A stretch of DNA of 64,000 nucleotides, from the NCBI GenBank assembly GCA_017864995.1, contig GCA_017864995.1_4097.1. The stretch is one strand, 5' to 3'. Source of the DNA: a phage. Of this stretch, positions 1 through 64,000 are shown one piece after another. A program made the translations under genes and the position numbers. Position 1 is the stretch's first letter, and every line of letters starts with the position of its first letter. The notes beneath the pieces were generated by a model that was given only the letters and a program-made list of their open reading frames with translations, was not told the origin of the DNA and did not search any database.

Positions 1-35
1 AAAAAAAAAGCCAGTATCAAGTACTGGCATTCAAT

Positions 36-1202
36 TTATTGTAAAAAGGACATATCTACTTCTGTATAATTAAGAACGTTCTGTCCAGAAATACCACCCA
101 TTACTACTATTGCAAGGCCACAATAATATAATTTTCCAGTATCCGTAAGTATAAGTGATCCAGATGAACTGCGTACCAAATCACACGAACTATTAAAAGA
201 AGTATAAGAAGGAGTATAGGAGTACTGATTATTATTATTACCAACACCTAATTGCCCAAACCCATTCGATCCAGAAGCATATAGAACTTCATCTGCTTTG
301 ACAATATGTGATGCCATGTTACCAACACAAGTATATAGAGTATAAACTCCTGAACTCAATAATGTCGGAGTTTTATATTGTATATCTGTAGATGTAGAAG
401 TACCACCTGTACCAAATTCGTTCCCATATTGTGCACCGAACTGTTTACCACAAGCGTACAAATTATTATCCGATTTGATAAAAAATGTACTCTGATAACT
501 TACATTAAAATCTATAACATCCGAAGAAATCATCGTCACCCCAGTAATAGAAGTTTGATTACCCGTGCCCAACTGGTAGTAATAGTTAAAACCACAACCC
601 CATAAAGTATTATCTTCTCGCAAATAAATGTTACCAACTGCCTTTTTAACCGAAGTTATAGTATCTACTCTTTTGAATGTGTTAAAAGAATTAATGTTTG
701 TGCCATCACCAAATGATGATATGTTCGATATATTGTTAGTTCCACAACAATACAATGTACCATCGTTTGTTATCAAATTCACCTTCATATCATAAAAACT
801 ACTCATGTATTTTATATCAGAAACATTAATACCACTTGATGTTATCCACGTAGTACAGTCCGTCCACAAAGTTTTTCTATCAGTTACACCAGTGAATGCC
901 TTCGTGTTACCAGTGATAAAAACTTTTCCAGTACCTTTCTCTTCATACAATTGACAATCACTACTGTTATCTTCCAATAGAACTCGTTTAACATTCTCCG
1001 CACAAAGAATAAATTTACTCGATGTTACACCTGTACCAGTACCCCAATTCGCCGCAGAAGATGCATACAACTTATCAGTATAAGTATCATGAAGATACAT
1101 AGAATCACTGGAATATATTTTAAAACGCCCAGAGTTGGTAGGTGCTTCATTCCCATAATCAAACATTCTAACAAAAGGTAACATATTTCCTCCTTTATTC
1201 AT
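36..1202 (-). CDS. RCC1-like repeat (beta-propeller) protein
   Basis: 388-aa ORF, only convincing minus-strand gene; repeated LYACG/LWGCG/LYCCG/LYYCG and G-x-G-QLG-x-G units; alternative start M7 at 1184 preceded by AAAGGAGG. Confidence 0.6.
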   Translation of the reverse strand: MNKGGNMLPFVRMFDYGNEAPTNSGRFKIYSSDSMYLHDTYTDKLYASSAANWGTGTGVTSSKFILCAENVKRVLLEDNSSDCQLYEEKGTGKVFITGNTKAFTGVTDRKTLWTDCTTWITSSGINVSDIKYMSSFYDMKVNLITNDGTLYCCGTNNISNISSFGDGTNINSFNTFKRVDTITSVKKAVGNIYLREDNTLWGCGFNYYYQLGTGNQTSITGVTMISSDVIDFNVSYQSTFFIKSDNNLYACGKQFGAQYGNEFGTGGTSTSTDIQYKTPTLLSSGVYTLYTCVGNMASHIVKADEVLYASGSNGFGQLGVGNNNNQYSYTPSYTSFNSSCDLVRSSSGSLILTDTGKLYYCGLAIVVMGGISGQNVLNYTEVDMSFLQ

Positions 1203-1232
1203 TATATCATATTTACCCCATAAACAAAACCC

Positions 1233-1261
1233 TTGACATCCTTTCAGTACTGGTGTACTAT
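1233..1261 (+). promoter_or_regulatory. sigma70-like promoter for Fam1 array
   Basis: TTGACA-17nt-TACTAT, then AAGGAG RBS and ATG at 1287. Confidence 0.45.
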
Positions 1262-1286
1262 AGAAGGAATATAAGGAGAACTGTAC

Positions 1287-1514
1287 ATGACAACTACACT
1301 TAAGTACTACATTAATACTCTAAATGAACTAGAGTACGCGAAGTTTCTCGCGGATAGTTCGTGGCTAATTGAGCTAAAAACACATAACAGTACTGGATGT
1401 AACCTTATGCTGAACAATGCACTTGATACCCTTGTAGTGAGTATTTTACACAGCAACATCTGCGGGGATAGAAACAAACAATTATCAAAAATCTTAGTAC
1501 TGGTAGCTCTATGA
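1287..1514 (+). CDS. Fam1 small protein
   Basis: 75 aa; LKYYINTL N-term; first gene of tandem array. Confidence 0.5.
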   Translation: MTTTLKYYINTLNELEYAKFLADSSWLIELKTHNSTGCNLMLNNALDTLVVSILHSNICGDRNKQLSKILVLVAL

Positions 1515-1723
1515 ACACTATGAACATTGAACAGTACTACATTGATGCACTACCAACAAAAGGTCTACGAGAAAGCCTACTGTATACACAAAATAATTAT
1601 ATAAACCTCAAACATTGTCCTAAACTCTTGAACTCGTACAGGAATAATAAAATAAGAAATGCTGTACAAGGGGTAGAAAGTATGCAATACTATTACATCC
1701 TAACCCTTTTAATCGAACACTAA
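1511..1723 (+). CDS. Fam1 small protein
   Basis: MNTMNIEQYYIDAL; ATGA stop/start overlap with upstream gene. Confidence 0.55.
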   Translation: MNTMNIEQYYIDALPTKGLRESLLYTQNNYINLKHCPKLLNSYRNNKIRNAVQGVESMQYYYILTLLIEH

Positions 1724-1724
1724 T

Positions 1725-1910
1725 ATGTATAAAGAATTCTACTGTAGTAAGCTGCACAAACAATACAGAGATTCATTTCCCAATGAACCTATGGATATGA
1801 ATAGTCCCTTTTATAAATTTGACTTCAGACTGGAGACACGTTATGCAATAGAACATCAATTTCCTGAAACTAAGTACTTATCTATCATGAACCTCATCTT
1901 TAAGTTCTAA
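1725..1910 (+). CDS. Fam1 small protein
   Basis: MYKEFYCSKL; C-term MNLIFKF. Confidence 0.55.
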   Translation: MYKEFYCSKLHKQYRDSFPNEPMDMNSPFYKFDFRLETRYAIEHQFPETKYLSIMNLIFKF

Positions 1911-1921
1911 AAGAGTACTAT

Positions 1922-2134
1922 ATGAAAACAATGAACATACACCAGTACTACTTAGATATTCTCCCTAAAGATGTACAGTTCATCCTTAAACAAGAATACA
2001 GTACTTTAAAAAACCTTAAAAGAACCGCACCGAATGTATTAATCCTGCACCAAGAAAATGTAGTTGATAATATTCTACAAGGTGTACCAGGGACCGAGTA
2101 CTTTAACATAATCAGGCTAATTACATTACCATGA
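1922..2134 (+). CDS. Fam1 small protein
   Basis: MKTMNIHQYYLDIL; paralog of 1511. Confidence 0.55.
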   Translation: MKTMNIHQYYLDILPKDVQFILKQEYSTLKNLKRTAPNVLILHQENVVDNILQGVPGTEYFNIIRLITLP

Positions 2135-2316
2135 ATCATATATTATACTATTACCAAAATCTATCCGACAGGGACAAGTACACCCACAACTCCAATGTAT
2201 GGTACTACAAACGCGGTAGTATAAGAGACAAACAACATTACTTCTGTATTGCTATAAAAGAAGCACTAACAACTAAGTACACGTACAGAGCAGTACTGAA
2301 ACTTATTGATATGTAA
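2131..2316 (+). CDS. Fam1 small protein
   Basis: MNHILYYYQNL; C-term AVLKLIDM. Confidence 0.5.
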   Translation: MNHILYYYQNLSDRDKYTHNSNVWYYKRGSIRDKQHYFCIAIKEALTTKYTYRAVLKLIDM

Positions 2317-2326
2317 AGAGAATACT

Positions 2327-2509
2327 ATGAGCATTGAATTGTACTTAAGTAAATTACAGCCTGGCGATAGATTCATCTACAATAAGTTCGAATTCAACTA
2401 CAAGAACGGGAGCAACAAATATCGTCGAGGATACCTATATACAAGCACAAGAGATGCACAAAACGAAAAGTACACATACAGAGAAGTACTTAAACTAATC
2501 TCTATTTGA
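2327..2509 (+). CDS. Fam1 small protein
   Basis: start moved to internal Met MSIELYLSKL (track 2306); C-term EVLKLISI. Confidence 0.5.
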   Translation: MSIELYLSKLQPGDRFIYNKFEFNYKNGSNKYRRGYLYTSTRDAQNEKYTYREVLKLISI

Positions 2510-2517
2510 GGTAATAT

Positions 2518-2703
2518 ATGAATACATTTGAGTACTATACAAATAAACTATCTATGCCTGAAAGATCTCACCTCTATGTGTGGAGAAATGCGTATAAAAG
2601 CGGCAATAAACGTATACAAAGAAATTCCCTTACAGTGTGTACAAATTTAATTAAAGCAGAGTACCGCACATATATTGAAGTACTCAAACTGATAGCAATC
2701 TAA
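2518..2703 (+). CDS. Fam1 small protein
   Basis: MNTFEYYTNKL; C-term EVLKLIAI. Confidence 0.55.
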   Translation: MNTFEYYTNKLSMPERSHLYVWRNAYKSGNKRIQRNSLTVCTNLIKAEYRTYIEVLKLIAI

Positions 2704-2711
2704 GGTACTCT

Positions 2712-2891
2712 ATGCAAGAATTCTATATCTATAACCTCCAGCACAAAGATAGATACAACTATAATAAATTCCAAAGGTACTACACAGTCGGGAACAAAAG
2801 AGATAAAAAACGTTATCTACTCTCGTGTACAGTAGAAGCACAAAACGAAAAGTACACGTACAGAGAAGTACTTAAACTAATCTCAATCTAA
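2712..2891 (+). CDS. Fam1 small protein (59 aa, below track cutoff)
   Basis: hand-translated MQEFYIYNL...EVLKLISI; fills gap in array. Confidence 0.5.
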   Translation: MQEFYIYNLQHKDRYNYNKFQRYYTVGNKRDKKRYLLSCTVEAQNEKYTYREVLKLISI

Positions 2892-2898
2892 GGTAGAC

Positions 2899-3087
2899 AT
2901 GAACACTTTTGAGTACTACTTCAATAAACTAAACCACATAGAACAAAGTATGCACAACTCATTTATTCAGCACCATCAATCATCTGCACATGGAATTAAA
3001 AATATATCGATTGAGATTATCACTACCCGTGTACTGTCATCTGAACGTTATATGTATATTGATGTACTGAAACTCATCTCTATGTAA
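2899..3087 (+). CDS. Fam1 small protein
   Basis: MNTFEYYFNKL; C-term DVLKLISM. Confidence 0.55.
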   Translation: MNTFEYYFNKLNHIEQSMHNSFIQHHQSSAHGIKNISIEIITTRVLSSERYMYIDVLKLISM

Positions 3088-3095
3088 GGAATAAT

Positions 3096-3275
3096 ATGCA
3101 AGAATACTATATAGAACACATAAGCATTAAAGACCGTTTCATGTACGACACCTTCGTGAAGTACTACAACCTGGCAACTAACAGTACTAAAAATATTAAT
3201 CTCAATAGCTGCATTCATCACGCACTAACAAAAGATAATCCCTTCAGGGAAATCCTCGCACTAGCATCTGTATAA
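3096..3275 (+). CDS. Fam1 small protein (59 aa, below track cutoff)
   Basis: hand-translated MQEYYIEHISIKD...; fills gap in array. Confidence 0.5.
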   Translation: MQEYYIEHISIKDRFMYDTFVKYYNLATNSTKNINLNSCIHHALTKDNPFREILALASV

Positions 3276-3286
3276 AGGAAAACCAA

Positions 3287-3946
3287 ATGAAACTTAATGC
3301 ACACAGCAAACAATACCTTAAGCACTTTAAGTACCTCAACAGTATTCAAGCAGAATCTTTTACACCAGTATATACTTACGACCCGAATGTACTAAAGAAA
3401 CGAAATAAAAAGAAAAAATCCAGAAATGTTCTCGTATCTAAGAACCTCAAATCGTACTTGAAGAAAAATAATATAGCTCTTGCTTTTATTAATATCTATA
3501 ATACTGATTTAAAAGTATTGAGTACTAATACCAGCACAAAAGCACTAAAGAATGCATCTATCTATATACACATGGATAATATCCCGTGCACTATAATTCT
3601 ATCTTTCGGGAATGTATACTTCTTCGGGAATTGTAATAGCACCCATGATATCAGTACTGCACAATTCCAAATCGGAGATATGTACTGCATGGGTTCAGAA
3701 AAAATACACGATAACATGCACTTCTTCCAAAAGCAACGTACTAACGAAACTGATACAGTACTGCAATTCCTCAAAGAACTAGAACACAAAGAATTATCCG
3801 ACGAAGAAGAATTCATGTACAGTACTGTAATCGATAATCCAGGACTCTATAAAAACGCGTACAAACTAACAAAACATGTACAGGAACTTATCAGTACTGA
3901 TAAGAAATTTCATCACCTCATTACGTATATTACAAACTATGTATAA
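3287..3946 (+). CDS. hypothetical protein (219 aa) embedded in Fam1 array
   Basis: long ORF, RBS AAAGGA upstream; Lys-rich N-terminal region; no family motif. Confidence 0.5.
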   Translation: MKLNAHSKQYLKHFKYLNSIQAESFTPVYTYDPNVLKKRNKKKKSRNVLVSKNLKSYLKKNNIALAFINIYNTDLKVLSTNTSTKALKNASIYIHMDNIPCTIILSFGNVYFFGNCNSTHDISTAQFQIGDMYCMGSEKIHDNMHFFQKQRTNETDTVLQFLKELEHKELSDEEEFMYSTVIDNPGLYKNAYKLTKHVQELISTDKKFHHLITYITNYV

Positions 3947-4124
3947 AGAATACTACATAGATAAACTCCCAATGCATCTACAATACCTTGTACCAACAGA
4001 ACCATTGGGTATAGAAAAAGACTACGAAAAAGACTACTTCGTTAAGTGCACTAAATCCTCGATAGATATTGACGACTATAATCGAGTACTGTATCACATC
4101 ATTTTACTAATATATAAGTACTAA
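3939..4124 (+). CDS. Fam1 small protein
   Basis: start at internal Met MYKEYYIDKLPMHL (track 3876); ATGTATAA overlap with upstream stop. Confidence 0.55.
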   Translation: MYKEYYIDKLPMHLQYLVPTEPLGIEKDYEKDYFVKCTKSSIDIDDYNRVLYHIILLIYKY

Positions 4125-4125
4125 T

Positions 4126-4305
4126 ATGCACAAACATAAAGAATTCTACTTGTCGTACCTTAATTCCGATATAGTAACATCCAATACCTTCAGTACTAAA
4201 ATTATCTATAATGAATTAATGAAAGAATGTATTAAAGGTGCTATTAACCCTAAAGATACGTATGACTTGTACTATGCAGTACTAACCCTTGTTTTCACGA
4301 AATAA
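4126..4305 (+). CDS. Fam1 small protein (59 aa, below track cutoff)
   Basis: hand-translated MHKHKEFYLSYL... Confidence 0.5.
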   Translation: MHKHKEFYLSYLNSDIVTSNTFSTKIIYNELMKECIKGAINPKDTYDLYYAVLTLVFTK

Positions 4306-4313
4306 CACATAAT

Positions 4314-4502
4314 ATGAATAACCACAAAGAATACTACATAGAGAAACTCCCAATGTATCTCCAGAGCCAGATACCAAACGTTGCATTGGGCATAAAAGAT
4401 GACGCAAAAACAATGTTCCAAGAATGTACTAAGTACACCCTAATGTACGAGGATAGAACATATAAACTGTATTACATCCTCGCCCTAATATTCAAGTACT
4501 AA
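4314..4502 (+). CDS. Fam1 small protein
   Basis: MNNHKEYYIEKLPMYL; C-term YYILALIFKY. Confidence 0.55.
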   Translation: MNNHKEYYIEKLPMYLQSQIPNVALGIKDDAKTMFQECTKYTLMYEDRTYKLYYILALIFKY

Positions 4503-4512
4503 AGAGAACAAT

Positions 4513-4701
4513 ATGAATAACCACAAAGAATACTACACACAATTTCTCCCCAGTATTTTTGAACACTACGCCAGATATAAAGTCCCCCTGGATAACGATT
4601 TGGCAGTACTGGGATTCAATAATTGCATAGAACGCAGTATAGAAAATAGTAGTAGCTATGACCAATTATATAACACTATCCTACTTATATTCAGGTACTA
4701 A
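4513..4701 (+). CDS. Fam1 small protein
   Basis: MNNHKEYYTQFL; C-term ILLIFRY. Confidence 0.55.
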   Translation: MNNHKEYYTQFLPSIFEHYARYKVPLDNDLAVLGFNNCIERSIENSSSYDQLYNTILLIFRY

Positions 4702-4702
4702 T

Positions 4703-4891
4703 ATGCATAAAGAATACTACACAAAATATTTCCCAATGTACCTCAGTACTAATCTATTAGATAAACCTCGCGGTATCAATGCTCAAAACGATAAAGTGTA
4801 CTTTACTATGTGCACTAAAGCATGTATACTAGATTTTGATAGCTATCATCGAGTACTGTATCATACACTGTACCTAGCTTTCGTGTACTAA
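4703..4891 (+). CDS. Fam1 small protein
   Basis: start at internal Met MHKEYYTKYFPMYL (track 4658). Confidence 0.55.
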   Translation: MHKEYYTKYFPMYLSTNLLDKPRGINAQNDKVYFTMCTKACILDFDSYHRVLYHTLYLAFVY

Positions 4892-4901
4892 AGAGGCCAA
4901 T

Positions 4902-5108
4902 ATGAACGAACAGAAAGAATTTTACACCAAACACCTCAGTGCATCAGAACAAATGTTTCTAAGGAGTGTATCACCTTTACGTTTAGATACACCTCACGCC
5001 AGAGATTGCTTTAATAATTGTATACGTATTACTCTAGAAGCTTTAGAAAACAATAACAAAAATATTCAGTACTCAGGCGTAATGGGACTAATATTCTTCT
5101 ATGAATAA
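4902..5108 (+). CDS. Fam1 small protein
   Basis: MNEQKEFYTKHLSASEQMFL. Confidence 0.55.
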   Translation: MNEQKEFYTKHLSASEQMFLRSVSPLRLDTPHARDCFNNCIRITLEALENNNKNIQYSGVMGLIFFYE

Positions 5109-5289
5109 CAAAGAATTCTACTTAAACCATCTGGAACTAAACTCCCAAATGCTTATACCACTAAACCCAATAGATATCAAGGATAAGAAAAATACCAAAC
5201 AATTCCACTATCACACACTATGTGCTATCAACCCAGATTATAATACATATAAACTGTACTACATTCTCGCCCTAATATATAGGTACTAA
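5101..5289 (+). CDS. Fam1 small protein
   Basis: MNNKEFYLNHL; C-term ALIYRY. Confidence 0.55.
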   Translation: MNNKEFYLNHLELNSQMLIPLNPIDIKDKKNTKQFHYHTLCAINPDYNTYKLYYILALIYRY

Positions 5290-5290
5290 C

Positions 5291-5476
5291 ATGCATAGAG
5301 AATACTACACACAATTTGTTAAAGGGAACTACAAACACGCCGTCCCCGTAAACCCCTTAAATTCTAATGACCCAAGTACTATATTCTTGTTCCATGACGC
5401 AATACGTACAGTACTCAATACTAAAGATGAACAGGTGCAGTACGTATTCTTACTATTACTTATATACAGACACTAA
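5291..5476 (+). CDS. Fam1 small protein
   Basis: MHREYYTQFV; C-term LLLIYRH. Confidence 0.55.
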   Translation: MHREYYTQFVKGNYKHAVPVNPLNSNDPSTIFLFHDAIRTVLNTKDEQVQYVFLLLLIYRH

Positions 5477-5481
5477 CTAAT

Positions 5482-5691
5482 ATGAATAAAGAACATAAAG
5501 AATTCTACTCCAAACACCTCAGCCCCACAGAACAAATGTTTCTAAGGACTACAGCACCTTTAAGTACTGATACATATTTCGGCAGAGTATGCTACAATAA
5601 TTGTATTCAAATGACTTTAAACGCAAACGACAATAATAACAGTACTAATATGTACTCCGGCATCATAGGTATACTATTTCTATATGAATAA
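5482..5691 (+). CDS. Fam1 small protein
   Basis: MNKEHKEFYSKHLSPTEQMFL; close paralog of 4902. Confidence 0.55.
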   Translation: MNKEHKEFYSKHLSPTEQMFLRTTAPLSTDTYFGRVCYNNCIQMTLNANDNNNSTNMYSGIIGILFLYE

Positions 5692-5866
5692 AGAACATAA
5701 AGACTTCTACATAAGAAAACTAACATTCGTCCCCGTAAAAATATATAAAGAATGCGACCCAAGATTATACCTATGGCACTTCAATGAGTGCATAAAAGAT
5801 TCTATATACCCTAAGAACTATAAAGAACATTTGTTCTCAGTACTAACACTAGTACTATCATATTAA
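5684..5866 (+). CDS. Fam1 small protein
   Basis: MNKEHKDFYIRKL. Confidence 0.55.
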   Translation: MNKEHKDFYIRKLTFVPVKIYKECDPRLYLWHFNECIKDSIYPKNYKEHLFSVLTLVLSY

Positions 5867-5879
5867 TAGAGATAATACT

Positions 5880-6062
5880 ATGTATAAAGACTTCTATATA
5901 AGTAAACTCAAAGAGAATGAACAAGCATGGGTTAACAATTTAATCCCCCTGGCAATGACTCAATACGAATTTAATATGTGTACAAAGATTGTTTTAACTA
6001 CTAATGATATCTCTAATACGTACTACTTCCTATTAAGAGTACTATATGGTACTTTGAAATAA
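5880..6062 (+). CDS. Fam1 small protein
   Basis: MYKDFYISKLKENEQAWV. Confidence 0.55.
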   Translation: MYKDFYISKLKENEQAWVNNLIPLAMTQYEFNMCTKIVLTTNDISNTYYFLLRVLYGTLK

Positions 6063-6073
6063 TAAGGTATACT

Positions 6074-6280
6074 ATGCAGAACATAAAAAACTATAAAGAG
6101 TACTATATAAGTAAACTACCACCGACTGACCAAGCATGGATTAGATCTATAATAGTACTGGCATTTAATAGATATGCATTTAACAGATGTACCGAGATTG
6201 CTATAGACCCTTATAATATTAAAGAGAATGTACAGCATAATCAGTACTACTATATGTTAATGCTTATATATAGGAAGTAA
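6074..6280 (+). CDS. Fam1 small protein
   Basis: MQNIKNYKEYYISKLPPTDQAWI; last member. Confidence 0.55.
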   Translation: MQNIKNYKEYYISKLPPTDQAWIRSIIVLAFNRYAFNRCTEIAIDPYNIKENVQHNQYYYMLMLIYRK

Positions 6281-6289
6281 TTCAACATA

Positions 6290-8230
6290 TAGACAGGGGA
6301 AGCTCCGCAGGGAAAGCATTGGACAGGCTTTAACATATGTTATATATGTTAAAATTCAGCCTGGACAAATGCGATCACTAGGATTCTCCCCAGGCTAAAC
6401 CCCGTAATCATATGTAGTCATAAGTAATCATATATAAACATTTATATGAGCACCGTAGAATCACAGAATGATTATATATGATTCAGTACTGATTATTATA
6501 GACAAGATTACTCAAGAATGCTAGGGAAGGATTCAGTACTGCCCCAAAAGTATTCAGTACTGAAGGTGTCGATATGCCACTAAGTAGGCAGAGGAAGTCT
6601 GCCGTACTTTGTAGTTTCCAAGCTCCTTTTCCAATTTGCAAATTACATCAAATGTAATCAAAAGTAATCACGCAATGATTAGTACTGAATTATTACTTTC
6701 ACCTTAATTACAATTACCCTTTTACCCTTCGGGGTAAAATTCAATTACCCCTTGAGGCTCCAGCAAAAAGTTGGTTAGTACTCCATCCTAAATCTCGATC
6801 CTAAAAATTTTGGAGTACCTATGAAATAAAAGTTGGATCTTCGAAAGTTGAAATTTACGTTGGGACGTTTATGATTTGTGGGATATAATGATGTTTGTAG
6901 TCGGGTAGTTCTCAAGAATATCAGTACTGAAAGATGAAAGAAAGTTATTGACTTTATGATTCAGTACTGTATAATGTTCTACATAGGGTGATGAGTTGCT
7001 GCGAACAATTCATTTACTCTACCTCCTGTCGTGAGACAGTACAGAAAAGATAGTTCCTCCTGTGGTGGTGGTACATCTTTTTGAACCTCATATGAAAATC
7101 GTAATAACAGTACTGATATTAACAGAATGGTGTCAGTACTGATTTTAATCTAAAGCATTATGCCACCAGCTTGTGCTGGTGGATTCCCTCTAACAGTATT
7201 CAGTACTACATGATGGTCTTCATCCTCCTAGGGTAACATAGTGAGGGCTATGATGGCAGTACTGAATACTCCCTTTCAAAAGATAGATCTATGGTATAGT
7301 ACTGACGGATTTTGGGTGTAGTTACCCTGGATGGATTTTGGACGTAGATATGTCTAGCCCTCCAGAAGTCTGGAAGTAAAGATGGCTATCCATCTAGACG
7401 GCTAAACGGCTAGATTTCTGGATGGCTGGATGGCTAGACGTTTGGACGGCTAAACGGCTAGATGGTTACACGTCTGGAAGTATAGACGGCTAAATCAAAA
7501 TTTTATTTTGTTTTTTCCAATAGTTCCCCTACCGCGTGGGGATAGTTTCCCCGCAGTATCTGGTGTTAGATTTTTCTGAATCTGGAATCATTATCTTATA
7601 AACTGGGGGCAATGTCAACGACCTGGACGGATATTTTTAAAAATTTTTTCAGTACTGAATTTTGGGCGTAACTATGCACCCGGTGGGCTTGAGTCTTTCT
7701 CGACTTGATGGAACTATTATACAGTACTGAAAAAATAAAGCAATACCCTGGAAGCAAAAAAGTTTTAATTAATTTGCTTGCTATCCTGGGCCGGACTATG
7801 GTACTATATTTCAGTACTGAGAAAGTGCGTTTACCTGCTAGGGTGCGGGAGTGTATCCTTTTTTTATATCTTGAATTTTGGGCGTAATTCCGCACCCTCT
7901 GGGGTTTCCGCTTTCTCGCGTCTATGTAGTAATTATACGCTTTTTCAGGATCAAGTCAATACCTAAAAACAAAATAATTGAAAATAATTTAACGCGTTTA
8001 AACTGCCCGTAACGCCCTGGAATGATTGGAATGGTGCAAATGTATAGCTTAGGTGTACTAATGCGTTAGAATGCGTCTGAGGCCGTTTTACGGGGTATAG
8101 GGATGATTTAGTGGATTGATTCAGTACTGAATAATAGTACTACTATATAGAAAGATAGTTCCCCTGGATGGTTGCAGTACTGAATGATAGTTTCCCTATA
8201 TAGAAAGAAAACTATTTTAAAAGTATTTGT
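6290..8230. other. ~2 kb non-coding hub with dense palindromes and repeats
   Basis: no RBS-supported ORF; many CAGTACTG palindromes; hairpins incl. TTTTACCC-ttcg-GGGTAAAA at 6720-6739; track ORFs here rejected. Confidence 0.5.
7360..7500. repeat. iteron-like direct repeats (GGCTA core)
   Basis: about 8 copies of r-GA-y-GGCTA-r incl. ACGGCTAAACGGCTAGAT x2 and GTCTGGAAGTA-A/T-AGA-y-GGCTA x2. Confidence 0.5.
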
Positions 8231-8239
8231 AGAAAGTAC

Positions 8240-8267
8240 TTGCACCGTACTGATAAAAGCGTATAAT
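8240..8267 (+). promoter_or_regulatory. class I promoter (TTGCAC-16-TATAAT, then GTTTTACATC)
   Basis: near-consensus hexamers; same cassette recurs upstream of many genes. Confidence 0.6.
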
Positions 8268-8281
8268 GTTTTACATCGAGA

Positions 8282-8298
8282 GCGGGAACTCTTCCCGC
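8282..8298 (+). promoter_or_regulatory. 5'-UTR hairpin GCGGGAA-ctc-TTCCCGC
   Basis: perfect 7-bp inverted repeat ~15 nt after -10; no U-run; RBS follows. Confidence 0.5.
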
Positions 8299-8322
8299 TA
8301 CACTTTAAGAGAGATTAAAACG

Positions 8323-8685
8323 ATGGCAACTCAAATCACCAAAATTATTGCTAACCTGGTTAACTTCCGCGACGAGATGAAAGATCTTCCGGCGGTAACG
8401 GTTAAAACTCACATTGACGCATACCGCGAACTGATTAAAATGCTGCCGCTTAAGCGTGAACAATACGCCGCTACCGTGATGCTTGATGCGATGATCCATA
8501 AGATGATCTCCCATGATTTAACGATGGTTTATCAGTACATGGGCGAAAATTTCGCGGTGTGTAGTACGCCAGTACCAGGGATGGCAACAACTGAGGAATT
8601 GCACGGTTTAAATTTAAAACAAGATGCATGGGATAATATGCCTCGTTTCCTGGTATGGGCTGACAGTGGCAAAATTTACAAATAA
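8323..8685 (+). CDS. hypothetical protein (120 aa)
   Basis: start MATQITK after RBS TAAGAGAG (track start 8266 lies in hairpin). Confidence 0.6.
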   Translation: MATQITKIIANLVNFRDEMKDLPAVTVKTHIDAYRELIKMLPLKREQYAATVMLDAMIHKMISHDLTMVYQYMGENFAVCSTPVPGMATTEELHGLNLKQDAWDNMPRFLVWADSGKIYK

Positions 8686-8699
8686 GTTTAATAAAGTAC

Positions 8700-8727
8700 T
8701 TGCAAACTATGTTTAAAAGCGTATAAT
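8700..8727 (+). promoter_or_regulatory. class I promoter (TTGCAA-16-TATAAT)
   Basis: followed by hairpin GGGGAA-tag-TTCCCC at 8742-8756. Confidence 0.6.
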
Positions 8728-8779
8728 GTTTTACATCAGGTGGGGAATAGTTCCCCACTATAATTAAGAGATTAATTGT

Positions 8780-9013
8780 ATGAGTACTATTTTAACTGTT
8801 TCTCAATCCGTTGCACTGACTGACCTATTAAACGCTTTAAGCCGTTGCACTGAGGTTGGCTTGTTTGATGCGGTTGACGTTGCACCGGACGTTATTAATC
8901 ATTTTTGTGATGCGATGGAAGAATGTAAGGAAGATGATAGCCGTATGATGGCGGTCGCCTTTGAGGAAGTACAGCCAGGTGAGATCAAAGGTTTACCAGT
9001 ACTGAAAAAATAG
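8780..9013 (+). CDS. hypothetical protein (77 aa)
   Basis: MSTILTVSQ; RBS AAGAG; Cys/acidic-rich. Confidence 0.6.
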   Translation: MSTILTVSQSVALTDLLNALSRCTEVGLFDAVDVAPDVINHFCDAMEECKEDDSRMMAVAFEEVQPGEIKGLPVLKK

Positions 9014-9016
9014 TAC

Positions 9017-9044
9017 TTGCAAACTATGTTTAAAGGCGTATAAT
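9017..9044 (+). promoter_or_regulatory. class I promoter (TTGCAA-16-TATAAT)
   Basis: followed by hairpin GGGGAA-tag-TTCCCC at 9059-9073. Confidence 0.6.
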
Positions 9045-9095
9045 GTTTTACATCAGGTGGGGAATAGTTCCCCACTATATAAGAGGATTAAAAAA

Positions 9096-9335
9096 ATGGC
9101 TAAATCAAAAATGTTCTTAGGTCACAAAAACAAAACTCATTGGAATGTAAGCCTTTGGATTAATAACGATGAGGGATTGTATCGGTTGGCCCTGGATTTT
9201 ATTAACGATAACACTAATCGCAATGATGCGGCCCGTCATATGATGTTATTTTTAGAACAGACTGGACAAGATAAAACACCGGACGGATTCAAATATAGCA
9301 CTACTGCGATCCGTGCGGCGATGGTTGGAATGTAA
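9096..9335 (+). CDS. hypothetical protein, paralog of 11133-11372
   Basis: MAKSKMFLGHKNKTHWNVSLWINN...TPDGFKYSTTAIRAAMVGM shared with 11133 gene. Confidence 0.6.
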   Translation: MAKSKMFLGHKNKTHWNVSLWINNDEGLYRLALDFINDNTNRNDAARHMMLFLEQTGQDKTPDGFKYSTTAIRAAMVGM

Positions 9336-9349
9336 TAGAATTTATTTAA

Positions 9350-9383
9350 AGTACTATCATTTTTTGCGATAGTACTTTATAAT
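9350..9383 (+). promoter_or_regulatory. class II promoter (AGTACT...AGTACT-tt-TATAAT)
   Basis: two AGTACT hexamers 21 bp apart, second abutting TATAAT; weak -35. Confidence 0.4.
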
Positions 9384-9420
9384 AGTGTTTTATTCATACA
9401 CCAACGATAAGGGCAACAGC

Positions 9421-9687
9421 ATGAATATTAAGTATTTTGCGACGCGTGAACAAGCTCGGATCGCCGCACGCCAGGACGGGGCAACGTTTAAAGATATGGG
9501 CGTACAATCGGAACGTGGTAAACGTTGGGCCATTGTAAAGCGTAGTACCGCCAGATCATTACAGTACTGGTTAGCGGCCTTAAAAAGTCCCGATAGTGTA
9601 TCGCGTCGAGTGGTAGAAATAAAGCTCGACCGAAAGGGCAACCGCGTGACCGTGTACCGTACTAAAAAGATTGCAGTACTTGAATAA
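9421..9687 (+). CDS. hypothetical protein, paralog of 21258-21653
   Basis: MNIKYFATREQARIAARQDGATFKDMG...RKGNRVTVYRTKK shared with 21258 gene. Confidence 0.6.
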   Translation: MNIKYFATREQARIAARQDGATFKDMGVQSERGKRWAIVKRSTARSLQYWLAALKSPDSVSRRVVEIKLDRKGNRVTVYRTKKIAVLE

Positions 9688-9694
9688 AAAGTAC

Positions 9695-9722
9695 TTGCAA
9701 ACTATGTTTAAAGGCGTATAAT
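9695..9722 (+). promoter_or_regulatory. class I promoter (TTGCAA-16-TATAAT)
   Basis: followed by hairpin GCGGGAA-ctc-TTCCCGC at 9737-9753. Confidence 0.6.
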
Positions 9723-9774
9723 GTTTTACATCGAGAGCGGGAACTCTTCCCGCCTATAACCTGGAGTAATAAAA

Positions 9775-10005
9775 ATGACTAATATGTATATGACTGAAGT
9801 TAAAACCGTAAAAGATACTACCACGAATAAAACTACTTACTTACAGCGGATCTGTGGTGTATGGCAACGTATCAGCAAATCAAAGTACTTTAAATTAACA
9901 TCATATGCAAATCGTTCGGATTCATTCAGTACTGAAATAAAAGGTAATAAAGTACACCAATACGGCACTTATTATTATTATAGCCTGGACGCGATTGCAG
10001 TATAA
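9775..10005 (+). CDS. hypothetical protein (76 aa)
   Basis: MTNMYMTEVK; RBS CTGGAG. Confidence 0.55.
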   Translation: MTNMYMTEVKTVKDTTTNKTTYLQRICGVWQRISKSKYFKLTSYANRSDSFSTEIKGNKVHQYGTYYYYSLDAIAV

Positions 10006-10252
10006 GCAGTTTACAAATCTTTACAATTGCCGGTATTGACTTATTTTGTCAGTACTGGCATAATGTATTCATTGGCAGATAAGCCGTAGCCCATAGGGTG
10101 CGGGAGTGTATCTATAGCAAAATTAGTTTAGTATAGTTACAATTGTGCACCCGGTGGGTTAGCTGTTGTCATGGGGTATATTATGCCAGTACTTGATAAT
10201 GCTGTCAATACTTTTTTACTATTCAGTACTGAAAACTATTTTTAAAAAGTAC

Positions 10253-10280
10253 TTGCAAACTATGTTTAAAGGCGTATAAT
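10253..10280 (+). promoter_or_regulatory. class I promoter (TTGCAA-16-TATAAT)
   Basis: drives conserved leader element 10291-10369. Confidence 0.5.
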
Positions 10281-10290
10281 GTTTTACATC

Positions 10291-10369
10291 AGGACGGGGA
10301 ACGAAATAAGTAACTTCCCGTTAAGTAGCCCAGGAGTAAGGCACACGAAAAACTCCCCTGATAAAATAG
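10291..10369 (+). ncRNA. candidate structured leader/sRNA element (copy 1)
   Basis: AGGACGGGGAACGAAATAAGTAAC..CCCGTTAAGTAG..CAGGAGTAAG..ACGAAAAACTCCCCTG; near-identical copy at 20066-20143. Confidence 0.3.
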
Positions 10370-10370
10370 T

Positions 10371-10398
10371 TTGACAATAGAAAGTAAAAGCGTATAAT
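10371..10398 (+). promoter_or_regulatory. promoter TTGACA-16-TATAAT
   Basis: second promoter immediately upstream of 10431 gene. Confidence 0.5.
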
Positions 10399-10430
10399 AC
10401 TTACATCAACTACTGAATGAGGGTTACAAA

Positions 10431-11042
10431 ATGAAAACTATCACTACTACTACTTTTGTTATGGCTTTTTCTGAACTGAACGCAGAACAAAAAACGGCGG
10501 CTATCGAACTGGTTCGGGATCGTGAGCGTTCATGTGAGGATAATTTCTTTGCTGAGGGCGTTATCGAGTACTATAAAGAAACAGTACTACCAGAATACGG
10601 CATAGATGAAGCTGAATTGCAATACAGTGGTTTTTGGTCGCAAGGTGACGGTGCATCAATCAGTACTGACCACGTTGACGCAGTGAAGTTTTTACGCAAG
10701 GTAAGAGCATTAACTAAGTATCGCTCAATCCGTCACTTGCTGAATGAAGATGATTTGGCGATGAGTGTAGAACGTTCACACTCTCGCTACGCACACGAAA
10801 ACACGGTAAGCGGGTACATTGAATCGGCTTACACTGATTTAACCGCAAAACAAGAAACGTTAGTTAATGAGCTTGAGGAACTACTCACTGATACTATTCG
10901 TGAATTGTCCCGCAAGTTGTACCGTGATTTAGAGAATGCATATGAGGATCAATTCACTACTGAAAACATTACGGCACTGATTGAGGGTAACGAATATCAA
11001 TTCAATGTTATTGATGGCGTAGTGGAATCAATCGAATATTAA
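10431..11042 (+). CDS. hypothetical acidic protein (203 aa)
   Basis: MKTITTTTFVMAF; largest gene in this block; function unknown. Confidence 0.6.
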   Translation: MKTITTTTFVMAFSELNAEQKTAAIELVRDRERSCEDNFFAEGVIEYYKETVLPEYGIDEAELQYSGFWSQGDGASISTDHVDAVKFLRKVRALTKYRSIRHLLNEDDLAMSVERSHSRYAHENTVSGYIESAYTDLTAKQETLVNELEELLTDTIRELSRKLYRDLENAYEDQFTTENITALIEGNEYQFNVIDGVVESIEY

Positions 11043-11054
11043 TTTAAAAAGTAC

Positions 11055-11082
11055 TTGCAAACTAAGTTTAAAAGCGTATAAT
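11055..11082 (+). promoter_or_regulatory. class I promoter (TTGCAA-16-TATAAT)
   Basis: followed by hairpin GGCGGGGA..TCCCCGC. Confidence 0.6.
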
Positions 11083-11132
11083 ACTTTACATCAAGGCGGG
11101 GAGTGGTTCCCCGCTCAAACGAGGATTTAAAA

Positions 11133-11372
11133 ATGGCTAGTACTAAAACTTACAACGGACACAAAAACAAAACTCATTGGAATGTAAGCCTTTGGATTAA
11201 TAACGGTGAGTCATTGTATCGGCTTGCTCAAAGTTGCATCGCACAAAGTAGAACTAAAGATATTGCTGCGGAATGTATGTACCGCAGATTAAAAGCCAAC
11301 GGTACTACTACAACGCCGGACGGCTTTAAGTATAGCACTACTGCGATCCGTGCTGCAATGGTTGGAATGTAA
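11133..11372 (+). CDS. hypothetical protein, paralog of 9096-9335
   Basis: MASTKTYNGHKNKTHWNVSLWINN...; start at RBS-supported internal Met. Confidence 0.6.
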   Translation: MASTKTYNGHKNKTHWNVSLWINNGESLYRLAQSCIAQSRTKDIAAECMYRRLKANGTTTTPDGFKYSTTAIRAAMVGM

Positions 11373-11392
11373 TATTCAGTACTGAGATAATG

Positions 11393-11415
11393 GCGGGTAA
11401 TAGTTCCCGCCTTTA
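11393..11415 (+). terminator. intergenic hairpin GGCGGG-N7-CCCGCC (weak terminator or processing site)
   Basis: same hairpin type as the 5'-UTR hairpins but no promoter; weak T-run. Confidence 0.3.
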
Positions 11416-11429
11416 CTGAGGGTTATCTA

Positions 11430-11690
11430 ATGAGTAAAGTAATTAGCTATACAGCACTAAGCAAGACATTATCTATTAGCCAGTGCACCGATGGTTATTG
11501 GCTATTTGATGAAACGCGTGGCATGAATTTAGCCATGCGTGCAAAAACTGCTGAGGCGGCGTATCTTGAAGCATTGGAATACTACCAGGAACGTTTAAAG
11601 GAAGTAGAAGAAGATTATAAAAGCCTCAAAGCGAAAGTAGATCATTTCGTCGGTCAATTCATCGAGGAAGACGACGACAAACAATATTGA
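11430..11690 (+). CDS. hypothetical protein (86 aa)
   Basis: MSKVISYTALSK; RBS GAGGG. Confidence 0.55.
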   Translation: MSKVISYTALSKTLSISQCTDGYWLFDETRGMNLAMRAKTAEAAYLEALEYYQERLKEVEEDYKSLKAKVDHFVGQFIEEDDDKQY

Positions 11691-11776
11691 AAAAGTACTT
11701 GCAATTAGTTTTCAGTACTGTATAATGGTTTACATCAAAGGGAGAAATGGTTCTCCCTGGTAATGAGGAAAATACA

Positions 11777-11998
11777 ATGGCTAATATCACTACTCTTTCC
11801 CAACTGGAAGCACTGGTTAAATCTATGCGGGAACATGCCGACAAAATCGGCGTACAAGATCCAGCCGTTTGCTTCTGCGACGAATTGAATGATGATACCC
11901 TGGTAATAGCAGAAGTCCAGGACGTTTCTAACTATTCCTCGCGTTACACTGGCGGCGTAGCAAATAAAGGCGACTTCTGTTTATACCTTACAAAATAA
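11777..11998 (+). CDS. hypothetical protein (73 aa)
   Basis: start MANITTLSQ after class I promoter plus hairpin GGGAGAA..TTCTCCC. Confidence 0.55.
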   Translation: MANITTLSQLEALVKSMREHADKIGVQDPAVCFCDELNDDTLVIAEVQDVSNYSSRYTGGVANKGDFCLYLTK

Positions 11999-12002
11999 CA
12001 AC

Positions 12003-12035
12003 GCGGGGAGATAATAACTCCCCGTTACTTTTTCA
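12003..12035 (+). terminator. rho-independent terminator
   Basis: GGGGAG-ataataa-CTCCCC followed by TTACTTTTT. Confidence 0.5.
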
Positions 12036-12240
12036 GTACTGAATCATTTAATAGACGGATCTCGGCACCCGGTGGGTTAGTGACTGTTTCGTCTTGATGT
12101 AGTAATTATGCCAGTACTGGATGCACTTGTCAACAACTATTTTTCAAATACTTTTTATTAAAATACTTGCAATTAGTTTTTAAACGCGTATAATGTTTTG
12201 CATAGGGGGAGCGGTTCCCCTGGTAACTAAGGATAATCAA

Positions 12241-12540
12241 ATGAAAATTACAATCATCGCCCTGGCTTTATCTGTTTCCTCTTTCGCTGTTAATGCGTCA
12301 TTAGATGTAAGTAGTGAAAAATTCATTCAGTGCACTGTTGCAATGACCGATGAAAGTACTGGCGAGATTGTATTAAAGGATCTGGAGATTCAGCCGGAAG
12401 CATTTAAAAACGGCCCGTTCCATGAAGAAGACGAAAACGGTAGCACGACAATTTATTATGATGCCAGTACTAAACGCGGTTCGGTCACTGTCATGGATAC
12501 TGAGAAAGTAACTCATACCGGCGTTATTAATTGCCGTTGA
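12241..12540 (+). CDS. small secreted/periplasmic protein (signal peptide)
   Basis: start MKITIIALALSVSSFAVNA-SLD, typical signal peptide; class I promoter plus hairpin upstream. Confidence 0.55.
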   Translation: MKITIIALALSVSSFAVNASLDVSSEKFIQCTVAMTDESTGEIVLKDLEIQPEAFKNGPFHEEDENGSTTIYYDASTKRGSVTVMDTEKVTHTGVINCR

Positions 12541-12561
12541 TAGATACTACGGGGTAACATC

Positions 12562-12792
12562 ATGACTAAGCGAATTGTTTTACTTAACGAAAGCAGTACT
12601 ACACAACTACTTAACGCCGTGCATTATGATATTGAAACGAGCGTTAATCTTATCAGTACTGTAGTACTGTTGGACACTGGAAAGGTCGCCAATGATAAAG
12701 CGATTGCAGGTATATTAACGGATCTTGAGCCTGGTCGCAGTGCACCAATAACGTTAAATTGTAAAGTGTTTAATATTTTACTCACTGATTAA
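12562..12792 (+). CDS. hypothetical protein (76 aa)
   Basis: MTKRIVLLNESS; followed by strong terminator. Confidence 0.5.
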   Translation: MTKRIVLLNESSTTQLLNAVHYDIETSVNLISTVVLLDTGKVANDKAIAGILTDLEPGRSAPITLNCKVFNILLTD

Positions 12793-12798
12793 GTACAT

Positions 12799-12826
12799 AG
12801 CCCACCTGGTGGGCTTTTTTGTTTTT
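12799..12826 (+). terminator. rho-independent terminator
   Basis: AGCCCACC-t-GGTGGGCT then TTTTTTGTTTTT. Confidence 0.7.
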
Positions 12827-12874
12827 GTAGTATCGTAGTACTGAGATACTTTGAAAATAGTTTTAAGAAAGTAG

Positions 12875-12902
12875 TTGACATTACCGCAGAAAAGCGTAGA
12901 AT
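12875..12902 (+). promoter_or_regulatory. promoter TTGACA-16-TAGAAT
   Basis: followed by ~110-nt leader related to the 10291/20066 elements. Confidence 0.45.
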
Positions 12903-13031
12903 GTATTACATCAAGACGGGGAGCACTAAGTAGACCGCCAGTAAGTCGAACGAAAAACTGGACACGTCGAGAAAACTTTGATACACTAATAAACGTAAAC
13001 GTAAACTTAACTTTAATTGAGGATTTATAAA

Positions 13032-13514
13032 ATGGCTAATGTAAAATCATTCATCAAAGCACTGGTAGCAAATGAAACTAACGTCGCGGCTGAGATCCTG
13101 GCTGAACTGGATAACGATACCATGAAAGCGGTACGCAATAATTTTAACATCGCGTACAGTACTGCGAAAGAACTACAAGCAAATAAAGCGGCAGAAATTG
13201 AAGCGGCAAAGGCGGCCCGTGAAGCAGAACTAAAAGCAACAATTGAAAGTATCCAGGCGGCAGTAGTTGGATTGGATCTGGAAGTAGTTACAGAGATGGC
13301 ACAAAAAGCCCTGGCGGTTAAGTATGGGGAAGACAAGCCAGAAGTAAAAGCCAAAAAATGGATTCAGGAACGCGTAGCGGTAGTACTGGACAACGGGGAA
13401 GAATATCTGATTCCGGTGCGTGGTAACTGCATTGCGGTAGTACTGGACGCGATTAACTCCAGTGGTATGACTCGCGAGGAATGGATCGAAGCTCATCGCA
13501 AAGTTGAAGCATAA
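13032..13514 (+). CDS. hypothetical Ala/Glu/Lys-rich coiled-coil-like protein
   Basis: MANVKSFIKAL...AAEIEAAKAAREAELKATIESIQAA; RBS GAGGA. Confidence 0.6.
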   Translation: MANVKSFIKALVANETNVAAEILAELDNDTMKAVRNNFNIAYSTAKELQANKAAEIEAAKAAREAELKATIESIQAAVVGLDLEVVTEMAQKALAVKYGEDKPEVKAKKWIQERVAVVLDNGEEYLIPVRGNCIAVVLDAINSSGMTREEWIEAHRKVEA

Positions 13515-13535
13515 CAATTAAAGTACTGAATCACT

Positions 13536-13566
13536 AGCCCACCTTAAACGGTGGGCTTTTTTGTGT
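13536..13566 (+). terminator. rho-independent terminator
   Basis: AGCCCACC-ttaaac-GGTGGGCT then TTTTTTGTGTTT. Confidence 0.7.
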
Positions 13567-13716
13567 TTATCGTTTACCAGGCCACCAGCACCGCCTAGAA
13601 ACGATTCTAACGCATTAAACTGATTATCTGATGCATTGCCCTAGCTGGTGGCGGTAAGGTCGTTGTAATGCGATTGAGAGCGTTTAAAGTATTTTGCAAA
13701 AAGTAATAAAAAGTAC

Positions 13717-13744
13717 TTGCACGATTAAGAGATTAGCGTATAAT
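13717..13744 (+). promoter_or_regulatory. class I promoter (TTGCAC-16-TATAAT)
   Basis: followed by hairpin GAGAGGGGGAA..TTCTCC. Confidence 0.55.
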
Positions 13745-13799
13745 GTTTTACATCGAGAGGGGGAAACGGTTCTCCTTCCAAATCAAAGGAATCAAAACA

Positions 13800-14027
13800 A
13801 TGGCTATTATCATTACTCGCGTATCTGGTACTACTGGCAACGAACAAGTAGTTGCAGTCATTACCATCAAGGAAGGTGCGGAATTGCAAAATGCAATGAA
13901 TACCTGGGCCGTTAATGAGTTCGGTCAGTGGGCAAGTGTAGCATACATTGAAACCTATCAAGTGCCGTCGATTAGTTTAACTGATTTGGGCGTTGAGCGT
14001 ATCCTTTGCCTTGATGAATTAAATTAA
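13800..14027 (+). CDS. hypothetical protein (75 aa)
   Basis: start MAIIITRVSG (track start 13743 lies in promoter/hairpin). Confidence 0.55.
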   Translation: MAIIITRVSGTTGNEQVVAVITIKEGAELQNAMNTWAVNEFGQWASVAYIETYQVPSISLTDLGVERILCLDELN

Positions 14028-14112
14028 AAAGTACTTGCAAAGTAAATCGAATAAAGTATAATACATTACATCAAGGGGAGAAAATGGTTCTCCCCACTAC
14101 AAGGAAACTAAA

Positions 14113-14256
14113 ATGAAAACTTGTCAATGTGGTCAGAAATCTATTACTGGTTTAAAGCGGGGCGTTGCACTTTGCCAGTACCATTATAATTTACAAGTAT
14201 GGGGTAAAGAATGGGCCGACCAGGTGGAAGCAGCAAAGAAAGCAAAAAGTAAGTAA
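14113..14256 (+). CDS. tiny Cys-containing protein (47 aa, below track cutoff)
   Basis: MKTCQCGQKS...LCQYHYN; own class I promoter plus hairpin upstream. Confidence 0.45.
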   Translation: MKTCQCGQKSITGLKRGVALCQYHYNLQVWGKEWADQVEAAKKAKSK

Positions 14257-14275
14257 AAATATTATCACAGTACTA

Positions 14276-14304
14276 TTGACATAGTTTGATAGTACTGGCA
14301 TAAT
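14276..14304 (+). promoter_or_regulatory. class II promoter (AGTACTaTTGACA-N9-gatAGTACTGg-CATAAT)
   Basis: TTGACA-17-CATAAT flanked by two AGTACT; near-identical copies at 17116 and 25293. Confidence 0.5.
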
Positions 14305-14345
14305 AGATTTTATCAAGACAACATATTAATTTAAGGAATACTAAA

Positions 14346-14669
14346 ATGGCTAAAACTATCATTAACACCGTTTCCCTGGCTGCAATCCGTGCAATCAATG
14401 TTGACGGTAAACGTTGGACTGATTCATATGGCAATACTTATCATTCTTGTCATGTAAGCGTCGAACTGGATAACGGTTTGAATGATCTGGCGGTTGAATC
14501 ATTTACTTATGGCTATGAAGATGCATATCAACAAACGGCGTTAGATCTATTAAAGGAATCAGTAGACGGGCTTAATACTGATGAAACCTCCCTTACTCGT
14601 TTGTGCAATGATCTTAATATCCCGTTGCATTGTACTGTACATAATGTTAAACGCAAAAAAGATCTTTAA
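14346..14669 (+). CDS. hypothetical protein, paralog of 20839-21162
   Basis: shared RWTDSYGNTYHSC..FTYGY..VKRKKD with 20839 gene. Confidence 0.6.
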   Translation: MAKTIINTVSLAAIRAINVDGKRWTDSYGNTYHSCHVSVELDNGLNDLAVESFTYGYEDAYQQTALDLLKESVDGLNTDETSLTRLCNDLNIPLHCTVHNVKRKKDL

Positions 14670-14749
14670 TTAGCTTTACTTTATGCAGATACTTTGATAT
14701 AGTGTCTGCATAGGGGAAAGAAATTAAATTAACTTAAGAGGAACGTATA

Positions 14750-15019
14750 ATGAAAAATATCAGTACTTTAATCGATGCAGGTACTCATGTTCGTCGGTCT
14801 ATGGTTGCAACCAGTACTACAAAACAAGTACCAAGCGGTTATCTTGTATTTGTGTACGATGGTAAACTCCTGGAACGTTCAATCAATTTTGATGTTAAAA
14901 ACAATTGCCGTTTTATTATCTTTAAGCGTGAACAATATAAAATTGATTTACCAGCAAAGCCCATAAGCGGGGCGTACAACGTGCAATCATTGTTTGAACG
15001 TCAACCATACACCTATTAA
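14750..15019 (+). CDS. hypothetical protein (89 aa)
   Basis: MKNISTLIDAG; RBS AAGAGGAA. Confidence 0.55.
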   Translation: MKNISTLIDAGTHVRRSMVATSTTKQVPSGYLVFVYDGKLLERSINFDVKNNCRFIIFKREQYKIDLPAKPISGAYNVQSLFERQPYTY

Positions 15020-15070
15020 TCAAAACATCGTTAGCGGTCGATTTAGGCCGCTTATATTGGGGATTATACC

Positions 15071-15343
15071 ATGAACGTTAATCAAGTACTGAATGAAGTT
15101 GAAAGCATCATTAAACCAATGAAACGCATTGATGCTATGTTAACACCGGAAGAATGCCGCCTTTATGAGCGTTACAGCGTCGAACAAGTCCAGGCGATGG
15201 CTATGGCTACCCCAGCCGTTAAACCGCCTGAGAATGCGTTACAGGACGTTACAGGGGATTATATCATCAATCCAGTACTAGGGAAGATGGCTGCAATCAC
15301 CGAAGATCAACAAGACTACTTAAGCCAGTACTTAAAAGGTTAA
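15071..15343 (+). CDS. hypothetical protein (90 aa)
   Basis: MNVNQVLNEVES; RBS GGGGA. Confidence 0.55.
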   Translation: MNVNQVLNEVESIIKPMKRIDAMLTPEECRLYERYSVEQVQAMAMATPAVKPPENALQDVTGDYIINPVLGKMAAITEDQQDYLSQYLKG

Positions 15344-15348
15344 TTAAT

Positions 15349-15558
15349 ATGCTTACTGTACAGGATAAGATCGACATCTTAAAGGTTAATATGTATGTGA
15401 TTGATGCAGTACCTGGTAAAGTATTTGCATACGATGACACCACTGTAAGCGATTTCTACTATAGCCAGGACGTGGGGGATCTTTCTGTACAGTCGGTTAT
15501 TGAAAACGTAGTTAATGCAGCGTATGAGCATTTACTTTCAAATAGTACTTGCAATTAG
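15349..15558 (+). CDS. hypothetical protein (69 aa)
   Basis: MLTVQDKIDILK; closely follows upstream gene. Confidence 0.5.
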   Translation: MLTVQDKIDILKVNMYVIDAVPGKVFAYDDTTVSDFYYSQDVGDLSVQSVIENVVNAAYEHLLSNSTCN

Positions 15559-15627
15559 TTTTTAAACGCGTATAATGTTTTACATGAAGGGGAGAAATGA
15601 TTCTCCCCACTAATTAAGGAATATGAA

Positions 15628-15774
15628 ATGAAAGCATCAAAAAAGAGTAATACTAAGAAAGCACGTTCACCTTTCGCTGGGGTATTCCCTTTACGTTTCG
15701 TTGATGAAGTAGTTTCCTACCCGCCGGGCCTTACTCCTGAGATGGTAGAAAGTTTGCGTAAATCTAAAAAATAG
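15628..15774 (+). CDS. small basic protein (48 aa, below track cutoff)
   Basis: MKASKKSNTKKARSPFAG...; class I promoter plus hairpin GGGGAGAA..TTCTCCCC upstream. Confidence 0.45.
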   Translation: MKASKKSNTKKARSPFAGVFPLRFVDEVVSYPPGLTPEMVESLRKSKK

Positions 15775-15855
15775 TACTTGCAATTAGTTTTTAGTACTGT
15801 ATAATGTTTTACATGAAGGGGAGAAATGATTCTCCCCAATAACAGGAGAATCAAA

Positions 15856-16008
15856 ATGAAACAATACAACGCTCGGTTTGATGTTACTATCGGTAACGGC
15901 AAAGGTCAATTCTCTTTCAGTACTCGCAAAAGTTATACAGAAAACTTCCTGCGTAATTGTGCACTGACCGCCGCACAAATTAAACATTATTTTCAGGCTA
16001 AAAAATGA
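15856..16008 (+). CDS. hypothetical protein (50 aa)
   Basis: start MKQYNARFD after RBS CAGGAGAA; class I promoter plus hairpin upstream. Confidence 0.5.
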   Translation: MKQYNARFDVTIGNGKGQFSFSTRKSYTENFLRNCALTAAQIKHYFQAKK

Positions 16009-16094
16009 AAACATTAGCTTACTATAGTTCGGCCCTGGTCGGTGCATTGATCGCGGCGTTGTTAGTAACCTATCTATTCTTTATGGTGATTTAA
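16005..16094 (+). CDS. candidate 29-aa single-pass membrane peptide
   Basis: MKTLAYYSSALVGALIAALLVTYLFFMVI; ATGA overlap with upstream stop. Confidence 0.35.
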   Translation: MKTLAYYSSALVGALIAALLVTYLFFMVI

Positions 16095-16238
16095 ATGAAT
16101 CCAACAGGTTTAAACTATAAAAGTTGTTCGGCATTTACGAAAGCAAATAAAGCGAATGCACGTAAAGCGAAAGTACAAGAATACATCAAGCAAGGCATGA
16201 CGCGAAAGGCGGCGATTCTAAAAGCTAAAAATAAATGA
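16095..16238 (+). CDS. small basic protein (47 aa)
   Basis: MNPTGLNYKSCSAFTKANKANARKAKVQEYIKQG; abuts upstream ORF. Confidence 0.4.
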   Translation: MNPTGLNYKSCSAFTKANKANARKAKVQEYIKQGMTRKAAILKAKNK

Positions 16239-16459
16239 AAAAAGTGGTTGACTCCGGTCAGCCATTTTGCTATTATATATTCATTGAGAGATAGCTCACT
16301 AGCCCACAGGGTGCATAAGTGTATCTATTATATAAGTATTGAGTACTGAAAACTATTTTAAAAGTATTTGTAGAAAGTACTTGCAAACTATCTCAATAAG
16401 CGTATAATGTTTTACATCGAAAGGGGAAACGGTTTCCCCTGGTAATAAGGAAACGAATC

Positions 16460-16801
16460 ATGACTATCTCAATTGCTCAATCTAACTTTGAAAATGAAAT
16501 CATCGCCCAGGCACTGCGTTTAAATGATGGTCGGGCCGAAATTAATTACGGTTTCAATTCAGGCGGTTGCGAAAACTATCAGTACTTTGTAACGGCTGAT
16601 GGCGGTGTCCTGGGTATCAATACAGTTATTGTAAACATCCAAAAAATTAATTTCAATGATCCAGACGATAGCCAGTTTTACATCACTGGCGTAGACGTGA
16701 ACTATGAGGATGACTCACTAACTGATGATTACACTGGCGAGCGGTTAGAAAGTGCATACGGTGAAGATGATTATCAGTCCGGTCCAGAAGATTTCGAATA
16801 A
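16460..16801 (+). CDS. hypothetical acidic protein (113 aa)
   Basis: MTISIAQSNF; Asp/Glu-rich C-term; class I promoter plus hairpin upstream. Confidence 0.6.
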   Translation: MTISIAQSNFENEIIAQALRLNDGRAEINYGFNSGGCENYQYFVTADGGVLGINTVIVNIQKINFNDPDDSQFYITGVDVNYEDDSLTDDYTGERLESAYGEDDYQSGPEDFE

Positions 16802-16897
16802 TATAAAAAAATAGTTTGACAATAGATTATAGTACTGTATAATAGTTTACATCAAGGGGAGAGATGATTCTCCCCACTAACAGAGAGAGAAAACAAA

Positions 16898-17110
16898 ATG
16901 GCTAATATCTGCACTGTACTGAAAAATGCAAAACAAGTTTTATTTTCTGATCACGATCATTTAAACAAGGATATTACTGGCGTTCGGAATATCAAAGATG
17001 TAAAAAGTGTTATGGGTATCTATTGCAATATGAAACGTGTTGGAACGTTCGGCGACAAAGTACTATACCAGGCAGGGGATTACAATTTTACACTGACTAT
17101 CATTAACTAA
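16898..17110 (+). CDS. hypothetical protein (70 aa)
   Basis: MANICTVLKNAK; promoter TTGACA-16-TATAAT plus hairpin upstream. Confidence 0.55.
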   Translation: MANICTVLKNAKQVLFSDHDHLNKDITGVRNIKDVKSVMGIYCNMKRVGTFGDKVLYQAGDYNFTLTIIN

Positions 17111-17193
17111 AAATATTATCACAGTACTATTGACATAGTTTGATAGTACTGACATAATAACTTTTATCAACTACACTACTAAGGAATTAAAAA

Positions 17194-17373
17194 ATGGCTA
17201 TCATCGCAAAAACTGAAATCGTTGGTCTGGATTCTATCATCATGACGTTTGAAGATCAAAAAGGTATGTATGTAGTTTCATATGGTGATTATGTTCGGGA
17301 GTATGAAACGGTAGACGAAGCCTTTGAAAGTTATATTCGCCAGGTGAATAAAGCATACGACGACTACCGCTAA
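17194..17373 (+). CDS. hypothetical protein (59 aa, below track cutoff)
   Basis: MAIIAKTEIVGLD; class II promoter upstream; RBS AAGGAA. Confidence 0.5.
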   Translation: MAIIAKTEIVGLDSIIMTFEDQKGMYVVSYGDYVREYETVDEAFESYIRQVNKAYDDYR

Positions 17374-17463
17374 AATATATTACCAGTACTATTGACAACG
17401 TTTGATAGTACTGTATAATAAGTTTTATAAACAGTAGTTAACTTAACCTAAGAGAGAAATAAA

Positions 17464-17607
17464 ATGATCGCACTGGATTCATTCATCGACGCAGTACTGG
17501 CAAAAACTGGCGAGGATCTGACCGCAGAACAATACGCGATGATCGAGCAATGTCAGCAAAACGGTAAATCGGTGAAAGATACTGTTAAGATTATCCGCAA
17601 GATGTAA
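17464..17607 (+). CDS. hypothetical protein (47 aa)
   Basis: MIALDSFIDAVLAK; class II promoter upstream; terminator downstream. Confidence 0.45.
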   Translation: MIALDSFIDAVLAKTGEDLTAEQYAMIEQCQQNGKSVKDTVKIIRKM

Positions 17608-17613
17608 TATTAT

Positions 17614-17643
17614 AGCCCACTGGTTAACGCTGGTGGGCTTTAA
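17614..17643 (+). terminator. terminator-like hairpin
   Basis: AGCCCAC-N12-GTGGGCT then TTTAATC; stem contains GCTGGTGG. Confidence 0.45.
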
Positions 17644-17706
17644 TCATTTACCCTATACAATGCCAGTACTCAACCGTTTATCTCGTTAGAATGCGTTACA
17701 GGACGT

Positions 17707-17919
17707 TTGACAATGATTAGCATGAAATCAGTACAAAAACAAATAGAAACATTATCAAAAATTAAACGTAAACAGTACTCGTTAGAATATACAATCAATG
17801 GTAACTATCATCTAATGAAAGAGAATAATTTCATTGTCATTGATGAATCATTGCAAGTTATTAGTATAGTACTGAAAGCATTAATCAATGACAGAAAAAA
17901 AATTAAAATAATCTATTGA
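17707..17919 (+). CDS. hypothetical protein (70 aa)
   Basis: ORF only; weak RBS and no clear promoter. Confidence 0.3.
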   Translation: MTMISMKSVQKQIETLSKIKRKQYSLEYTINGNYHLMKENNFIVIDESLQVISIVLKALINDRKKIKIIY

Positions 17920-18240
17920 CAATATCCTCCAGTACTGGCATAATACTTACATCAAGACGAGAACGTCACTAACCCATAGGGTGCACAAATGTAACTATAT
18001 AATATCGATCAATAAATGATCAAAAAAGTACTGGATCAATTTAGCATAAGGCGTATAATTCTGATCAATTCTTGATCAAAGGCAATATACGCAGTTGAAT
18101 TTATATAGACAGTACAAAGGCGTTACTATCCGTGGTAATGCTGGTGGATATGTAGTATCATGTGGTTTGAATAAGATTAGCACTAGTAGTATTATTGTAG
18201 CATTACAGTACTATAGTATTTTTATAATGAGGTTAAAATA

Positions 18241-18498
18241 ATGGCAGTAGGATACGCGAAAGACGGGGCCGAACAAGACGAGATTAACGCAGTGATTCAG
18301 GCAGCCGTTAACCACGCTAGAAAGCAAATTAACGCACAAAGAGAATCACTGGTACATTGCCTCGACTGCGGCGATAAAATCCCTGAGAATCGACGCCAGG
18401 CCGTTATAGGGTGCATGTATTGTATTACTTGCCAGGAGGATCATGATAGTACTTTTAAAAGAGATCCGCGTAATTGTTGGCATAGATCTATGAGATAA
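18241..18498 (+). CDS. TraR/DksA-family C4 zinc-finger protein
   Basis: RKQINAQ...CLDCGDKIPENRRQAVIGCMYCITCQ matches the TraR-type C-x2-C-G-x2-IPE-x-RR...C-x2-CQ pattern. Confidence 0.7.
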   Translation: MAVGYAKDGAEQDEINAVIQAAVNHARKQINAQRESLVHCLDCGDKIPENRRQAVIGCMYCITCQEDHDSTFKRDPRNCWHRSMR

Positions 18499-18505
18499 AA
18501 AGTAA

Positions 18506-18533
18506 TTGACAGTACTGAAAGATAGTGTATAAT
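18506..18533 (+). promoter_or_regulatory. promoter TTGACA-16-TATAAT
   Basis: AGTACTG in spacer; upstream of GNAT-like gene. Confidence 0.5.
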
Positions 18534-18562
18534 GTTTTATATCTTAACTGAGGATAGTAATC

Positions 18563-18919
18563 ATGGGAATACAACATATCACGCGTACTACTGACAATGG
18601 CGAGATCACTGGTTATCAGGTACAGGGCAAAGTAGCACAATTGCAGTACTGGTTTGTTAAACGTGGAATCATTGCACCGGATCTTGATTATGACCGTGTA
18701 GCGTTTATTGATTCTCTTTATGTTGATCCTGATAGTCGGGGCAATGGTGAAGGTAACGAATTAATGAATGCCTTTATTGATGCCGCCGATGATTCAGATT
18801 GTATCATCTTAGAATGCGATACGGGAGAAGATAACGCCTTTAATCTTAAAGAATGGTACGAAGGTTTCGGATTCGAGGTATTGATAGATAGTGAATATCC
18901 TATCATGATTTTATCATAG
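18563..18919 (+). CDS. putative GNAT-like acetyltransferase (small)
   Basis: LYVDPDSRGNGEGNELMNAFIDAA resembles GNAT motif A (R-x-x-G-x-G/A); weak call. Confidence 0.35.
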   Translation: MGIQHITRTTDNGEITGYQVQGKVAQLQYWFVKRGIIAPDLDYDRVAFIDSLYVDPDSRGNGEGNELMNAFIDAADDSDCIILECDTGEDNAFNLKEWYEGFGFEVLIDSEYPIMILS

Positions 18920-18996
18920 TACTTGCATTTAGTTTTCAGTACTGTTATAGTACTTGCATCAAGGGGAAATATCTTCCCCTACTAAGAGGAAATAAA

Positions 18997-19185
18997 ATGG
19001 AAAACTTATCAAGTATTTTAGTACAAGATGATTTCGGTAATCCTGGAAGTGCTATCATTGTTCGGGGCAATAAAGCAACGTTTGTTATTGCTGGTGGACC
19101 CGTACAGCGTAGCATTAAAAATAATGCTGTTACCATTAATAATGTACGCTATCGCTTAGATAAAGAATTAATTCATAAACTGTAA
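18997..19185 (+). CDS. hypothetical protein (62 aa)
   Basis: MENLSSILVQDD; promoter plus hairpin GGGGAAAT..TTCCCC upstream. Confidence 0.55.
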   Translation: MENLSSILVQDDFGNPGSAIIVRGNKATFVIAGGPVQRSIKNNAVTINNVRYRLDKELIHKL

Positions 19186-19270
19186 AAAAGTACTGGACAA
19201 TAGATTATAGTACTGTATAATAGTTTACATGAAGGGGAGAAATGATTCTCCCCACTAAGAGGAAAGAAAA

Positions 19271-19483
19271 ATGCAAGGTCAACTAATCGTTCGTAAATGG
19301 TCTGATACTAACGAAAAACCGTGGGATGTACAATACATCGCCCCCAATGGTGAATCCAGATATCAACCAGGTGTAACGCATAGTACTGAGCAATTCGCCG
19401 CCGCTCATCGCGAACGTCTGTTACAATCAATGCAGCAAGGTTCCGGTGAAAAATTCATTCAGGATCATTGGCTGAAAGATTAA
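19271..19483 (+). CDS. hypothetical protein (70 aa)
   Basis: MQGQLIVRKW; promoter plus hairpin upstream. Confidence 0.55.
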   Translation: MQGQLIVRKWSDTNEKPWDVQYIAPNGESRYQPGVTHSTEQFAAAHRERLLQSMQQGSGEKFIQDHWLKD

Positions 19484-19569
19484 AAAGTACTTGCACAGTA
19501 CTGAATAAAGTGTATAATGTTTTATATCGGAAGGGGAATAGTTCCCCTCCGAACAAAGAGGAAAGTATA

Positions 19570-19743
19570 ATGGTCCAGGTAGAATTAACAGTACTGAAAG
19601 ATCTGTTTTATCGGATTGGTACTACTGGCGAATATCCGAAGGGTGATAATGCAAAACTTTACGTATCACTCGACTTATGGCAACGCGAACAATTAGCAAC
19701 AGCCTGGCGTAAAGGCAAAGCAGATAGCGAGGTGAAAGCATGA
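19570..19743 (+). CDS. hypothetical protein (57 aa)
   Basis: start MVQVELTVLK after RBS AAAGAGGAAAG; track start 19468 lies in promoter. Confidence 0.5.
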   Translation: MVQVELTVLKDLFYRIGTTGEYPKGDNAKLYVSLDLWQREQLATAWRKGKADSEVKA

Positions 19744-19889
19744 AAGAATTCTTATTTGAAGTAGTGTTTCAAGGTGTCGGCAATAACCAACTGATTCGAT
19801 CAAGTGGTTATAATGTTAACCAGGCATGGAATAACATTAAACAAATGTACCCGAACGCTATCACATATCGCAACCCGAAAGAAGTTTAA
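19740..19889 (+). CDS. hypothetical protein (49 aa)
   Basis: MKEFLFEVVFQGVGNN; ATGA overlap with upstream stop. Confidence 0.4.
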   Translation: MKEFLFEVVFQGVGNNQLIRSSGYNVNQAWNNIKQMYPNAITYRNPKEV

Positions 19890-20204
19890 AAAATAATTGA
19901 AAAAGGGATTGACTCCGGTCAGTCCCTTTGCTATTATATACGCATAGAAACAAATCAGCCCACCGGGTGCATAAATGTATCTATTGTTTGCTGGTGGCTA
20001 GTACTGAAAACTATTTTTAAAAAGTACTTGCATTGTACTTATAATCAAGTATAATGTTTTACATCAGGACGGGGAACGAAATAAGTAACCCCGTTAAGTA
20101 GTCCAGGAGTAAGACATACGAAAAACTCCCCTGATAAAATAGTTTGACAATAGAAAGTAAACGAGTATAATACTTACATCAACCACTGATAAGGAAACAT
20201 AAAA

Positions 20205-20480
20205 ATGCGGATTCTACTGACAGCTAACGAAATCGAACAAGTACTGACTACTAACCTGGAAGACTGGAAACGTGAAGCAGATATCCAGGCGGTTCAATGG
20301 TTAAATGATAAGTTAACGCCGGATGACTTAAGCAAGATTGTAGATCCTCAATTCTACGAAGATATCCACGACACCGCGTTAAGCGTCGAGGATGTACTAG
20401 ATAAGCACTTTATTGATACTGATTTGCAGGTTTACGGTCGTAAAAACTTTATCACTATTCACGACATTTACAATAATTAA
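20205..20480 (+). CDS. hypothetical protein (91 aa)
   Basis: MRILLTANEIEQ; downstream of leader element copy 2 and a second promoter. Confidence 0.55.
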   Translation: MRILLTANEIEQVLTTNLEDWKREADIQAVQWLNDKLTPDDLSKIVDPQFYEDIHDTALSVEDVLDKHFIDTDLQVYGRKNFITIHDIYNN

Positions 20481-20567
20481 GTATTGACAAAGTATCTTAG
20501 TACTGTATAATAGTTTACATCGAGAGGGGGGAATGGTTCCCCTCCTAACTAAAAGAGAGAAATAAAA

Positions 20568-20750
20568 ATGGCTAAGTGCACTATCTGCAAGAAAGAAATA
20601 GTATTAGTTCCAAGTGCCCGTGAACGTGCCGCTCGGTTCGGTGGCAAAGCGTCAGACTATACAAAAATGTTTACTACCCATACAGCTTGCCAGGTAGCAA
20701 AACGTTCACAAGAAAGCGTAGAATTAATGCGTAAACTTTCCAAAAAATAA
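20568..20750 (+). CDS. small Cys-containing protein (possible zinc ribbon)
   Basis: MAKCTICKKE...HTAC; promoter plus hairpin upstream. Confidence 0.5.
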   Translation: MAKCTICKKEIVLVPSARERAARFGGKASDYTKMFTTHTACQVAKRSQESVELMRKLSKK

Positions 20751-20838
20751 GTATTGACAAAGTATCTTAGTACTGTATAATAGTTTACATCAAGTGAGGG
20801 GAAACGGTTCCCCTCCTAACAAAGAGAGAGAAATAAAA

Positions 20839-21162
20839 ATGGCTATGATCCTTGCCCAGAAAGTAGAATTGAAAATTGTAACCTCCTTTGACATTAACGT
20901 TAATCGGTGGACTGATTCACACGGCAATACTTACCACTCTTGCTACGTGTCTGCGTTAATTGGCGACCGCTGGGAAGACCTGGGACACGAAACCTTTACA
21001 TACGGTTACGGTACACAAGGCGAATACACGGGCTTGGAGATCATTAAAGAAACCGTTATAGGTTTCAACCCGAAAGAAAAAGTTATTCACCGCATCGAGG
21101 AAGAGATCAACAAAGAAATAACAGTTCGCTACCACGATGTAAAACGTAAGAAAGACATGTAA
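20839..21162 (+). CDS. hypothetical protein, paralog of 14346-14669
   Basis: MAMILAQKVEL..NRWTDSHGNTYHSC..FTYGYG..VKRKKDM. Confidence 0.6.
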   Translation: MAMILAQKVELKIVTSFDINVNRWTDSHGNTYHSCYVSALIGDRWEDLGHETFTYGYGTQGEYTGLEIIKETVIGFNPKEKVIHRIEEEINKEITVRYHDVKRKKDM

Positions 21163-21257
21163 TAGAATCCATTTAAAGTACTATTTGACATTGCCCAGAT
21201 AGTACTTTATAATAGACTCTAACTTGTAGTACTAACTCAACCAATAGGATGTATACC

Positions 21258-21653
21258 ATGATTACTAAATTCTACGCTACCCGTGAAGCTGCCCGTATTG
21301 TTGCACGCGAGGAAGGAGCAGCATTTAAAGACATGGGAACGACAGCACCGAAAGGTCAACGCTGGGCCGTACAGTTCAAAGAAATCTCTGATATTGTGAA
21401 TTCACCTGAGCCAGTACTAACAGCAGCAGAACTAAAACGAGCGGATATGCTGGCGGCAATACTTGACGCACAAGATGAGTTTATCGCTGATTCTGATATC
21501 AAAGTACAGGTAAACCACACCGCATGGACTCACGCGGATCACCTGGCAAACCTTAAGCGTCCAAGTGAACTGATTCGCAACCAGAAAGAGATCCGACATG
21601 ATCGTAAGGGTAATCGTGTAACAGTATACAGTAAACGCCGCCAGGTTATCTAA
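21258..21653 (+). CDS. hypothetical protein, paralog of 9421-9687
   Basis: MITKFYATREAARIVAREEGAAFKDMG...RKGNRVTVYSKRR. Confidence 0.6.
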   Translation: MITKFYATREAARIVAREEGAAFKDMGTTAPKGQRWAVQFKEISDIVNSPEPVLTAAELKRADMLAAILDAQDEFIADSDIKVQVNHTAWTHADHLANLKRPSELIRNQKEIRHDRKGNRVTVYSKRRQVI

Positions 21654-21675
21654 TAACTTGCAGTACTAACAACAC

Positions 21676-21700
21676 GGCGGGATCAGTTCCCGCCTTTTTT
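21676..21700 (+). terminator. rho-independent terminator
   Basis: GGCGGG-atcagtt-CCCGCC then TTTTTT. Confidence 0.65.
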
Positions 21701-21714
21701 ATAGGACAAACAAA

Positions 21715-21969
21715 ATGATTAAGGTTCAACTATATAAAGATAACATCTTACGGGTACACTATAAAGCACCGAAGAGAATCATCACAAAGGCCGTACAGCT
21801 TGCTAATGAGTTTATTAATGGTAACCTATTACCTAGGAAGTTAAGCAACGGGAAACTGCGTGTAATCGACGTGGACACTAACAACAGGATAGTAATCGAG
21901 AACACAGGAAAGATAAACCTTTATGAGCATCAACAATACAATAAGAAAATAAAACTAATATCACGTTGA
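21715..21969 (+). CDS. hypothetical basic protein (84 aa)
   Basis: MIKVQLYKDN; RBS AGGA. Confidence 0.5.
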   Translation: MIKVQLYKDNILRVHYKAPKRIITKAVQLANEFINGNLLPRKLSNGKLRVIDVDTNNRIVIENTGKINLYEHQQYNKKIKLISR

Positions 21970-22022
21970 CAGTACTCAATTGTTTTAGTACTATGTACAC
22001 ATACCAACACGGGAGAAACAAA

Positions 22023-22241
22023 ATGAAATTATCTAAAATCGAAAAGAAAACTATTGATGAAGCAGTTAAGCACGGTTATACCTTTCGTAATGATTCACAT
22101 TTTACCAATTTTCAACAAGGGTATCGTACTATTAAAAAACTAATTGACAAAGGTTTATTAGTTGAAGTCAATAACGGTAACGGTATCGAGTATCAACCAA
22201 CACAGGACGCATTTTATTTTAAGAAATATAATATTATCTAA
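22023..22241 (+). CDS. hypothetical protein (72 aa)
   Basis: start MKLSKIEKK; shares a duplicated ~60-nt promoter/leader with 22299 gene. Confidence 0.5.
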   Translation: MKLSKIEKKTIDEAVKHGYTFRNDSHFTNFQQGYRTIKKLIDKGLLVEVNNGNGIEYQPTQDAFYFKKYNII

Positions 22242-22298
22242 TTGACAGTACTCAAATGTTTTAGTACTATATGTACATACCAACACGGGGGAAACAAA

Positions 22299-22541
22299 AT
22301 GATTACTTTAGAAAAACGTATCAAAGAAACTACATCGCTGGTGGAACTGTTAACAGTACTCAAATGTAAAACAACACCATTCAGCACGCCGGACTTTATT
22401 AATATGGTTGATGTTAATGGTCGCTATCGTATCACGGTCGAACAAGGAGCGGCGAAAGTATTCAGTACTAAAAACACGAAGGAAGTGATCCACGCCGTTA
22501 ATGTTAAAAAAGTAGTTGCCATTGATAGTAAAGTACTGTAA
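22299..22541 (+). CDS. hypothetical protein (80 aa)
   Basis: start MITLEKRIKE; promoter/leader 22243-22301 near-identical to 21966-22025. Confidence 0.5.
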   Translation: MITLEKRIKETTSLVELLTVLKCKTTPFSTPDFINMVDVNGRYRITVEQGAAKVFSTKNTKEVIHAVNVKKVVAIDSKVL

Positions 22542-22572
22542 TATAGTTTCATTAACTCAAGGAGAACATGCA

Positions 22573-23157
22573 ATGCGTAATTATACAAAATTCATCCGTA
22601 CACTGTCAGAAATGGAAACCAACAAAGAGATCCTTTCAGCTTGTCGGTTAGCTGACCTGGAGATCATCGGTGCTGGTTCTTCCCGTATAGTTTTCGCTTT
22701 AAATGATCGGTTAGTGATTAAGGTCGCGAATTGTGATGCGGGTGTCGAACAAAATGAAACTGAATGTAAGGTATGGAATTTTTTAGACTATGACCGCCCT
22801 CAGTTGAAACAGTACTTTGCAAAGGTGCATATGCATTTATGCGATCCTGATAATATGTTTATCGTTATGGATCGGTTGAGTACTGCAAGCAAAGGCAGTG
22901 TGAAGCACGTAAACGCGTGCAATGAATTAAAGTACAATATTAAACGTAATGCAATCGAACGCCAGCACCGCTTTGCTGATGCACTACAACACGTTGATGA
23001 TACATTATCAACACTAACGATAAGAGATATCAGAAAACAGAATATCGGCCAGGATCGTAATGGACTTATTAAAGTACTTGATTACGGTTTAACCAGCAAT
23101 ATCTGGAATCAGTACTATAAAAAGCGTGATGTGGCAGCAAGTAAAGTAACACGATAA
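22573..23157 (+). CDS. putative protein-kinase-like protein
   Basis: IGAGSSRIVF (Gly-rich loop), VIKVA (Lys), IRDIRKQNIG (HRD-like loop), LDYG (DFG-like); RBS AAGGAGAA. Confidence 0.4.
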   Translation: MRNYTKFIRTLSEMETNKEILSACRLADLEIIGAGSSRIVFALNDRLVIKVANCDAGVEQNETECKVWNFLDYDRPQLKQYFAKVHMHLCDPDNMFIVMDRLSTASKGSVKHVNACNELKYNIKRNAIERQHRFADALQHVDDTLSTLTIRDIRKQNIGQDRNGLIKVLDYGLTSNIWNQYYKKRDVAASKVTR

Positions 23158-23378
23158 AAAAGATTAAAAAAGGGATTGACTTCGGTCAGTCCCTTTGCTA
23201 TTATATATTCATTGAGAGATAACTCACTGACCCATAGGGTGCGGAAGTGTATCTATTATATAAGTATTCAGTACTGAAAACTATTTTTAAAAAAGTACTT
23301 GCATTGTACTTAGAATCAAGTATAATGTTTTATATCGAGAGGGGGAAATGGTTCTCCCTGGCAATAAGGAATAAAATC

Positions 23379-23600
23379 ATGACTACAATGACTTGCATTT
23401 ACGCTTCCAATCGTCTGAATGATGCGGCCTTTAATGTTGATTCAGAATATCAATGTTATCGGGATGAAAATAAAAAAGTTTTTGTAGTTGATAATAATGG
23501 TTTCCATATTGAATTGCAATCCGGCTTCACTGGCGTTGATGGTAAATCAGTATGGGGCGTACAGGATGATAAAGGTACATATCATTTTAAACGTAATTAA
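23379..23600 (+). CDS. hypothetical protein (73 aa)
   Basis: start MTTMTCIYASN after promoter plus hairpin. Confidence 0.5.
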   Translation: MTTMTCIYASNRLNDAAFNVDSEYQCYRDENKKVFVVDNNGFHIELQSGFTGVDGKSVWGVQDDKGTYHFKRN

Positions 23601-23683
23601 GTATTGACAAAGTATCTTAGTACTGTATAATAGTTTACATCAAGGGGAGAATAGTTCTCCCCAATACAATAAGGAATAAAATC

Positions 23684-24091
23684 ATGTCTACTACTACTAA
23701 TCTCGCTCGGAACATCACTAACGATAAAAATCATGCTGCAATGGTCGCTGGTTACATTGAAGCTATGCAATTCAGTACTGTACATAATGATAACGGCGAT
23801 TACCTGGAAGATTATGAGTTATCTGATGAAGCACGTCAAGCGGCGGTGATTGCATGTTCTCGCTTCATTGAGAAACACGGTAATGATCTGGAAGTAGTTC
23901 GCGGTATGTTTATTGATTACGGTTATGAGCAAGCTGGTCATGATCTGTTCCTTACCCGCGAAGGTCACGGAACTGGTTTTTGGGATCGTGGTTTAGGTCA
24001 CTATGGCGATGTATTCACGAAGTACTGCGAAGAAATCAACGTTTGCGATCCCTATGTAGGCGATGATAACTTAATCTATATGGGCGAATAA
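23684..24091 (+). CDS. hypothetical acidic protein (135 aa)
   Basis: MSTTTNLARN; promoter plus hairpin GGGGAGAA..TTCTCCCC upstream. Confidence 0.6.
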   Translation: MSTTTNLARNITNDKNHAAMVAGYIEAMQFSTVHNDNGDYLEDYELSDEARQAAVIACSRFIEKHGNDLEVVRGMFIDYGYEQAGHDLFLTREGHGTGFWDRGLGHYGDVFTKYCEEINVCDPYVGDDNLIYMGE

Positions 24092-24178
24092 AAGTATTTG
24101 ACAAAGTATATCAGTACTGTATAATAGTTTACATCAAGGGGAGAACTATTCTCCCCACCAATAAAAGGAAACAAAATT

Positions 24179-24451
24179 ATGTCCAGCTACTCCGCTACTA
24201 TGATCATTAAAGATATGAACGGTAATCCTACTTCTGCTGGTGGATCATTTGGAAATATTAACTTAGATGGGCGGTTATCCATGCAATCAGCCATCGATGC
24301 AGCGAAAGAAGTTTTTAAGAATGAATGTACTGTTAGTAAGCTGGATTATATGGGATTCGCTATCGAGAAAACTACTCGTTTTGTGAACTACAAAAATCCA
24401 CTGATGATTGATACTAACCTGAAAGCTAACGAAGTGGGGTACTTATTATGA
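24179..24451 (+). CDS. hypothetical protein (90 aa)
   Basis: MSSYSATMIIKD; promoter plus hairpin upstream. Confidence 0.55.
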   Translation: MSSYSATMIIKDMNGNPTSAGGSFGNINLDGRLSMQSAIDAAKEVFKNECTVSKLDYMGFAIEKTTRFVNYKNPLMIDTNLKANEVGYLL

Positions 24452-24639
24452 CAGTAGAAGAAGTTAAAAAAGTACTGGCAGTACTACGATATCATAATCA
24501 TTGCAAGGTGAAGAATGATCCTGATTATCTTGATTCATCCCTGGAGGAAGACACCTTGAACGCTATAAGCCATATGCAGACATTAGCAAAGCGTATGACT
24601 GAAAAGAACATGCCGGACTATATCGGAAATAAAATTTAA
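24448..24639 (+). CDS. hypothetical protein (63 aa)
   Basis: MTVEEVKKVLAV; ATGA overlap with upstream stop. Confidence 0.5.
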   Translation: MTVEEVKKVLAVLRYHNHCKVKNDPDYLDSSLEEDTLNAISHMQTLAKRMTEKNMPDYIGNKI

Positions 24640-24726
24640 AAAGTACTTGCATTGTAGTTAGATTAACGTATAATGTTTTATATCGAGAGGGGGAAATGGT
24701 TTCCCCTCAAGTCCAGGAGATACACC

Positions 24727-24990
24727 ATGAACACTATCGAAATCACTATCAATGCACACGTATACGACAACGTAGTACTGCAAACTACTATGACCGCCAA
24801 TGATACCAGTACTTTGCGGAATACTGTTATTAGTGCCGTATGTGCCGCTATCGGTGATGTCGCCCTGGAAAATGCAAAACACGTAAACGATGGTTTCACT
24901 ATGTGCAAACGTGATAACGCAAAACATATCATCGTGGAAGGTTACGGCGGTGTAGAATTTAATGTTTATATGAAAAAAGTACTTGCATAA
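24727..24990 (+). CDS. hypothetical protein (87 aa)
   Basis: start MNTIEITINAH after RBS CAGGAGA; track start 24673 lies in promoter. Confidence 0.55.
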   Translation: MNTIEITINAHVYDNVVLQTTMTANDTSTLRNTVISAVCAAIGDVALENAKHVNDGFTMCKRDNAKHIIVEGYGGVEFNVYMKKVLA

Positions 24991-25057
24991 TAACTAAAAC
25001 AAAGTATAATGTTTTGCATAGGGGGAGATATCCTCCCCCACTAAAAGGAGTAATAAA

Positions 25058-25282
25058 ATGGCTAACTTTGATGAACTGATGCGGGAAGTAGCTAACCTGG
25101 CAGAAGAGAAGAAATCATTCGATTCTATCTATAACACCGCTCACCGTGATTCAGTACTGGCATGTAACCAGGAACAAAAAGATGAACTAATCGCCACCTA
25201 TCATGAAGCATGGAAGTACTACCGACAATGGGAGAAAGAAGAAAGTGAGTCTACCATTGACGGCCTCAATAATCTAATCTAA
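25058..25282 (+). CDS. hypothetical protein (74 aa)
   Basis: MANFDELMREVA; promoter plus hairpin GGGGGAGATATCCTCCCCC upstream. Confidence 0.55.
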   Translation: MANFDELMREVANLAEEKKSFDSIYNTAHRDSVLACNQEQKDELIATYHEAWKYYRQWEKEESESTIDGLNNLI

Positions 25283-25358
25283 AAGTTTTATTTCAGTACT
25301 ATTGACATAGCTTGATAGTACTGATGTAATAACTTTACTAACTACAAGGGGAAACATA

Positions 25359-25616
25359 ATGGATCAGTTCACACAATATCGGGTAAATCCTCAAGCTATG
25401 GCCTACGTAGAAGACCATAAAACGTTACCAGTACTGCAACCAGTTAAAGGCCATATCTATCGTGCAATGTCGTGGTGTACGGCCCAGGATGGCTATAAAA
25501 CCGTAGCCGTTGGTATGTATTGCGGTAATGGTGAATGGTTTGATCCAAATAATCCGGTAGCCATTGACAGTACTGAAAAAATGAAATGGGCCGACTACAT
25601 CGAAGATATTTCATAA
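25359..25616 (+). CDS. hypothetical protein (85 aa)
   Basis: MDQFTQYRVNPQ; class II promoter upstream. Confidence 0.55.
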   Translation: MDQFTQYRVNPQAMAYVEDHKTLPVLQPVKGHIYRAMSWCTAQDGYKTVAVGMYCGNGEWFDPNNPVAIDSTEKMKWADYIEDIS

Positions 25617-25706
25617 AAACTATTTGACAGTACTAACCAGTAATGTATAATGTTTTACATAGAGCGGGGGAATAGTTCTCCCGCCAATAGTTTGGAGTAA
25701 AACATT

Positions 25707-25907
25707 ATGTCTATCGCTATCGCCCTGGTTGAAGTACTGAAAGAAGCTAAAGCCAACCAGATCGACGTAAAGATCCAGGAACTACAAAACGGCTTAATCG
25801 GCTGTACTTGTACCGCTGGTGGAGCGGCAGACTATCGAGAACACGAATCACTCGAATCACTGGTTCGGTATCTTACCATGATCGTTGATGATTGGAGAAT
25901 CATCTAA
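25707..25907 (+). CDS. hypothetical protein (66 aa)
   Basis: MSIAIALVEVLK; promoter plus hairpin GCGGGGGAA..TTCTCCCGC upstream. Confidence 0.55.
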   Translation: MSIAIALVEVLKEAKANQIDVKIQELQNGLIGCTCTAGGAADYREHESLESLVRYLTMIVDDWRII

Positions 25908-26152
25908 CAAAAAAGAATAAAAAAAGGGATTGACTCCGGTCAGTCCCTTTGCTATTATATACGCATAGACAAAAACTAGCCCACAGGGTGCATAGGTGTA
26001 TCCAAAATATATAGTTAATAACGGTGAGTAACTATCTGCTGGTGGAGTGAAAACTATTAATAAAAAAGTATTGACAAAGTATATCAGTACTGCGATAATG
26101 TATCTCGTAGGGCGGCAATGGTGCGACGGCCCACAAAGTTAGGAGATTCACC

Positions 26153-26488
26153 ATGAGTACTTCAATCGCTATCGTTAAAGCTTTCATCCGTACCAATGAT
26201 TCATCTGTATACTGCGACGGCCTTGATCGTAAAGTATCATTCTCATTCATTGTCGCACAAACGGCTGACGGTTCTCGGTATATCCTTAACGATAGCGAAG
26301 TAAATCATTACTACTTCACTAAAGCTACTGGCTTTAAACGCATCGATGCTGATGTAGTATACGCTAAGATGAATAAGCTGGTAGATAAGATTAACGCTAA
26401 AGGGACTATCGATTTACTGTACTGGACCGAAACCGATCCAGAATACGGCTCTCACCGTTACCTGAATCCAGGTATTAAAATGAAATAG
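26153..26488 (+). CDS. hypothetical protein (111 aa)
   Basis: MSTSIAIVKAF; RBS AGGAGA. Confidence 0.55.
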   Translation: MSTSIAIVKAFIRTNDSSVYCDGLDRKVSFSFIVAQTADGSRYILNDSEVNHYYFTKATGFKRIDADVVYAKMNKLVDKINAKGTIDLLYWTETDPEYGSHRYLNPGIKMK

Positions 26489-26573
26489 TACTTGCATAGT
26501 ACTTAGATTCATGTATAATGTTTTACATAGAGAGGGGGAAATGGTTCTCCCTCCTAAATTAAGGAGTTTTATC

Positions 26574-26975
26574 ATGACCTTCTCAATCACTTCCTTCGCT
26601 GACGTTTTAGTACTGGCCCGGACTTTTGGTAAAGCTGGCCTTGAACACGCTGTAAGTAATGGTCATATGCACCCTGAATATTGCCGCATCATTGGAAGCT
26701 GCAAACGTTGGGCAGTGTCCCGTAATATTGAGATTGAAAACTTCAATGACGGCAACAACGAATATACAGTTGATGCAGTATTCGAAGCCGTTGATCTCGG
26801 CGGTATCTATAACACTAACCTGAATGATGTGCGTATCGTTCGCACGGGGTTCGGTGCTTATGATGTATCTATCCGTGACGCTATGGACAAGGGATACATT
26901 AGCAAGGACCAGTTAGCTTACATCATGCAGCAAACTAAGGAGCGTAATGAAGCACGTACTATCTTAGGGTTGTAA
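26574..26975 (+). CDS. hypothetical protein (133 aa)
   Basis: start MTFSITSFADV after RBS AAGGAG; promoter plus hairpin upstream. Confidence 0.55.
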   Translation: MTFSITSFADVLVLARTFGKAGLEHAVSNGHMHPEYCRIIGSCKRWAVSRNIEIENFNDGNNEYTVDAVFEAVDLGGIYNTNLNDVRIVRTGFGAYDVSIRDAMDKGYISKDQLAYIMQQTKERNEARTILGL

Positions 26976-27033
26976 GCGTTACACATCATAGGCCGCTCTC
27001 TAGCGGCCTTAACTATATCAGGAGTACATACAC

Positions 27034-27243
27034 ATGATCTATACAGTATATAGCGTTCTAGGCACTATTACAGGCGTACATGATAACGTCGATGGTGCTA
27101 TGCGTACAGTACTGCAACAGGTTCCACTAAAGCCTAAGACCATTAAGCAGATGACAGCACGACTAACCAGGGCGACGGCTGGCGTGGAAGTATGGCAGGA
27201 CTATGGGGATACACAGATAATCGTAAGCGTAACGAAGGATTAA
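27034..27243 (+). CDS. hypothetical protein (69 aa)
   Basis: MIYTVYSVLGTI; RBS CAGGAG. Confidence 0.5.
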   Translation: MIYTVYSVLGTITGVHDNVDGAMRTVLQQVPLKPKTIKQMTARLTRATAGVEVWQDYGDTQIIVSVTKD

Positions 27244-27271
27244 TGCGTAAAGGGATTTAGTACTGAATCAT

Positions 27272-27335
27272 AAAAAAGTCAAGGCATTTTTAAACTTCAG
27301 CGTTAAAAAAATGCATAGGTAATCCCTTGACTTTT
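27272..27335. repeat. nested inverted repeat (large palindrome)
   Basis: AAAAAGTCAAGG..GCATTTTTAAAC-ttcagc-GTTAAAAAAATGC..CCTTGACTTTT. Confidence 0.45.
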
Positions 27336-27434
27336 ATGAATAAAAAGGGATTGGACTATGGCAAAATGCGTAGGGGGCTAAAGGGCGGGTAACCTTAGCG
27401 ACTTCGATAAAGGGGTATTACTAATAAAATGTTA

Positions 27435-27462
27435 TTGACTTTTTATACGAATCGTATATTAT
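27435..27462 (+). promoter_or_regulatory. promoter TTGACT-16-TATTAT for Fam2 array
   Basis: only clear promoter between 27250 and the first Fam2 gene. Confidence 0.5.
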
Positions 27463-27492
27463 AGGATTGATATTATTTTTAATGGAGTCCCT

Positions 27493-27690
27493 ATGCGTAT
27501 TTTAACTCAAGAAGAGCACAACCACACACTCATATCCAACATGGCATATATCCTACATATGTCACATATCCGTGGTATTGCATATAAGCGTGAATTGGTT
27601 ATGAAACTTTTCATAGGAACTAACTATCAAGAAAAGTATATCGAACTATACTTACAAGAATTACGAAGGGACATAAAAGGTAGACTATGA
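27493..27690 (+). CDS. Fam2 small protein
   Basis: motif FIGTNYQEKYI; first of tandem array. Confidence 0.55.
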   Translation: MRILTQEEHNHTLISNMAYILHMSHIRGIAYKRELVMKLFIGTNYQEKYIELYLQELRRDIKGRL

Positions 27691-27881
27691 TAATTTTAAA
27701 TAAAGAAGAATATCAAGAACTGTTACGTAAAAACTACGTAAAGATTTACAATACAGACACACACGTAGAACGAATGGAGTTATACCTTTTGATTACTTTG
27801 GGAACTAACTATCAGGAAAGATGGGTGATTCAATATATGGATACATTGAAAAATAAAATATTGTCCACGAGGAAACAATGA
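27687..27881 (+). CDS. Fam2 small protein
   Basis: ITLGTNYQERWV; ATGA overlap. Confidence 0.55.
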   Translation: MIILNKEEYQELLRKNYVKIYNTDTHVERMELYLLITLGTNYQERWVIQYMDTLKNKILSTRKQ

Positions 27882-28087
27882 AAACTATAACACGAACCCA
27901 ATCATTCGGTCTTATCTTGAAATACATGGACTTAATGTTTGATATCAGCAAAGACCTTTCTAAAACTGAAATCCAAGTTGCAAGAGCAGAGATCCGCATG
28001 TTGGCTGTACTGAACACAAACCATCAGGAAGAGTATGTTGACGATTGGATTCATTTTTTAATAGAAGATATTAAGAGTAAACTATGA
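27878..28087 (+). CDS. Fam2 small protein
   Basis: AVLNTNHQEEYV. Confidence 0.55.
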   Translation: MKTITRTQSFGLILKYMDLMFDISKDLSKTEIQVARAEIRMLAVLNTNHQEEYVDDWIHFLIEDIKSKL

Positions 28088-28296
28088 TTTTTTTAACACC
28101 AGAAGAATATAAGATACGTTTTGTTTCTGTCCAGAATAAAATCTTAATTATATACAATTCAAATGCAGACCTTAACTTATCAAGGGTATTAGAAAAAGAT
28201 TTACTTATGGGTGCATTTTTGGATACAGACTTTCAGGAGTATTATGTAGGGGAATACTTAATTGCACTCCAGAATTACATTAAGAGTAAACTATGA
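28084..28296 (+). CDS. Fam2 small protein
   Basis: GAFLDTDFQEYYV. Confidence 0.55.
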   Translation: MIFLTPEEYKIRFVSVQNKILIIYNSNADLNLSRVLEKDLLMGAFLDTDFQEYYVGEYLIALQNYIKSKL

Positions 28297-28505
28297 ATAG
28301 CATTAACTCAAATCTATATACCGAACGCGTCGCTGCAAGACAACTTGAAATTCTCATAGTATATGAAGAGACTGATGATTTAAACTTAGCATTAGTATTG
28401 GAAAATGATATACTATTGGGTGCATTCCTCGGCACAGATTATCAGGAGCACTTCTTGAATGAGTATATAATTGCACTCCAGAAATACATTAAGAGCAAAC
28501 TATGA
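28293..28505 (+). CDS. Fam2 small protein
   Basis: GAFLGTDYQEHFL; close paralog of 28084. Confidence 0.55.
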   Translation: MNSINSNLYTERVAARQLEILIVYEETDDLNLALVLENDILLGAFLGTDYQEHFLNEYIIALQKYIKSKL

Positions 28506-28720
28506 AACATTTAAGTAATTCCGAGAAGAATAAAATTATCATTGCTGCAATAAACAAATATTTTACACTTCCTCACACAGAAGGTTTATGTGTAAGGGAA
28601 CACAGGATAAACACCACCGATATACGCATGATGGCTGTACTGGGGACGAACTTTCAGGAAGAGTATGTTGTTGCACACATAGTTGCCCTCACTGATCTAA
28701 TAAGGGACAAATGTAAATGA
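28502..28720 (+). CDS. Fam2 small protein
   Basis: AVLGTNFQEEYV. Confidence 0.55.
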   Translation: MKHLSNSEKNKIIIAAINKYFTLPHTEGLCVREHRINTTDIRMMAVLGTNFQEEYVVAHIVALTDLIRDKCK

Positions 28721-28974
28721 AACACTTAACTGATGATGAATTTGAAACTATAATTCGTAAACTAACCCCCATCACAAGGATAGTCTACGGTGACCCCAGC
28801 CTTACATGGAACCAAATGCGAGCTAAAGTTAATGAGCTATGGTTGCTGTACTTTATGGGGACTCAATATCAAGATAAGTTTTGCACAGAATATATCGAAC
28901 AATTAACGAATGTTATACAGGATAAACTAGATGATTATTTGCTCACAAAACATGAAGACTTTATCAGGAGTTGA
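28717..28974 (+). CDS. Fam2 small protein
   Basis: YFMGTQYQDKFC. Confidence 0.55.
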   Translation: MKHLTDDEFETIIRKLTPITRIVYGDPSLTWNQMRAKVNELWLLYFMGTQYQDKFCTEYIEQLTNVIQDKLDDYLLTKHEDFIRS

Positions 28975-29203
28975 GTATCAAACTGCCCTATTCTCTTTAA
29001 TCCATGCCCTTAGAAAAAACAATGCCTTATATGGTGCACCTGAAGTGGATGTTATCAACGGTGAACTTTATCTTATGAAATTCATTGGAACAAACTATCA
29101 AGATCTGTTCATTCAACGATACTTATCAGCATTAAGAAACCAAATCCAATATAAAACCATCAAGGCAAAAAAAGAATGGAATAAACAATGCGACACAGAC
29201 TAA
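28931..29203 (+). CDS. Fam2 small protein
   Basis: KFIGTNYQDLFI; alternative start at 28952. Confidence 0.5.
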   Translation: MIICSQNMKTLSGVEYQTALFSLIHALRKNNALYGAPEVDVINGELYLMKFIGTNYQDLFIQRYLSALRNQIQYKTIKAKKEWNKQCDTD

Positions 29204-29439
29204 ATCACAAAATGTATTGTAAACTATTGCAGACACTGGCACAGAAACACTATGACACGGTATCTGGAATATTACCCTATGATATCATGCGTTTACTTCA
29301 CTGTGAGGCCGAGATGCTTGTACTGATGACAGGCACAGATAAAAAAGCAATTGCCAAATCAATAGATATGTTCATCGAAGCACAATGTCAACACATTAGA
29401 ACCGAGATATGGAGGCGAGAGAATGATAACACTAAATGA
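29188..29439 (+). CDS. Fam2-like small protein (degenerate motif)
   Basis: LMTGTDKKAI in motif position. Confidence 0.45.
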   Translation: MRHRLNHKMYCKLLQTLAQKHYDTVSGILPYDIMRLLHCEAEMLVLMTGTDKKAIAKSIDMFIEAQCQHIRTEIWRRENDNTK

Positions 29440-29638
29440 GTATCAGTATCATTGGAGGTTACAAGCTATAAGAAGGAAAGTTGTTAGTATTTCTTTAGAC
29501 AAGTCTATTGCACAAGAGGACAAATGTGTTATAATAGCTGAAATGAAGTTGGGTGCTTTCGTAGGAACAAACTATCAAAACATCTACACTGACGTATTGT
29601 TAAGTGCCTTACGTAACAAGGTGATATCAAAAGAATGA
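29423..29638 (+). CDS. Fam2 small protein
   Basis: AFVGTNYQNIYT. Confidence 0.55.
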   Translation: MITLNEYQYHWRLQAIRRKVVSISLDKSIAQEDKCVIIAEMKLGAFVGTNYQNIYTDVLLSALRNKVISKE

Positions 29639-29853
29639 GAAAATTACAAGGCTTTGAATACATCAGACTCCTGAAAACATGTGCCAACAGAAGAGTAAAG
29701 ATTCAATCTGATAAGAGCATCCCTGCCAACCTAAAACATGCATTGATAGCTGAACTCTATGCAGGGGCACTCATAGGGACAAACTATCAACAAATGTATA
29801 TAGACATGTGGGTTGATGCATTAGTCAAGGAGGTCAAAAGTAAATGCAAATGA
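29635..29853 (+). CDS. Fam2 small protein
   Basis: ALIGTNYQQMYI. Confidence 0.55.
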   Translation: MRKLQGFEYIRLLKTCANRRVKIQSDKSIPANLKHALIAELYAGALIGTNYQQMYIDMWVDALVKEVKSKCK

Positions 29854-30062
29854 TTAATTTAAGTAAAGATGAATATTATGAACGTCTTGCAAAAACTTAT
29901 CCAGCACGTAACGCCGTTTATAATAGTAACATTATTGAACGCTCAAAGAAGTTGATTGTAGTAAATGAGATTAAGATGCTTTCAGTCTTAGGAACAAACT
30001 ATCAAGAGAATGCTGTACTGTTGTTAATTGATGCCCTCAAGAGAGAGATACAAAGTAAATGA
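29844..30062 (+). CDS. Fam2 small protein
   Basis: SVLGTNYQENAV; N-term MQMINLSKDEY. Confidence 0.55.
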   Translation: MQMINLSKDEYYERLAKTYPARNAVYNSNIIERSKKLIVVNEIKMLSVLGTNYQENAVLLLIDALKREIQSK

Positions 30063-30307
30063 TTAATTTATCTTTCCATGAATATCAAAAACGTTTAAAT
30101 GCATCAAGGGATATAAGGATTCAAATCTTTAATAACAAAAGATTGAAACCTGACACCAGAAGAATCAAAATAATAGAAGCAGAGTTATGCAACTTCCTGG
30201 GGACGAACCATCAGGAAGGTAAGATAAAAAACTATCTTAGAGAACTCATGATTTGTATCGAAAATAAATGTGAGGTTGATGAACATGCAAATGATCAATT
30301 TAAGTAA
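30059..30307 (+). CDS. Fam2 small protein
   Basis: NFLGTNHQEGKI. Confidence 0.55.
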   Translation: MINLSFHEYQKRLNASRDIRIQIFNNKRLKPDTRRIKIIEAELCNFLGTNHQEGKIKNYLRELMICIENKCEVDEHANDQFK

Positions 30308-30548
30308 AGATGAATATACCGAGCGTATGACAAAAATTACACACAAACGTAATACAATCTATCACGACCAAAAAATTCAACACAGTAAGAAAATGATTAT
30401 GATGCGTGAGTTAAAGATGGGTGTATTCTTGGGAACAAACTATCAAGAGCCAGAAGTAAATCGCTTAATCGCGGAGTTACTACTGGAAATCAGAGGTAAG
30501 CTGTACTTTCATCAAATGACCCAACCACTGAGGTGTACTGATCGATGA
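30285..30548 (+). CDS. Fam2 small protein
   Basis: VFLGTNYQEPEV; start MQMINLSKDEY as in 29844 gene (track 30270). Confidence 0.5.
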   Translation: MQMINLSKDEYTERMTKITHKRNTIYHDQKIQHSKKMIMMRELKMGVFLGTNYQEPEVNRLIAELLLEIRGKLYFHQMTQPLRCTDR

Positions 30549-30796
30549 ATGCGATGAATAAAATTAATAACATCAGAATAGCAGAAAGATTTGATAGACT
30601 TGGGGAAGCTCTGAGACGATACGATAAGGAATATGGTCATTTGAGCTTTTCTATAGAAAAGAGATATGAACTTGAAGCAGAGTTTAAAATGCAGTTCCTT
30701 TTAGGTACACAGTATCAAAACCAATATGTAGAAAAATGGATTTCACTTTTAATCCAGACAATTTACGTAAGGAACATTAAATGCAAAATGAAATGA
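30545..30796 (+). CDS. Fam2 small protein
   Basis: FLLGTQYQNQYV. Confidence 0.55.
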   Translation: MNAMNKINNIRIAERFDRLGEALRRYDKEYGHLSFSIEKRYELEAEFKMQFLLGTQYQNQYVEKWISLLIQTIYVRNIKCKMK

Positions 30797-31017
30797 TATA
30801 CTTAACACATGATGAGTTAACAGAAAGACTAGATAAATCCAAAAAACTTACAAAATATCTTCCACACAACCCAAACCAAACCCCAGCAGAAAGGAGTGCA
30901 GAAGTTTTATTTCATCAACTATCATACCTTCTTGGAACTGATAGACAAGAGTATCACATTGAACGTATAATTAAATATCTTAAAATTACTATTATGGAAA
31001 AAGTAAATGCAAAGTGA
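30781..31017 (+). CDS. Fam2 small protein
   Basis: YLLGTDRQEYHI; N-term MQNEMIYLTHDE. Confidence 0.55.
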   Translation: MQNEMIYLTHDELTERLDKSKKLTKYLPHNPNQTPAERSAEVLFHQLSYLLGTDRQEYHIERIIKYLKITIMEKVNAK

Positions 31018-31237
31018 AATGATATACTTAACGAATGAAGAATTTCAAGAGAAGATGTTAAAAGCCAATAACATTACTCTTAAGTTCGTTCCAAATCAAT
31101 CAATATATGAAATGTCTGCGAATGTATTGTTTCAGAAGCTACCATACGTTCTTGGAACTGATAAACAAGAATTTATGGTTCAAAATATGATTGAACATCT
31201 TGTAATGAGTATTAAGGAAAAAGTAAATGCAAAATGA
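31007..31237 (+). CDS. Fam2 small protein
   Basis: YVLGTDKQEFMV; N-term MQSEMIYLTNEE. Confidence 0.55.
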   Translation: MQSEMIYLTNEEFQEKMLKANNITLKFVPNQSIYEMSANVLFQKLPYVLGTDKQEFMVQNMIEHLVMSIKEKVNAK

Positions 31238-31484
31238 AATGAAATACTTAACAGACGATGAGTTAAAAGAACGATTAATTAAATCCAGAAAACTTACAAA
31301 TCAACTTCCAAACGACACAAACAAGTCACATGCCGAAAGGAGTGCAGAAGTTTTATACATTCAACTCCTGTACTTTCTTGGAACTGACAGACAAGAGTAT
31401 TACATTGAAAGTATGCTTCGATATCTTAAATTCTCTATAAAGGAAAAGATACATGCTCAAGAATTTAAAAATCCTAACAGTTAA
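31227..31484 (+). CDS. Fam2 small protein
   Basis: YFLGTDRQEYYI; N-term MQNEMKYLTDDE. Confidence 0.55.
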   Translation: MQNEMKYLTDDELKERLIKSRKLTNQLPNDTNKSHAERSAEVLYIQLLYFLGTDRQEYYIESMLRYLKFSIKEKIHAQEFKNPNS

Positions 31485-31695
31485 TGAATATCATAAGATT
31501 GTAATGAAAACTAATAGTGCAATTTCTAAAAAATCAAACCCAAAGTACATACTGGAACACACATTTGAAGAACGTCAATTAGCTTTAGTTGAAGCAAAAC
31601 TTCTTGCACTCCTAGGAACAAACTACCAAGAAGAATACATCAGAAAACTAATATACCTTTTAACTAAACACATCAGGAAAAGAAAAAAAGCATGA
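31453..31695 (+). CDS. Fam2 small protein
   Basis: ALLGTNYQEEYI. Confidence 0.55.
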   Translation: MLKNLKILTVNEYHKIVMKTNSAISKKSNPKYILEHTFEERQLALVEAKLLALLGTNYQEEYIRKLIYLLTKHIRKRKKA

Positions 31696-31922
31696 AGCAC
31701 TTGACAGATGATGAACATGGGCTTATAGTAATGGATGTAATCAACATCGAATACAAAAAGTTGATACGCTACCGTTGTTATGAAGATAAGCAACTCGTTC
31801 TAGCAGAACAGAAGTTGTTTCGACTCTTAAACACAAACTTCCAAGCACAATACGAAGAATCGTATATGTACCTTTTGGCGAGGAAAGCAAAAAGAGATTA
31901 TGAAAATTTTAAACCACAGTGA
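31692..31922 (+). CDS. Fam2 small protein
   Basis: RLLNTNFQAQYE. Confidence 0.5.
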   Translation: MKHLTDDEHGLIVMDVINIEYKKLIRYRCYEDKQLVLAEQKLFRLLNTNFQAQYEESYMYLLARKAKRDYENFKPQ

Positions 31923-32115
31923 ACAAACAGAATTGTTAATCTTTAATACAAGTAAATTCTTAAACATAACATTGTCTGATATAGATGAGGATGAAAAAGA
32001 GTTACTTAGAGCAGATTTAAGAGTTCTTTTATATGTTGGAACTAACTTCCAAGAGCAATTCGTTGAGGACTACATCGATGAACTTAAAGAATCTGTACTG
32101 AGAACATGCAAATGA
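31900..32115 (+). CDS. Fam2 small protein
   Basis: LYVGTNFQEQFV. Confidence 0.55.
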   Translation: MKILNHSEQTELLIFNTSKFLNITLSDIDEDEKELLRADLRVLLYVGTNFQEQFVEDYIDELKESVLRTCK

Positions 32116-32321
32116 AAATCCTTTCACCAAGTGAATACCACGAACTATTAAGTAGTTTAATTCTAAAATTGTATATAGCAAAGACCACAGATTTACCTGA
32201 TGAAGAAAAAAATATTCTAATGAGTGAAATCTATGTTCAAGCTACCCTAGGGACTAACTATCAAGAATGTAATATTAATGATTACATCAAAGAACTAAAA
32301 AGGTTTATCCAATGCAAATGA
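32106..32321 (+). CDS. Fam2 small protein
   Basis: ATLGTNYQECNI. Confidence 0.55.
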   Translation: MQMKILSPSEYHELLSSLILKLYIAKTTDLPDEEKNILMSEIYVQATLGTNYQECNINDYIKELKRFIQCK

Positions 32322-32563
32322 AAATCATTACCGAAGCAGAATACCTAACAATCATAAATGGACTGTTTTCGAAGTTATTTGCCATTAACACATCAAAACT
32401 TCCAGATACTGATAAAATTATTAAGTTAAATGAAATCTACGTTCAAGCAACTCTAGGAACAAACTATCAAGAAGCCAATGTGTATAATTACATTAATACA
32501 CTCAAAAGGGTAATACAATTAAAATGCACAGACAGCACAAACAGCCAATACACAAACCCCTAG
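32312..32563 (+). CDS. Fam2 small protein
   Basis: ATLGTNYQEANV; close paralog of 32106. Confidence 0.55.
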   Translation: MQMKIITEAEYLTIINGLFSKLFAINTSKLPDTDKIIKLNEIYVQATLGTNYQEANVYNYINTLKRVIQLKCTDSTNSQYTNP

Positions 32564-32763
32564 GAACAGCAGAATACATTGAACTAATGGCTGCAAACTT
32601 CTCATCCTTTAAGAAACTGATGCAAGAATCAAATAATGATTTAGAATATCATATCAAAAGTTCAGATTTAAGATTACTACTCACTCTAGGAACAGACAGT
32701 CAGTACAAATTCGTACAGGAACATATTAGAGCACTTTTAAATGGCATCAGGGATAAACTATGA
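32524..32763 (+). CDS. Fam2 small protein
   Basis: LTLGTDSQYKFV. Confidence 0.5.
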   Translation: MHRQHKQPIHKPLGTAEYIELMAANFSSFKKLMQESNNDLEYHIKSSDLRLLLTLGTDSQYKFVQEHIRALLNGIRDKL

Positions 32764-32975
32764 AGGAAATATCAAATCAAGAGTACTTGGCACTATTCAG
32801 GAAGAATAATCACAAATATATGGCACTTGATTCAAGAACTGATATAAGTGAACTTGAAAAAAATCTTTTGCGTTCAGAGATGATAGTACTGACACTCTTA
32901 GGAACACAGCATCAAGAGAGAACTGTTAATTCACACATAGGTATTCTTATACAGATAGTACAGGAAAAGATATGA
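32760..32975 (+). CDS. Fam2 small protein
   Basis: LLGTQHQERTV. Confidence 0.55.
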   Translation: MKEISNQEYLALFRKNNHKYMALDSRTDISELEKNLLRSEMIVLTLLGTQHQERTVNSHIGILIQIVQEKI

Positions 32976-33193
32976 GAATCATAACACAACAAGATATTCT
33001 TAAGTTCACAAGGGTTCATGCATCTGAATTTGATGCTATATTATCAAAAAGTTACAACAACCCTTATACAGAAGATGTACACTACAATGAATTATGGATG
33101 TATATACTTTTAGGTACAGATCATCAAGAGCAAGCAGTACAGAAGTATTTGTTAGCTTTACGTGATGCTACTGCTAATGGAGTACGTGTTTAA
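32972..33193 (+). CDS. Fam2 small protein
   Basis: ILLGTDHQEQAV. Confidence 0.55.
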   Translation: MRIITQQDILKFTRVHASEFDAILSKSYNNPYTEDVHYNELWMYILLGTDHQEQAVQKYLLALRDATANGVRV

Positions 33194-33194
33194 T

Positions 33195-33446
33195 ATGAAA
33201 GTACTGACAGAACTAGAAATGTATCATAGATTTAATAAGTACTATCATTTACTTAAGCCTATACAGAGAATTAAATGTCCATTTGAAGAGAAACAGGTTT
33301 TAATCTATGAGCACAAGTTCTTTGTATCATTAGGTACAGATCAACAAGAGTACTATTTGACGTTGTACTTGATTACATTAATAGATTTCATTCACTATAA
33401 AACCACACAATCTAAACAAGCTAAGAAAGAGCAATATGAAAACTAA
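33195..33446 (+). CDS. Fam2 small protein
   Basis: VSLGTDQQEYYL; start MKVLTELEMY (track 33162). Confidence 0.5.
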   Translation: MKVLTELEMYHRFNKYYHLLKPIQRIKCPFEEKQVLIYEHKFFVSLGTDQQEYYLTLYLITLIDFIHYKTTQSKQAKKEQYEN

Positions 33447-33774
33447 TATAAAACTCAAGGTATATAAATCATTTGCAAGTACATACATCAAATGCCATAC
33501 ATGTAACTCTGTAATGGACTACAAAGGTAAGCCATTTGCACTTACTTATGATAATACAAGAGGTTTTTATATATCTTTTGCTGATTACAAATATAACATA
33601 TACGAACACATTGACATTGAAGATTTAAGTACTTTATCCGAAGAGGAATACTTTCAAGAATCATTAGTATGGGATTTGGAGTTTCCTATGCCATTAGTAC
33701 ATAAGATGATAGTACTAATAAAAGAAACTAAACCTGTACCTAATGGTTATGAAGAACACATTATTGAGTATTAA
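33436..33774 (+). CDS. Fam3 protein (E-E-x-Y-F-Q motif family)
   Basis: motif LSEEEYFQESLVWD; N-term MKTNIKLKVY. Confidence 0.6.
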   Translation: MKTNIKLKVYKSFASTYIKCHTCNSVMDYKGKPFALTYDNTRGFYISFADYKYNIYEHIDIEDLSTLSEEEYFQESLVWDLEFPMPLVHKMIVLIKETKPVPNGYEEHIIEY

Positions 33775-33788
33775 TATATAAGGTAACT

Positions 33789-34130
33789 ATGAAAACTAAT
33801 ATACAACTCAATGTATACAGTTCAGAAGAACATACATATATCAAATGTAGTCTATGTAAAGATGTAATGGACTACAAAGGTAAGCCATTCACAATTACCT
33901 ATGATTCTGATGTTAATGATTTATATATATCATTTCTTAATTACGAAAATAAAATATACAAGCACGTTGATATTAAAGATTTAAGTACTTTATCACCAGA
34001 GGAATACTTTCAGGAATCGTTAGTATGGGATTTGGAGTTTCCTATGTCATTAGTACATAAAATGGTAGTCCAAATGAAAGAAGCTAAACCAGAGTTTAAC
34101 GGTTATGAAGAACACACAATTGAGTATTAA
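33789..34130 (+). CDS. Fam3 protein
   Basis: SPEEYFQESLVWD; close paralog of 33436. Confidence 0.6.
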   Translation: MKTNIQLNVYSSEEHTYIKCSLCKDVMDYKGKPFTITYDSDVNDLYISFLNYENKIYKHVDIKDLSTLSPEEYFQESLVWDLEFPMSLVHKMVVQMKEAKPEFNGYEEHTIEY

Positions 34131-34133
34131 ACC

Positions 34134-34349
34134 ATGAAAAGATTATCATACGAAGATTATCGCAAGATTCGCGGTATGTTGCGACCAGAAATTCAAAGAA
34201 TTAATTCACTTCCTATATCTAATGCAGAATGTTCAGTACTGAAAGATGAGTTAATATTAAAACACACAGTAGGAACTAACTATCAAGCTGATAGTGTTCG
34301 ATATCTAATTTGGGGATTAATATGCATAATAAAGTCCAGACAAGCTTGA
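34134..34349 (+). CDS. Fam2 small protein (dispersed copy)
   Basis: HTVGTNYQADSV. Confidence 0.5.
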   Translation: MKRLSYEDYRKIRGMLRPEIQRINSLPISNAECSVLKDELILKHTVGTNYQADSVRYLIWGLICIIKSRQA

Positions 34350-34374
34350 CAGTACTTTTCATTACTGATATAGT
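34346..34374 (+). promoter_or_regulatory. promoter TTGACA-17-TGaTATAGT
   Basis: extended -10; upstream of 34404 ORF. Confidence 0.5.
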
Positions 34375-34403
34375 ACCTGTACGTTAATCATGGGGTAAAA
34401 ATT

Positions 34404-34649
34404 ATGTTGAATTTTTTAAATTTCCTTATCGTCTTGTGTATTGTTCTTGGGATTGCACCATTTGTATTGTATTTCATGGAGTCCGATGAAATGCAAAAGA
34501 TGAATTGCACAAGGACAGGACAGAGTAGAGAAGAGACGATTCTTATGCCTGTTACCGTTATTGTTAATAATATGCCCATTACAAACATGGTCCCTACCCT
34601 AACGACAACGTACCAGTACTCTTGTACAGACGGAGAGAGGTGGAGATAA
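34404..34649 (+). CDS. small membrane protein (N-terminal TM helix)
   Basis: MLNFLNFLIVLCIVLGIAPFVLYF hydrophobic segment; own promoter. Confidence 0.45.
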   Translation: MLNFLNFLIVLCIVLGIAPFVLYFMESDEMQKMNCTRTGQSREETILMPVTVIVNNMPITNMVPTLTTTYQYSCTDGERWR

Positions 34650-34972
34650 TGCGTAAGTTCAATTGTATTGTACGTAAGAATTCATGTTACATTGTAGTAG
34701 CTGATTTTAATACAGGTTCTGGGTTGAAGATATTTGAGTACAGAAAATGCAATAATTCTTTTCATTGGAAATTGGGTGCAAGAAAAGCAAAAACAATTTC
34801 AGTACCGAATTTATGTTCTATCTCTGAAGAAGAAGAGTTTCAGTACTTGTTAGTACATGATGATTCTTTAGGATTTACATTCGAAGACATGAAGGAAGTA
34901 CAAAAGCAGATGATTGCACATTGTCATCTTCCAAAGAATTTTGTTCAACACGTATGTGAATTCTACATATAA
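34649..34972 (+). CDS. Fam3 protein
   Basis: SEEEEFQYLLVHDD; start MRKFNCIV after RBS GAGAGAGGTGGAG (track 34622). Confidence 0.55.
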   Translation: MRKFNCIVRKNSCYIVVADFNTGSGLKIFEYRKCNNSFHWKLGARKAKTISVPNLCSISEEEEFQYLLVHDDSLGFTFEDMKEVQKQMIAHCHLPKNFVQHVCEFYI

Positions 34973-34981
34973 GAGAAGAAT

Positions 34982-35293
34982 ATGAAATTTAATATAGCAA
35001 AAACATCGAGTATATGTATTTTTGGTTATGCAGAAGAGTTAGGTGATATTGACATTCTTTTGTACAAAAAAGATGGTGTTATGCATTTCAAGTACCAGGA
35101 TGAAGAGGCAGACAATTATCTTTTACCTAATTTAGTACAAATGCAGGAAGAGGAATTATTCCAGTACAGCTTAATATACGACATTGATATTTGCACGATG
35201 CCAGTATTAATTAGTATTCAAAAAGTGATGCTCGATATGTATGATAAGCTAATACAAGGTATGTCAGGGAGGATCATTGAAATCGATATATAA
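34982..35293 (+). CDS. Fam3 protein
   Basis: QEEELFQYSLIYD. Confidence 0.55.
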   Translation: MKFNIAKTSSICIFGYAEELGDIDILLYKKDGVMHFKYQDEEADNYLLPNLVQMQEEELFQYSLIYDIDICTMPVLISIQKVMLDMYDKLIQGMSGRIIEIDI

Positions 35294-35312
35294 GAATATA
35301 CCTAATGCATAT

Positions 35313-35489
35313 ATGTTGAAGTACAAAGAGTTTATTAAAGATGTATATGTAGATCCTTTCAATATAAAATTATCAGAGTTCGAAGTATCATTTTATCTAG
35401 GGACAATAGTACAGGATCAATACGTTGATAATCTAATAAGGTGCATGAAAAAGGAGATACAATGCAGACCCAAAGGTATAAAAAGATAG
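35313..35489 (+). CDS. Fam2-like small protein
   Basis: FYLGTIVQDQYV; track start 35277 is TTG, ATG at 35313 preferred. Confidence 0.4.
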   Translation: MLKYKEFIKDVYVDPFNIKLSEFEVSFYLGTIVQDQYVDNLIRCMKKEIQCRPKGIKR

Positions 35490-35725
35490 ATGCTTATTTG
35501 TATGCTTCAAAGTACAGGGATTTTTGTTTACGAGGGGGAGAGGAAGATTTCGCTCTGAGATTATCTGAATTTAATATGTTATTTTATCTTGGTACAAAAG
35601 AACAAGAAGATACAGTACAGAAATTTCTCAATCATCTTGTACAAAAAATTAATATGCAAATTTTGATGCATAAGTTACAGAATGAGATAAATGAATATGA
35701 ATCCAGAAATAGTTCAGGATCTTAA
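35462..35725 (+). CDS. Fam2-like small protein
   Basis: FYLGTKEQEDTV; start MQTQRYKK after RBS AAGGAGA (track 35441 is GTG). Confidence 0.45.
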   Translation: MQTQRYKKIDAYLYASKYRDFCLRGGEEDFALRLSEFNMLFYLGTKEQEDTVQKFLNHLVQKINMQILMHKLQNEINEYESRNSSGS

Positions 35726-36101
35726 AAAAGTAATATTTCTTTTGAATACAAGAAGCTCTTTATATAAGGAGTTCAAGGATATTAAAACATCGTGTAATAT
35801 AGATTTTTTTGAAACCATACATGCGGAGTTTCGTGATTTAATTGCAGATGCATTGTTTGAATTTTCCGAGAAATATCAAGGTACAGTCTTCGGTGTTAAG
35901 AATGTTCTTCGTCCAAGTACAGGTACAAGGAAGATTGAGTTATCACATTTTACAATTGGTAACAACGATTTATTCAGTTATAACCCCAGTACATCTTTAT
36001 ATTTTATTCCTGTTTCAGACAAAAATCATCCTATTCATTACGGATGGATTATATCTTATACAATAAATGGAACGGAGTATCCTATTAAATGGCACGATTA
36101 G
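35691..36101 (+). CDS. hypothetical protein (136 aa)
   Basis: MNMNPEIVQDLK; no family motif. Confidence 0.5.
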   Translation: MNMNPEIVQDLKKVIFLLNTRSSLYKEFKDIKTSCNIDFFETIHAEFRDLIADALFEFSEKYQGTVFGVKNVLRPSTGTRKIELSHFTIGNNDLFSYNPSTSLYFIPVSDKNHPIHYGWIISYTINGTEYPIKWHD

Positions 36102-36240
36102 GGTGTGAAGATTATAATATGAATATATTATTAAGAAATATTAATGCAGATTATTGTGTATGGGTTAAGAATAGAGATATGATGTATTATGATTTTTATT
36201 TAGATTGTGCCATTAAGCGTTTTTTAAGAGAAGAACATTA

Positions 36241-36423
36241 ATGAAAACCGTTAATACAAAAGCAATAAATGATTTAAATGATTCTTTATTAGTAAGTATC
36301 AAGATGTATTACAATATACATTTAAAGGGTGGTATAGATAATTACAATTATTATCTTTCATTAGTTACAATAGAACATTTAAATTATATAGATCAGTTAT
36401 TACATCCAAATCCACCAAATTAA
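36241..36423 (+). CDS. hypothetical protein (60 aa)
   Basis: MKTVNTKAINDL; no motif. Confidence 0.4.
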   Translation: MKTVNTKAINDLNDSLLVSIKMYYNIHLKGGIDNYNYYLSLVTIEHLNYIDQLLHPNPPN

Positions 36424-36434
36424 GGAATACCAAT

Positions 36435-36995
36435 ATGAATGATATTGAGTTATTGGTACATAAGATTTGCACAATATCGTTAGTGCTGAACAATGCGAAT
36501 ACAGTACAGAGTTCCCTTTTAAGAATTAATAAAGTTGGGAGTAGTTTATATTTGGAAGTAAAAGCTGGTTTTGCAGGACAGTACAATGATAAAATCAAAG
36601 AAGAAGTTAAGGGAAATGAAGATGCTTACATTGAGGTTTGTGCAACAGTTGGTTCAAATCCAATTTCAGTATCACCTTTAATGCGAAATGAAAATCCAGA
36701 ATTTGATTCCAGTTTTGAAGGTTATTTGTGGTACAATTATGGTGATGATTATTTTATATATCAGAATTCCAAAACGGATTATAGTGAAGAAGGTATAAAA
36801 TTCATTGATCCTTACAATGAAGCAGAAGTATTTCAGACATCCCTAATATACAATACAAATCAAATGAAGTATCTTATGTTGTTTAGTACAATGCATTTGA
36901 ATCCATTGAAAGATAATTTAAAATTTTTCATTCGTTTAGAATTAGTTGATATTGCTTATGATCTTTTAATGCAAGGATATAGTTATGAAGTATAA
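36435..36995 (+). CDS. Fam3 protein
   Basis: NEAEVFQTSLIYN; C-term DLLMQGYSYEV shared with 37072 gene. Confidence 0.6.
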   Translation: MNDIELLVHKICTISLVLNNANTVQSSLLRINKVGSSLYLEVKAGFAGQYNDKIKEEVKGNEDAYIEVCATVGSNPISVSPLMRNENPEFDSSFEGYLWYNYGDDYFIYQNSKTDYSEEGIKFIDPYNEAEVFQTSLIYNTNQMKYLMLFSTMHLNPLKDNLKFFIRLELVDIAYDLLMQGYSYEV

Positions 36996-37065
36996 AATGC
37001 TTTATACAAAAGATATGATTTATGTTGAATTAGAAGACAATGACGATGTATCCATCAATAGGTAA
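36985..37065 (+). pseudogene. truncated remnant of MKYKxLYT..IYVELE-type Fam3 gene
   Basis: 26-aa ORF MKYKMLYTKDMIYVELEDNDD matches N-termini of 37568 and 37885 genes, then stops. Confidence 0.35.
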
Positions 37066-37071
37066 TAATAT

Positions 37072-37578
37072 ATGAATGAGATAGAATTATTAGCACACAA
37101 GATTAGTACAGTAATGCTTATGCTCAAGAATAATCATTCTATGCATAAGTACATTTTTATAGGTGATTTACGCATAGAAGATAGATATGATAAATTATCG
37201 TTTATGTTTAAAGATGAAAGTAATGCAAAAGTTTGTTTTGCAGCATTTGCCCAAGGCAATCCAGAACAAGCATCTCCTGTTATATACGAAAATAGTGAAG
37301 GGTATTTGTGGGTCAACACAAACGATTATTTCTTTTATGTTTTGAAACAAGATGATGAAGTAGAAGCACGAATTGATTTAATTGATATTAGTTCAGATTG
37401 TAGTGCTGAATTATTTCAGAAATCGTTATTATACAGTCCTCGTCAAATACATTATCTAAAGTTATTCAGTTCATTGTACGCGAATCCTTTAATTAAGGGT
37501 TTTAAATTTTATATCAAAATTCCGCACCTTTCAAACGTTTATGATTTATTAATGCAAGGATATAGTTATGAAGTATAA
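37072..37578 (+). CDS. Fam3 protein
   Basis: SAELFQKSLLYS; paralog of 36435. Confidence 0.6.
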   Translation: MNEIELLAHKISTVMLMLKNNHSMHKYIFIGDLRIEDRYDKLSFMFKDESNAKVCFAAFAQGNPEQASPVIYENSEGYLWVNTNDYFFYVLKQDDEVEARIDLIDISSDCSAELFQKSLLYSPRQIHYLKLFSSLYANPLIKGFKFYIKIPHLSNVYDLLMQGYSYEV

Positions 37579-37879
37579 AATTCTTTATACATTAACATTA
37601 ATATATGTAGAATTAGAATCCGATTCAGATGCATGGAATTTGGTTAAAGAGGTCGATACCAATCAATGGTACATGGCAAATTTAGACGAACATGTTGTTA
37701 CGGATTATTTTATAGATTTTAATACATTATCTGAAGAAGAATTTTTCCAAATGCAATTGGTGGTTGACATGTACGGACATGACATGGTAACATTAAGAAA
37801 TATACAGAAAGTCGTTAATGAATTCCAAAGCAAGAAAGATTATGAGGTAGGAGCGTATTATGACATCGACGTACAGTGA
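37568..37879 (+). CDS. Fam3 protein
   Basis: SEEEFFQMQLVVD; N-term MKYKILYTLTLIYVELE. Confidence 0.6.
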   Translation: MKYKILYTLTLIYVELESDSDAWNLVKEVDTNQWYMANLDEHVVTDYFIDFNTLSEEEFFQMQLVVDMYGHDMVTLRNIQKVVNEFQSKKDYEVGAYYDIDVQ

Positions 37880-37884
37880 AAGCA

Positions 37885-38226
37885 ATGAGTACAATAGTTA
37901 TGATATATAAAATGCTTTATACAGTATCGGGGATATATGTAGAATTAGAACCCGATTATCCAGATGGATGGAATTTTATTAAACGCTCCGAAAGAAATAC
38001 ATGGCACATGGCACATTTGGATAATGACGTAATATTAGACAATTTTGTGGATTTTAATACATTATCAGAAGAAGAATTCTTCCAAATGCAATGTGTGCTT
38101 GACACAAAAGGATTTGATGTGCTATTATTAAAGAATATACAGAAAGCTGTTAACGAATTAATATCCAATGACGAGTTAGGCAAAGTGAGGCTGTTCCATG
38201 ATCTCGAAGTACAGTACCAGCAATGA
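37885..38226 (+). CDS. Fam3 protein
   Basis: SEEEFFQMQCVLD; paralog of 37568; track start 37876 is GTG, ATG 37885 or 37900 likely. Confidence 0.55.
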   Translation: MSTIVMIYKMLYTVSGIYVELEPDYPDGWNFIKRSERNTWHMAHLDNDVILDNFVDFNTLSEEEFFQMQCVLDTKGFDVLLLKNIQKAVNELISNDELGKVRLFHDLEVQYQQ

Positions 38227-38767
38227 AATTCAGTACACCTACGCTAATGCAATCCTAATGGGACAAAAGTTAGCTTGTATTGTTGCAGCCTTATATAATG
38301 TACAAAAAGCAGCACATAATAAAAAACCATATACAAGAATCATTAACGCATTCATGGGGTTTAAACCATCTGATTTTGATTCACATATTGCGTGCACAAG
38401 TTATTTTGACAAACGATTCAATACACCTGATACCCCAAATGCCCGTAGTGTTATTAGTCTTTTACAGTTTAATCCAACACCAGTTATATCAAAGAATGAT
38501 TTGGATTACACTTGGTACAATTCAAATCAAGATTCATTTTATTCTAATGATCAATCGATTGAATATAATAAAATTAAATCAGAGGAAGCATTTTTTCAGG
38601 AATCATTATTTACACATGAACGTTCTTTGTTTTATAGTGTTATGTTGAGTACAGTATACAATAGTCCATTACACAAGAATAACAAAATTAATTTCAGTTT
38701 TTGTGCTTATGCGATTGATGGTGTTTATGAGTGCTTAATGGAGGTATTGAGTTATGAAGCTGAATAA
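38198..38767 (+). CDS. Fam3 protein
   Basis: SEEAFFQESLFTHE. Confidence 0.55.
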   Translation: MISKYSTSNEIQYTYANAILMGQKLACIVAALYNVQKAAHNKKPYTRIINAFMGFKPSDFDSHIACTSYFDKRFNTPDTPNARSVISLLQFNPTPVISKNDLDYTWYNSNQDSFYSNDQSIEYNKIKSEEAFFQESLFTHERSLFYSVMLSTVYNSPLHKNNKINFSFCAYAIDGVYECLMEVLSYEAE

Positions 38768-39095
38768 TACATTTGATATTAAGAAGTTAAGAGAATGGTT
38801 TTATAGTATTGAAATTGAAGCCATTCCTTATCATAGATATGAACAAAGTGATTTACAAAGTATTGATATCAGAGAGTTGTACAAATATTATCAGAGTGCA
38901 TTAGAGATGCATAAGTTATTTTTGAGTACAAATTTCATTCTAAATTACAATTTTGAGGAATTTAATAATTATAATTTAGTACAGAAATATGTAGTAGCAA
39001 AGTACATGTACAATCAAGGTATCAAAGGTTGCATCGAATTCAATACCGTTCTTATTTTAGTTGAGGTAATTTTATGCACCGCATGTCTGATTTAG
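38754..39095 (+). CDS. hypothetical protein (113 aa)
   Basis: MKLNNTFDIKKL; no clear motif. Confidence 0.5.
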   Translation: MKLNNTFDIKKLREWFYSIEIEAIPYHRYEQSDLQSIDIRELYKYYQSALEMHKLFLSTNFILNYNFEEFNNYNLVQKYVVAKYMYNQGIKGCIEFNTVLILVEVILCTACLI

Positions 39096-39571
39096 AGTTC
39101 AGTTTAGATGCAGCCTTTAAATTTGTTCACAAAATAGAAACAATATATCGTACATTATGTGCAATAACATCAGTATCAAAAGAGTTTGATGTTGGTGAAA
39201 GGTATCAGGTGTGGAATAATTCATTTTATAATAAAGAACATTCTGCGACGGCATTTTATATTTTAGCATTTAATCCCAGCAATTGTTACCCAGAGAAGCA
39301 TGAACGTTATCCAAATGACGACATGTGGTTTGAGTACAAAGAAGATGCTGATATGTCGTCAATTGTAGTTCCTGATGATTTTAATGCACAAGATTTAACA
39401 GAAGAGTGGTGGTTCCAGCAGAATTTAGTACATGATGATATTGATTTATTTTTCTATATTGCATTTAAAATGCTTTATCACAACAATATAGTTAAAGAAA
39501 GTTTATCGTTTTCATGTCTATATATTGATGATTTGTACAATGAAATTCAAATAAACATGCCTGTATCGTAA
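39074..39571 (+). CDS. Fam3 protein
   Basis: TEEWWFQQNLVHDD. Confidence 0.55.
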   Translation: MHRMSDLEFSLDAAFKFVHKIETIYRTLCAITSVSKEFDVGERYQVWNNSFYNKEHSATAFYILAFNPSNCYPEKHERYPNDDMWFEYKEDADMSSIVVPDDFNAQDLTEEWWFQQNLVHDDIDLFFYIAFKMLYHNNIVKESLSFSCLYIDDLYNEIQINMPVS

Positions 39572-39589
39572 GATATGGGCTTTTTTTGT

Positions 39590-39618
39590 TTGACACGAGT
39601 ACAAATGCATGGTACAAT
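39590..39618 (+). promoter_or_regulatory. promoter TTGACA-17-TACAAT (internal to Fam3 array)
   Basis: follows G/C segment plus T-run (possible terminator) at 39575-39588. Confidence 0.5.
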
Positions 39619-39643
39619 GTGTAATCATTTTAAGGAGATACCT

Positions 39644-40219
39644 ATGGAAAATTTTAAAATACCAGATGATTTCAATTCAGTACAAGAGATTGTACACAAG
39701 GTTCATTATATTTTTAATGAATTAATTATTGCCAATTCATCCGGTATGCAAATTGAGTTAAAGGATATTGATAGAGAAGAAGTTTTTTTGGGTTCCCCAA
39801 ATTCAATCATTCCTTTTTATGGACAAGATCGTTTATGGTTCATGAGAGATATCCCAATTGACAAATACAAAATACAAACAAAATCAGATTTTTATTCTAT
39901 TTTTGAATATCTTAATATTACATTACAAACACAAGATATAAGTGCAATAAATGCAATGAGTGCAGAGGAATATTTTCAGTACAGTACATTGCATAGTCCA
40001 GAAGAAATCTTTGTTGTTATGCTCGTTGCAAAATTGAGTACAGTTGATTTTGGGACGTACCCAAATAAATCATTCAAGATTATTATTCCTGCATTCGTCG
40101 ATCTTTATGATTTCATTGTGCACAAGAAAGAAAGTACAGTGTACGATATGTATCGTTCAAATATCAGTTTATTTGCATCAAGTGCAGTAAATGCAGTGAT
40201 TACAGGGGAATTAAAATGA
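39644..40219 (+). CDS. Fam3 protein
   Basis: SAEEYFQYSTLHSPEE; start MENFKIPDD after RBS TAAGGAGA (track 39575 lies in promoter). Confidence 0.6.
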   Translation: MENFKIPDDFNSVQEIVHKVHYIFNELIIANSSGMQIELKDIDREEVFLGSPNSIIPFYGQDRLWFMRDIPIDKYKIQTKSDFYSIFEYLNITLQTQDISAINAMSAEEYFQYSTLHSPEEIFVVMLVAKLSTVDFGTYPNKSFKIIIPAFVDLYDFIVHKKESTVYDMYRSNISLFASSAVNAVITGELK

Positions 40220-40824
40220 ACATAGATCAATTAATGAAGTACAGTACAAATACAATTCCAGTGCTAAGTAAAGCATTAGATGCATTCAATGCTAAGTACC
40301 CTGAAGGTTCAGAGTTAAATATTCCTTTTACCACAGAAGGGATTGTTGATACGTACATTGTAAACATTAGTAGTACAGGTATTGTTTTGAAGCAAAAGTA
40401 CGGCGAAAGTGAATATTATGGATTGAAGCTGGATAATATTTCAGGAGAGAAGACACCTTATGAGTTTTGGGTTCCGAATAACATTGAGTCATGGAAAACA
40501 AATATTAATAAGAGAGACGAAAGAAATTTACCTCTTGTACAAAATAATGAAAAAAGAATTGACGTATTTTATTATTACAGTACAGCCCAGTTTCCAGAAG
40601 AGATTTATTTAAATTCAGAGGTGCATGAAGATATTGAATCATTTTTCTTTCAGTTATCATTGGTACAGGATATCATGCCTGTGCAAATGTTCAGGGATGA
40701 AATAAATTTAGCGAAAGAGATTTCGGATATGTTACCTGAATTTAGTGTTCTTTATGGTAGTAGAGCTTTACCTGAAAATGTTTACAAAGAATTTATTTCC
40801 ATTGTTAAAGGGTTGAATATATAA
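40216..40824 (+). CDS. Fam3 protein
   Basis: ESFFFQLSLVQD. Confidence 0.55.
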   Translation: MNIDQLMKYSTNTIPVLSKALDAFNAKYPEGSELNIPFTTEGIVDTYIVNISSTGIVLKQKYGESEYYGLKLDNISGEKTPYEFWVPNNIESWKTNINKRDERNLPLVQNNEKRIDVFYYYSTAQFPEEIYLNSEVHEDIESFFFQLSLVQDIMPVQMFRDEINLAKEISDMLPEFSVLYGSRALPENVYKEFISIVKGLNI

Positions 40825-40825
40825 T

Positions 40826-41020
40826 ATGACCGCCTATGATATCAAACAAAGGCATACGAAGTTTGATTTGTTCACATACCAATTCCACAATGATATAGTG
40901 AATTTTAACATCAATGCGTCCTTGCATCCTACATCACAAGATGATTTTGACAACAGAGTGCTTAACATAGTGGTGCTTTTGTGTTATAATCATTTCAGTG
41001 AATATTTTAACACAAGATAA
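40826..41020 (+). CDS. hypothetical small protein (64 aa)
   Basis: MTAYDIKQRHTK; no motif. Confidence 0.4.
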   Translation: MTAYDIKQRHTKFDLFTYQFHNDIVNFNINASLHPTSQDDFDNRVLNIVVLLCYNHFSEYFNTR

Positions 41021-41033
41021 GGTTGAGGCACAC

Positions 41034-41552
41034 ATGTATCAGGCCAAGTACAATACATCATATGCATTTGCACACAACATTTTGAAGATCATCAAAGCGT
41101 TAGAGGGTGGATTGCTTAGTCATAAGTACACCAAAGTAGGTGACAATTGGTTCAGAAATGATGATGAGTTCAGAAGTCATAAGATTGTTTACAGCAATAA
41201 TTACAGTGCAAATTACCTTCAGGATGTTGCTATGTGCTTCGAATACGTGTTACAGTTCAGGGGTTCCATCAGTTCTGAGCTAAGAGAACACATGTACATT
41301 CGATACCTACCAATGCTTAAGGATGAGAAATCAATATTCAATTCAGTACACCACAGAGTACGAGAGAGAACATTCAGGGATATTTTAGAAGATGAAGCTG
41401 CATATTTCCAGCAATCATTGATTGATGCTCCTGATGTGTTACAGATGCAGAATTTGTATAATGTATTAGATGTGAACATCGATACGGATATCTTTTTTTC
41501 CTTAAGTGATTATGAAACATTTTTGGAAGATTTAAAGGAAATAGGATTATGA
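41034..41552 (+). CDS. Fam3 protein
   Basis: DEAAYFQQSLIDAPD; start MYQAKYNTSY after RBS AAGGTTGAGG (track 40998). Confidence 0.55.
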   Translation: MYQAKYNTSYAFAHNILKIIKALEGGLLSHKYTKVGDNWFRNDDEFRSHKIVYSNNYSANYLQDVAMCFEYVLQFRGSISSELREHMYIRYLPMLKDEKSIFNSVHHRVRERTFRDILEDEAAYFQQSLIDAPDVLQMQNLYNVLDVNIDTDIFFSLSDYETFLEDLKEIGL

Positions 41553-41893
41553 GTAGATTTTCAGTTTATATAGTAAACGTCAGTAAAGATGGTAGTTTAA
41601 TTGAATTTGATGTAGTTGATAACAATGATAATTCATATGGTATTAAGGTACAGGACAATGATGTACAGTTCAGTACAAGGACAAATTTTGAGAATCCAGT
41701 CCAAGTTCCGCATTTCATAGAAGATGAAGCTGCACGATTCCAACACGAAACGGCCTTTGATAATTTAGCGATGCATATTATTATGCAACAGAGTTTAGTT
41801 CAATTGCTTCAGGTATTCAGACAAAATATATATGTACATGAAGTGTCGATTAATGGCATTCAAAGTTCCGTTTTATTCGGTACAAATATGTAA
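41549..41893 (+). CDS. Fam3 protein
   Basis: DEAARFQHETAFDN. Confidence 0.5.
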   Translation: MSRFSVYIVNVSKDGSLIEFDVVDNNDNSYGIKVQDNDVQFSTRTNFENPVQVPHFIEDEAARFQHETAFDNLAMHIIMQQSLVQLLQVFRQNIYVHEVSINGIQSSVLFGTNM

Positions 41894-41903
41894 GGAAAGT
41901 ACA

Positions 41904-42458
41904 ATGAGTTCAATGAGTTTATTAGATACATTAGAAAAAGACAGAAGTGCCATTAAGAGATTAAAAAATCTTGTCCAGAGCATTGCGAACAATGCTGAGA
42001 AGTTCAGTGACAATCTTAGTATAGGTGATATAACCAGTACAGGAATAAAATCCCTGAAGTCAGATTTATTAATTCATAAGGAAGATAAATTATTATTTGT
42101 ATTGAGTTCAGATTTAATGGTTGCAAGTAATGGTTTCAATTCGATATCAACACAAGATGGTAGCACAGGATTATATCTATCACAGGGTGTCCAGACGAAC
42201 GAACAAAAGTGTTTTAGTTCAGGAGTACAGAATCCCTTTAAGTTCAGTACAGAACAAGCTACAGAGCTTTTAGATGCTTCAGAAGAGATGTTATTTCAGT
42301 ACAAAACGGTTCATACAGATTTTGAATTACGATGCATGTACGCTGTTAAGCATTATGTTCAGGAGTTCGAGGATTTAAGTTATCTTTTAGTTCGAACGAA
42401 TACAAAGAACATTGGTGCATTAGAAGATTACATTTCAAAAGTTGTTAAAGGGTGCTAA
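41904..42458 (+). CDS. Fam3 protein
   Basis: SEEMLFQYKTVHTD; start MSSMSLLD after RBS AAGGAAAG (track 41832). Confidence 0.55.
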   Translation: MSSMSLLDTLEKDRSAIKRLKNLVQSIANNAEKFSDNLSIGDITSTGIKSLKSDLLIHKEDKLLFVLSSDLMVASNGFNSISTQDGSTGLYLSQGVQTNEQKCFSSGVQNPFKFSTEQATELLDASEEMLFQYKTVHTDFELRCMYAVKHYVQEFEDLSYLLVRTNTKNIGALEDYISKVVKGC

Positions 42459-42621
42459 AGTGTGCTGATGAAAGAGTTATTTGAAGAACAGTTCGATACA
42501 TATGTGGATAATATTCTTTATTCTAGTCGTGCTAGTCAACGAGGAAATCGTGCTTACAACATAGATTACCTATTAACGGTGCTGAGTTCACAGTACACCT
42601 ACGCTGTGCAGAGGACATATT

Positions 42622-42825
42622 ATGGATAATTTTAGAGATGTTGCAAAGGAGAAGTTCAAGTGCAGTTTAGATTACGGTTTAAATGATTTTCTTACATGCA
42701 CAATGTACAGGAATGATGATTATGAGCAATCCGTAATTTCGTTGCACAGATATTTCGAAATAATTTACGCAAGATATCTTAGAAGGTTAGATGGGATAGG
42801 GGATTGGAATTATGATTACGTTTGA
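42622..42825 (+). CDS. hypothetical small protein (67 aa)
   Basis: MDNFRDVAKEKF; no motif. Confidence 0.45.
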   Translation: MDNFRDVAKEKFKCSLDYGLNDFLTCTMYRNDDYEQSVISLHRYFEIIYARYLRRLDGIGDWNYDYV

Positions 42826-43027
42826 AGAGCCGGAAGTGGTATATTGCTATAGTGTGAAAGGTTTTGAATACATGATGGATTCGATTTTGAAGGATACATA
42901 TTTGGTTCAGATTGCAGTTGCAGATGATGCAGTACAACGAGTATTGAATATATACGAGAAGACGAGTCGAAGGCTTTGTGCGATGAAAAGGATTGAAGAA
43001 ATCAAGCTTTCTAGGCTGAATAAATAG
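42812..43027 (+). CDS. hypothetical small protein (71 aa)
   Basis: MITFEEPEVVYC; no motif; followed by ~190 nt non-coding stretch. Confidence 0.45.
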   Translation: MITFEEPEVVYCYSVKGFEYMMDSILKDTYLVQIAVADDAVQRVLNIYEKTSRRLCAMKRIEEIKLSRLNK

Positions 43028-43222
43028 AGACGTTTCGTTTTCACAGGCCGCAGGGGGGGTCAAAAAAATTTTCGCTGAAAAACATGTTAAGGTATATGTT
43101 TAATATAAAGTTTTAAAATGTGTTTTCAGAGTACAGTTCATGTTTCCTGAAACAAAAAATACCCCGCCGCGAACGTTCTCCTTATATTGGAGTTTACCTT
43201 ATTAATTACAGTAGAGATTATT

Positions 43223-43600
43223 ATGGAAATAAAATATAAAGAATTTAGTATAGGGACATGGATGTACACGGGTGAGTTGATTACGTGTTGTAATTTGTAC
43301 AAAGGTGATTTAAACTACACAAGGGGCAAGGTTATAAAGTTCTGGAATTCACAATTTTATTTAATGGATCTTGGTACTGGATTTAGTTGTAAAGCAACCG
43401 ATATGCTGGACTATACCTTAATGGATGATGCTGCACTATTTCAGGAGTCATTAGTATTTGACAAGAAGTACATCTGTACATTAGAAGAGATTGTTGAAAT
43501 CCAGCGTAGAATTAAATGCATTCACAGGGAATGTATAGATAAATGGTGTAAAACTGGTGAAACTAATTTTAGTAATCATTTCAATCTAGGGGAAGAGTGA
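43223..43600 (+). CDS. Fam3 protein
   Basis: DDAALFQESLVFDKKY; start MEIKYKEF (track 43187). Confidence 0.55.
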   Translation: MEIKYKEFSIGTWMYTGELITCCNLYKGDLNYTRGKVIKFWNSQFYLMDLGTGFSCKATDMLDYTLMDDAALFQESLVFDKKYICTLEEIVEIQRRIKCIHRECIDKWCKTGETNFSNHFNLGEE

Positions 43601-43956
43601 TGGAATTTGATTTTGTAATATCAGTACATTCTTTTAAGAACAGTTTTCAGTACTTTTGTAATTTAAACAAAGGTGATTTGATGCACAGTGCGAATGAGTA
43701 TATTCATTACACTCAGGGTAAATTTACATTCATTGATTACAGTTCATTACAGTATCCACACCAAGATATGCCGGACTATACATTAATGGATACCGCAGAA
43801 CTATTCCAAGAATCATTAGTATTTGATAAGAAGTACTTGTGTACATTTGAAGAAGTTATTGCAATACAAAATGAAATGAAAGAGTATGCTGCTTTGCATA
43901 AACCCAATGCAAGTATTAATCAAGAATACAAATTCAATTTAGGAATTCAAGAATGA
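43597..43956 (+). CDS. Fam3 protein
   Basis: DTAELFQESLVFDKKY; paralog of 43223. Confidence 0.6.
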   Translation: MMEFDFVISVHSFKNSFQYFCNLNKGDLMHSANEYIHYTQGKFTFIDYSSLQYPHQDMPDYTLMDTAELFQESLVFDKKYLCTFEEVIAIQNEMKEYAALHKPNASINQEYKFNLGIQE

Positions 43957-44312
43957 CATATGATTATTCTATGTACTATTATAAGTTACCTAAAGGATGG
44001 GACTTGTGCTGTAATCTTATTAAGGGCGACTCGGAACATGAGTTGAGTTTATATATGCATTACAAAGATTCTTGTTTTAAATTTATTCATGTATCACATG
44101 ATGACTATGACTATGAATCTGAGAGTCTTATAGATTATACAGTACTGGACGATGGTGAACTATTTCAGGCTGCATTAGTGTTTGATAAGAATAAGTACTC
44201 CTGTACATTTGAAGAAATGGTTTCTTTGCAAAATGAAATGAAGAGATTTGAAAAAGAAAACGTATTTAATCCATCCCCATCAAGAACGAATAATTATTAT
44301 TTCAATATATGA
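43953..44312 (+). CDS. Fam3 protein
   Basis: DDGELFQAALVFDKNKY; paralog of 43223. Confidence 0.6.
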   Translation: MTYDYSMYYYKLPKGWDLCCNLIKGDSEHELSLYMHYKDSCFKFIHVSHDDYDYESESLIDYTVLDDGELFQAALVFDKNKYSCTFEEMVSLQNEMKRFEKENVFNPSPSRTNNYYFNI

Positions 44313-44321
44313 GATTATAAA

Positions 44322-44813
44322 ATGACATTACAGAGTTCATTGGAAAAAGCAAAGAAGATTCATGAGTACATGAATATGGCAAAAGAAGGTTCAGTTTACG
44401 GTGTTTTCAAAGACACAAGTACTCAATATTATGTACCGGATAACCTCCTTTATAATGACTGCTCAGATACAGAAACGTGCGTACTGGATACAGAAACGTG
44501 CATACTAGATACCGACCCTAATGATTATGAATGCTACATTAATATGCATAATGAGTACATGGTCTATATTAATGATACAAATACCATCTACAGTACTGAC
44601 AGCGATTCCGATGACATTATAATTCCGAGTGAAGTACTGGAAGGTCCGTGGGATAGTGAAGAGTATTACTTCCAACAAAGTACTGTTTACGATGATGAAG
44701 TACTTGATGTTATTATAATTATGTGGTACTTTAAAAGTATTGGTTCTGGGAACTTCTATTTCGATTACAAATACGTAAAGAAAACTGTAGATAACGGTAT
44801 TAACAGGGGTTAA
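44322..44813 (+). CDS. Fam3 protein (MSLxSAL subfamily)
   Basis: WDSEEYYFQQSTVYDDE; N-term MTLQSSLEKAKKIHEYM. Confidence 0.6.
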   Translation: MTLQSSLEKAKKIHEYMNMAKEGSVYGVFKDTSTQYYVPDNLLYNDCSDTETCVLDTETCILDTDPNDYECYINMHNEYMVYINDTNTIYSTDSDSDDIIIPSEVLEGPWDSEEYYFQQSTVYDDEVLDVIIIMWYFKSIGSGNFYFDYKYVKKTVDNGINRG

Positions 44814-44814
44814 A

Positions 44815-45285
44815 ATGAGTTTAGAAAGAGCATTAGAGATTGCGAAGTTAATTGATTTATGTAAAAAGGAAATAGTACTCAATCAACTCAATGGGTATCT
44901 ATTCAAGGAAGGTAAAGCTTATTGTCGAATGATATACGATGACAGTAGTGAGTACATTCACATGTACGAAGAAAACTTAGATTCTTCTGAAACAACACTC
45001 ACTGGGTGTGATGTTAATCTGGAAGATAATTACATGTACTTCTGTCGTGATGCTGATATTTTAATACAATATACTGACATTATAACTGGTGCAGCAGAGA
45101 AACATCTTCCGTATTCAGTACTGGATAATGACTGGGGAAGTGAAGAGTTCTACTTCCAGCAGAATACTATCTACGAGGAATATGTGCTTGACAAGCTTGT
45201 CATTCTGTGGTACTTTAATAATACCGATTGTCCTAGCTTCTATCTGGACTTGGATCTACTACGAGTTATTAAAGAGGATATATGA
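44815..45285 (+). CDS. Fam3 protein (MSLxSAL subfamily)
   Basis: WGSEEFYFQQNTIYEEY. Confidence 0.6.
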   Translation: MSLERALEIAKLIDLCKKEIVLNQLNGYLFKEGKAYCRMIYDDSSEYIHMYEENLDSSETTLTGCDVNLEDNYMYFCRDADILIQYTDIITGAAEKHLPYSVLDNDWGSEEFYFQQNTIYEEYVLDKLVILWYFNNTDCPSFYLDLDLLRVIKEDI

Positions 45286-45722
45286 GTTTAGCAAGTGCAC
45301 TTAAACTGGCACACAAAATACATCACTTCCACGATAACATAAAAAGTGGTTTCTATGGTGATAAAGTAAGTGCATTTGGTAATGAGTATTATCTATCAGG
45401 TATAAAGACATACTCTGATGATATTTTACTTATGGGCCATGATAAAGACAATACTATACAGTACTCTTCATGTAGTCAATATACTAGTTTTTTTGTATAT
45501 ATTCCAGGTACTAAGATTACTTTTGACACATCAAATACACCTGTTGACTTCGGGGTACTTGATGGGCCGTGGGGTACTGAAGAGTATTACTTCCAACAGA
45601 GTCTTATTTTTAACCAAGAAATGCTTGATTCCTTGGTTGTTTTGTGGTACTTTAAGGAATTGAATTTTGAACCCTTCTTCCTTGACTGGGGAGCATGTGA
45701 ATATTTAAGTACAGGGGATTAG
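45282..45722 (+). CDS. Fam3 protein (MSLxSAL subfamily)
   Basis: WGTEEYYFQQSLIFNQE. Confidence 0.6.
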   Translation: MSLASALKLAHKIHHFHDNIKSGFYGDKVSAFGNEYYLSGIKTYSDDILLMGHDKDNTIQYSSCSQYTSFFVYIPGTKITFDTSNTPVDFGVLDGPWGTEEYYFQQSLIFNQEMLDSLVVLWYFKELNFEPFFLDWGACEYLSTGD

Positions 45723-45724
45723 TA

Positions 45725-46213
45725 ATGTCATTAGAAAGTGCATTGAAAGAAGCAAAGAAGATTCATGAGTACATGATTATGGTACAAGAAGGTTCAGTGC
45801 CTGGTGTGTATAAAACATCTGATACTGAATTTTTTGTAAAAGACCGCGACGATTATGATGAGTCAGAGATATGTGCAGAAACGTTAGTACTACACACTGA
45901 TACGGGTGATACTGATGACTGTGAATATCATATGTACAATCAGTACATTAGTTATTGTAGAGATGAAGATATTATAATTTACAGCCCTGATTACGATGAT
46001 GATGACACAATCATTCCGTATTCAGTACTGGAAGGTCCGTGGGATAGTGAAGAATATTACTTCCAGAACAGTACTGTGTACAATGAAGAAGAATTAGATG
46101 TTATTGTAATTATGTGGTACTTTAAAAGTATTGGTTCTTGTAGTTTCTATTTCGATTATGAATACGTAGAGAATACTGTAGGGGAAGATAATGTCATTAC
46201 GAAGTGCTCTTGA
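45725..46213 (+). CDS. Fam3 protein (MSLxSAL subfamily)
   Basis: WDSEEYYFQNSTVYNEE; close paralog of 44322. Confidence 0.6.
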   Translation: MSLESALKEAKKIHEYMIMVQEGSVPGVYKTSDTEFFVKDRDDYDESEICAETLVLHTDTGDTDDCEYHMYNQYISYCRDEDIIIYSPDYDDDDTIIPYSVLEGPWDSEEYYFQNSTVYNEEELDVIVIMWYFKSIGSCSFYFDYEYVENTVGEDNVITKCS

Positions 46214-46634
46214 TAAAGCAAAAGAACTACAGGCATATATTGAAGATATTAAGGCTGGGAAGTTCGAAGAAGTATACAAAGCCGAGAATGGTAACTACTA
46301 CAAGGATTGTGATTTTGCTACAACTACAGTTATTCTTGGGTTGAATTCCAAAAGTCCCGCAGATTTTTCACAATACAATCCAGATGCAGAATTTATCAGT
46401 TATGCTTATGGTGGTGAAATCCGTTTTTATAATCGCAGCAGACCTTTAAAATTGAACTTTGAAGTACTGAAAGGTCCGTGGGATAGTGAAGAGTATTACT
46501 TTCAGAATAGTACTTTGTATGATGATGAAGTACTAGATACTTTAGTTATTATGTGGTACTTTAAAAGTATTGATAGCACAAGATTTTATTTGGATTATGA
46601 ATATGTACGTGCAGCACATAAGGGTAAACGATGA
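46191..46634 (+). CDS. Fam3 protein (MSLxSAL subfamily)
   Basis: WDSEEYYFQNSTLYDDE. Confidence 0.6.
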   Translation: MSLRSALDKAKELQAYIEDIKAGKFEEVYKAENGNYYKDCDFATTTVILGLNSKSPADFSQYNPDAEFISYAYGGEIRFYNRSRPLKLNFEVLKGPWDSEEYYFQNSTLYDDEVLDTLVIMWYFKSIDSTRFYLDYEYVRAAHKGKR

Positions 46635-46945
46635 AATTATTATACAGTATTCAGTACATTCCAGGTACAATTAGTTTAATGTATTTCTTCGATCATGATA
46701 ATTTCCAGCACCTTGCCGTTAGAAGATGTAATGAATCTTTAATGATTGAATATCTTCACGATTGTGATTATATTCCTGACTTCCTTGAATGTGATTACAG
46801 AGATGATCATGAAACATTTCTTTTTCAGGAATCACTTGTATGGGATAAGAGAATTAATTTTTATGCTTTACTTGAGATACAAAAACAAGTGAAGTACTAC
46901 TGGGATTACTTAATTACCCAAAAATATATAGAGATTGAAATATAA
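46631..46945 (+). CDS. Fam3 protein
   Basis: DHETFLFQESLVWDKR. Confidence 0.55.
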   Translation: MKLLYSIQYIPGTISLMYFFDHDNFQHLAVRRCNESLMIEYLHDCDYIPDFLECDYRDDHETFLFQESLVWDKRINFYALLEIQKQVKYYWDYLITQKYIEIEI

Positions 46946-47394
46946 TGTACGAAAGTGATCTTAAGCACGCTGAAGAATTAGTTAATATAGTAAAGTTCTT
47001 TCAAAATAATGTAAAGTACTTAGACTATAAAGGGGCATATATTAGTACTATAAGTGTTGGTACAGATATACTAGGATTAGGTAATGAATATAAGTACGAG
47101 TCCCATGATTATGATTTGGAATTCAAGTACTTCGTATGGGATTCTGGAACTTTCTATTCTATAGAGGAAGATGGCAAATATTTTGAATTCACAGAAGAAG
47201 AAGTACTATTTTTAAATTCAGAAGATGCTTACTTCCAGTACAGTACTATATACCCAAATGGGGCGTTAAGAGCTTTAGTAGTTTTTAATGCATTCCTGAA
47301 AGAGAACTTTAATAATTCTATATTCATTGATTTAGATTATGTATATGAACTAAATCAGGTAATATATATGGAGTCCAGAAAAAATGAGTTATGA
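46945..47394 (+). CDS. Fam3 protein
   Basis: SEDAYFQYSTIYPNG. Confidence 0.55.
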   Translation: MYESDLKHAEELVNIVKFFQNNVKYLDYKGAYISTISVGTDILGLGNEYKYESHDYDLEFKYFVWDSGTFYSIEEDGKYFEFTEEEVLFLNSEDAYFQYSTIYPNGALRALVVFNAFLKENFNNSIFIDLDYVYELNQVIYMESRKNEL

Positions 47395-47830
47395 AAGTGC
47401 AATCAAGAAAGCAAATGATATTCTAAAAGTTGTTAAGTTCTTCAAAGAAAATCCTGAATACGTAGATGATGAACGAAGAGAAGTTTCTAATGGCACGAAG
47501 ATTACAATTGATTCTTTATTTGACACTAGCAACAACAACTGTAGTACTATTGAATTAGCATACGATTATATTTCATTGAACAGAAAATATGATGAAGTTA
47601 CGATAGAGCATCATGAGAATGAAGAATCTTTTAAAATTTCTGATATTTTATCTCTGAGTACAGAAGAAGGGTACTTCCAGGGAAGTACTGTTTATAATGA
47701 AGGAACACTTGACAATCTATGTACATTTAGTGTACTATATCAGAAGTCAGTACTGGATATATTTTATCTAGACACTGAAAAACTTGATAGGTTAGTTGAT
47801 TTCGTTACTATAGAAGAGGCATCCTTTTGA
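47384..47830 (+). CDS. Fam3 protein
   Basis: STEEGYFQGSTVYNEG (closest instance to E-x-x-Y-x-Q-G). Confidence 0.55.
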   Translation: MSYESAIKKANDILKVVKFFKENPEYVDDERREVSNGTKITIDSLFDTSNNNCSTIELAYDYISLNRKYDEVTIEHHENEESFKISDILSLSTEEGYFQGSTVYNEGTLDNLCTFSVLYQKSVLDIFYLDTEKLDRLVDFVTIEEASF

Positions 47831-48363
47831 GAAAAATTAACATTAATGATTATGATGCATTACAAGATTTATCAAAAAAGATTCGCACTATCGTACCAGT
47901 ACTGAAGAAATGCAGTACTGGATTAATCGATCCTAGTACTGTTGTTAATGAGAAGTACAATTTTCATTATGTATTACAGGGTACTGGGGCATTCCAGAAG
48001 TGTGAGGTGCGTGAGAAACACGTAATTGATACATCATTGTTTTCTATTGGTGCACCTATGTCGAATAATACTATTTTCCTGGATGACGCAGGAAATATTC
48101 AACAATTAACATTTAAGAAAAGGAAAAAGAACAATAACATTGGTGTGTACGCGATGAAGTGGGGTCAACCTGATTTGAAGCGTGAAATTCACATCCCTAA
48201 GTACAATTACAATTCATTTGAAGAACAGTGTTTTCAACTATCGTGTACTGACCCTGACTATGCTATCATTCAGTTCTATATGGAATTGCAGATTGCATTT
48301 AACAGTAATTTGTATATTAACTTATTGGCGATGAACATCGATGAAGTATTCAAAAACATTTAA
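47827..48363 (+). CDS. Fam3 protein
   Basis: FEEQCFQLSCTDPDY. Confidence 0.5.
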   Translation: MRKININDYDALQDLSKKIRTIVPVLKKCSTGLIDPSTVVNEKYNFHYVLQGTGAFQKCEVREKHVIDTSLFSIGAPMSNNTIFLDDAGNIQQLTFKKRKKNNNIGVYAMKWGQPDLKREIHIPKYNYNSFEEQCFQLSCTDPDYAIIQFYMELQIAFNSNLYINLLAMNIDEVFKNI

Positions 48364-48559
48364 TCGAATTGAATACATGAGAACTGTGAGTGCAGTGTGG
48401 GACATATGGTTCACTACTAAACCAAAAATGGATTACCATGACTTTAAGCTATTGTTCTTCGTTGGCTCTAACAAACAGGATGTTGCAATGAAGGGTTATA
48501 TTCAGCACTTACAGGAACTAATCCAGAAGAGAATATATGAAAATAATAGACCAAGATGA
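48341..48559 (+). CDS. Fam2-like small protein (dispersed copy)
   Basis: FFVGSNKQDVAM. Confidence 0.4.
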   Translation: MKYSKTFNRIEYMRTVSAVWDIWFTTKPKMDYHDFKLLFFVGSNKQDVAMKGYIQHLQELIQKRIYENNRPR

Positions 48560-48728
48560 TATTGCCAAACTATTCAATATATATTCTTCTAAAATGATGC
48601 AAATTGACTCATATAGTACTGAATTCAAAGAATTAAAAGTACTGATGTATTTGGGTACACAGTATCAGGAACAAGTTGTTAAAGAATATATTGATTCTTT
48701 ACAGAAGGATATCCGTTATGTACAATGA
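48537..48728 (+). CDS. Fam2 small protein (dispersed copy)
   Basis: MYLGTQYQEQVV. Confidence 0.5.
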   Translation: MKIIDQDDIAKLFNIYSSKMMQIDSYSTEFKELKVLMYLGTQYQEQVVKEYIDSLQKDIRYVQ

Positions 48729-49272
48729 ACTTGACTTAGCATTTGAGCGTGTAAAAATCTTCATTGAAACTTATCTTATGCATGAAACTATACTGAAAAC
48801 AAAAGGAATATGGTTCACTGATAAATTTCTTACTCTATCTATGAGAGGTGGAATGAAACATCTGTACTGCACAGATAATGCAAGAATTTCAGTACTGAAT
48901 TATGATGAAAGTGTAGCATCCAGTACCAGTTTAATTTCTACATACAATGATAATGTTATTAGTATTATGTTCAATATGAATGTCCCATCTATTTCTGTAT
49001 ATAAAAACTGTGATAGTTCATTGGAGTACAAGATTGAGCAGTACTTATATCCTAACACAGAAGAAAACATCTTTCAAAATAGTCTTATGTGGGATGATAC
49101 ATCTACTAAGTGCATATATCTTTATAATAAATTAAAAGAGTACATTGTTGATAGTTCAATTAGTACTGCTGTATTCAGTGTTACTGTTTTTAATGATAAT
49201 CGTGAAGATATGAGTTATTACAGAGACATTGTAAGAATACATGCAATGTATAAGGATCTACTATGTTATTAA
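48718..49272 (+). CDS. Fam3 protein
   Basis: TEENIFQNSLMWDD; start MYNELDLAFERV (track 48676). Confidence 0.55.
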   Translation: MYNELDLAFERVKIFIETYLMHETILKTKGIWFTDKFLTLSMRGGMKHLYCTDNARISVLNYDESVASSTSLISTYNDNVISIMFNMNVPSISVYKNCDSSLEYKIEQYLYPNTEENIFQNSLMWDDTSTKCIYLYNKLKEYIVDSSISTAVFSVTVFNDNREDMSYYRDIVRIHAMYKDLLCY

Positions 49273-49865
49273 ATGCAAATAAATGTTGTAGTACTGAGGT
49301 TCATTTGTATTTTAAGAAATTAGTAAATGATATTATCTATATGCAAGAAATCATTTATCACAAAAGAATGGACTTAGAAAAAGCATTAGTTCAGTTCTCT
49401 TTTAATCTCGATGGTGATATATCGTTAGATGGTGATGGATTGCGTATAGCATTTGACGGTAATACAAATAGGGTTTTCTTTTGGATAGATAATAAATTAT
49501 GTTCATCAATATGTCGTACTTTTTATAACCCTATTTCGGACTTATATCAATTGGTGTATTCTAAAGGTGCAGTTGAAGCATCATACGGTGATAGCTTTGC
49601 CCTAGGGAAGAGTATCCCATATATGCAATCATTTGATATTGAATTGGTCAGTACTGATGAAGATGCGATGTTCACAAATGATATAACAATGCAGCGTGAA
49701 TCTGCAATGAGATATATTACAAATTCTATGCATACATTCTTCGAAAGAACAGAATTTGATAATGTGTATATAGCAAATGTAAATATTTTTACTGACCTTT
49801 GTCAGTTCTTGAGAAGTATTTTTGATTTCGATGAAAGCTATTGTAAGCTTTATACTGAGGTTTAA
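49263..49865 (+). CDS. Fam3-like protein (degenerate motif)
   Basis: DEDAMFTNDITMQ in motif position. Confidence 0.45.
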   Translation: MLLNANKCCSTEVHLYFKKLVNDIIYMQEIIYHKRMDLEKALVQFSFNLDGDISLDGDGLRIAFDGNTNRVFFWIDNKLCSSICRTFYNPISDLYQLVYSKGAVEASYGDSFALGKSIPYMQSFDIELVSTDEDAMFTNDITMQRESAMRYITNSMHTFFERTEFDNVYIANVNIFTDLCQFLRSIFDFDESYCKLYTEV

Positions 49866-49870
49866 ATGCC

Positions 49871-50230
49871 ATGAATACCATTAGTATTACGTACTACACA
49901 ACGAAAAAATACGTTTGTTGTTTACTTTCGTTAAAGACAAATGATGATATGTTTGAAATGGCGGCATATACATTAGAATTATCAGAAGATGGTTTTCAAT
50001 GTCATGAAGCGTACTCAAATACACGTGAAGATACAATTGATACTACGCTAATGCAAGAAGATGAGTTATTTCAAGAAAGTTTAGTATGGGATAAAAAATA
50101 CTATTGTGATTTTGATTTTCTTTGTTTAATCCAGAAAGAAATGAAAAGGATCTTCGACAATTATCCGGTGAAGAGATTGAGTACTAAGCCGGAGCAGTAC
50201 AGGAGAATTTTATTCCGTTATGAAGACTGA
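49871..50230 (+). CDS. Fam3 protein
   Basis: QEDELFQESLVWDKKYYC. Confidence 0.55.
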   Translation: MNTISITYYTTKKYVCCLLSLKTNDDMFEMAAYTLELSEDGFQCHEAYSNTREDTIDTTLMQEDELFQESLVWDKKYYCDFDFLCLIQKEMKRIFDNYPVKRLSTKPEQYRRILFRYED

Positions 50231-50558
50231 ATTAGTAAAAATAATGTACGCAACTCACACTAAGTTATTATTGGTTAAAATGAATTATAACAGAAAACAT
50301 AATGAATTCTGTACATTAATCCGAAATGAGGAATCATTTACATTGCGTACCAATGATAAGCCAATGCTAACTATAAATGATTTTTCATGTTTAGATACAG
50401 GTGAATTGTTCCAGGAGTCATTAGTACTGGATAGTAGTATACATTTGGAAATTGAAGTACTACAACAGTACCAGATACTTTTGAATCGTATTATGGAAAA
50501 TTATCCATGTGAAGTTGGTGGACCAATGCAATTCAAATCAAAGATGTATGAACTATGA
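50220..50558 (+). CDS. Fam3 protein
   Basis: DTGELFQESLVLDSS. Confidence 0.55.
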   Translation: MKTELVKIMYATHTKLLLVKMNYNRKHNEFCTLIRNEESFTLRTNDKPMLTINDFSCLDTGELFQESLVLDSSIHLEIEVLQQYQILLNRIMENYPCEVGGPMQFKSKMYEL

Positions 50559-50565
50559 GGTTAGT

Positions 50566-51099
50566 ATGTTAGATAAAATAAAGAACGAGGGAACTCTATA
50601 CAATCATCTTAAGTTGGATACGTTCGAGGCAGCTATCAGTACTGCACAAGATATAATTGATATTATCAAGTACATTAAAGAAAATAAGATAAAATGTTTA
50701 AAAAAGATAAATCATTCAATGTACAAAGATGACGACATTCATGTATCAGTTCTAAAGCCAAAAGATAAAGTAAATGGGAGAGATTTCTATAATAACAGTG
50801 GACAGTATGAATGTGAATATGATCCCGAATTTAGAGGTGGATTCATGTGCTTCAGTAAAACAGATACTTCACATGTTGAGATACGTACATTAAAAGGTCT
50901 AGGTAGATTTGAGTTCATGGATATAGAACTAAATGAAGAAAACTACTTCCAACAATCATTACTTAATACTGAATACAATTTAGGTGTACTATTCATGTAC
51001 AAGTACTTATATGAGCACTTAAATGAAGACTTCTATCTGGACTTAGAAGATTACCATTTAGTATGGAAAGAAATGGTAGAACTTCGTGAGAACTCTTGA
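50566..51099 (+). CDS. Fam3 protein
   Basis: NEENYFQQSLLNTEY; start MLDKIKNEG (track 50509). Confidence 0.5.
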   Translation: MLDKIKNEGTLYNHLKLDTFEAAISTAQDIIDIIKYIKENKIKCLKKINHSMYKDDDIHVSVLKPKDKVNGRDFYNNSGQYECEYDPEFRGGFMCFSKTDTSHVEIRTLKGLGRFEFMDIELNEENYFQQSLLNTEYNLGVLFMYKYLYEHLNEDFYLDLEDYHLVWKEMVELRENS

Positions 51100-51125
51100 C
51101 ACCCTCCAAATCTTTGTGATATAAT
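51096..51125 (+). promoter_or_regulatory. promoter TTGACA-18-TGaTATAAT (internal to Fam3 array)
   Basis: consensus -35, extended -10; upstream of 51159. Confidence 0.55.
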
Positions 51126-51158
51126 CTCTTTATATTAATTGTAAAGGGTTATATCACA

Positions 51159-51638
51159 ATGTCCAAAGACCTATCATTTAGCAATGCACAAAAAATCGCA
51201 CAAAATATCATTAAACTTCATAAGTTCTTTGTAACAGTTAAAGAGAATATAATTCTCCCACGATGCACACTTTATGCGTACAAAAATTATTTGTCAATGA
51301 ATAGCAATTTGTTGCATACTACAGATGAGAATTTCTGTGGTATTCGTGTACTTGACGATGCACCATCAGGGGATTTTATCTCATATTGTTTCCATACATC
51401 TGATAGTTTTAAGTACTATCATCCTAGATCTGATGATGATGATGAATATGACACATTTAATGTTAGATCAGAAGAAGAATTCTTCCAGTACAGTACTTTG
51501 TACAATGAGAGAATCGTGTTTAGTTCTACAATTTTTACAGTACTTAAAGATGAACTCAATGACGCAAATGATAGATTCTATATGGATTTAAACTTCGTAG
51601 ATGAAATCATTGAGTACATGGAGAAAAATGGTCTATGA
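51159..51638 (+). CDS. Fam3 protein
   Basis: SEEEFFQYSTLYNER. Confidence 0.6.
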   Translation: MSKDLSFSNAQKIAQNIIKLHKFFVTVKENIILPRCTLYAYKNYLSMNSNLLHTTDENFCGIRVLDDAPSGDFISYCFHTSDSFKYYHPRSDDDDEYDTFNVRSEEEFFQYSTLYNERIVFSSTIFTVLKDELNDANDRFYMDLNFVDEIIEYMEKNGL

Positions 51639-52117
51639 TTACAACAGAATATGATTACGATGGTGTTTTAGAATTTGCATCTAACATTCATCGCATTGCA
51701 AAGGAGTTCAGAAGTCCCCAACCTTTCGGTGGAATGCCTTTTGGTGGAATGTTCCAATATGACCAATTCAGTTCAACCAAAGGAAGACTTGCCTTTAAAA
51801 ATAATAAGGGCAATCAAGTATATGCTGAGTTCTTTGACGATAATGACTTTCACTACAGAGCTGAATATATTTCATATTGCCAAGGGTCTGATTTGAAGAT
51901 TAACATTGATACATTTAGAGATTCAGTGTTTATCCCTTATAGTGAGTTAGTTTTCATGACAGAAGAAATGTACTTCCAAGGGTCTTGTATTCATGATGCA
52001 AAAGTACTTAATGCTATATTACTTTATGGTGCACTACTTCATCATTACAAATACAAACAACGATTCTTTATAGATTTAGTTGTATACCATCAATGCGTGG
52101 ATTATTTGAATGCATAA
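51635..52117 (+). CDS. Fam3 protein
   Basis: TEEMYFQGSCIHDAK. Confidence 0.55.
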   Translation: MITTEYDYDGVLEFASNIHRIAKEFRSPQPFGGMPFGGMFQYDQFSSTKGRLAFKNNKGNQVYAEFFDDNDFHYRAEYISYCQGSDLKINIDTFRDSVFIPYSELVFMTEEMYFQGSCIHDAKVLNAILLYGALLHHYKYKQRFFIDLVVYHQCVDYLNA

Positions 52118-52472
52118 TACAACAACAATTCAGTACATGACGGATGGCAATGATTGCTTTGCTTCAAGATATGAATTCATCAAGAACCATTTCGTAACCT
52201 ATATCCCTGAATATAATCAGTTTTATCTACAGATTTACCAAAATGATTCATATATGAATGAGATATATTCTGAAATAAAAATCCCTGATTATAGTACTTT
52301 ATCAGAAGAGGAATTGTTTCAGGAGAGCACTGTCAATACTGAAGATGTGTACGAACTAATGGAATACCAGAAGGTACTTAAATATTTCCATGAAGTTCAG
52401 GATATACAAATGGATAGTGTTAAAACGTGGAATTATAACACATACGAGGTAAATTATGTTCGAAATGATTAA
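52110..52472 (+). CDS. Fam3 protein
   Basis: SEEELFQESTVNTED. Confidence 0.55.
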   Translation: MHNTTTIQYMTDGNDCFASRYEFIKNHFVTYIPEYNQFYLQIYQNDSYMNEIYSEIKIPDYSTLSEEELFQESTVNTEDVYELMEYQKVLKYFHEVQDIQMDSVKTWNYNTYEVNYVRND

Positions 52473-52869
52473 AATTATGCAACGATGCATTGTTGACCAA
52501 CATGGAATATATGGATATAGTTTAAGTGCAGCTATTGACAAAAACAAAACAACATATGTAAGCTATAATGCAGTACTTGGATTTGATATATTCATTAATG
52601 CCAACAATAAAATCAAACAAGCCAAGGATGTATCTATAATGACCCCTGATGAGCTATTTCAGTACAGCTTAGTTCTGCCGGGCTGTATTGATTTACAACG
52701 TCTAGGAGCTATACAGAAGGTTTTACGCGAACATAAAGTACAACCAAATAAAATCACACACATTCCAGAAACATTCTACAAACCCATAGAAGTAGAAACA
52801 CCTGATTATATGTTAAGTGATGATGAGTTCTACAAGAAACACTTCCCTGGTAAAGTTTGGAGAGACTAA
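52456..52869 (+). CDS. Fam3 protein
   Basis: TPDELFQYSLVLPG. Confidence 0.55.
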   Translation: MFEMIKIMQRCIVDQHGIYGYSLSAAIDKNKTTYVSYNAVLGFDIFINANNKIKQAKDVSIMTPDELFQYSLVLPGCIDLQRLGAIQKVLREHKVQPNKITHIPETFYKPIEVETPDYMLSDDEFYKKHFPGKVWRD

Positions 52870-53351
52870 TGAACCGAAAGTACAGAGAAACTATGAAGTT
52901 CGCTAAGGAGTGTTTAGAGACAGTTGATTTCATTTTCGATAACAAAGACTCATTGGGTCGCCACTTCGTAATTACAAAGAAAGAAGATAAGAGATACAAA
53001 TGTCAACGATTAGGATACAGTATTGAGTTCTCCTTAATGATTGATGGTATGATAAACTCCTTATATGAATGTGGTAAGACTGATTACATTTCATTTAGAT
53101 CTTGGAGTGAACGTGTCATGTTCTTGACTCCAAATGGAGTTGTATATCCTTTTCTTGATGATTTATCAGAAGAAAGTTACTTTCAAAATAGTTTAATTTA
53201 CACAGAAAAAGAACTCAAAATGCTATTCATTATGTCGTACTTTAAAAAGTACTGCAAATTTAAATCATTAGCTTTTGAGATTTCTGCAATGAAAGTATTC
53301 ATTAAAAATGTAAAAGAATTAAAGAGGATTTACGATGTACATAGAAAATGA
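52869..53351 (+). CDS. Fam3 protein
   Basis: SEESYFQNSLIYTEK; start MNRKYRE in TAATG overlap (track 52857). Confidence 0.55.
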   Translation: MNRKYRETMKFAKECLETVDFIFDNKDSLGRHFVITKKEDKRYKCQRLGYSIEFSLMIDGMINSLYECGKTDYISFRSWSERVMFLTPNGVVYPFLDDLSEESYFQNSLIYTEKELKMLFIMSYFKKYCKFKSLAFEISAMKVFIKNVKELKRIYDVHRK

Positions 53352-53877
53352 TAATGTAAAATGCATTGCCGACATTTGTATAAAATTAATGAAAATTTTC
53401 ATTAACCCAAAATACAAGACTCGTTCTTTACGTCATGACATTGATGAACATTGTGTAATTACTATTCTAGGTGGTATGCTTGATGTAAAGTACGATGGTA
53501 AATTGTTATTCGGTATACGAGAAGAGAAGATAGATGATGTCTTCTTTTCGCCTAAAGATAAGTTTGAACCTTCTGATTATAAAGTAATTATTCGTGATGA
53601 TAGCATCTACATTAGTAGTGATCATTCAAATTACGTCGAACAGATATACACTGAAAATGTTGACTACAACCATGAACTACTAGATTTACCAAAATCAGAC
53701 ATAGATATGGAGAGAATCAAATTTTCATTATCAAATAATGAGTACTTAGGTATACAAACATATTATGCACTTCAGGGAAAGATTCCACCTGCGATGTATA
53801 TAAGAATTGAGATTGGTAATGTATTCAGTGATAAGGTTATATCAATTGCTGATAAAATATTGAAGGTACAATTATGA
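53335..53877 (+). CDS. Fam3-like protein (motif not clear)
   Basis: MYIENDNVKC; in array, same orientation. Confidence 0.45.
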   Translation: MYIENDNVKCIADICIKLMKIFINPKYKTRSLRHDIDEHCVITILGGMLDVKYDGKLLFGIREEKIDDVFFSPKDKFEPSDYKVIIRDDSIYISSDHSNYVEQIYTENVDYNHELLDLPKSDIDMERIKFSLSNNEYLGIQTYYALQGKIPPAMYIRIEIGNVFSDKVISIADKILKVQL

Positions 53878-54440
53878 ATTTTATGAATTTTACTAATTAT
53901 AATTTCCATAGACTTGAATTACGTCATTGTATTGCATTTGCAAAAACATTAATGTGCATCATTGATACACTATCATCTAAAACTTTTCGAAAGGATAATG
54001 ATTTATGCCTTAAAAAAGGTAAAGTACAAAAATACGATTATACAGATGAAACGTATTTTTATATCTTTTTGGGAACAAATGATAGTACAAGAGTAGGATG
54101 TTTGGGAACAGTTGGAACACATTGCTTTACATGGAATCCAAATTCAAGTACAGTACGAATTGACACCAACGATACATGTTATGCTGACCTTAGTACTGAA
54201 TCTGATTTAGAATCAGTTATGTTCCAACACATGTTAATTCATAAACCAAATGAAATTCTTTATCTTGTTGCTTTTAGTTATCTCTTACAAAATTATAAAT
54301 CAGGTTTTACTATTGAAACTGATATCGATGAGATTATGGATGAGATTCCTAGTTTAAAAGATATTCTTGAAGAAAAAGATTTCTATCAGGACTTTAGAGA
54401 TTTATACAACATGCACAGGGAGTTATCTGATAATGAATAA
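53874..54440 (+). CDS. Fam3 protein
   Basis: DLESVMFQHMLIHKPN. Confidence 0.5.
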   Translation: MNFMNFTNYNFHRLELRHCIAFAKTLMCIIDTLSSKTFRKDNDLCLKKGKVQKYDYTDETYFYIFLGTNDSTRVGCLGTVGTHCFTWNPNSSTVRIDTNDTCYADLSTESDLESVMFQHMLIHKPNEILYLVAFSYLLQNYKSGFTIETDIDEIMDEIPSLKDILEEKDFYQDFRDLYNMHRELSDNE

Positions 54441-54951
54441 AGATGATATTCTAATCAGACTAATCAACAGTCTGTTAAAATTCGTGAATAGTGATAGCGA
54501 TACACACAATGTAGGTGACATTGAATTCAAATCATTTGGAATGTACGGTGAGGACAAAACATATTATGCATCAATGAAATTCCAAGATTATTATGAAATG
54601 TTAATTGCGTTAACATACGAAGATGTGGACCCAAGATGGAGTTCCAGTATTTCTCTGTCGAGAATGGTAATTCGTAGTAAACATCGTTACATTTCGTCAA
54701 AGAATACTCCTAATTTGTTTGATATTGTTTTGAATGAAAATACCAACCCCCCATCTAAACATGATATCGTACCTTTAACTGATGAAGTACAGTTTCAATT
54801 GAGTACCATTTGTGATGAAGATGTGATATCATGTATGAAAATTTACGAGAAGATTGGTAGTGATATCCCTAAGAACTATTACATAACAATAGATGGAACG
54901 TACCTCCGAGATGAGGCTCTAGCGTACATTGACAGCGTTTTACCAAAATAA
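54433..54951 (+). CDS. Fam3 protein
   Basis: TDEVQFQLSTICDED; start MNKDDILIRL (track 54367). Confidence 0.5.
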   Translation: MNKDDILIRLINSLLKFVNSDSDTHNVGDIEFKSFGMYGEDKTYYASMKFQDYYEMLIALTYEDVDPRWSSSISLSRMVIRSKHRYISSKNTPNLFDIVLNENTNPPSKHDIVPLTDEVQFQLSTICDEDVISCMKIYEKIGSDIPKNYYITIDGTYLRDEALAYIDSVLPK

Positions 54952-54972
54952 AGACCCTTATGGGTCTTTTTG
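54952..54972 (+). terminator. rho-independent terminator
   Basis: AAGACCC-ttat-GGGTCTT then TTTTGTGTTT. Confidence 0.65.
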
Positions 54973-54982
54973 TGTTTAGTGC

Positions 54983-55011
54983 TTTACAGGAGCATTCAGG
55001 TGTGTTATAAT
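54983..55011 (+). promoter_or_regulatory. promoter TTTACA-17-TGtTATAAT
   Basis: extended -10; RBS CAGGAGAAG then ATG 55039. Confidence 0.5.
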
Positions 55012-55038
55012 CGCTTTTAACAGAGTACAGGAGAAGAT

Positions 55039-55602
55039 ATGAGTACTGAATTAATTAAAGAAATCACATTGTTGGTAAAGCATTGTTTTAAGTTCATTGA
55101 TGATAATGGTTCACGCCAGTACATTAAAGTTAATGAGAAATATAACATTAACGTCCTAAAGAATGAAACCGTTAACAGTTATGCAAACATTGAGTTAGAT
55201 GTTGAGGACAAATACACAGCATTACACATCATTTCGTCCGGCGATAGAAAACAAGATTATCGTTCTACATTTTATGATGATAGTGTTACTGTTGGTTATA
55301 AATTTCATAAAAATAAAATTGCTTATAAGAATACATACACACATGAAGTAATTGAAGAGTACAATTATAAAATTAAAAAAGACGAGTACGATGTACTTTT
55401 ATTCAATGCGAACCTCATACACAACGCTGGAACTGTTCGCAATCTTATGTTAGCATATGAAATTCCAAAGATTATAGAAAGAAATGAATTGATAATCTTT
55501 AAAACTATATTAAAATTCAGTACGGAAGAATTAGAAGATCTAGTACTGGCTCTTAAGACGTTCATCAATGAACATGTACCTGTTAAATTAGAGGACTTAT
55601 AA
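55039..55602 (+). CDS. Fam3-like protein (degenerate motif)
   Basis: MSTELIKEITLL; KDEYDVLLFNANLIHN in motif position. Confidence 0.45.
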   Translation: MSTELIKEITLLVKHCFKFIDDNGSRQYIKVNEKYNINVLKNETVNSYANIELDVEDKYTALHIISSGDRKQDYRSTFYDDSVTVGYKFHKNKIAYKNTYTHEVIEEYNYKIKKDEYDVLLFNANLIHNAGTVRNLMLAYEIPKIIERNELIIFKTILKFSTEELEDLVLALKTFINEHVPVKLEDL

Positions 55603-56186
55603 TGCAAGCTGAACACATTCAAATTATGAAATTGATGCATGACATTGCAGAACTATCTGAAAAGCACAACATTACTGAACATGAGCCTATTGGAAATTAT
55701 CGTCTTAAAGTTGAATGCAAATCACCATATCGTTTTGGTTCAGTAGTACTGGAGTCTTATAAAGTTTACGATTATGGAACGACGAAAAAAGGTTCATGGG
55801 ATACTATGGCAATGTATATCCGCACATCAAGGCATAGTGAGCGAATCGGTTCCATTACCCCAAACATGATATTTGTCAATGCTTTACATGAAGATATTAA
55901 TCGAATTGTCGAATCCAATTTTGATGACGTAGAGAATGATACATATTTGGAAATTCCACCAGAACTAGATCAATGTGAAGACATTCGCGAAGGATACATT
56001 TTTCAGAGATCAGTACTTGACAACTTCAAGGAGTTTGAGTACATGATGCTTTGCTATGAAACTGCAAAAGCTATTGACACTGGTGAATTGGTAATGTATA
56101 GTAAGTTCATTAACTGTGAATCCGATACATTAAAAGAGCTACACACGGCAATCAAAAACATCAAGGATACATATGAACGCTTATAG
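55602..56186 (+). CDS. Fam3 protein
   Basis: REGYIFQRSVLDNFKE. Confidence 0.5.
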   Translation: MQAEHIQIMKLMHDIAELSEKHNITEHEPIGNYRLKVECKSPYRFGSVVLESYKVYDYGTTKKGSWDTMAMYIRTSRHSERIGSITPNMIFVNALHEDINRIVESNFDDVENDTYLEIPPELDQCEDIREGYIFQRSVLDNFKEFEYMMLCYETAKAIDTGELVMYSKFINCESDTLKELHTAIKNIKDTYERL

Positions 56187-56751
56187 TTATATGACAGCCC
56201 GACACCAACAGCTATATGATATCAGTACAAAGATGCTACACATTGTTGGTAGTGCCAAAGAAATTAACAAACATTACCTCATCCGTGATGTGTCATTTTC
56301 ATCTAAATGTATGTCCAAAGAATATTACGATCACGGTATTCTTACTATTTCTGGTGCCAGGAATATTTGTATTGTAAAAAATAATAGTAAAAGTAATGAA
56401 GAGTGCGAGATTAGATCCGATATCCAAATTAATGATGATGGAAGTTTTTCACACCATCCATTTCATATTAGTACTGTTGGTGTTTTATATAATATTAAAG
56501 TACTATTCGGTGATAAAGAGTATGAGTTAAAAGCTATCAATCCAGAATCAAGTACAGTTGATGAAGAACTGTTTCAGATGAGCACCGTTATACCGGAAGA
56601 GGTTCTTAGTACTGTTGTTTTTTGTAGTTTAATTTATCACACATACAAAAAGAACCAGTTCGATTTCCACATTTTAGGAACGTACATCTTCAATACTTTG
56701 AATGTTGATCGTTTAAAAGCATTAAATGCAGCAATGGACAAGGTGCTATAA
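56173..56751 (+). CDS. Fam3 protein
   Basis: VDEELFQMSTVIPEE. Confidence 0.55.
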   Translation: MNAYSYMTARHQQLYDISTKMLHIVGSAKEINKHYLIRDVSFSSKCMSKEYYDHGILTISGARNICIVKNNSKSNEECEIRSDIQINDDGSFSHHPFHISTVGVLYNIKVLFGDKEYELKAINPESSTVDEELFQMSTVIPEEVLSTVVFCSLIYHTYKKNQFDFHILGTYIFNTLNVDRLKALNAAMDKVL

Positions 56752-57179
56752 TGACAAGAGATGAATGCTTATACATATGGGATATAATTGAAACTACACT
56801 TTCAAATCCAGAAAATTATAAAACAAAAAAAAGACAACGACACAAAATATGGATAGATTTGTTCGTTGAGGGCACACACGCAGTGACTATTTGGGATTCA
56901 CCGAGGGCATCATCATCTACTCTGTTGGACAATGAATGCATTGATTGCATTAATTCCAATTTTCATCTCCACGGTACTACATATTTCGGCACATTTCTGG
57001 ATATTGAAAGTAAAGATGATATTGATTCACTTGCTTTACAATACGGAGTACTGTATGATACTAAATTAATTTACGATTTAGTACTAGCTTCTTATGTGTA
57101 TAAATTAATGATGAAATACAATCACATTTCTGTATCAGTTTATACTAAGGATATTCTTTCATTAAGAGACAAAACATGA
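56751..57179 (+). CDS. Fam3-like protein (degenerate motif)
   Basis: IDSLALQYGVLYDTK. Confidence 0.45.
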   Translation: MTRDECLYIWDIIETTLSNPENYKTKKRQRHKIWIDLFVEGTHAVTIWDSPRASSSTLLDNECIDCINSNFHLHGTTYFGTFLDIESKDDIDSLALQYGVLYDTKLIYDLVLASYVYKLMMKYNHISVSVYTKDILSLRDKT

Positions 57180-57682
57180 GTTTATTAAATGCACGAGAAT
57201 TAGTTGAGATGTATGAGATCTTATCTTCATATAAAAATTCCCCAAAAGATGTAATTCTAAACAAAAAGTTCCATGTCAATGTTGATCATATGAAAAATAT
57301 AGATATGATTTCTTTAGTGGAAAGTCGTAAATCGGGTATTGAGCGTGATATCATGCGTTTGATTTATATTACCAAACCATCATATACTAATGATAGTTCA
57401 ATTAGTAATGAGACGTTTTTGTACACTCCTTATACTGATTGTACTTTAGTTTCAATGTCTAATCAGAAACAAGATACTATCCAATTCATCAATACCAGTA
57501 CTGATAACATTGAAGAAAATGAATTCCAAAACAATACATTAAGTTCATGTAGTAGTGTTATAACCTTTATGTCATATCTGTGGTCAATCAAATCAAATGC
57601 AATTGTATATAGTTCTAATTACACACAAGATTGTATTGTTGAATCATTTAAAGTTCTAAAGGAATACTATGAAAATAACTAA
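57176..57682 (+). CDS. Fam3 protein
   Basis: IEENEFQNNTLSSCS. Confidence 0.5.
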   Translation: MSLLNARELVEMYEILSSYKNSPKDVILNKKFHVNVDHMKNIDMISLVESRKSGIERDIMRLIYITKPSYTNDSSISNETFLYTPYTDCTLVSMSNQKQDTIQFINTSTDNIEENEFQNNTLSSCSSVITFMSYLWSIKSNAIVYSSNYTQDCIVESFKVLKEYYENN

Positions 57683-58250
57683 TGATTTTATTAGAAGCTT
57701 AGTGCACCCTATGCTTGGTGTTATGAAAAAACTACAGACTCTACCTGAAGACAACGATTACAAGTTTAATCGTTTTGATTCGGATGTGTTTTGTATTGAA
57801 ATGGAAATTAATAACAATCGTTATTTTCATTTAAAATTCAAAGAATCGTCGAGTTCGCACTACAACTTTGACATGAATTTTAAAATAAGCAATGATATTG
57901 AAGAAAACGCAATATCAAATCATATTAGCAGAAATGGTTTCATGCATAGAACTAATATGTTCAATAATAAAAACAGTATTATATCTAAATGGAATCATCA
58001 ATTCACTAAAATTTGTGATATTGATTGCAGTACATTTGGTGAAGAACAATACTTTCAGTTAAGTACAATACATGAACTTCCACCATATGATTGTGTAAAA
58101 ACATGGTTTGATATTCATAATATAATTGATGATGCAATCGTACTTCCATTTGGGTTGTCAATATCATATACTGCACCTAAAACGTTTGTTTTTACTGAAG
58201 ATATGATTATGAAAAAGATATGGGCGATGATGCCACTTATGCTTGATTAA
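57669..58250 (+). CDS. Fam3 protein
   Basis: GEEQYFQLSTIHELP. Confidence 0.55.
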   Translation: MKITNDFIRSLVHPMLGVMKKLQTLPEDNDYKFNRFDSDVFCIEMEINNNRYFHLKFKESSSSHYNFDMNFKISNDIEENAISNHISRNGFMHRTNMFNNKNSIISKWNHQFTKICDIDCSTFGEEQYFQLSTIHELPPYDCVKTWFDIHNIIDDAIVLPFGLSISYTAPKTFVFTEDMIMKKIWAMMPLMLD

Positions 58251-58261
58251 CGGAGAACTAC

Positions 58262-58813
58262 ATGAATCAAAGTCATGATCTTTTTAAATTATGTGCATCC
58301 AAAGATGTGGAAGGATGGGCAGATAAAATCAATACAATTATCAACCGTTATCTTGGCTTCTGTGCACGATCACGAAGTGAAGGTTCAATGCGTTTCCAAA
58401 TAACCATGACAATCGATGGTGTTACGATTTATGTCAACGAAGAGCGTCTTGGTATTAATCTCTATGATAGTTGTGTCTTTGCTATTCACCAGAAAATGGG
58501 GGCAGGTTGGGGTTGTAATAATATGAACACCAATGCTTTTTTCTGGGTAGGTCATAGCAACACAGTACTTGATCCTTCAACTAAATCAAACCTATTAGAT
58601 GATAATATCGTATATGATTTAGCTTACTCTGAAGAACAACATTTTCAGTTAAGTACATTGCATAATTTAGTCAAATATGAAGATTGTATCAAAGCATTAG
58701 AATTATGTCATTCACTTGAACTTAAAGAAAAATTGATACAAATTTACCCGTTGTTCTTCCATGAAGAAGTTCAATGCACTTTAGATCATATTTTATATGG
58801 GTACGACAAATGA
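58262..58813 (+). CDS. Fam3 protein
   Basis: SEEQHFQLSTLHNLV; paralog of 57669. Confidence 0.55.
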   Translation: MNQSHDLFKLCASKDVEGWADKINTIINRYLGFCARSRSEGSMRFQITMTIDGVTIYVNEERLGINLYDSCVFAIHQKMGAGWGCNNMNTNAFFWVGHSNTVLDPSTKSNLLDDNIVYDLAYSEEQHFQLSTLHNLVKYEDCIKALELCHSLELKEKLIQIYPLFFHEEVQCTLDHILYGYDK

Positions 58814-59412
58814 GAAAAAGTTATCAAGAAGCTATTGACCTAATTCGAGAAGTTATTAAGGTGGCTCCTGATGCGATAGCATTCAAGAAGTCCCTATATA
58901 AAAAGTATGGTCCCATGTCAAGTATGTGCTGTCAAAAGAAACGTAGTAAATTCACTACGCAGTACTGGCATGATTCTATTATCCTGAGTAATGAACATCA
59001 GCGTATTTTAACAATCGAATCAGTAGATAATCAATATGGTGAAGGAATGATTTGTGTTCCTGACTATGATGAAATTAATTTCAATTGTGGAGATTATGAG
59101 ACTACATTATTATTACACGAGGGTTACCCTGAAGGTGATGTAATGGCAGAGTATAACCCAAAAACCAAAATACTGAAACGTGGTATGCAGTTCAAAATCA
59201 ATAACAAAGATGATGTGGAAGCAGCACTAATGCAACTTAGTACTAGTGAACCTATCACTATTGATGTAGAAGAGTTATGGGGCATCATTTCAGTACTTAA
59301 TGAGTGTTATAAAATTAAATCATTACACAAGTACGCTATCATTTTACATACTAATTGTGCAATGATAAAATGCAAGAACATACAAGAGATGGCGGTTCCA
59401 GATGAACTTTAA
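58810..59412 (+). CDS. Fam3-like protein (degenerate motif)
   Basis: VEAALMQLSTSEPI; start MRKSYQEAI (track 58774). Confidence 0.45.
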   Translation: MRKSYQEAIDLIREVIKVAPDAIAFKKSLYKKYGPMSSMCCQKKRSKFTTQYWHDSIILSNEHQRILTIESVDNQYGEGMICVPDYDEINFNCGDYETTLLLHEGYPEGDVMAEYNPKTKILKRGMQFKINNKDDVEAALMQLSTSEPITIDVEELWGIISVLNECYKIKSLHKYAIILHTNCAMIKCKNIQEMAVPDEL

Positions 59413-59986
59413 AGAAATAGAAAGTAAAATTAAGTACTTTAAAGATATTAAAAAACTTTGGGAAAAGTATAAAATTGATTATCAATTCCAAGATGATGAT
59501 ACTGTTCAAAACATTGATATTAATATTCGTGTAAAGTTCAAGAATGGCAATTATGGCGAAGTTAAATTGAATGCTATTGGTGTATTCCTTAAGGATTATG
59601 ATGGTTCTTCACTCGCTCAATTCGATTTCACACCTGATCCTGATGATATGTTATTGAGTGAAGTCAATGCATATGACCTTGAGATGTTTAATGGTAAACC
59701 TTTACTATTCCGCTTATCAGATGAATGGGATGAGATTTACTACACATACAAAGATGGTGTGATTCGAGACGCAAATGATGAAGTAGTAAATGATATGGAA
59801 GAACGTCTATTTCAAGAATCATGTGTGTCATCGGAGTCATATACATATCAATATCTACTTGACATGTTCGATTTGTATAGTAAAATAGATTCAGAAATGA
59901 GTACATTGGGTATTCATTATCTTACAATCAACGACTTTGCACAACTTGAAACAGCGGTTAAAGCCCTGGTCAAAGTACTGAAATAG
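59402..59986 (+). CDS. Fam3 protein
   Basis: MEERLFQESCVSSES. Confidence 0.55.
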   Translation: MNFKEIESKIKYFKDIKKLWEKYKIDYQFQDDDTVQNIDINIRVKFKNGNYGEVKLNAIGVFLKDYDGSSLAQFDFTPDPDDMLLSEVNAYDLEMFNGKPLLFRLSDEWDEIYYTYKDGVIRDANDEVVNDMEERLFQESCVSSESYTYQYLLDMFDLYSKIDSEMSTLGIHYLTINDFAQLETAVKALVKVLK

Positions 59987-59995
59987 GAATGAATT

Positions 59996-60409
59996 ATGAA
60001 ACTGTATCATGCGAGTACTGTAAAAATTGATAACTTTTATATCCCGTATGGTGGCCTTCATATGGGAGGTAAACACAGTGCTTTAGAAGCTGCATTACGC
60101 AAGCTGAGAAGCCCACTGAACGTTGTTGACGCTGATACAGTATACTTGCATACCTTAGAAGTTGATGTTGATAACGTGCTTCTGTGGACGGATATGGGCA
60201 GTGACGACGAATGGCGTGGAGTGATTGAGTACTGCGAAATTAACGGCTATGATGCAGTTCAGTACAAAAACGATTACGAACCAGATACAGTTCCTAGCTA
60301 TATGATTTGGGATACGTCTAAGGTTCGCATTGTTGAAGTTGATGCTATGCACATGGATGACGCAGAAATGATCATCGAAGATTTCCTTGATGAATATGAA
60401 GGTGTATAA
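59996..60409 (+). CDS. hypothetical acidic protein (137 aa)
   Basis: MKLYHASTVKID; no FQ motif; higher GC than neighbours. Confidence 0.55.
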   Translation: MKLYHASTVKIDNFYIPYGGLHMGGKHSALEAALRKLRSPLNVVDADTVYLHTLEVDVDNVLLWTDMGSDDEWRGVIEYCEINGYDAVQYKNDYEPDTVPSYMIWDTSKVRIVEVDAMHMDDAEMIIEDFLDEYEGV

Positions 60410-60927
60410 TGATTGAACCTATGACAGTACTAGCACGTACTAAATTATTATTGAAGATTGCTGAAATATTCACTGTTCTTATGTACAATAATAAAGACAT
60501 AAATGACTTAGATATTAAGCAACCGTGGCAAATTACAAAGTTCACGGCGTTCCACCGATTGTCATATAATGGTGAAACTGTTCTTGATTTTAATCCAAAA
60601 GCCAAGTTCGTGAATTACGCTGCATTATATGGATGTAATGGTGGATTAACAAATGACTTCACTAAAATAAAAGTACAATCAGAATCATTAGAATTTAATG
60701 ACTTACTATATCCAGAATTTAAGTTAACTGAAGAATCACTATTTCAGTACTCACTAATTATAAAAGATGTATATGATCTTGAGTACTACAAAGAGTTAGT
60801 AGATATTTTTAAGAATACTCGACTTTCAAAAGATATTGTGATATTCTGGTATGTTGAGTATGTTACAGAGGAATTGCTTGAAGAATTTCTTCTAAATATG
60901 ACAGCAATCAAGGAGAAGTTATGTTAG
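60409..60927 (+). CDS. Fam3 protein
   Basis: TEESLFQYSLIIKD. Confidence 0.55.
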   Translation: MIEPMTVLARTKLLLKIAEIFTVLMYNNKDINDLDIKQPWQITKFTAFHRLSYNGETVLDFNPKAKFVNYAALYGCNGGLTNDFTKIKVQSESLEFNDLLYPEFKLTEESLFQYSLIIKDVYDLEYYKELVDIFKNTRLSKDIVIFWYVEYVTEELLEEFLLNMTAIKEKLC

Positions 60928-61394
60928 ACATTTTAGGAAACATCGATACAGCAAATTATTTTATTCAAGATGCACTGTTCAATACAGTACAGAAAGGGTT
61001 GGATGTACGATGTAATATCCATCAGGGAGATGGGTATTTTGTTGATATCACTGAAACACGCAAGAACGTGTTCAATTTAAACATTACCACATTGACACGT
61101 CAGAACATTGCACGTATTTTGGTTAATAAAGATGAAATAGTTCTTCGTTATAATTCCAAATTCTTGTTCACATACAAGAAGAAGACTGACATGTTCAGTA
61201 CTAATTTGTTTGATGAACCCTTCAATCTGGAAGACTTAGAAGCAACTTTCTTTACACAGAACACTATGCTGAAATTCAATGATGTTGAATTTTCATCAGA
61301 AGTAATGTCTGAAACACTACAAATGGTTAAGGTAGTATTCTATGCTTTTCAACAGTTTAACGAAGAACGAAACAAGGTTAACAACAACAGATGA
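60921..61394 (+). CDS. Fam3-like protein (degenerate motif)
   Basis: LEATFFTQNTMLKFN. Confidence 0.45.
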   Translation: MLDILGNIDTANYFIQDALFNTVQKGLDVRCNIHQGDGYFVDITETRKNVFNLNITTLTRQNIARILVNKDEIVLRYNSKFLFTYKKKTDMFSTNLFDEPFNLEDLEATFFTQNTMLKFNDVEFSSEVMSETLQMVKVVFYAFQQFNEERNKVNNNR

Positions 61395-61755
61395 ACTAAT
61401 CGCGGCGATGGAAGCCAATGAGAAATACTTCAATGGGATTCATTTTTTTAAAACGGATCTTAGTGAAAGTAAAGTACTATATGTGTATGGCTCCCAGTAC
61501 TGCATTGTTACAAAGCACCCCGATGCGATTTCACTAAAATTTAATACTTATTCAAAAAACTTCTTGACGATTAATAAAAGCAATGTTACTATGTCTGGTA
61601 TAGGGAATCAGGTTGTTGAGATTCCTTTGGACTCAATTGATTCTATTGAGTTCTTTCAATACGAGTGCTTAGGTGTTGATTTTGGTACTGTCAGTACTGA
61701 ATCTATGCGAACATTAATTAATTTACTTAAAGGTAAAGTTCATGCTTTTAACTAA
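61342..61755 (+). CDS. Fam3 protein
   Basis: DSIEFFQYECLGVDF; start uncertain. Confidence 0.45.
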   Translation: MLFNSLTKNETRLTTTDELIAAMEANEKYFNGIHFFKTDLSESKVLYVYGSQYCIVTKHPDAISLKFNTYSKNFLTINKSNVTMSGIGNQVVEIPLDSIDSIEFFQYECLGVDFGTVSTESMRTLINLLKGKVHAFN

Positions 61756-62242
61756 TTCGATGAAGTATTCATTTAAAATTATCAAAGAAATACTAAATGG
61801 ATCTAAAAATCATAGTGGGTCTTCCTTTACTAGTGACCAGATCCAACACAGTACAAAGGATTGTACTGTAATCTTTGGGTTACATAGTCTGCGTTTGACA
61901 ATAGTAAATAATATTGATAACACAGCAATTGTAATCACCCCATGTCATATTCAGAATGATACTGGTGTATACTTACACCACATGGGGACTGTATTCTACA
62001 TCTTCAATACTGAAGAAAACATTGTTAAAGAATACAACACACTCAATGTTGATGCAGGTGAGTTATTCCAATTGAGTACTGTCAATGATTGTAACTTCAG
62101 TGACAATGCAGAAGTACTTCCATTGTTTCTAAGTCTTCTCAATAACATGGAAAAACTAACCACTGCATACAACAAAAGTGACGTACCGCAAGCAGTATTG
62201 AATATCACCGAAGCAATGGAGAAATACAAAGCTGTGACCTAA
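61742..62242 (+). CDS. Fam3 protein
   Basis: DAGELFQLSTVNDCN. Confidence 0.55.
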   Translation: MLLTNSMKYSFKIIKEILNGSKNHSGSSFTSDQIQHSTKDCTVIFGLHSLRLTIVNNIDNTAIVITPCHIQNDTGVYLHHMGTVFYIFNTEENIVKEYNTLNVDAGELFQLSTVNDCNFSDNAEVLPLFLSLLNNMEKLTTAYNKSDVPQAVLNITEAMEKYKAVT

Positions 62243-62284
62243 TATATGTGCACATGGAGTGCCTTTGAAGATCAAGGATAGATC

Positions 62285-62758
62285 ATGGAGATTAAAACTG
62301 TTGAGAATGGAAAGATAGATGACATTTTAGAGTTGGACGCATTCAAAGTTCATGATATAATGTTCAATGTAAAGGACATAATTCAGTGCTTGTTTTTATG
62401 CAGTAAAACTATGCACGACTTCTTTCACAATCCAAATACTAATGTTTTCATACTAACAATCAGTACTAGTAATTCGTTTATCATGGGTATGCCTATGAGT
62501 ACAAATGACGAGTACATTGATTGTGTTATTCGTAACAATGATAATATTACCCCACAATCTGAAGTACGTAAGAAAAAGAATACATACACCATCAAAGATG
62601 ATAAAATCATGATGTGTTGTAGTAAAGGGTTTATTTTGGATAATTTTAAAGTGAAAGATAGTTATCATGATTTTAAAGTATCAGAGACACAAACTAATGT
62701 AGTTCTTTACGCAAGTGATATTGAAAGCCTAACAGTTAAAGATCCCGATTTGGAGTAA
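62285..62758 (+). CDS. hypothetical protein (157 aa)
   Basis: MEIKTVENGKID; no clear motif. Confidence 0.5.
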   Translation: MEIKTVENGKIDDILELDAFKVHDIMFNVKDIIQCLFLCSKTMHDFFHNPNTNVFILTISTSNSFIMGMPMSTNDEYIDCVIRNNDNITPQSEVRKKKNTYTIKDDKIMMCCSKGFILDNFKVKDSYHDFKVSETQTNVVLYASDIESLTVKDPDLE

Positions 62759-62760
62759 GT

Positions 62761-62892
62761 ATGGCTAAAAATGTAAACAACTTTGTACAAAAGCATATGA
62801 ATGAGTTTAATAAACCTCAAACACATGTGGACCGTAAAAAAGCAATGAAGAATGGTAAAGTAAAACACAAGTCGAGATTTATTCTCGACTAA
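62761..62892 (+). CDS. small basic protein (43 aa, below track cutoff)
   Basis: MAKNVNNFVQKHMNEFNKPQTHVDRKKAMKNGKVKHKSRFILD; 2 nt after upstream stop. Confidence 0.35.
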   Translation: MAKNVNNFVQKHMNEFNKPQTHVDRKKAMKNGKVKHKSRFILD

Positions 62893-62925
62893 TTTTTTGT
62901 CCGAAATTTAGGAGATTGTATTACG

Positions 62926-63771
62926 ATGGATATCGCAGATTTTCGTAATTTCAAAAAGTATTCAGTACTTGAGCATATAAATGAATTTCTGAATTCCCCA
63001 ACACCGTTTGGTATCAGTTCATCAGATGTATACGATGGGTATACAATCTTCCCATGCAATGACTTTCAAATTTCTGTCAAAAAAGGTACTTCAAAAGAAG
63101 TTGCAATTCGTGATGTAGTACTGTATAGCGATTCTTCTATTTCTTACTGTCATGATGTGAACAAGTTTGAATCTCTTGCAACACCTAATTGTTCATACTA
63201 CAAATCACATGACACGATGATGTATAAAGAACAACATATCAATGGTGTTTCGTTCTATAAAACTAGCAGTGATAAATCATATACATCTAGAGATGATTTT
63301 GGAAAATACACATGTACTATGCACACGGATAATGAAAAAACAAATTACACTCATTCATTCGAGACAAAATTCCAAGAGAGTGAAGTTTCAAATATCACTA
63401 TACGAGAACAGGTTTCAGAAGGCATTGTATATCGTAGCACTGCATTCTTTCGCATGAAAGATATTGCCACAGGCAGACCAATGATGTACAATATTGAGAT
63501 ATACATGAAAGGTGATATATCCGAAGTAGTGATTAGTACTGGTTATCGTACCAACTACACATTTACAATGGAATCACCTGATGCATCGTTGGTACATCTA
63601 TTCAACAATTTATATACTTTCCAATTCGAACTTGGTTTCGAAACAAATGAATATCAAATATTTGAGATATTAAAAAGTAATATTATTAATAAATTGGAAT
63701 ATTACTTCAAGTTAGGTGGGAAGATGAACATAGTTAATACTATGTTACGCAACATAAAAGAAACAATGTAA
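62926..63771 (+). CDS. hypothetical protein (281 aa)
   Basis: MDIADFRNFKKY; RBS AGGAG; largest + strand gene in array. Confidence 0.6.
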   Translation: MDIADFRNFKKYSVLEHINEFLNSPTPFGISSSDVYDGYTIFPCNDFQISVKKGTSKEVAIRDVVLYSDSSISYCHDVNKFESLATPNCSYYKSHDTMMYKEQHINGVSFYKTSSDKSYTSRDDFGKYTCTMHTDNEKTNYTHSFETKFQESEVSNITIREQVSEGIVYRSTAFFRMKDIATGRPMMYNIEIYMKGDISEVVISTGYRTNYTFTMESPDASLVHLFNNLYTFQFELGFETNEYQIFEILKSNIINKLEYYFKLGGKMNIVNTMLRNIKETM

Positions 63772-63787
63772 TTATGGAGGATTTGGT

Positions 63788-64000
63788 ATGGATACTAAAT
63801 TCAAACTTATTTTCAAAACAGAGCCGTATATCCCTTATACTGGTGAACGTTTTATTCCACCTGGTGCAGTGGAGATTGAGCATCCTGATGGAACAAAATT
63901 GTATCTCAGCCCATGTTCGTATGAACGTGCAGTTGAAATGCTAATTATGAATAGCAAACATTGTAGTAATAAGTACATTAGCTACTTATACAATGAACAT
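63788..64000 (+). CDS. hypothetical protein, 3'-truncated by window end
   Basis: MDTKFKLIFKTEPYIPYTGE; RBS GGAGGA; open to 64000. Confidence 0.5.
   Translation, partial: MDTKFKLIFKTEPYIPYTGERFIPPGAVEIEHPDGTKLYLSPCSYERAVEMLIMNSKHCSNKYISYLYNEH

Follow-up and report, generated by a model that had tools for sequence, protein, structure and literature searches.

Gene content and expression signals

The plus strand between positions 1287 and 6280 of the window, by which we mean the whole 64,000-nucleotide stretch of DNA analysed, carries 22 small genes encoding proteins of 59–75 aa and one gene of 219 aa, g11 (table 1). The window comes from an Asteriusvirus jumbo coliphage and is 96–97% identical to BF17, Ecwhy_1 and WPEC5. 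That this 5-kb stretch of an Asteriusvirus-type jumbo phage of E. coli holds a real tandem array of small genes is confirmed. Intergenic spacing ranges from −8 to +13 nt. ATG-initiated ORFs of at least 55 aa number 24 and cover 97.5% of the plus strand, whereas 300 dinucleotide shuffles gave on average 0.74 such ORFs and 3% coverage, with a maximum of 4; the minus strand of the region has only 3. Packing is thus far above chance, which answers the concern, raised with the sequence-only reading of this DNA, that random ORFs might produce such an array.

That reading described about 24 tiny paralogs lying head to tail around an embedded larger gene. Every ORF it named is present at the coordinates it gave, the larger gene being g11. 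The array stands, but the count of small genes falls to 22. Its three additional 59-aa members (g08, g10 and g13) are genuine. They were indeed missed by the ORF track, though simply as an effect of the 60-aa cutoff, for the annotations of WPEC5 and JP4 include all three. In GenBank records such as those of PBECO4 and BF17 many array genes are uncalled and, because most are left unannotated there, gene counts and pan-genome comparisons within the genus are inconsistent. For the listed ORFs 2306–2509, 3876–4124 and 4658–4891, the family alignment and the annotation of relatives favour starts at 2327, 3939 and 4703, respectively; for g06, both WPEC5 and JP4 are annotated from the ATG equivalent to 2327.

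Table 1. Genes and transcription signals in and around the small-gene array (window coordinates).
Feature	Position	Strand	Length (aa)	Subfamily	Remarks
Promoter	1233–1261	+			sigma70-type, TTGACA-17-TACTAT; 10/12 consensus match; CAGTACTG palindrome in spacer
g01	1287–1514	+	75		opens the array; family membership borderline
g02	1511–1723	+	70	C	ATGA stop/start overlap with g01
g03	1725–1910	+	61	B	PHROG 11711, E 2e-15
g04	1922–2134	+	70	C	blastp against g02, E 1e-11
g05	2131–2316	+	61	A	dN/dS 0.20
g06	2327–2509	+	60	A	ORF also with upstream TTG at 2306
g07	2518–2703	+	61	A	B HMM also matches, E 8e-4
g08	2712–2891	+	59	A	WPEC5 and JP4 annotations have an identical ORF
g09	2899–3087	+	62	A	
g10	3096–3275	+	59	A	JNE01 orthologue 56% identical
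g11	3287–3946	+	219		PHROG 29152; 4 CAGTACTG copies inside
g12	3939–4124	+	61	B	8-nt overlap with g11 stop; PHROG 11711, E 8e-27
g13	4126–4305	+	59	B	PHROG 11711, E 1.4e-6
g14	4314–4502	+	62	B	partner in WPEC5/JP4 paralog recombinant
g15	4513–4701	+	62	B	121Q protein 100% identical
g16	4703–4891	+	62	B	ORF extends upstream to 4658; dN/dS 0.10
g17	4902–5108	+	68	B	PHROG 11711, E 3e-12
g18	5101–5289	+	62	B	
g19	5291–5476	+	61	B	JNE01 orthologue 59% identical
g20	5482–5691	+	69	B	blastp against g17, E 1e-28
g21	5684–5866	+	60	B	
g22	5880–6062	+	60	B	
g23	6074–6280	+	68	B	last gene of the array; PHROG 11711, E 3e-19
Terminator-like hairpin	6584–6603	+			first after the array; weak T tract

Are the small genes translated? 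Judged by comparative evidence, they are protein-coding. Their orthologues contain no internal stops and keep both frames and stop codons, and the pooled dN/dS of the array genes is 0.21–0.43 (0.46 for g01), close to the 0.19–0.34 found for a flanking control gene. These ratios show purifying selection on the array genes. Positive selection was not demonstrated in close relatives, where the dN/dS of the array is about that of the neighbouring gene. A Shine-Dalgarno match of at least 4 nt precedes 11 of the 23 starts but only 3.6% of control ATGs, and most of the starts that lack one overlap or abut the preceding stop. At g01 the motif is AAGGAG, 5 nt upstream. A literature search for RNA-seq, Ribo-seq or infected-cell proteomics from any Asteriusvirus found none.

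The promoter lies between a divergent RCC1-like gene and g01. Its −35 and −10 elements, the palindrome between them and the AAGGAG are kept in WPEC5, JP4, 121Q, SD-15_S21, G17 and the divergent JNE01. It is of a type, TTGAC-N9-CAGTACTG-N3-TANNAT, that occurs 11 times in the window, against 0.05 expected. No terminator-like site was found within 1287–6280. From the conserved sigma70-type promoter and this uninterrupted course we infer a single operon, probably transcribed early in infection; signals for coupled translation are present in the sequence as well. As to the surroundings, the region around the array is packed with the repeated palindrome, an expanded family of RCC1-like paralogs adjoins the array divergently, and some 2 kb without a convincing ORF follow it.

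Homology, predicted fold and evolution

The small genes fall into three subfamilies, A (six members), B (13) and C (two), which are related only at the level of profile–profile comparison. Subfamily B carries an N-terminal K-E-[FY]-Y...L and a C-terminal L-I-[FY]-[KR]-Y, while subfamily A carries E-[YF]-Y...L and the tail VLKLIS[IM]. Both terminal motifs had been taken as variants of one family signature; they are real, but the variants mark two subfamilies. With hhalign, A and B align over their full length at 94% probability (E 1e-7), and C aligns colinearly with B over its whole length at 83% (E 9e-6). The proposal of a single family therefore holds for A, B and C. It is borderline for g01, whose full-length colinear alignments reach E 0.002 against C and 0.013 against B (overall range 0.002–0.05). 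By these profile comparisons at least 21 of the 22 small genes are shown to be homologous members of one diverged family.

Within one genome the paralogs are 28–58% identical. The positions of a conserved hydrophobic core (K3, E4, F/Y5, Y6, L10, P22, F34, C37, I/L42 and L57-I58-Y59) are separated by very variable ones. Four of the six A proteins have a pI of 9.4–9.8, and the central segment of this subfamily is rich in Lys and Arg (YYKxGxKRxK); in subfamily B the pI spans 5.5 to 9.3.

The phage family PHROG 11711 is the same family as subfamily B. It matches all nine B members scanned (g03, g12, g13, g14, g17, g19, g21, g22 and g23) over about 60 of its 62 profile positions (E 8e-27 to 3e-6); g15, g16, g18 and g20 group with these by blastp and HMM. 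The entry itself carries no function, lacks subfamilies A and C and is silent on the tandem organization. No PHROG match was obtained at E ≤ 0.01 for g01, g02, g06 and g08, or even at E ≤ 1 for g04, g05, g07, g09 and g10. Pfam gave no domain in g01, g02, g04, g11 or other members, and searches of Pfam, PADLOC and the PDB returned no similarity for the array proteins.

How might these proteins fold? We modelled one member, g12, as a single chain with AlphaFold2 from a 31-sequence alignment (pLDDT 91.1, pTM 0.75). The model is a small, compact four-helix bundle with helices at residues 3–7, 12–15, 28–43 and 47–60, and the hydrophobic tail forms the last, buried helix. No structural neighbour of this model was found among PDB entries or annotated viral structures.

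Searched exhaustively, 1.84 billion proteins yielded only 32 clusters, and all those traced belong to Asteriusvirus; as far as these sequences extend, the family is found only in this phage genus. A comparison across related genomes, suggested with the original reading, gives copy numbers of 15–22 in nine genomes, with order conserved. Most array proteins have 121Q orthologues at 78–100% identity. In JNE01 the protein of the flanking gene is 90.6% identical, as against 30–59% for array members. In WPEC5 the copy at 5622–5813 is a chimera, identical to g14 over its first 50 nt and g12-like thereafter, and in JP4 the bodies of g12 and g14 are exchanged. Such recombinant copies show, at the level of sequence comparison, that homologous recombination between paralogs shuffles the array and alters its copy number. 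Tandem paralogs, variable copy number and recombinant copies together make up the pattern of a gene accordion.

Jumbo phages are already known to carry tandem gene arrays broadly like this one (121Q and phage G, PMC5646251; phAPEC6, PMC7247149), and lineage and duplication process are the same there as here. Hua et al. (2017) proposed that jumbo genomes may grow by tandem duplication, citing an array of more than 30 genes in 121Q (PMC5646251). Those genes are very similar to one another, whereas the present 15–22 are much smaller and much more diverged; the published array most likely corresponds to the run of 137–214-aa ORFs at 35–64 kb of the window. Our literature search found no paper describing the small-gene array. 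It offers a clean and tractable example of the process: its 22 tiny paralogs are each conserved, the fold is predicted with confidence and resembles none known, and recombination between copies can be seen.

Possible functions of the small proteins

What role might be played by so many versions of one small protein? Our best guess is that they are diversified host- or defence-binding modules acting early in infection. To the full explanation, in which a multigene family confined to the genus encodes small, soluble, helical proteins, is expressed from an early operon and serves as a host- or defence-binding repertoire, we assign a probability of about one half. Host RNA polymerase would read a polycistronic message of about 5 kb from the promoter early in infection, and its translation would proceed by Shine-Dalgarno initiation or by termination–reinitiation at the overlapping or abutting stop and start codons. 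In the most speculative step, each paralog would be a small binding module on the common four-helix scaffold, and the set would be directed against host proteins, for takeover, or against anti-phage defence proteins. A binding repertoire would explain both the retention of distinct paralogs and an island diverging far faster than its flank. Given the lack of similarity in Pfam, PADLOC, the PDB and annotated viral structures, the case for a host or defence role is drawn from this evolutionary pattern and from analogy.

The analogies are of three kinds. The host-takeover modules of SPO1 (gp37–60) and the early regions of T4 and T5 consist of many tiny, mostly unrelated genes behind host-type promoters; they share with the array the tightly packed operon, the promoter type, the want of database homologues and of a virion role, but the genes of the array are almost all paralogs sharing one fold, and its early timing is inferred. 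Among large eukaryotic DNA viruses, multigene families and gene accordions are represented by the MGF families of ASFV and the amplification of poxvirus K3L. There too paralogs lie in tandem, isolates differ in copy number, copies recombine and the island diverges faster than its flanks; there is no homology to them, the host here is bacterial, and the copies in the array are of long standing and well diverged rather than newly amplified. At anti-CRISPR and other anti-defence loci a strong early promoter precedes a cluster of genes for small proteins (50–150 aa) that are limited to one lineage and often helical, but such loci typically comprise unrelated genes together with a helix-turn-helix regulator (aca). 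At the array no aca-like regulator was detected, nor any known defence or anti-defence match in Pfam or PADLOC.

A bolder form of the proposal gives the bacterial virus a counterpart of the eukaryotic-virus multigene families: a cassette-like inhibitor repertoire on a four-helix fold of 60 residues not seen before, in which each paralog neutralizes a different host or defence protein. The 5' motif AAAGAATWCTAC, which encodes KE[FY]Y and is conserved at the nucleotide level, might double as a crossover point, and would then let phages swap members and resize the repertoire. We consider this form doubtful. Hundreds of the genes in jumbo phages have no known function, and phage-therapy studies directed at E. 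coli and Salmonella make use of the genus to which this array is confined. If the proteins do bind host or defence targets, new small inhibitors might be drawn from this one compact locus, which would also serve as a model of how phages diversify such repertoires.

Could the proteins instead reside in the virion? They might be inner-body or DNA-condensing components, or chaperones or adaptors for the neighbouring RCC1-like paralogs, as their divergent adjacency to that family, two members of which (gp549 and gp551) are virion-associated in phAPEC6, the inner-body-like bubbling pattern of 121Q (PMC5646251) and the basic character of most of subfamily A might suggest. The virion mass-spectrometry table of phAPEC6 lists these two, and even a 4.66-kDa protein, but none of the array products (PMC7247149). 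Moreover, the promoter is of sigma70 rather than late type, the array lies on the strand opposite the RCC1 genes, and fibre chaperones are usually encoded downstream. A place in the virion or its assembly is thus unlikely. We find it similarly improbable that the proteins are small nucleic-acid-binding regulators, histone-like or modulating transcription or translation. The high pI and Lys/Arg-rich centre of subfamily A would suit such a role, and the palindrome repeated around the array must bind something; but the pI of subfamily B varies widely, the searches gave no DNA-binding family, helix-turn-helix included, and DNA-binding folds give no structural match.

The array might also be neutral ballast, tandem duplication having filled spare capsid capacity without specific function, in the manner of the ratchet of Hua et al. 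(2017). Their proposal for jumbo genomes (PMC5646251) and a copy number that ranges over 15–22 at no obvious cost agree with this. Ballast would hardly be held at a dN/dS of 0.2–0.4 with frames, stops and start signals preserved and a promoter conserved genus-wide, nor would paralogs this old each be so well conserved between phages; the chance of this reading is small. The chance is slighter still that these are small membrane proteins (holin-, spanin- or superinfection-exclusion-like) anchored by the hydrophobic C-terminus, a membrane association that had been implied for the tails, for although the last 10–12 residues are hydrophobic (LYYILALIFKY, VLKLISI), the highest 19-residue Kyte–Doolittle mean is 1.13 (g01; at most 0.95 in the 21 demonstrated members) against a usual membrane-helix threshold of about 1.6, GRAVY is negative in all small proteins but g01, no transmembrane segment is present, the stretch is too short to cross a bilayer, the high-confidence model buries it as the last helix of the bundle, and the conserved positions have core-like spacing.

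The 219-aa gene

Gene g11 sits at the boundary between subfamilies A and B in all nine of the genomes examined (9/9), and its protein is 36% identical to the JNE01 counterpart. The AlphaFold model of g11 is too poor for comparison (pLDDT 39.5). The last 55 or so residues bear a weak likeness to the small-gene family, to which the sequence-only reading had called this gene unrelated: with hhalign, residues 163–213 reach E 0.054 against A, which is not significant, and 0.2 against B. The strings LS-EE-FMYSTVI and HHLITYITNY are common to the g11 C-terminus and the family.

Anatomy and coding status of the array

Are the small ORFs of the array genes? The sequence-only reading had described about 24 tiny paralogs in tandem. 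All the ORFs that it named, including three of 59 aa and one of 219 aa, were found again by ORF listing. The tandem array stands; the count is corrected to 22 small genes of 59–75 aa and one 219-aa gene, g11. Start codons picked from the family alignment and the annotation of relatives give these 22 + 1 genes (g01–g23), all on the plus strand.

ATG-initiated ORFs of at least 55 aa occupy 97.5% of the plus strand in the array, whereas 300 dinucleotide-preserving shuffles yielded a mean of 0.74 such ORFs, 3% coverage and a maximum of four ORFs. The opposite strand holds only three. Adjacent genes are spaced at −8 to +13 nt. From the reproduced ORFs, the coverage and the tight spacing we conclude that the array is real and far beyond chance.

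Orthologues aligned without gaps (WPEC5, JP4, 121Q, SD-15_S21 and G17, all related phages) contain no internal stops and keep the stop codon throughout. Their pooled dN/dS is 0.21–0.43; that of a flanking control gene in the same genomes is 0.19–0.34. A Shine–Dalgarno match of at least 4 nt, within −18 to −4 of the start, precedes 11 of the 23 starts but only 3.6% of the region's other 84 ATGs. The remaining starts mostly overlap or abut the preceding stop (ATGA, or a gap of −8 or +1), the usual layout for translational coupling. Four lines of evidence thus argue, at the level of sequence, that the small ORFs are genes, and neither of the two outcomes that would speak against this, a lack of translation signals or the chance formation of such arrays, was found. 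We hold the anatomy and coding status of the array with high confidence.

In base composition the array's coding strand is poor in G and rich in C (A 39.7, C 19.4, G 13.9, T 27.0%; GC skew about −0.2), opposite to the plus-strand genes downstream, where G exceeds C. The skew probably reflects a protein composition rich in Tyr, Asn, His and Thr and poor in Gly, Ala and Val. GenBank calls are uneven: about 12 of the 23 genes in BF17 (L007 5700–10683), about five in the type-species record PBECO4 (L008 5877–9939), and every array gene in WPEC5 and JP4.

Features of the array and its surroundings (window coordinates)
Feature	Genes	Position	Strand	Remark
RCC1-like ‘chromosome condensation’ paralog		36–1202	−	upstream of array, divergent; gene type typical of Asteriusvirus
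Array	g01–g23	1287–6280	+	
Subfamily A	g05–g10	2131–3275	+	tail VLKLIS[IM]
Subfamily B	g03, g12–g23		+	tail LI[FY][KR]Y
Subfamily C	g02, g04		+	pair, from all-against-all blastp
219-aa gene	g11	3287–3946	+	
Stretch directly 3′ of array		6281–8265		about 2 kb without convincing ORF
First terminator-like site		6584–6603		
8-nt-period repeat		7364–7491		GGCTAGAC / GGCTAAAC / GGATGGCT
Flanking control gene		8266–8685		
Run of larger ORFs		35000–64000	+	about 40 ORFs of 137–214 aa

Relationships, distribution and divergence

All-against-all blastp divides the small genes into three groups, with g01 and g11 outside them. How are the groups related? With alignments expanded by database homologues (34 A and 90 B sequences), profile–profile comparison aligned A with B over the full length (94% probability, E 1e-7) and C with B at 83% (E 9e-6); in a scan of all six-frame ORFs, the B HMM also matched the A member g07. 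Since g01 reached no better than E 0.002, against C, it is only a possible, very divergent member by sequence. The last ~55 residues of g11 share LS-EE-FMYSTVI... and HHLITYITNY with subfamily A, a match that is not significant (E 0.054). The HMM scan of six-frame ORFs found no further members outside the array in the 64-kb window.

By megablast, positions 1–8000 matched 42 phage records, led by the Escherichia phages BF17, Ecwhy_1, WPEC5 and fEgEco12 (96–97% identity), with 121Q, PBECO4 and several Salmonella phages next (~90%). These relatives are jumbo myoviruses of the genus Asteriusvirus, 320–386 kb in size. A word-indexed search of 5.8 billion proteins returned 65 B-type and 33 A-type clusters, and those with names belong to Asteriusvirus phages of Escherichia or Salmonella, or to E. 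coli assemblies with ~350-kb phage contigs. An HMM search run exhaustively over 1.84 billion cluster representatives gave only 32 matches. One of these, P0105 (531 aa, seven matched stretches), was rejected as a spurious low-complexity repeat protein. Five of the most divergent representatives were traced, and all sit in the Asteriusvirus phages JNE01, Turkey5 or A4. As far as these searches see, the family appears restricted to Asteriusvirus.

An HMM census of nine genomes found 15 to 22 small genes in each, and all nine keep the order g01, C, B, C or B, two to six A, g11 and nine to twelve B. Paralogs within a genome are only 28–58% identical, whereas most have a 78–100% identical orthologue in 121Q, so each copy is old and has been maintained on its own rather than homogenised. 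Against JNE01, protein identity is 90.6% for the flanking control gene, 36% for g11 and 30–59% for the array members, so that the array behaves as an island that diverges fast while its flanks are conserved.

Recombination between paralogs is directly visible. In WPEC5 the gene at 5622–5813 is identical to g14 over its first 50 nt and follows g12 thereafter, and in JP4 the bodies of g12 and g14 are swapped relative to the window. The crossover falls in the conserved coding motif KEYYI[DE]KLPM. Duplication, loss and recombination between paralogs reshape the coupled array. Codon identity is higher at the conserved 5′ motif than elsewhere; selection at the nucleotide level is not supported there, the codons being two-fold degenerate and favoured.

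Transcription and role of the products

How is the array transcribed? Between the divergent RCC1-like gene and g01 lie 84 nt, in which TTGACA-17-TACTAT is followed by AAGGAG. The −35, the −10, a palindrome in the spacer (CAGTACTG) and the Shine–Dalgarno motif are kept in six further phages, among them the divergent JNE01. Terminator-like sites are absent from the array, and promoter-like matches within it do not exceed shuffled expectation. Because the conserved promoter is of the sigma70 type and no terminator intervenes, we infer a single polycistronic transcript of ~5 kb made by the host sigma70 RNA polymerase, which would probably place expression early. We lean towards this early-operon reading. 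The literature on Asteriusvirus, PBECO4/121Q, phAPEC6 and jumbo-phage paralogs yielded no transcriptome or expression data for any Asteriusvirus.

Pfam gave no match for ten window proteins and 31 family members, and none came from PADLOC or PDB sequence profiles. Foldseek found nothing in the PDB at E<5; against BFVD it returned family members from Asteriusvirus phages and nothing else. The AlphaFold model of g11 is of low confidence (pLDDT 39.5). The small-gene products are small soluble helical proteins, and they form a real, selected, genus-restricted family.

What role might they play? Our guess, a tentative one, is that the array is a repertoire of binding modules aimed at host or defence proteins. 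Such a repertoire would account for a conserved core with a variable surface, for the many distinct copies kept and for the fast divergence of the island. To the explanation as a whole, a selected family in an early operon serving as a binding repertoire, we assign a probability of about 0.5.

A virion-internal or assembly role, linked to the adjoining RCC1-like family, seems unlikely: phAPEC6 has 11 RCC1-like proteins, of which gp549 and gp551 are virion-associated, but the array products are missing from its virion proteome, which detected a protein of only 4.66 kDa (PMC7247149). Nucleic-acid binding is likewise doubtful. Neutral duplication ballast is improbable for a family whose copies are selected and individually kept. 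That the products are membrane peptides is most improbable of all; the sequence-only reading had pointed to hydrophobic tails, and hydropathy and the AlphaFold model of g12 speak against their membrane association.

Tandem gene arrays are already in print for jumbo phages, including 121Q (PMC5646251, PMC7247149). [quoted passage not shown] Of the latter we found no description in the literature on Asteriusvirus, PBECO4/121Q, phAPEC6, jumbo-phage paralogs or CAGTACTG. Database entries for it consist only of ‘hypothetical proteins’ and a single PHROG without assigned function, and several reference records (PBECO4, BF17) leave the majority of its genes uncalled.

The palindrome and the neighbouring sequence

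Across the whole window CAGTACTG, an 8-nt palindrome, is present 64 times against 0.71 expected, often lengthened to TTCAGTACTGAA, and is densest at 6.3–27 kb (e.g. 6484, 6534, 6555, 6922, 6962, 7108 and 7134). Eleven sigma70-like promoters fit TTGAC-N9-CAGTACTG-N3-TANNAT, against 0.05 expected, and that of the array is one of them. The palindrome, for which no literature description was found, probably serves as a promoter element specific to the phage or as the binding site of a regulator. Four copies lie in the 660 nt of g11 (3652, 3756, 3820 and 3892), which equals the total for the 22 small genes with their 4.3 kb. Read in the g11 frame they give S-T-x or x-V-L, and no clear −35/−10 elements flank them; they may arise by chance from conserved residues, or act as regulatory sites inside the gene, upstream of the B sub-array.

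The stretch directly 3′ of the array contains 13 copies of CAGTACTG, three terminator-like hairpins and the 8-nt-period repeat. Public records show no genes there or annotate tiny ORFs on the minus strand. Rfam matched nothing there, or anywhere in the window, which also holds no tRNAs. The stretch may have a regulatory or origin-like function, or give rise to non-coding RNAs.

The ORFs of the 35–64 kb run have overlapping ends and are uninterrupted; the five that were sampled have matches only to PHROGs without a known function. Beside the array the RCC1-like beta-propeller family is expanded, with three to five or more consecutive copies in relatives (L001 1–2682, L004 63–7286), and the window's own copy finds its best JNE01 match at just 24% identity. 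The flanking control gene is mosaic, with 93% nucleotide identity to the otherwise divergent JNE01 and only 90.7% to BF17, unlike the array itself, for which BF17 is the best match.

Follow-up and report, generated by a model that had tools for sequence, protein, structure and literature searches.

HIP1 (GCGATCGC) is the highly iterated palindrome of cyanobacteria, and its reader and function are unsettled. The hexamer AGTACT, whose distribution in a jumbo phage is described here, resembles HIP1 as a short perfect palindrome that stands in order-of-magnitude excess genome-wide, occurs in all frames and in intergenic DNA, shapes codon choice and is shared by relatives. Unlike HIP1, it is a hexamer of a virus family, and its sites are concentrated at a chromosome end of mapped position and at set places in promoters. 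HIP1 also has a link to a cognate methyltransferase, whereas for AGTACT the candidate enzymes are known from genes alone.

The Dam site GATC of E. coli and phage P1 offers a second comparison. In the P1 packaging site, pac, seven TGATC(A/G) hexamers flank the cut. As with AGTACT, a short palindrome is clustered at a cis-acting site, found in the −10 and −35 elements of promoters and spread evenly, and ECO103, a relative of the phage studied here, also carries a Dam-family enzyme of its own, as P1 does. However, GATC is not enriched ten-fold genome-wide, and P1 is packaged by headful cuts, whereas the Rak2-like phage described here has fixed 21-kb terminal repeats. A long terminal repeat of small early genes with strong host-type promoters is also known from SPO1, where it forms the host-takeover module, and from T5, where it holds the pre-early genes. 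The SPO1 protein TF1 is an abundant phage DNA-binding protein that prefers phage DNA and binds and represses early promoters. TF1 discriminates by hydroxymethyluracil, where AGTACT would do so by iterated sequence, and no TF1-like protein was identified among the scanned window proteins.

Chi and the DNA uptake sequences are likewise over-represented, evenly spread and used in recognizing own as against foreign DNA, but they are asymmetric, work in one orientation and belong to cells, whereas AGTACT is palindromic and viral. Finally, the site of the nucleoid-occlusion factor SlmA, GTGAGTACTCAC, is a 12-bp palindrome with the same AGTACT core and a dimeric helix-turn-helix reader (PMC3020112); the flanks required by SlmA are missing from the phage sites, and the phage trait does not track SlmA-bearing hosts. 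We found no mention of AGTACT or of such a palindrome in the searched literature on Rak2-like phages, including the papers on CBB, RaK2, EJP2, fEgEco12 and Sharanji.

Over-representation of AGTACT in the genome and the phage family

The window, the whole 64,000-nucleotide stretch of DNA that was analysed, comes from a PBECO4/121Q-like (Asteriusvirus) jumbo coliphage, and ECO103 (352 kb, 95% identical to the window) served as the whole-genome reference. The first-pass annotation, made from the letters alone, had described an extreme over-representation of AGTACT at 6290-8260. This was correct and understated. The flagged span holds 19 copies where 0.7 are expected, and the window 281, against 18.9 ± 4.4 in dinucleotide-preserving shuffles (shuffle maximum 31), which makes AGTACT the commonest hexamer of the window. 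It ranked first of 4,096 hexamers in the window at Markov orders 1-3, with 19.0, 49.8 and 118 copies expected, respectively. At order 4 the expectation rises to 237 and most of the excess is absorbed, because that model is built from already enriched pentamers. ECO103 has 919 copies in 352 kb (observed/expected 9.1), again rank 1 of 4,096 at orders 1-3; at order 4 the whole-genome comparison is 919 against 750 (z = 6.2, rank 3).

AGTACT has been written into genes at a cost to codon, and even amino-acid, choice. When synonymous codons were shuffled, the window ORFs retained 56 ± 6 copies in place of the 199 observed, and the ORFs genome-wide 225 ± 11 in place of 786. Ser-Thr pairs are encoded as AGTACT in 52.6% of cases (15.5% expected), and the dipeptides Ser-Thr and Val-Leu are themselves enriched. 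The statement that the motif is frequent inside coding regions was borne out as well: there are 3.7 copies per kb, in all three frames (65/46/77), in addition to those in non-coding DNA. Codon or dinucleotide bias as the cause of the excess, which the Markov-corrected check proposed with the original claim was meant to expose, is ruled out by the shuffles and Markov tests together.

The strong enrichment is limited to the full hexamer (observed/expected 9.1, compared with 1.3-2.2 for variants at the edge positions and 0.6-2.1 for variants at the inner positions). The preferences in the flanking bases are mirror-symmetric around AGTACT (r = 0.925), with G at −1 and C at +1 the rarest, and they extend the consensus to the 12-bp TTCAGTACTGAA. 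In full, this sequence occurs nine times in the window, and within the flagged span at 6553, 7648 and 8120.

Outside the early region, AGTACT occurs at 2.15 per kb in coding and 2.40 per kb in non-coding DNA, its profile around gene starts and stops is flat, and its density is equal in genes of all classes. The reported frequency at gene 3′ ends holds in the early region only, where a peak 0-40 nt past stop codons arises because the promoter of the next gene lies there. Likewise, the description of a motif spread across the window is right overall and fails in two blocks, 27265-32781 and 34848-43648, that have no AGTACT at all. The sites are spaced more evenly than random: the coefficient of variation of the gaps is 0.872 (0.997 ± 0.041 for random placement) and the longest gap is 2,103 bp (3,151 ± 552 bp for random placement).

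Even spacing with avoidance of long gaps would also be expected if AGTACT were the preferred start of a T4-type (gp61-like) primase that lays down the primer pppGUACU, with five templating bases and a cryptic 3′ T, the palindrome allowing both strands to be primed at once. The primase of T4 itself makes pentamers, and its recognition sequence is G(C/T)T with a cryptic T. The genes of RaK2 and XaC1 annotated as gp61- and gp41-like, an enrichment that is conserved across the sampled lineages and absent from PA5oct, and the prospect that the ACT-free strand of the island described below would be an unprimable strand all fit this idea. However, CGTACT, GGTACT and TGTACT, which share the five bases, reach only 1.5-2.2 times expectation in ECO103 against 9.1 for the palindrome. 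A 5-mer GTACT core as a primase-like unit is ruled out by this restriction of the strong enrichment to the full palindrome. Priming also gives no reason for a palindrome, for positions at −35 and −10 or for a cluster on both sides of a boundary, and we found no rationale for barring priming on one strand of an 8.5-kb island. We regard a primase signal as distinctly unlikely.

Compared with a host sample (3 AGTACT in 50 kb of E. coli K-12), the phage DNA is about 40 times denser in the motif. This contrast, the even spacing with few long gaps and the fact that the property tracks the phage family and not the host could suit an orientation-free, Chi-like self-marker, at which a helicase-nuclease or translocase, of phage or host, is stopped or switched so that phage DNA is spared or recombined while host DNA is degraded; the RaK2 annotation includes genes for a RecB-like exonuclease, UvsX, UvsW and Dda. 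Chi is asymmetric and orientation-dependent, whereas AGTACT is a perfect palindrome with flanks symmetric at r = 0.925, and such a marker leaves the fixed promoter positions and the terminus cluster unexplained. No cognate enzyme was identified for it, and we think this explanation unlikely.

Phages normally purge short palindromes to escape restriction enzymes. The present genome conforms in that many 6-bp palindromes have been purged, GCGC is absent from 352 kb and GATC is under-represented (observed/expected 0.59). The Rak2-like family purges many palindromes and yet keeps about 900 AGTACT at a cost in protein sequence, which opens to direct test the question of what it is that reads such an iterated palindrome and why selection acts on its density. 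Beyond what cyanobacterial HIP1 offers, the phages provide a mapped end in the densest cluster, dozens of promoters with fixed sites, natural ‘knock-out’ blocks without AGTACT and a block in which AGTACA replaces it.

In every sampled lineage of the Rak2-like family, AGTACT is about 9-15 times over-represented. The observed and expected counts are 114 and 10.8 in RaK2, 53 and 6.1 in GAP32, 57 and 6.5 in CBB, 65 and 7.5 in XaC1 (recorded on a Xanthomonas host) and 19 and 0.77 in fENko-Kae01. The more distant PA5oct has one copy where 7.8 are expected, that is, no enrichment. AGTACT can serve as a simple diagnostic motif for the phage family. Individual sites are conserved too: between the window phage and ECO103, 86.0% of AGTACT keep their position, compared with 61.2% for all hexamers. 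The palindrome therefore shows what is seen for HIP1, namely genome-wide excess, presence in all frames and in non-coding DNA beyond codon usage, and positional conservation in relatives. The shuffles, the presence in all frames, the positional conservation (86% against 61%), the even spacing and the recurrence in six lineages strongly support the original proposal of a functional, selected site over chance or codon bias.

These data also bear on whether the excess could be a functionless by-product of biased mutation or repair, for example very-short-patch-type repair coupled to a methyltransferase. Sites do lie everywhere irrespective of gene class, methyltransferases are present, and a freshly amplified paralogue array after the terminal repeat lacks AGTACT, as un-ameliorated DNA would. 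However, individual sites are conserved in position well above background, the spacing is more regular than random, and one-mismatch precursors are not depleted. Furthermore, precise promoter and terminus positions recur across genera with differing flanking DNA, and the island maintains AGTACA (40 against 15 ± 3), which is not expected from a drive towards AGTACT. Taken together, these points make such a by-product very unlikely.

The chromosome end and the early promoters

The flagged span lies in a non-coding terminal control region (6281..8322) between the last small right-hand unique ORF and the first terminal-repeat gene. It matches the end-proximal non-coding DNA of fEgEco12 at 96-98% identity, and equivalent non-coding regions are present in CBB and fENko-Kae01. 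Alignment of fEgEco12 base 1 placed the physical left end at window position 6583 (gccacta|AGTAGGCAGAGG...), and the direct terminal repeat begins with that base. The termini of fEgEco12 had been set by PhageTerm and ten restriction digests, ScaI not among them (PMC13070987). Aligned to fEgEco12 bases 1 and 20,993, the repeat runs over 20.8 kb (6583..27395) and contains about 50 small early genes at an AGTACT density of 6-7 per kb.

Three CAGTACTG sites (6485, 6535 and 6556; 6485..6561) lie just outside the end; the latter two are 21 bp apart, and the physical end is 21 nt past site 6556. Inside it, nine AGTACT (6681, 6777, 6923, 6963, 7109, 7135, 7202, 7258 and 7298; 6681..7303) occupy the first 720 bp of the genome. 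These are exactly 12 sites in 6480-7320, where the first-pass annotation had counted at least 12, and 8 of the 12 have the extended form CAGTACTG, in keeping with its remark that most share one form. The three outer and nine inner sites make up the densest 840-bp AGTACT cluster of the whole genome, and in the 352 kb of ECO103 the densest AGTACT window (12 sites) begins 98 bp before the physical end. By this alignment, the densest genomic cluster straddles the physical left end, where the 20.8-kb direct terminal repeat starts, with three sites before and nine after position 6583.

The same layout is found in CBB, with AGTACT at 1957 and 1978 and the annotated repeat boundary at 2001, and in fENko-Kae01, with AGTACT at 557 and 580 and the boundary at 601. 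In these three lineages with mapped ends, the end falls 15-21 nt past the second of two closely spaced sites, whose starts are 21-23 bp apart. A distance of about 20 nt from end to site is unremarkable given the local density, and the evidence is the location of the cluster. This location, at the mapped genome end in three lineages, lends specific support to a packaging recognition site, one of the roles first suggested for the flagged cluster. No such cluster is found at the right boundary of the repeat (27395), from which the closest AGTACT is 136 nt away. The boundary sequence CCCCTTCCGCT|ATATC is common to CBB and fENko-Kae01 and absent in the window phage, and therefore the cleavage determinant itself may not be AGTACT. 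In practical terms, the cluster locates packaging and terminal signals of jumbo phages that are therapeutic candidates and whose ends are mostly unmapped.

The rest of the control region is built of small elements. A small GC hairpin (GGCAGAGGAAGTCTGCC; 6587..6603, plus strand) was picked up by a terminator-like scan 4 nt inside the end. A sigma-70-like promoter, TTGACT-16-TATAAT (6948..6975, plus strand), has the AGTACT at 6963 in its spacer, directly next to the −10 element. The stretch 7332..7492 is a repeat array in which 8-bp units (ggatggct / agacggct / aaacggct) follow head to tail about 20 times, and a homologous 8-bp array occupies the same relative place in CBB (L020 2690-2810). On the minus strand the promoter scan gave two sigma-70-like promoters (7959-7932 and 7618-7590; 7590..7959), and there is a possible 99-aa ORF (7596-7895, minus strand), which the fEgEco12 annotation lists as g614 in the right copy of the repeat. 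Seven more AGTACT follow (7651, 7723, 7813, 8123, 8136, 8176 and 8235; 7651..8240). The last of these overlies the −35 element (AGTACTTGCAC) of the first early promoter of the repeat (8235..8267, plus strand), which has a 16-nt spacer and TATAAT as its −10 element, and downstream of it come a TACATC motif and a GC stem-loop leader. Scans of the window gave no Rfam match at gathering thresholds and no tRNA.

Within the terminal repeat, 25 of the 34 sigma-70-like promoters carry AGTACT at fixed offsets from the first −10 base: −7/−8 (16 times), −27 (10 times), −29 to −31 (4 times) and −17 (3 times). The palindrome thus has two fixed places in early promoters, one overlapping the upstream edge of the −35 element and one abutting the −10 element. 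A palindrome over −35 or −10 at fixed positions in many promoters is what an operator would look like; confinement of the sites to regulatory DNA, which an operator would also suggest, is not seen (2.15 coding against 2.40 non-coding per kb).

The promoter positions weigh against a signal that acts in RNA (AGUACU), for example an endoribonuclease site that times mRNA decay in the manner of RegB/GGAG in T4. The highest AGTACT density is indeed in the early transcription units, and a neighbouring island has been purged of ACU on the mRNA strand. But many sites lie upstream of −35 or in promoter spacers, the density is equal in genes of all classes, and a signal read in RNA would need neither a palindrome nor mirror-symmetric flanks (r = 0.925). 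We consider an RNA signal highly improbable.

Candidate readers of the palindrome

We propose, at a probability of roughly 45%, that AGTACT (in its extended form TTCAGTACTGAA) is a duplex-DNA recognition site for a putative two-fold-symmetric, phage-encoded protein and is kept by selection chromosome-wide in Rak2-like jumbo phages. Most likely it serves as a mark that a protein recognises for packaging and for the control of early genes. Dimers on the clustered sites that flank the repeat boundary would mark the concatemer junction for terminase, much as at P1 pac. The same protein, once accumulated, would occupy the promoter sites and shut off early transcription, and the evenly spread sites might cause phage DNA to be labelled or coated more readily than host DNA. 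A dimeric DNA-binding protein had been among the first suggestions for this palindrome, and it agrees with the symmetry of the flanks (r = 0.925) as well as with promoter positions like those of an operator. Searches of 30 window proteins against Pfam and 20 against PHROGs turned up no DNA-binding domain, and nearly all of these proteins have no known domain. No classical operator or pac is spread over 260 kb as densely in coding as in non-coding DNA, and therefore the primary function may lie elsewhere, the uses at the terminus and the promoters being secondary.

The main rival to recognition by a protein is a methylation mark. AGTACT would then be the target of an orphan DNA methyltransferase of the phage, an epigenetic mark that, in the way Dam and GATC are used in E. 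coli and P1, gates packaging cleavage, times promoters with AGTACT in the −35 or −10 region and protects from an AGTACT-specific host restriction enzyme; a high and even density would be selected so that the mark is within reach everywhere. The search for modifying enzymes and DNA-binding proteins, a check proposed with the original suggestion, returned two orphan methyltransferases and, in the window proteins scanned, no DNA-binding domain. Of these two enzymes, both encoded in ECO103, one is a Dam-family N6-adenine methyltransferase (PF05869, E = 6e-32) and the other a C5-cytosine methyltransferase (PF00145, E = 7.5e-38); methyltransferases are also reported in Sharanji and RaK2. AGTACT is cut by ScaI and by an E. 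coli isoschizomer. Tolerance of about 900 copies of a Type II restriction site, despite the purge of other palindromes, suggests protection. The three layers of the pattern (a cluster at a cis-acting site, hexamers in promoters and an even spread) mirror E. coli GATC and the P1 pac hexamers, and since GATC is under-represented (0.59), it need not be the target of the Dam-family enzyme. A methyltransferase target would give much of the same pattern as a protein-binding site, and two orphan methyltransferases are encoded.

Several observations speak against the methylation mark. Enzyme specificity is not readable from sequence, PF05869 enzymes are usually GATC-specific or non-specific, and the family is so widespread (1,798 phage records) that its presence says little. 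For the same reason, co-occurrence of a Dam-family enzyme with the AGTACT trait was uninformative. There is no deamination shadow (AGTATT and AATACT stand at 1.4 and 1.0 times expectation), and among the sites lost between relatives C-to-T changes are not in excess; this missing signature argues against m5C at AGTACT. The symmetric preference reaches 12 bp, wider than typical methyltransferase recognition, and a mark alone would still need a reader to explain the selected density. We therefore judge a methylation mark to be a serious explanation but a rather unlikely one. The Mom-like modification enzyme of RaK2, considered as a common reader, has no homologue in ECO103 or the window and was rejected.

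A host protein could in principle read the palindrome, in particular SlmA, whose published site GTGAGTACTCAC contains the AGTACT core, and most hosts of the phage family are enterobacteria. In each half-site, SlmA requires G at positions 1 and 5, T at 2 and A at 4 (PMC3020112). None of the 281 window sites matches GTRAGTACTYAC at up to one mismatch, and the flanking bases seen least often at AGTACT are G at −1 and C at +1. The enrichment is also found in XaC1, recorded on Xanthomonas. On the flanks and the XaC1 host we rejected SlmA, and binding of a host protein is the least credible of the explanations considered here.

On the whole, the interpretation given in the first-pass annotation was partly supported. 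It had missed that the region is a genome terminus, that the motif is family-wide and that two blocks are without AGTACT.

AGTACT-free blocks and the ACT-free island

Directly after the repeat comes a 5.4-kb block without AGTACT (27396..32781, plus strand), whose promoter also lacks the motif. It belongs to a tandem array of 23 paralogous ORFs of 65-94 aa (27493-33446), and the equivalent block of 121Q is likewise without AGTACT. That 5.4 kb can lack AGTACT altogether counts against the proposed recognition site.

The second block overlaps an 8.5-kb island (34846..43313, plus strand) of about 18 ORFs without functional assignment, which trinucleotide counts revealed to be free of ACT. Its coding strand has one ACT where about 120 are expected and no AGTACT; by frame (0/1/2), the ACT counts are 1, 0 and 0 against 40, 41 and 34 expected, while AGT is not depleted. 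AGTACA replaces AGTACT there, at 5.4 per kb and with the same flanking bases (40 copies against 15 ± 3). The ACT-free property is conserved in ECO103 and 121Q; no equivalent island was found at 225-275 kb of RaK2. For 20 proteins in the island or adjoining it, and for 10 from elsewhere in the window, neither Pfam nor PHROGs suggested a function. To our knowledge, no strand-specific trinucleotide purge as extreme as this one has been described in a phage.

Recent gene duplication does not account for the island, since most of its genes are not related to one another and it has stayed ACT-free between strains whose proteins are about 40% identical. Avoidance of a CRISPR PAM, and causes at the level of codons or tRNAs, were rejected by reasoning, because only one strand has been purged, and in all three frames. 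The transcripts without ACA or GCU that escape MazF and MqsR are similar in having lost one trinucleotide from the mRNA strand, in all frames, with a normal reverse complement, but they are of far smaller scale than an island of 8.5 kb and about 18 genes with a complete purge. The specificities listed for E. coli toxins are ACA, GCU and, for ChpB, ACG/ACA/ACU, with none ACU-only (PMC12151602). Among the known E. coli toxins there is thus no nuclease of matching ACU-only specificity, and the island shows no depletion of ACA or ACG. Judged by its composition, the island may point to an unrecognised sequence-specific nuclease in phage-host conflict.

The palindrome and the island might be joined in one reading. 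In this, AGTACT would be a ‘self-signature’ by which the phage, through a protein dedicated to reading it, tells its own chromosome from that of the host when it recognises ends and packages DNA, shuts off early genes and protects itself, and the linked ACU-less island would reflect an ACU-specific endoribonuclease or single-strand nuclease active during infection. We offer this joint reading as a speculative one and doubt it more than we credit it. If true, the self-signature would be a viral counterpart of Chi or the uptake sequences and a sequence-based alternative to base modification, and the island genes would be the only ones expressible while the ACU-specific nuclease is active.

The idea of a ‘mirror image’, in which the block after the repeat would avoid AGT just as the island avoids ACT and a replication origin would lie between the two, was discarded for the block after the repeat: AGT is at expectation there after re-encoding (z = 0.4). 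Milder regional ACT/AGT differences are small, partly frame-specific and compatible with differences in codon usage.

AGTACT excess and its distribution

AGTACT occurred 281 times in the window, compared with 18.9 ± 4.4 (maximum 31) in dinucleotide-preserving shuffles, and far outnumbered every other hexamer. The first-pass annotation had counted at least 12 copies at positions 6480–7320; exactly 12 were present, eight of them reading CAGTACTG, and the 12-bp palindrome that it described, TTCAGTACTGAA, was present three times in the flagged span (6290–8260) and nine times in the window. That annotation would have given up the motif if codon and dinucleotide bias accounted for it after Markov correction, and we found that the excess survived both Markov backgrounds and synonymous shuffles. 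Models of order 1, 2 and 3 predicted 19, 50 and 118 copies in the window, and AGTACT ranked 1 of 4,096 under each. An order-4 model, the background of which includes the enriched pentamers themselves, predicted 237; across the whole genome it left 919 observed against 750 expected (z = 6.2, rank 3). The genome-wide reference was the complete record of Escherichia phage ECO103 4-12-1 (ECO103; 351,992 bp), assembled from segments. When synonymous codons were shuffled within genes, the window retained 56 ± 6 copies, compared with 199 in the real sequence, and the genome 225 ± 11, compared with 786. AGTACT encoded more than half of the Ser-Thr pairs, compared with 15.5% expected, and the dipeptides Ser-Thr and Val-Leu were themselves over-represented. 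Coding copies in the window fell in all three frames (65/46/77), with a still higher density in non-coding DNA. Because of these Markov ranks, the genome-wide residue at order 4, the codon shuffles, the Ser-Thr usage and the occurrence in three frames and in non-coding DNA, bias does not explain the hexamer.

The window was ~95% identical to ECO103 and BF17 and 88–94% identical to PBECO4 and 121Q, and therefore belongs to Asteriusvirus, a 'Rak2-like' jumbo myovirus. The same excess was detected in Klebsiella phage RaK2 (114 copies versus 10.8 expected, 50 kb), Cronobacter phage GAP32 (53 versus 6.1), Pectobacterium phage CBB (57 versus 6.5), XaC1, whose recorded host is Xanthomonas (65 versus 7.5), and Klebsiella phage fENko-Kae01 (19 versus 0.77, 1.8 kb). 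The more distant Pseudomonas phage PA5oct (MK797984, 100001–125000) had one copy versus 7.8 expected, the reverse of the family trait and possibly AGTACT avoidance. Three copies were found in 50 kb sampled from E. coli K-12, which makes phage DNA ~40 times denser in the motif. The enrichment thus follows the phage family and not the host; the idea that AGTACT is a site for host SlmA was rated lower.

Strong enrichment was confined to the full hexamer, with observed/expected ratios of 9.1 in ECO103, 14.8 in RaK2 and 8.8 in GAP32, CBB and XaC1 together. No other variant was strongly enriched, changes at outer positions giving 1.3–4.4 and at inner positions about 0.4–2.2. The flank preferences were mirror-symmetric (C at −1, G at +1, T-rich at −3/−4, A-rich at +3/+4), with a correlation of 0.925 when right flanks were complemented and compared with left flanks, indicating that both strands are read alike. 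Between the window and ECO103, 86.0% of AGTACT positions were conserved, compared with 61.2% for all hexamers, and this difference held within each region. Outside the early region, density was 2.15 per kb in coding and 2.40 per kb in non-coding DNA and profiles around gene starts and stops were flat; placement there is independent of gene structure. Spacing was also more regular than random (gap coefficient of variation 0.872 versus 0.997 ± 0.041), with a longest gap of 2.1 kb versus 3.2 ± 0.6 kb.

Given the palindrome, its symmetric 12-bp context, the family-wide conservation and the independence of host, the reader of AGTACT is most likely a phage-encoded, two-fold-symmetric protein, still putative, that acts on duplex DNA. 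The evenly spread copies might let such a protein label phage DNA preferentially over host DNA. A Chi-like self marker, an RNA signal, a primase start site and a repair drive behind the excess were each rated lower. The window proteins had essentially no recognisable domains (30 scanned against Pfam, 20 against PHROGs), the only hints being an RCC1-repeat protein (36–1202, minus strand) and a weak, sub-threshold protein kinase match in the ORF at 22516–23157.

Genome end and early promoters

Asteriusvirus phages have linear genomes that carry direct terminal repeats of ~21 kb; the evidence is a PhageTerm analysis plus ten restriction digests of fEgEco12 (PMC13070987), and the terminal repeats of Sharanji were likewise set by PhageTerm. 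In our alignment, base 1 of fEgEco12 fell on window 6583 and the last base of its left repeat on 27395. The flagged region is therefore a non-coding terminal control region of 2 kb. The DNA end falls 21 nt past the AGTACT at 6556, with three copies just outside it and nine in the first 720 bp inside, and when ECO103 was scanned from end to end, the 840-bp stretch richest in AGTACT (12 copies) began 98 bp ahead of the left end.

The same plan was found in CBB, a phage of another genus with an annotated repeat, where a 1.9-kb non-coding region holds four copies within 120 bp before the boundary and ten at 220–600 bp past it, followed by a homologous array of 8-bp units. In fENko-Kae01, a third lineage with PhageTerm-mapped repeats, copies at 500, 557 and 580 preceded the boundary at 601 and a further run came after it. 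In all three lineages the final pair before the end was 21–23 bp apart and the end followed 15–21 nt later. By analogy with the P1 pac site and its clustered hexamers, arrays of the putative reader flanking the repeat boundary could show terminase where the concatemer junction lies.

The flagged region also contained promoter-like sequences in both orientations, a small hairpin right at the genome end (6587–6603) and, ~750 bp inside, about 20 head-to-tail 8-bp units (ggatggct/agacggct/aaacggct; 7332–7492). The homologous CBB array occupied the same relative place (2690–2810 of CBB segment L020). Where the window phage and CBB have this array, the two Klebsiella phages had Fur-box-like repeats (gagaatgataatgattctcatt) in the terminal non-coding DNA, at 590–720, 885–912 and 1113–1135 of RaK2 segment L015 and at 1290–1395 and 1640–1660 of fENko-Kae01 segment L022. 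Exactly at the annotated repeat start (slash), CBB (L020 ~1985–2005) and fENko-Kae01 (L022 ~586–605) shared CCCCTTCCGCT/ATATC; the Asteriusvirus boundary (window 6575–6590) differed, reading gccacta/AGTAGGCAG.

The terminal repeat (6583–27395) carries ~50 small genes, and the early-gene layout was a strong sigma-70-type promoter, then TACATC, a GC stem-loop, a ribosome-binding site and the start codon ATG. Repeated cassettes spanned 8235–27300 (for example, 8722–8790 and 16838–16906), with a G-rich/C-rich stem and the loop AAT(A/G)GTT. Among 20 aligned cassette copies, four of the six stem pairs stayed paired through two-sided changes. AGTACT was present in 25 of the 34 sigma-70-type promoters of the repeat, lying 7–8 nt before the −10 hexamer 16 times and covering base 1 of a TTGCAA −35 element 10 times; some promoters had both, 20–24 bp apart. 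These are classical operator positions, and accumulating reader protein may close the early promoters, as TF1 of SPO1 does. A third promoter class, TTGACT-17-TATTAT, was without AGTACT, and a similar promoter (TTGACT-16-TATTAT) lay just beyond the repeat boundary. Small early genes at ~9000–9300 and 11070–11375 were 77–90% identical in nucleotide sequence to those of large but unrelated coliphages (rV5-like, phi92-like, Phapecoctavirus) and to sequences in records labelled Campylobacter phage, which suggests recent exchange between phage families.

Among known kinds of motif, the cyanobacterial iterated palindrome comes closest. The AGTACT motif, the palindrome excess and an ACT-free island (described below) were not mentioned in the CBB, RaK2, EJP2, fEgEco12 and Sharanji literature or in full-text searches. 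What is new is a palindrome of this kind that is associated, in a virus family, with a mapped genome end and with promoter architecture.

Palindrome purge and a possible methylation mark

Alongside the AGTACT excess, the genome showed strong restriction-site avoidance. GCGC was absent from the entire 352-kb genome, ~25 GC-containing 6-bp palindromes, including GGATCC, CTGCAG, CCATGG, GGTACC and CGTACG, had zero copies in the window, and GATC had an observed/expected ratio of 0.59. This purge bears on the main rival to a protein-binding site, namely that AGTACT is a methylation mark. Because many other palindromes and all GCGC have been removed, the retention of ~900 copies of a restriction-type site suggests that AGTACT is protected. 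Two DNA methyltransferase genes are present in ECO103, one for a Dam-family adenine enzyme and one for a C5-cytosine enzyme, and the three-layer pattern of an end cluster, promoter sites and even genome-wide spread resembles that of GATC in E. coli and P1. Against m5C at the motif, no deamination shadow was found.

Paralogue arrays and the ACT-free island

Directly after the terminal repeat, and downstream of the TTGACT-16-TATTAT promoter, lay a block without AGTACT (27396–32781). It covers most of a tandem paralogue array at 27493–33446 (23 ORFs, 65–94 aa), in which the first 20 ORFs lacked the motif and the last three had sites. GTAC occurred in the block at plain chance frequency, and the same was true in 121Q. 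Most simply, this would be an array amplified or homogenised too recently to have acquired AGTACT; alternatively, the block may be exempt from the motif's function. The unique DNA just before the repeat (1287–6280) also carried arrays of ~60-aa ORFs, from at least three paralogue families; GTT was found there 25 times versus 90 expected, and AGTT was absent from 2385–6613.

A second block, at 34846–43313 (8.5 kb, ~18 genes), had a single ACT on the coding strand, compared with 122.6 ± 9.4 when its proteins were re-encoded with window codon usage. ACT was missing from all three frames, and its reverse complement AGT was normally abundant. Homologous blocks in ECO103 (8213 bp) and 121Q (7511 bp) had zero ACT, and the absence was kept despite divergence of the island proteins to about 40% identity. 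The island was the sole such anomaly in the genome, and the matching stretch of RaK2 (225–275 kb) showed nothing comparable. Within it, AGTACA stood in place of AGTACT with unchanged flanks (40 versus 15 ± 3 in synonymous shuffles), showing that selection for the AGTAC motif continues in DNA from which ACT is barred. The lack of ACT is what would be expected if the island evaded a nuclease that recognises ACU in RNA or ACT in single-stranded DNA; the specificities of known E. coli toxins do not fit. A Pfam and PHROGs scan of 20 proteins in and beside the island assigned no function to its genes.

One paralogue family borders the island on both sides (33436–34130 and 43187–44312), with further members at 49871–50230 and 52110–52472, which looks as though the island had entered a paralogue array by insertion or by exchange within it. 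A tandem duplication of 356 bp covers 33435–34130. Along linear ECO103, the coding-strand skew of ACT minus AGT stayed above zero throughout the terminal repeat and the final 30 kb and was negative from ~25 kb to ~95 kb, with gene orientation unchanged; outside the island this skew was weak and partly frame-specific.

Follow-up and report, generated by a model that had tools for sequence, protein, structure and literature searches.

The window, a 64,000-nucleotide stretch of phage DNA, was assigned by sequence comparison to an Asteriusvirus jumbo coliphage, with 97.7% identity to fEgEco12 and WPEC3. It contains a region of about 2 kb (6290-8260, hereafter the hub) for which the original prediction had reported no credible open reading frame (ORF) and had suspected a replication origin, a packaging site or a small RNA (sRNA) locus. 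The features listed there are all present in the DNA, and the non-coding status of the hub is upheld. The largest ORF, of 99 aa on the minus strand (7596-7895), carries stops or frameshifts in four of the seven related genomes, and a 20-aa ORF behind the promoter at 6948 is not kept among the relatives. As both ORFs are broken or shifted in related phages, the coding hypothesis was rejected. The lack of tRNA-like signatures noted earlier agrees with a tRNA scan of the region with ARAGORN, which gave zero tRNAs; an Rfam covariance-model scan matched zero families, the top E-value being 0.62, far under the gathering score. The right edge of the hub is marked by the promoter and leader hairpin of the first early gene, whose true start codon is likely at 8323.

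A gene-free terminal layout of 1.3-1.8 kb is kept in at least five genera: Muenster, pEa_SNUABM_12, Munch, XbC2 and Kae01 all have CDS-free starts of this length. Downstream of the end, five or more genera also share one order of modules: first a terminal hairpin, then the GTACTCCA..TGGAGTAC block, a sigma-70 promoter with a structured RNA of about 200 nt, the array slot, a hairpin block, convergent small promoter/hairpin/terminator units and the first early gene. The left part of the hub, together with the far boundary of the terminal repeat, exhibits the following features.

6290..6397, plus strand: long imperfect hairpin (-40.6 kcal/mol, z = -5.8; none of 200 shuffles reaches this stability).
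6404..6432, plus strand: period-10 GTAATCA repeats (Tandem Repeats Finder) on the outer side of the cut; family D6, 88% identity.
6484..6562, no strand assigned: three TTCAGTACTG palindromes immediately upstream of the cut.
6571..6584, plus strand: left repeat boundary and physical left end, motif GATATGCCACTA^AG, cut at 6582/6583.
6583..6608, plus strand: inverted repeat or hairpin AGTAGGCAGA..TCTGCCGTACT (-12.2 kcal/mol, z = -3.9), beginning at genome base 1.
6720..6739, plus strand: UUCG-loop hairpin (-9.4 kcal/mol, z = -2.2).
6778..6818, no strand assigned: GTACTCCA-N25-TGGAGTAC with two TCCTAAA repeats in between, the best-conserved block close to the end (identity 0.97).
27392..27402, plus strand: right repeat boundary, ACCT^TAGCGAC, which repeats the left cut site in inverted orientation; last packaged base 27395.

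The position of the end comes from five independent GenBank records, fEgEco12, G17, WPEC3, vB_Ec-M-J and BF17, each of which starts or ends exactly at window position 6583; vB_Ec-M-J also carries a terminal-repeat annotation. The left physical end, where the terminal repeat begins, thus falls within the hub. As judged from these close relatives, and not from the reads of this isolate, the packaged DNA begins with base 6583. The direct terminal repeat spans 6583-27395 (20,813 bp), and both the right end, given by the end of the fEgEco12 record, and the junction between the long terminal repeat and the unique region map to 27395/27396. In fEgEco12, terminal repeats of 20,993 bp have been confirmed by PhageTerm and restriction digests. 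In the window, the hub is arranged as in a concatemer or a collapsed assembly.

The DNA around the cut supports this assignment. The flank to its left is highly variable between Asteriusvirus genomes, and the sequence switches abruptly from variable to conserved exactly at the cut. The left cut motif is present in six of the eight Asteriusvirus genomes, and its 12-mer GATATGCCACTA has an identical copy in Klebsiella phage Muenster. Both repeat boundaries share the core CTA^AG in opposite orientation. CTA^ is found in inverted orientation just outside all six boundaries of three genus-level groups (Asteriusvirus, Muenster and fENko-Kae01); the termini of Muenster and fENko-Kae01 were mapped independently by PhageTerm. 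The packaging site is therefore the closest of the functions initially proposed, in that the genome end and repeat boundary at 6582/6583 do lie inside the hub, in a conserved cut motif.

From the inverted cut sites we infer that the repeat is regenerated by staggered nicks: an enzyme would nick one strand at the first repeat boundary and the other strand at the second, and the terminal repeat would then be duplicated through fill-in synthesis while genomes are cut from concatemers, as in a Watson/T7-type scheme. Such a model needs opposite-strand nicks, which the inverted cut sites fit. The left end of T7-like phages is similar in other respects: exact direct terminal repeats are present in both, and just inside the T7-like end, as in the hub, there are tandem repeats of short units and a host-type promoter that points leftward (A0 in T7-like phages). 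In contrast, the T7 repeats are CCTAAAG heptamers at variable spacing, whereas the array of the hub consists of met boxes, and the T7 terminal repeat is 160 bp long against 20.8 kb here. Since AGTAATCA and CCTAAATC are not enriched within the 64-kb window, the likeness of CCATCCTAAA to the CCTAAAG repeats of T7 is treated as weak.

Several of the elements near the cut have counterparts in other phages. The right-hand unique region closes with an ORF that the hairpin at 6290..6397 directly follows, some 190 nt before the terminal repeat begins; this hairpin is probably the terminator of the right-hand gene block. Tandem Repeats Finder returned a second period-10 set at 6647-6670, on the inner side of the cut. 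A comparable palindrome cluster precedes the cut in Muenster, and Kae01 and Munch exhibit another perfect inverted repeat, TATCTTCT..AGAAGATA, likewise starting from base 1. Munch and XbC2 also have the GTACTCCA..TGGAGTAC block, a candidate recognition element, at about +90 to +130, and pEa12 has part of it. When IMG/VR was scanned with the 14-mer GATATGCCACTAAG, the matches were chiefly due to chance, the sole relevant ones being 121Q and RaK2.

The middle of the hub is dominated by repeats.

7304..7350, plus strand: two ATTTTGGRYGTA repeats adjoining the array, with further copies at 7659-7670 and 7875-7886.
7340..7491, no strand assigned: tandem array of 8-mers (19 units, one frame, no spacers) that match the met-box consensus of MetJ, AGACGTCT; distance to the left end 0.76 kb.
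7506..7560, plus strand: conserved block after the array, TTTTCCAATAG..CCGCG-hairpin..GCAGTATC (z = -2.9), found in five of the five genera inspected.
8112..8208, plus strand: two 44-nt direct repeats, each with CAGTACTG and CTATATAGAAAGA; family D7, 82% identity.

The direct repeats described earlier were recovered, the first as GGATTTTGGryGTAG at 7304-7324 and 7330-7350 (81% identity) and the second as ATTTTGGGCGTA at 7659 and 7875. All four window copies of ATTTTGGRYGTA lie inside the hub, and the motif is conserved beside the array slot in pEa12 and Munch. The hub had also been credited with the densest AGTACT cluster. It does hold the maximum, 20 per 2 kb, but only marginally, as 16-18 occur elsewhere. 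This word is over-represented window-wide (281 against 19 expected in 64 kb) and so is not hub-specific. CAGTACTG occurs 64 times in the window against 0.7 expected, and its density in the hub, 12 per 2 kb, is about twice that of any other part.

With regard to the array, the approximately eight repeat copies initially reported at 7360-7500 are real but were an undercount of the 19 in-frame 8-mers. Exact GAYGGCTR occurs six times in 7381-7492, against 3.0 expected across the 64-kb window, and Tandem Repeats Finder returned periods of 8, 16, 24, 32 and 48. Against AGACGTCT, the mean match is 5.63-5.79 of 8 in one frame and 0.7-1.95 in the other seven; per box, the phage array (about 5.8/8) compares with 5.2-5.6/8 for the E. 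coli operators. A matrix built from the operators placed its 12 top matches in the 64-kb window all inside 7340-7491, with a score of 27.1 against 9.7 for the best match outside. Conversely, with a matrix built from the phage boxes only, all top tandem matches in 20 kb of E. coli DNA fell on the metJ/metB and metF operators. A run detector returned exactly one run in the window and, in E. coli, exactly the two operators (metB/metJ and metF). Thus, the array cannot be told apart by sequence from a lengthened MetJ operator of E. coli.

The met-box consensus is confirmed in the literature, where natural MetJ operators comprise 2-5 boxes. Like the array, the metB/metJ and metF operators are contiguous spacer-free 8-bp repeats of AGACGTCT with CTAG-type junctions. 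In contrast, they are short and located at met promoters, whereas the phage array has 19 boxes (17-26 in relatives) and often exhibits G at position 6. This G replaces T in about half of the boxes (AGAyGGCT), which weakens the dyad symmetry. Box number varies from 17 to 26 in seven genomes, with indels that are whole boxes (multiples of 8), and the array is 100% identical between genomes whose hubs share 91-96% identity. It overlaps no promoter of the methionine regulon, the closest promoter-like sites being at least about 100 nt away. As it lies in phage non-coding DNA, off met promoters, it is not assigned to the host met regulon, and the claim made here is that of a MetJ-type binding array only. 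The array is a predicted binding platform for host MetJ-SAM, to which MetJ and its corepressor SAM would bind cooperatively. No MetJ homologue was found in 50,697 phage records. The true ligand could be a protein of the phage itself, either a terminase or one of the ribbon-helix-helix type, that reads DNA in an 8-bp register. A further point against MetJ is that Xanthomonas, the listed host of XbC2, may lack this repressor.

Arrays of this type recur at the ends of other phages. Of roughly 29 phages outside Asteriusvirus that carry met-box-like arrays, about 20 have the array no more than 1 kb from a record end. Terminal arrays are present in T7-like PGT2 (Ermolevavirus; 10 boxes, nt 38-117), in T7-like KPV811 and in T5-like Vibrio phages, and those of T7-like and T5-like phages lie 40-800 nt from the genome ends. 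AhSzq-1 and Pontus, both T5-like, have the array beside DnaA boxes and DRD-like repeats, in the slot of T5 Repeat Region 3. In T5, Muenster and Munch, the slot holds matches to the Fur consensus of 15-17/19, equal to those of the E. coli fepD-entS and fepB-entC Fur boxes. Fur boxes are missing from the hub, where no match reaches 14/19. We found no description of MetJ- or Fur-type arrays in phage terminal regions in the searchable literature, which does not cover subscription journals.

These results bear on the proposal of an origin with iterons, which is not supported, as the repeats are contiguous 8-mers matching MetJ operators and the hub contains no DnaA boxes. Known iterons are about 17-22 bp long, in helical phase and flanked by an initiator gene, often with DnaA boxes. 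Iteron origins (RK2, P1 oriR, lambda ori) share with the hub clustered short direct repeats in non-coding, partly AT-rich DNA, but their units are spaced and accompanied by an initiator gene; the 8-mers of the hub lack helical-phase spacing, are met boxes by both matrix scans and have no initiator gene within 2 kb. An origin could still be imagined in which 8-bp iterons serve a phage initiator while the promoters and AT-rich tracts prime and unwind, as in T4 oriF/oriG or plasmids. T4 origins consist of a promoter plus an unwinding element. The hub has strong promoters in both directions and AT-rich tracts at 7495-7515, 7625-7650 and 7960-7990, and Rak2-like phages have T4-type replisomes (CBB paper). 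GC skew, one of the checks suggested earlier, gave the sole result in favour of an origin: in the profile of the 64-kb window, the cumulative minimum falls at about 6 kb, adjoining the hub. However, the change in skew falls where two plus-strand gene blocks of different composition meet, so replication is not required to explain it. In addition, an equal array type lies near the ends of T7-like and T5-like phages, whose origins map elsewhere. In T7, the primary origin is situated about 15% of the way along the genome, and T5 origins have been reported near the genome centre. We therefore regard an origin at the hub as very improbable.

A second alternative is a packaging recognition site bound by phage proteins. 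The array, ATTTTGGRYGTA and/or GTACTCCA..TGGAGTAC would bind the terminase small subunit or another phage protein and place the cut at 6582/6583, the MetJ likeness being convergent. The pac sites of P1 and SPP1 are arrays of short repeats; here the cut is 0.76 kb from the array with the most conserved blocks between them, and the position of the array relative to the end is conserved in Asteriusvirus, Eneladusvirus and Mimasvirus. Nevertheless, the identical array type occurs in T7-like, T5-like and Rak2-like phages with unrelated packaging proteins, and its slot is interchangeable with Fur-consensus palindromes in the T5-like and Rak2-like families, which host factors would explain better than a co-evolving terminase. 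The absence of an encoded MetJ homologue from all of the phage records searched also argues against a phage ligand. A phage-protein site of this kind thus appears unlikely.

The right part of the hub, with the promoter and structured element that precede the array, exhibits a series of putative transcription units.

6948..6975, plus strand: near-consensus sigma-70 promoter, TTGACT-16-TATAAT (11 of 12 positions), 366 nt from the left end.
6982..7190, plus strand: candidate structured ncRNA of about 200 nt (z = -4.9), invariant core CCTCCTGTCGTGAGACAGTAC.
7590..7618, minus strand: leftward sigma-70 promoter-like site, TTGACA-17-GATAAT (11/12), facing the array and the genome end.
7655..7743, minus strand: promoter and small hairpin unit with GCCCACCGGGTGC; TTGCTT-16-TATAAT at 7743-7716.
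7778..7866, plus strand: promoter, RNA of about 50 nt and intrinsic terminator; TTGCTA-18-TACTAT, hairpin 7840-7859 followed by a run of seven T.
7866..7959, minus strand: promoter and small hairpin unit (ACCCCAGAGGGTGC); TTGACT-16-TATAAT at 7959-7932 (11 of 12 positions).
8240..8325, plus strand: first early-gene promoter and 5' leader hairpin; TTGCAC-16-TATAAT at 8240-8267, hairpin 8281-8299.

The 6948 promoter is kept in all eight Asteriusvirus genomes, with equivalents at +280 to +370 in four other genera. Both hairpins previously described as stable were confirmed, that at 6720-6739 and CCACCAGC-ttgt-GCTGGTGG at 7163-7182 (-16.3 kcal/mol, z = -4.2), the latter forming the 3' end of the candidate 200-nt RNA. 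Across six sequences, five pairs of this RNA show compensatory double changes; in EJP2, the 3' hairpin is retained with a different sequence. The plus-strand unit at 7778..7866, which has a homologue of 71% identity in Muenster, is convergent with the minus-strand unit at 7866..7959. The minus-strand unit at 7655..7743 belongs to a 10-copy family of promoter-hairpin units with covarying stems that is confined to the terminal repeat and is also present in four other genera. Among 21 small hairpin units, local and long-range pairings compete, and no single consensus fold is fixed. The promoter at 8240 has paralogues at 8700 and 9017.

On the strength of the promoters, the structured candidate and the hairpin-terminator units, an sRNA role of the hub, as initially suggested, is plausible. 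Taken further, the hub would be mainly an sRNA locus, from which P6948 would produce the RNA of about 200 nt and the small units hairpin RNAs of about 50 nt immediately post-infection, the DNA repeats being secondary. Conserved consensus promoters, the low z-score and compensatory changes of the longer RNA, the intrinsic terminator at 7840-7866 and the family of promoter-hairpin units, restricted to the terminal repeat here and recurring in other genera, are all in keeping with this. The hub nevertheless has no match to an Rfam family, the covariation is based on six to twenty-one sequences with ambiguous folds, and the array, the cut motif and the terminal location across families are left unexplained. 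We consider it possible, though on balance doubtful, that RNA production is the main role. An sRNA function is in any case compatible with the explanation preferred here and does not exclude it.

Based on these observations, the hub (6290-8260) is likely a gene-free terminal control region at the left chromosome end of a Rak2-like (Asteriusvirus) jumbo phage, and this rating applies to the explanation as a whole, including the predicted MetJ platform and the role proposed for it below. A close analogue is T5 Repeat Region 3, which holds the T5 injection-stop signal. Both regions comprise about 1-2 kb of gene-free DNA rich in palindromes and in repeats, direct as well as inverted; both extend across the boundary of a long direct terminal repeat bearing early genes under host-type promoters, and they overrun into unique DNA by similar lengths (270 bp in T5 and 293 bp in the hub). 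The array slot holds met boxes in the hub and in T5-like Vibrio and Aeromonas phages, whereas in T5 itself it holds Fur-like palindromes, as in the Klebsiella and Salmonella jumbo relatives. The shear point of T5 first-step transfer, calculated at 9618, falls inside the best Fur-like match (T5 9615-9633).

There are also clear differences. T5 and the jumbo myovirus analysed here are unrelated. T5 Repeat Region 3 exhibits DnaA-box pairs and IRD'/IRC' inverted repeats, and the hub has neither. As paired DnaA boxes (IRD'-spacer-IRC') were found neither in the hub nor in four related jumbo-phage termini, the hub is classed as a functional and positional analogue only, not as a member of the T5 region. 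Furthermore, T5 has its region where the left repeat meets unique DNA, whereas the hub lies at the left physical end, with the array 0.76 kb inside. The analogy would therefore hold only given a mirrored geometry.

By this analogy, DNA covered with MetJ would form a cis-acting block at the repeat boundary and take the part in the jumbo phage that Repeat Region 3 has in T5; depending on host state, it would gate either the transfer of DNA or transcription past the boundary. This gating step is the weakest part of the preferred explanation, and it is not obvious by what mechanism proteins bound in the cytoplasm would stop DNA entry. In its broadest form, three unrelated phage families whose terminal repeats are long or exact, namely Rak2-like jumbo myoviruses, T5-like phages and T7-like phages, would place operator arrays for host metabolite sensors at repeat boundaries as the cis element of the T5 injection stop, the 20.8-kb repeat would be the first-step-transfer DNA, and entry or the early programme would be gated by host metabolism; we hold this general version to be quite improbable. 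The proteins concerned would be MetJ-SAM in the phage analysed here, Fur-Fe in T5 and the Klebsiella and Salmonella relatives, and DnaA-ATP in T5-like phages.

The main alternative function of the array would be the titration of MetJ. As a decoy acting in trans, it would derepress methionine and SAM synthesis of the host, given that each genome carries the 19 boxes twice and that genomes replicate in their hundreds. In the relatives, Fur boxes would derepress iron uptake, and the DnaA boxes of T5-like phages would sequester DnaA. The 17-26 boxes are far above the 2-5 of natural operators, their number changes in whole boxes, and the location of the array in the terminal repeat doubles its dosage; MetJ, Fur and DnaA motifs are, moreover, all sites of host regulators. 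In contrast, titration offers no reason for placement at the repeat boundary across three phage families, and the binding of MetJ to the array is itself a prediction. According to a preprint (bioRxiv 10.64898/2026.04.02.716235), the DNA of the host is broken down by T5 only minutes after first-step transfer, and on that account derepressing host genes would be pointless in T5. A host-repressor decoy therefore seems improbable.

Under the preferred explanation of a terminal control region, an anonymous repeat cluster becomes a specific prediction, namely that host MetJ-SAM binds a 19-box operator at the end of the phage chromosome. The exact inverted cut motif at both boundaries anchors the physical map of this phage group and provides a testable model for the regeneration of 20-kb terminal repeats from concatemers. 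Since the arrays recur at T7-like and T5-like ends and share their slot with the Fur-like palindromes of T5, they offer a new handle on the open question of the T5 injection stop, that is, how the injection-stop region is made up and which host factors it uses. Jumbo phages may likewise stage the entry of their DNA.

The stretch at 6290-8260 (hereafter the hub), flagged by the original prediction as a candidate replication origin, packaging site or sRNA locus, is 95-98% identical to the equivalent region of ~35 Asteriusvirus jumbo coliphages, including PBECO4, 121Q, phAPEC6, fEgEco12 and G17, where public annotations are empty or list short 'hypothetical' ORFs. All the features originally listed there (repeats, direct repeats, hairpins and AGTACT words) were found at their coordinates. 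The largest ORF, of 99 aa on the minus strand, is disrupted in four of seven relatives, so the hub is truly non-coding, in agreement with the reported lack of a credible ORF. The absence of tRNAs was likewise confirmed by ARAGORN, and no Rfam family reached gathering thresholds in the hub, the best match of a permissive scan having E = 0.62.

The record of fEgEco12, a close relative with a linear genome of 374,733 bp and direct terminal repeats of 20,993 bp, confirmed with PhageTerm and restriction digests in the corresponding paper, begins (AGTAGGCAGAGG...) at window position 6583 and has its final base at 27395. Four further independent deposits (G17, WPEC3, vB_Ec-M-J, in which the repeat is annotated, and BF17) start or end exactly at 6583, and in fEgEco12 the left repeat passes into unique DNA at a point collinear with the step from 27395 to 27396. 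The window is therefore divided as follows.
1-6582, right unique end of the chromosome
6583-27395, direct terminal repeat (20,813 bp)
27396 onwards, left unique region
Mapped in this way via the records of relatives, the chromosome has its physical left end within the hub, which comprises 293 bp of unique DNA and the first 1.74 kb of the terminal repeat. Terminal repeats were already known for these phages, repeats of ~20-22 kb having also been reported for Sharanji and CBB.

The left cut (^) reads GATATGCCACTA^AG. In Muenster, a PhageTerm-mapped Klebsiella phage of another genus, the identical 12-mer GATATGCCACTA precedes the first base. At the right boundary of the repeat, the CTA^AG core is on the opposite strand (ACCT^TAGCGAC in the window, GGCT^TAGCAC in Muenster). 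fENko-Kae01 (Kae01), of a third group and also mapped with PhageTerm, exhibits GCTA^ on the outer side of each boundary, the two copies once more being inverted, and CTA^ is present at 6/6 boundaries across the three groups (Asteriusvirus, Muenster, fENko-Kae01). A Watson/T7-type scheme calls for sites in inverted orientation at either end of the repeat, and we propose that nicks on opposite strands at these sites would be followed by fill-in, duplicating the repeat. Among Asteriusvirus genomes, the left flank of the left cut is highly variable and the right flank is conserved. An inverted repeat begins at base 1 (window 6583; z = -3.9), and in Kae01 and Munch base 1 is likewise the start of one, of different sequence. 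On either side of the cut are GTAATCA repeats with a period of 10.
6404-6432, about -179 to -151 from the cut
6647-6670, about +65 to +88 from the cut
Across the window, AGTAATCA is not enriched. In the CMSTMSU record (MH494197.1, flagged UNVERIFIED), many 1-nt indels, which are probably sequencing errors, disrupt the cut motif and the 8-bp frame of the array described below. At the left end of T7 (207-221), one CCTAAAG short repeat has CCATCCTAAA in common with window 6781-6806 (CTCCATCCTAAATC..TCCTAAAAA); this may be chance, the word not being enriched in the window.

In records that start at the terminus, the first 1.3-1.8 kb are gene-free in Alcyoneusvirus (Muenster), Eneladusvirus (pEa_SNUABM_12, or pEa12), Mimasvirus (XbC2) and the Munch/Kae01 group, and all four have the hub's order of modules from the end.
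Module 1, conserved block GTACTCCA..TGGAGTAC
Module 2, +280 to +370, consensus sigma-70 promoter
Module 3, about +650 to +900, slot of the array
Module 4, block TTTTCCATTAG..CCGCG..GCAGWATC
Module 5, small promoter/hairpin units, convergent
Module 6, first early gene

With regard to candidate transcripts, all relatives retain the promoter at 6948-6975. The 214 nt downstream have a much more stable fold than shuffled sequences (z = -4.9), with an invariant core CCUCCUGUCGUGAGACAGUAC and five pairs showing compensatory double changes among six sequences; the terminal hairpin is swapped for a different one in EJP2. To the right lie two minus-strand promoter-hairpin units and a plus-strand unit, all members of a family that numbers 10 copies, does not occur outside the terminal repeat and has homologues in four other genera.
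7840-7866, plus strand, intrinsic terminator of a small unit of ~50 nt
7676, 7892, 10089, 10147, 12065, 16302, 17972, 19958, 23230 and 25979, copies of the family, with a variant at 7840
Each unit comprises a strong sigma-70 promoter and ~25 nt that include a short hairpin, its loop of the GAGAAA/AGAUAA type; RCCC-N2-4-GGGTGC comes next, along with a weak 3' hairpin. The hairpin stems covary between copies, several of which are arranged as convergent pairs, and the family has no Rfam match. An sRNA role for the candidate RNAs of the hub is plausible, as the original prediction suggested, given the conserved promoter, the candidate structured RNA and the covarying units, although one consensus fold for the family could not be fixed. 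Composite terminator-promoters, consisting of a hairpin GGGATTGACTCCGGTCAGTCCC followed by TTTGCTATTATA, are present at 16270-16300, 19925-19955, 23195-23225 and 25945-25975, and the stem of the upstream terminator includes TTGACT, the -35 hexamer of the promoter that follows. Every small early gene of the repeat (8240-8325, 8700-8780, 9017-9060, onwards) has a separate promoter, AAAGTACTTGCA-N16-TATAAT, and a 5' leader hairpin rich in G+C. The public start of the first gene (ATG 8266; fEgEco12 g01, G17_00053) falls within the -10 hexamer, and a likelier start is the in-frame ATG 8323, which follows AAGAGAG.

AGTACT occurs 281 times in the window against 19 expected (~15-fold over), and CAGTACTG 64 times against 0.7 (~90-fold over). 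The hub cluster, described originally as the densest, is only marginally so for AGTACT, and CAGTACTG is ~2x denser there than anywhere else; both words are over-represented throughout the window and so characterise the whole genome, not the hub in particular. They are dense at 1-27,300 and absent from 27,300-32,700 and 35,000-43,600, and occur in both coding and non-coding DNA. Promoter spacers hold many of the copies, in the form CAGTACTG-nn-ATAAT (extended -10), and others, as AAAGTACTTGCA/TTGAC, immediately precede the -35. Muenster, Munch, XbC2 and pEa12 likewise have the word at high frequency in their terminal regions. In E. coli, the site of SlmA (GTGAGTACTCAC) has the same core.

The repeats reported at 7360-7500 are present, but form a longer array than the approximately eight copies counted.
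7340-7491, 19 consecutive in-frame 8-mers
In a single frame, these 8-mers match on average 5.6-5.8 of the 8 positions of AGACGTCT, the published consensus of the met box bound by MetJ, the host methionine repressor, versus 0.7-1.95 in the seven other frames. With a weight matrix built from the phage boxes alone (tandem mode, both strands, 20 kb of E. coli K-12), every top match was at the metJ/metB intergenic region or just upstream of metF. Conversely, the matrix from those E. coli boxes placed 12/12 top matches in the 64-kb window inside 7340-7491, scoring 27.1 in the array against 9.7 at best elsewhere. A run detector found one run in the window and, in the E. coli segment, only the metJ/metB and metF operators; shuffled sequence gave 0-2 short runs. 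Judged by its sequence, the array is therefore a MetJ-type operator, and a very long one, natural operators comprising 2-5 contiguous boxes. Seven Asteriusvirus genomes exhibit 17-26 boxes, differing by whole boxes, and the array is 100% identical among genomes in which the rest of the hub is 91-96% identical. No phage record of the collection searched encodes a MetJ homologue; host MetJ, with its corepressor SAM, would bind the array.

A replication origin with these repeats as iterons is not borne out. Its only support is the cumulative GC-skew minimum near 6 kb, which does lie beside the hub but coincides with the junction of two plus-strand gene blocks of different composition. Tandem back-to-back ORFs of ~60-90 aa flank the terminal repeat.
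3876-6280, plus strand, left ORF run
27493-31017, right ORF run
The left run, although on the plus strand, shows a skew of about -0.2 where the remaining window has the opposite sign, and this gives rise to the minimum. Moreover, the 8-mers are contiguous, a geometry that argues against an origin, the hub contains neither DnaA boxes nor an initiator gene, and the same arrays are found at T5-like and T7-like ends. A similarity search with the array recovered such 8-bp-period arrays in other Rak2-like genera and in two further groups.
Aeromonas AhSzq-1, T5-like Demerecviridae, 29 boxes
Vibrio Pontus, T5-like Demerecviridae, 17 boxes
PGT2, T7-like Ermolevavirus, nt 38-117, 10 boxes
The array lies <=1 kb from a record end in ~20 of the ~29 phages outside Asteriusvirus found with one.

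In Pontus and AhSzq-1, the array sits between DnaA boxes and DRD-like repeats, a position occupied in T5 Repeat Region 3 by AAATGAGAATCATT palindromes. Against the Fur consensus, these palindromes and those in the array slot of Muenster and Munch/Kae01 score 15-17 of 19 positions; the authentic Fur boxes of E. coli (ent/fep), scored identically, reach 15-16 of 19.
T5, 9470-9650, cluster of Fur-like palindromes
Muenster terminal sequence, 780-905, 1073-1100, 1300-1325 and 2422-2447, Fur-like palindromes
Munch terminal sequence, 712-800, 1035-1060 and 2343, Fur-like palindromes
T5 Repeat Region 3, the candidate site of the injection stop signal, overlaps the repeat boundary by 270 bp; its best Fur-like match contains the calculated shear point of first-step transfer (9618), and Fur is not mentioned in the T5 repeat-region preprint. 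Judged by these matches, two unrelated phage families appear to place met boxes or Fur boxes equivalently beside the terminal-repeat boundary. The main alternatives for the array are that it titrates MetJ or that a phage protein binds it for packaging. The equivalent placement of met or Fur boxes argues for host factors over a co-evolving phage protein. Of the original readings, a packaging site is the nearest, the physical end and repeat boundary lying inside the hub; a packaging role of the array itself is an alternative. With host MetJ as the ligand, a cis-acting protein-DNA block would form at the repeat boundary, by analogy with T5 Repeat Region 3. The literature searched yielded no account of the cut motif, of the terminal architecture conserved here, of the MetJ-type array or of its correspondence to Fur-type arrays in three phage families. 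We interpret the hub as the terminal control region of a phage chromosome that ends in direct repeats.
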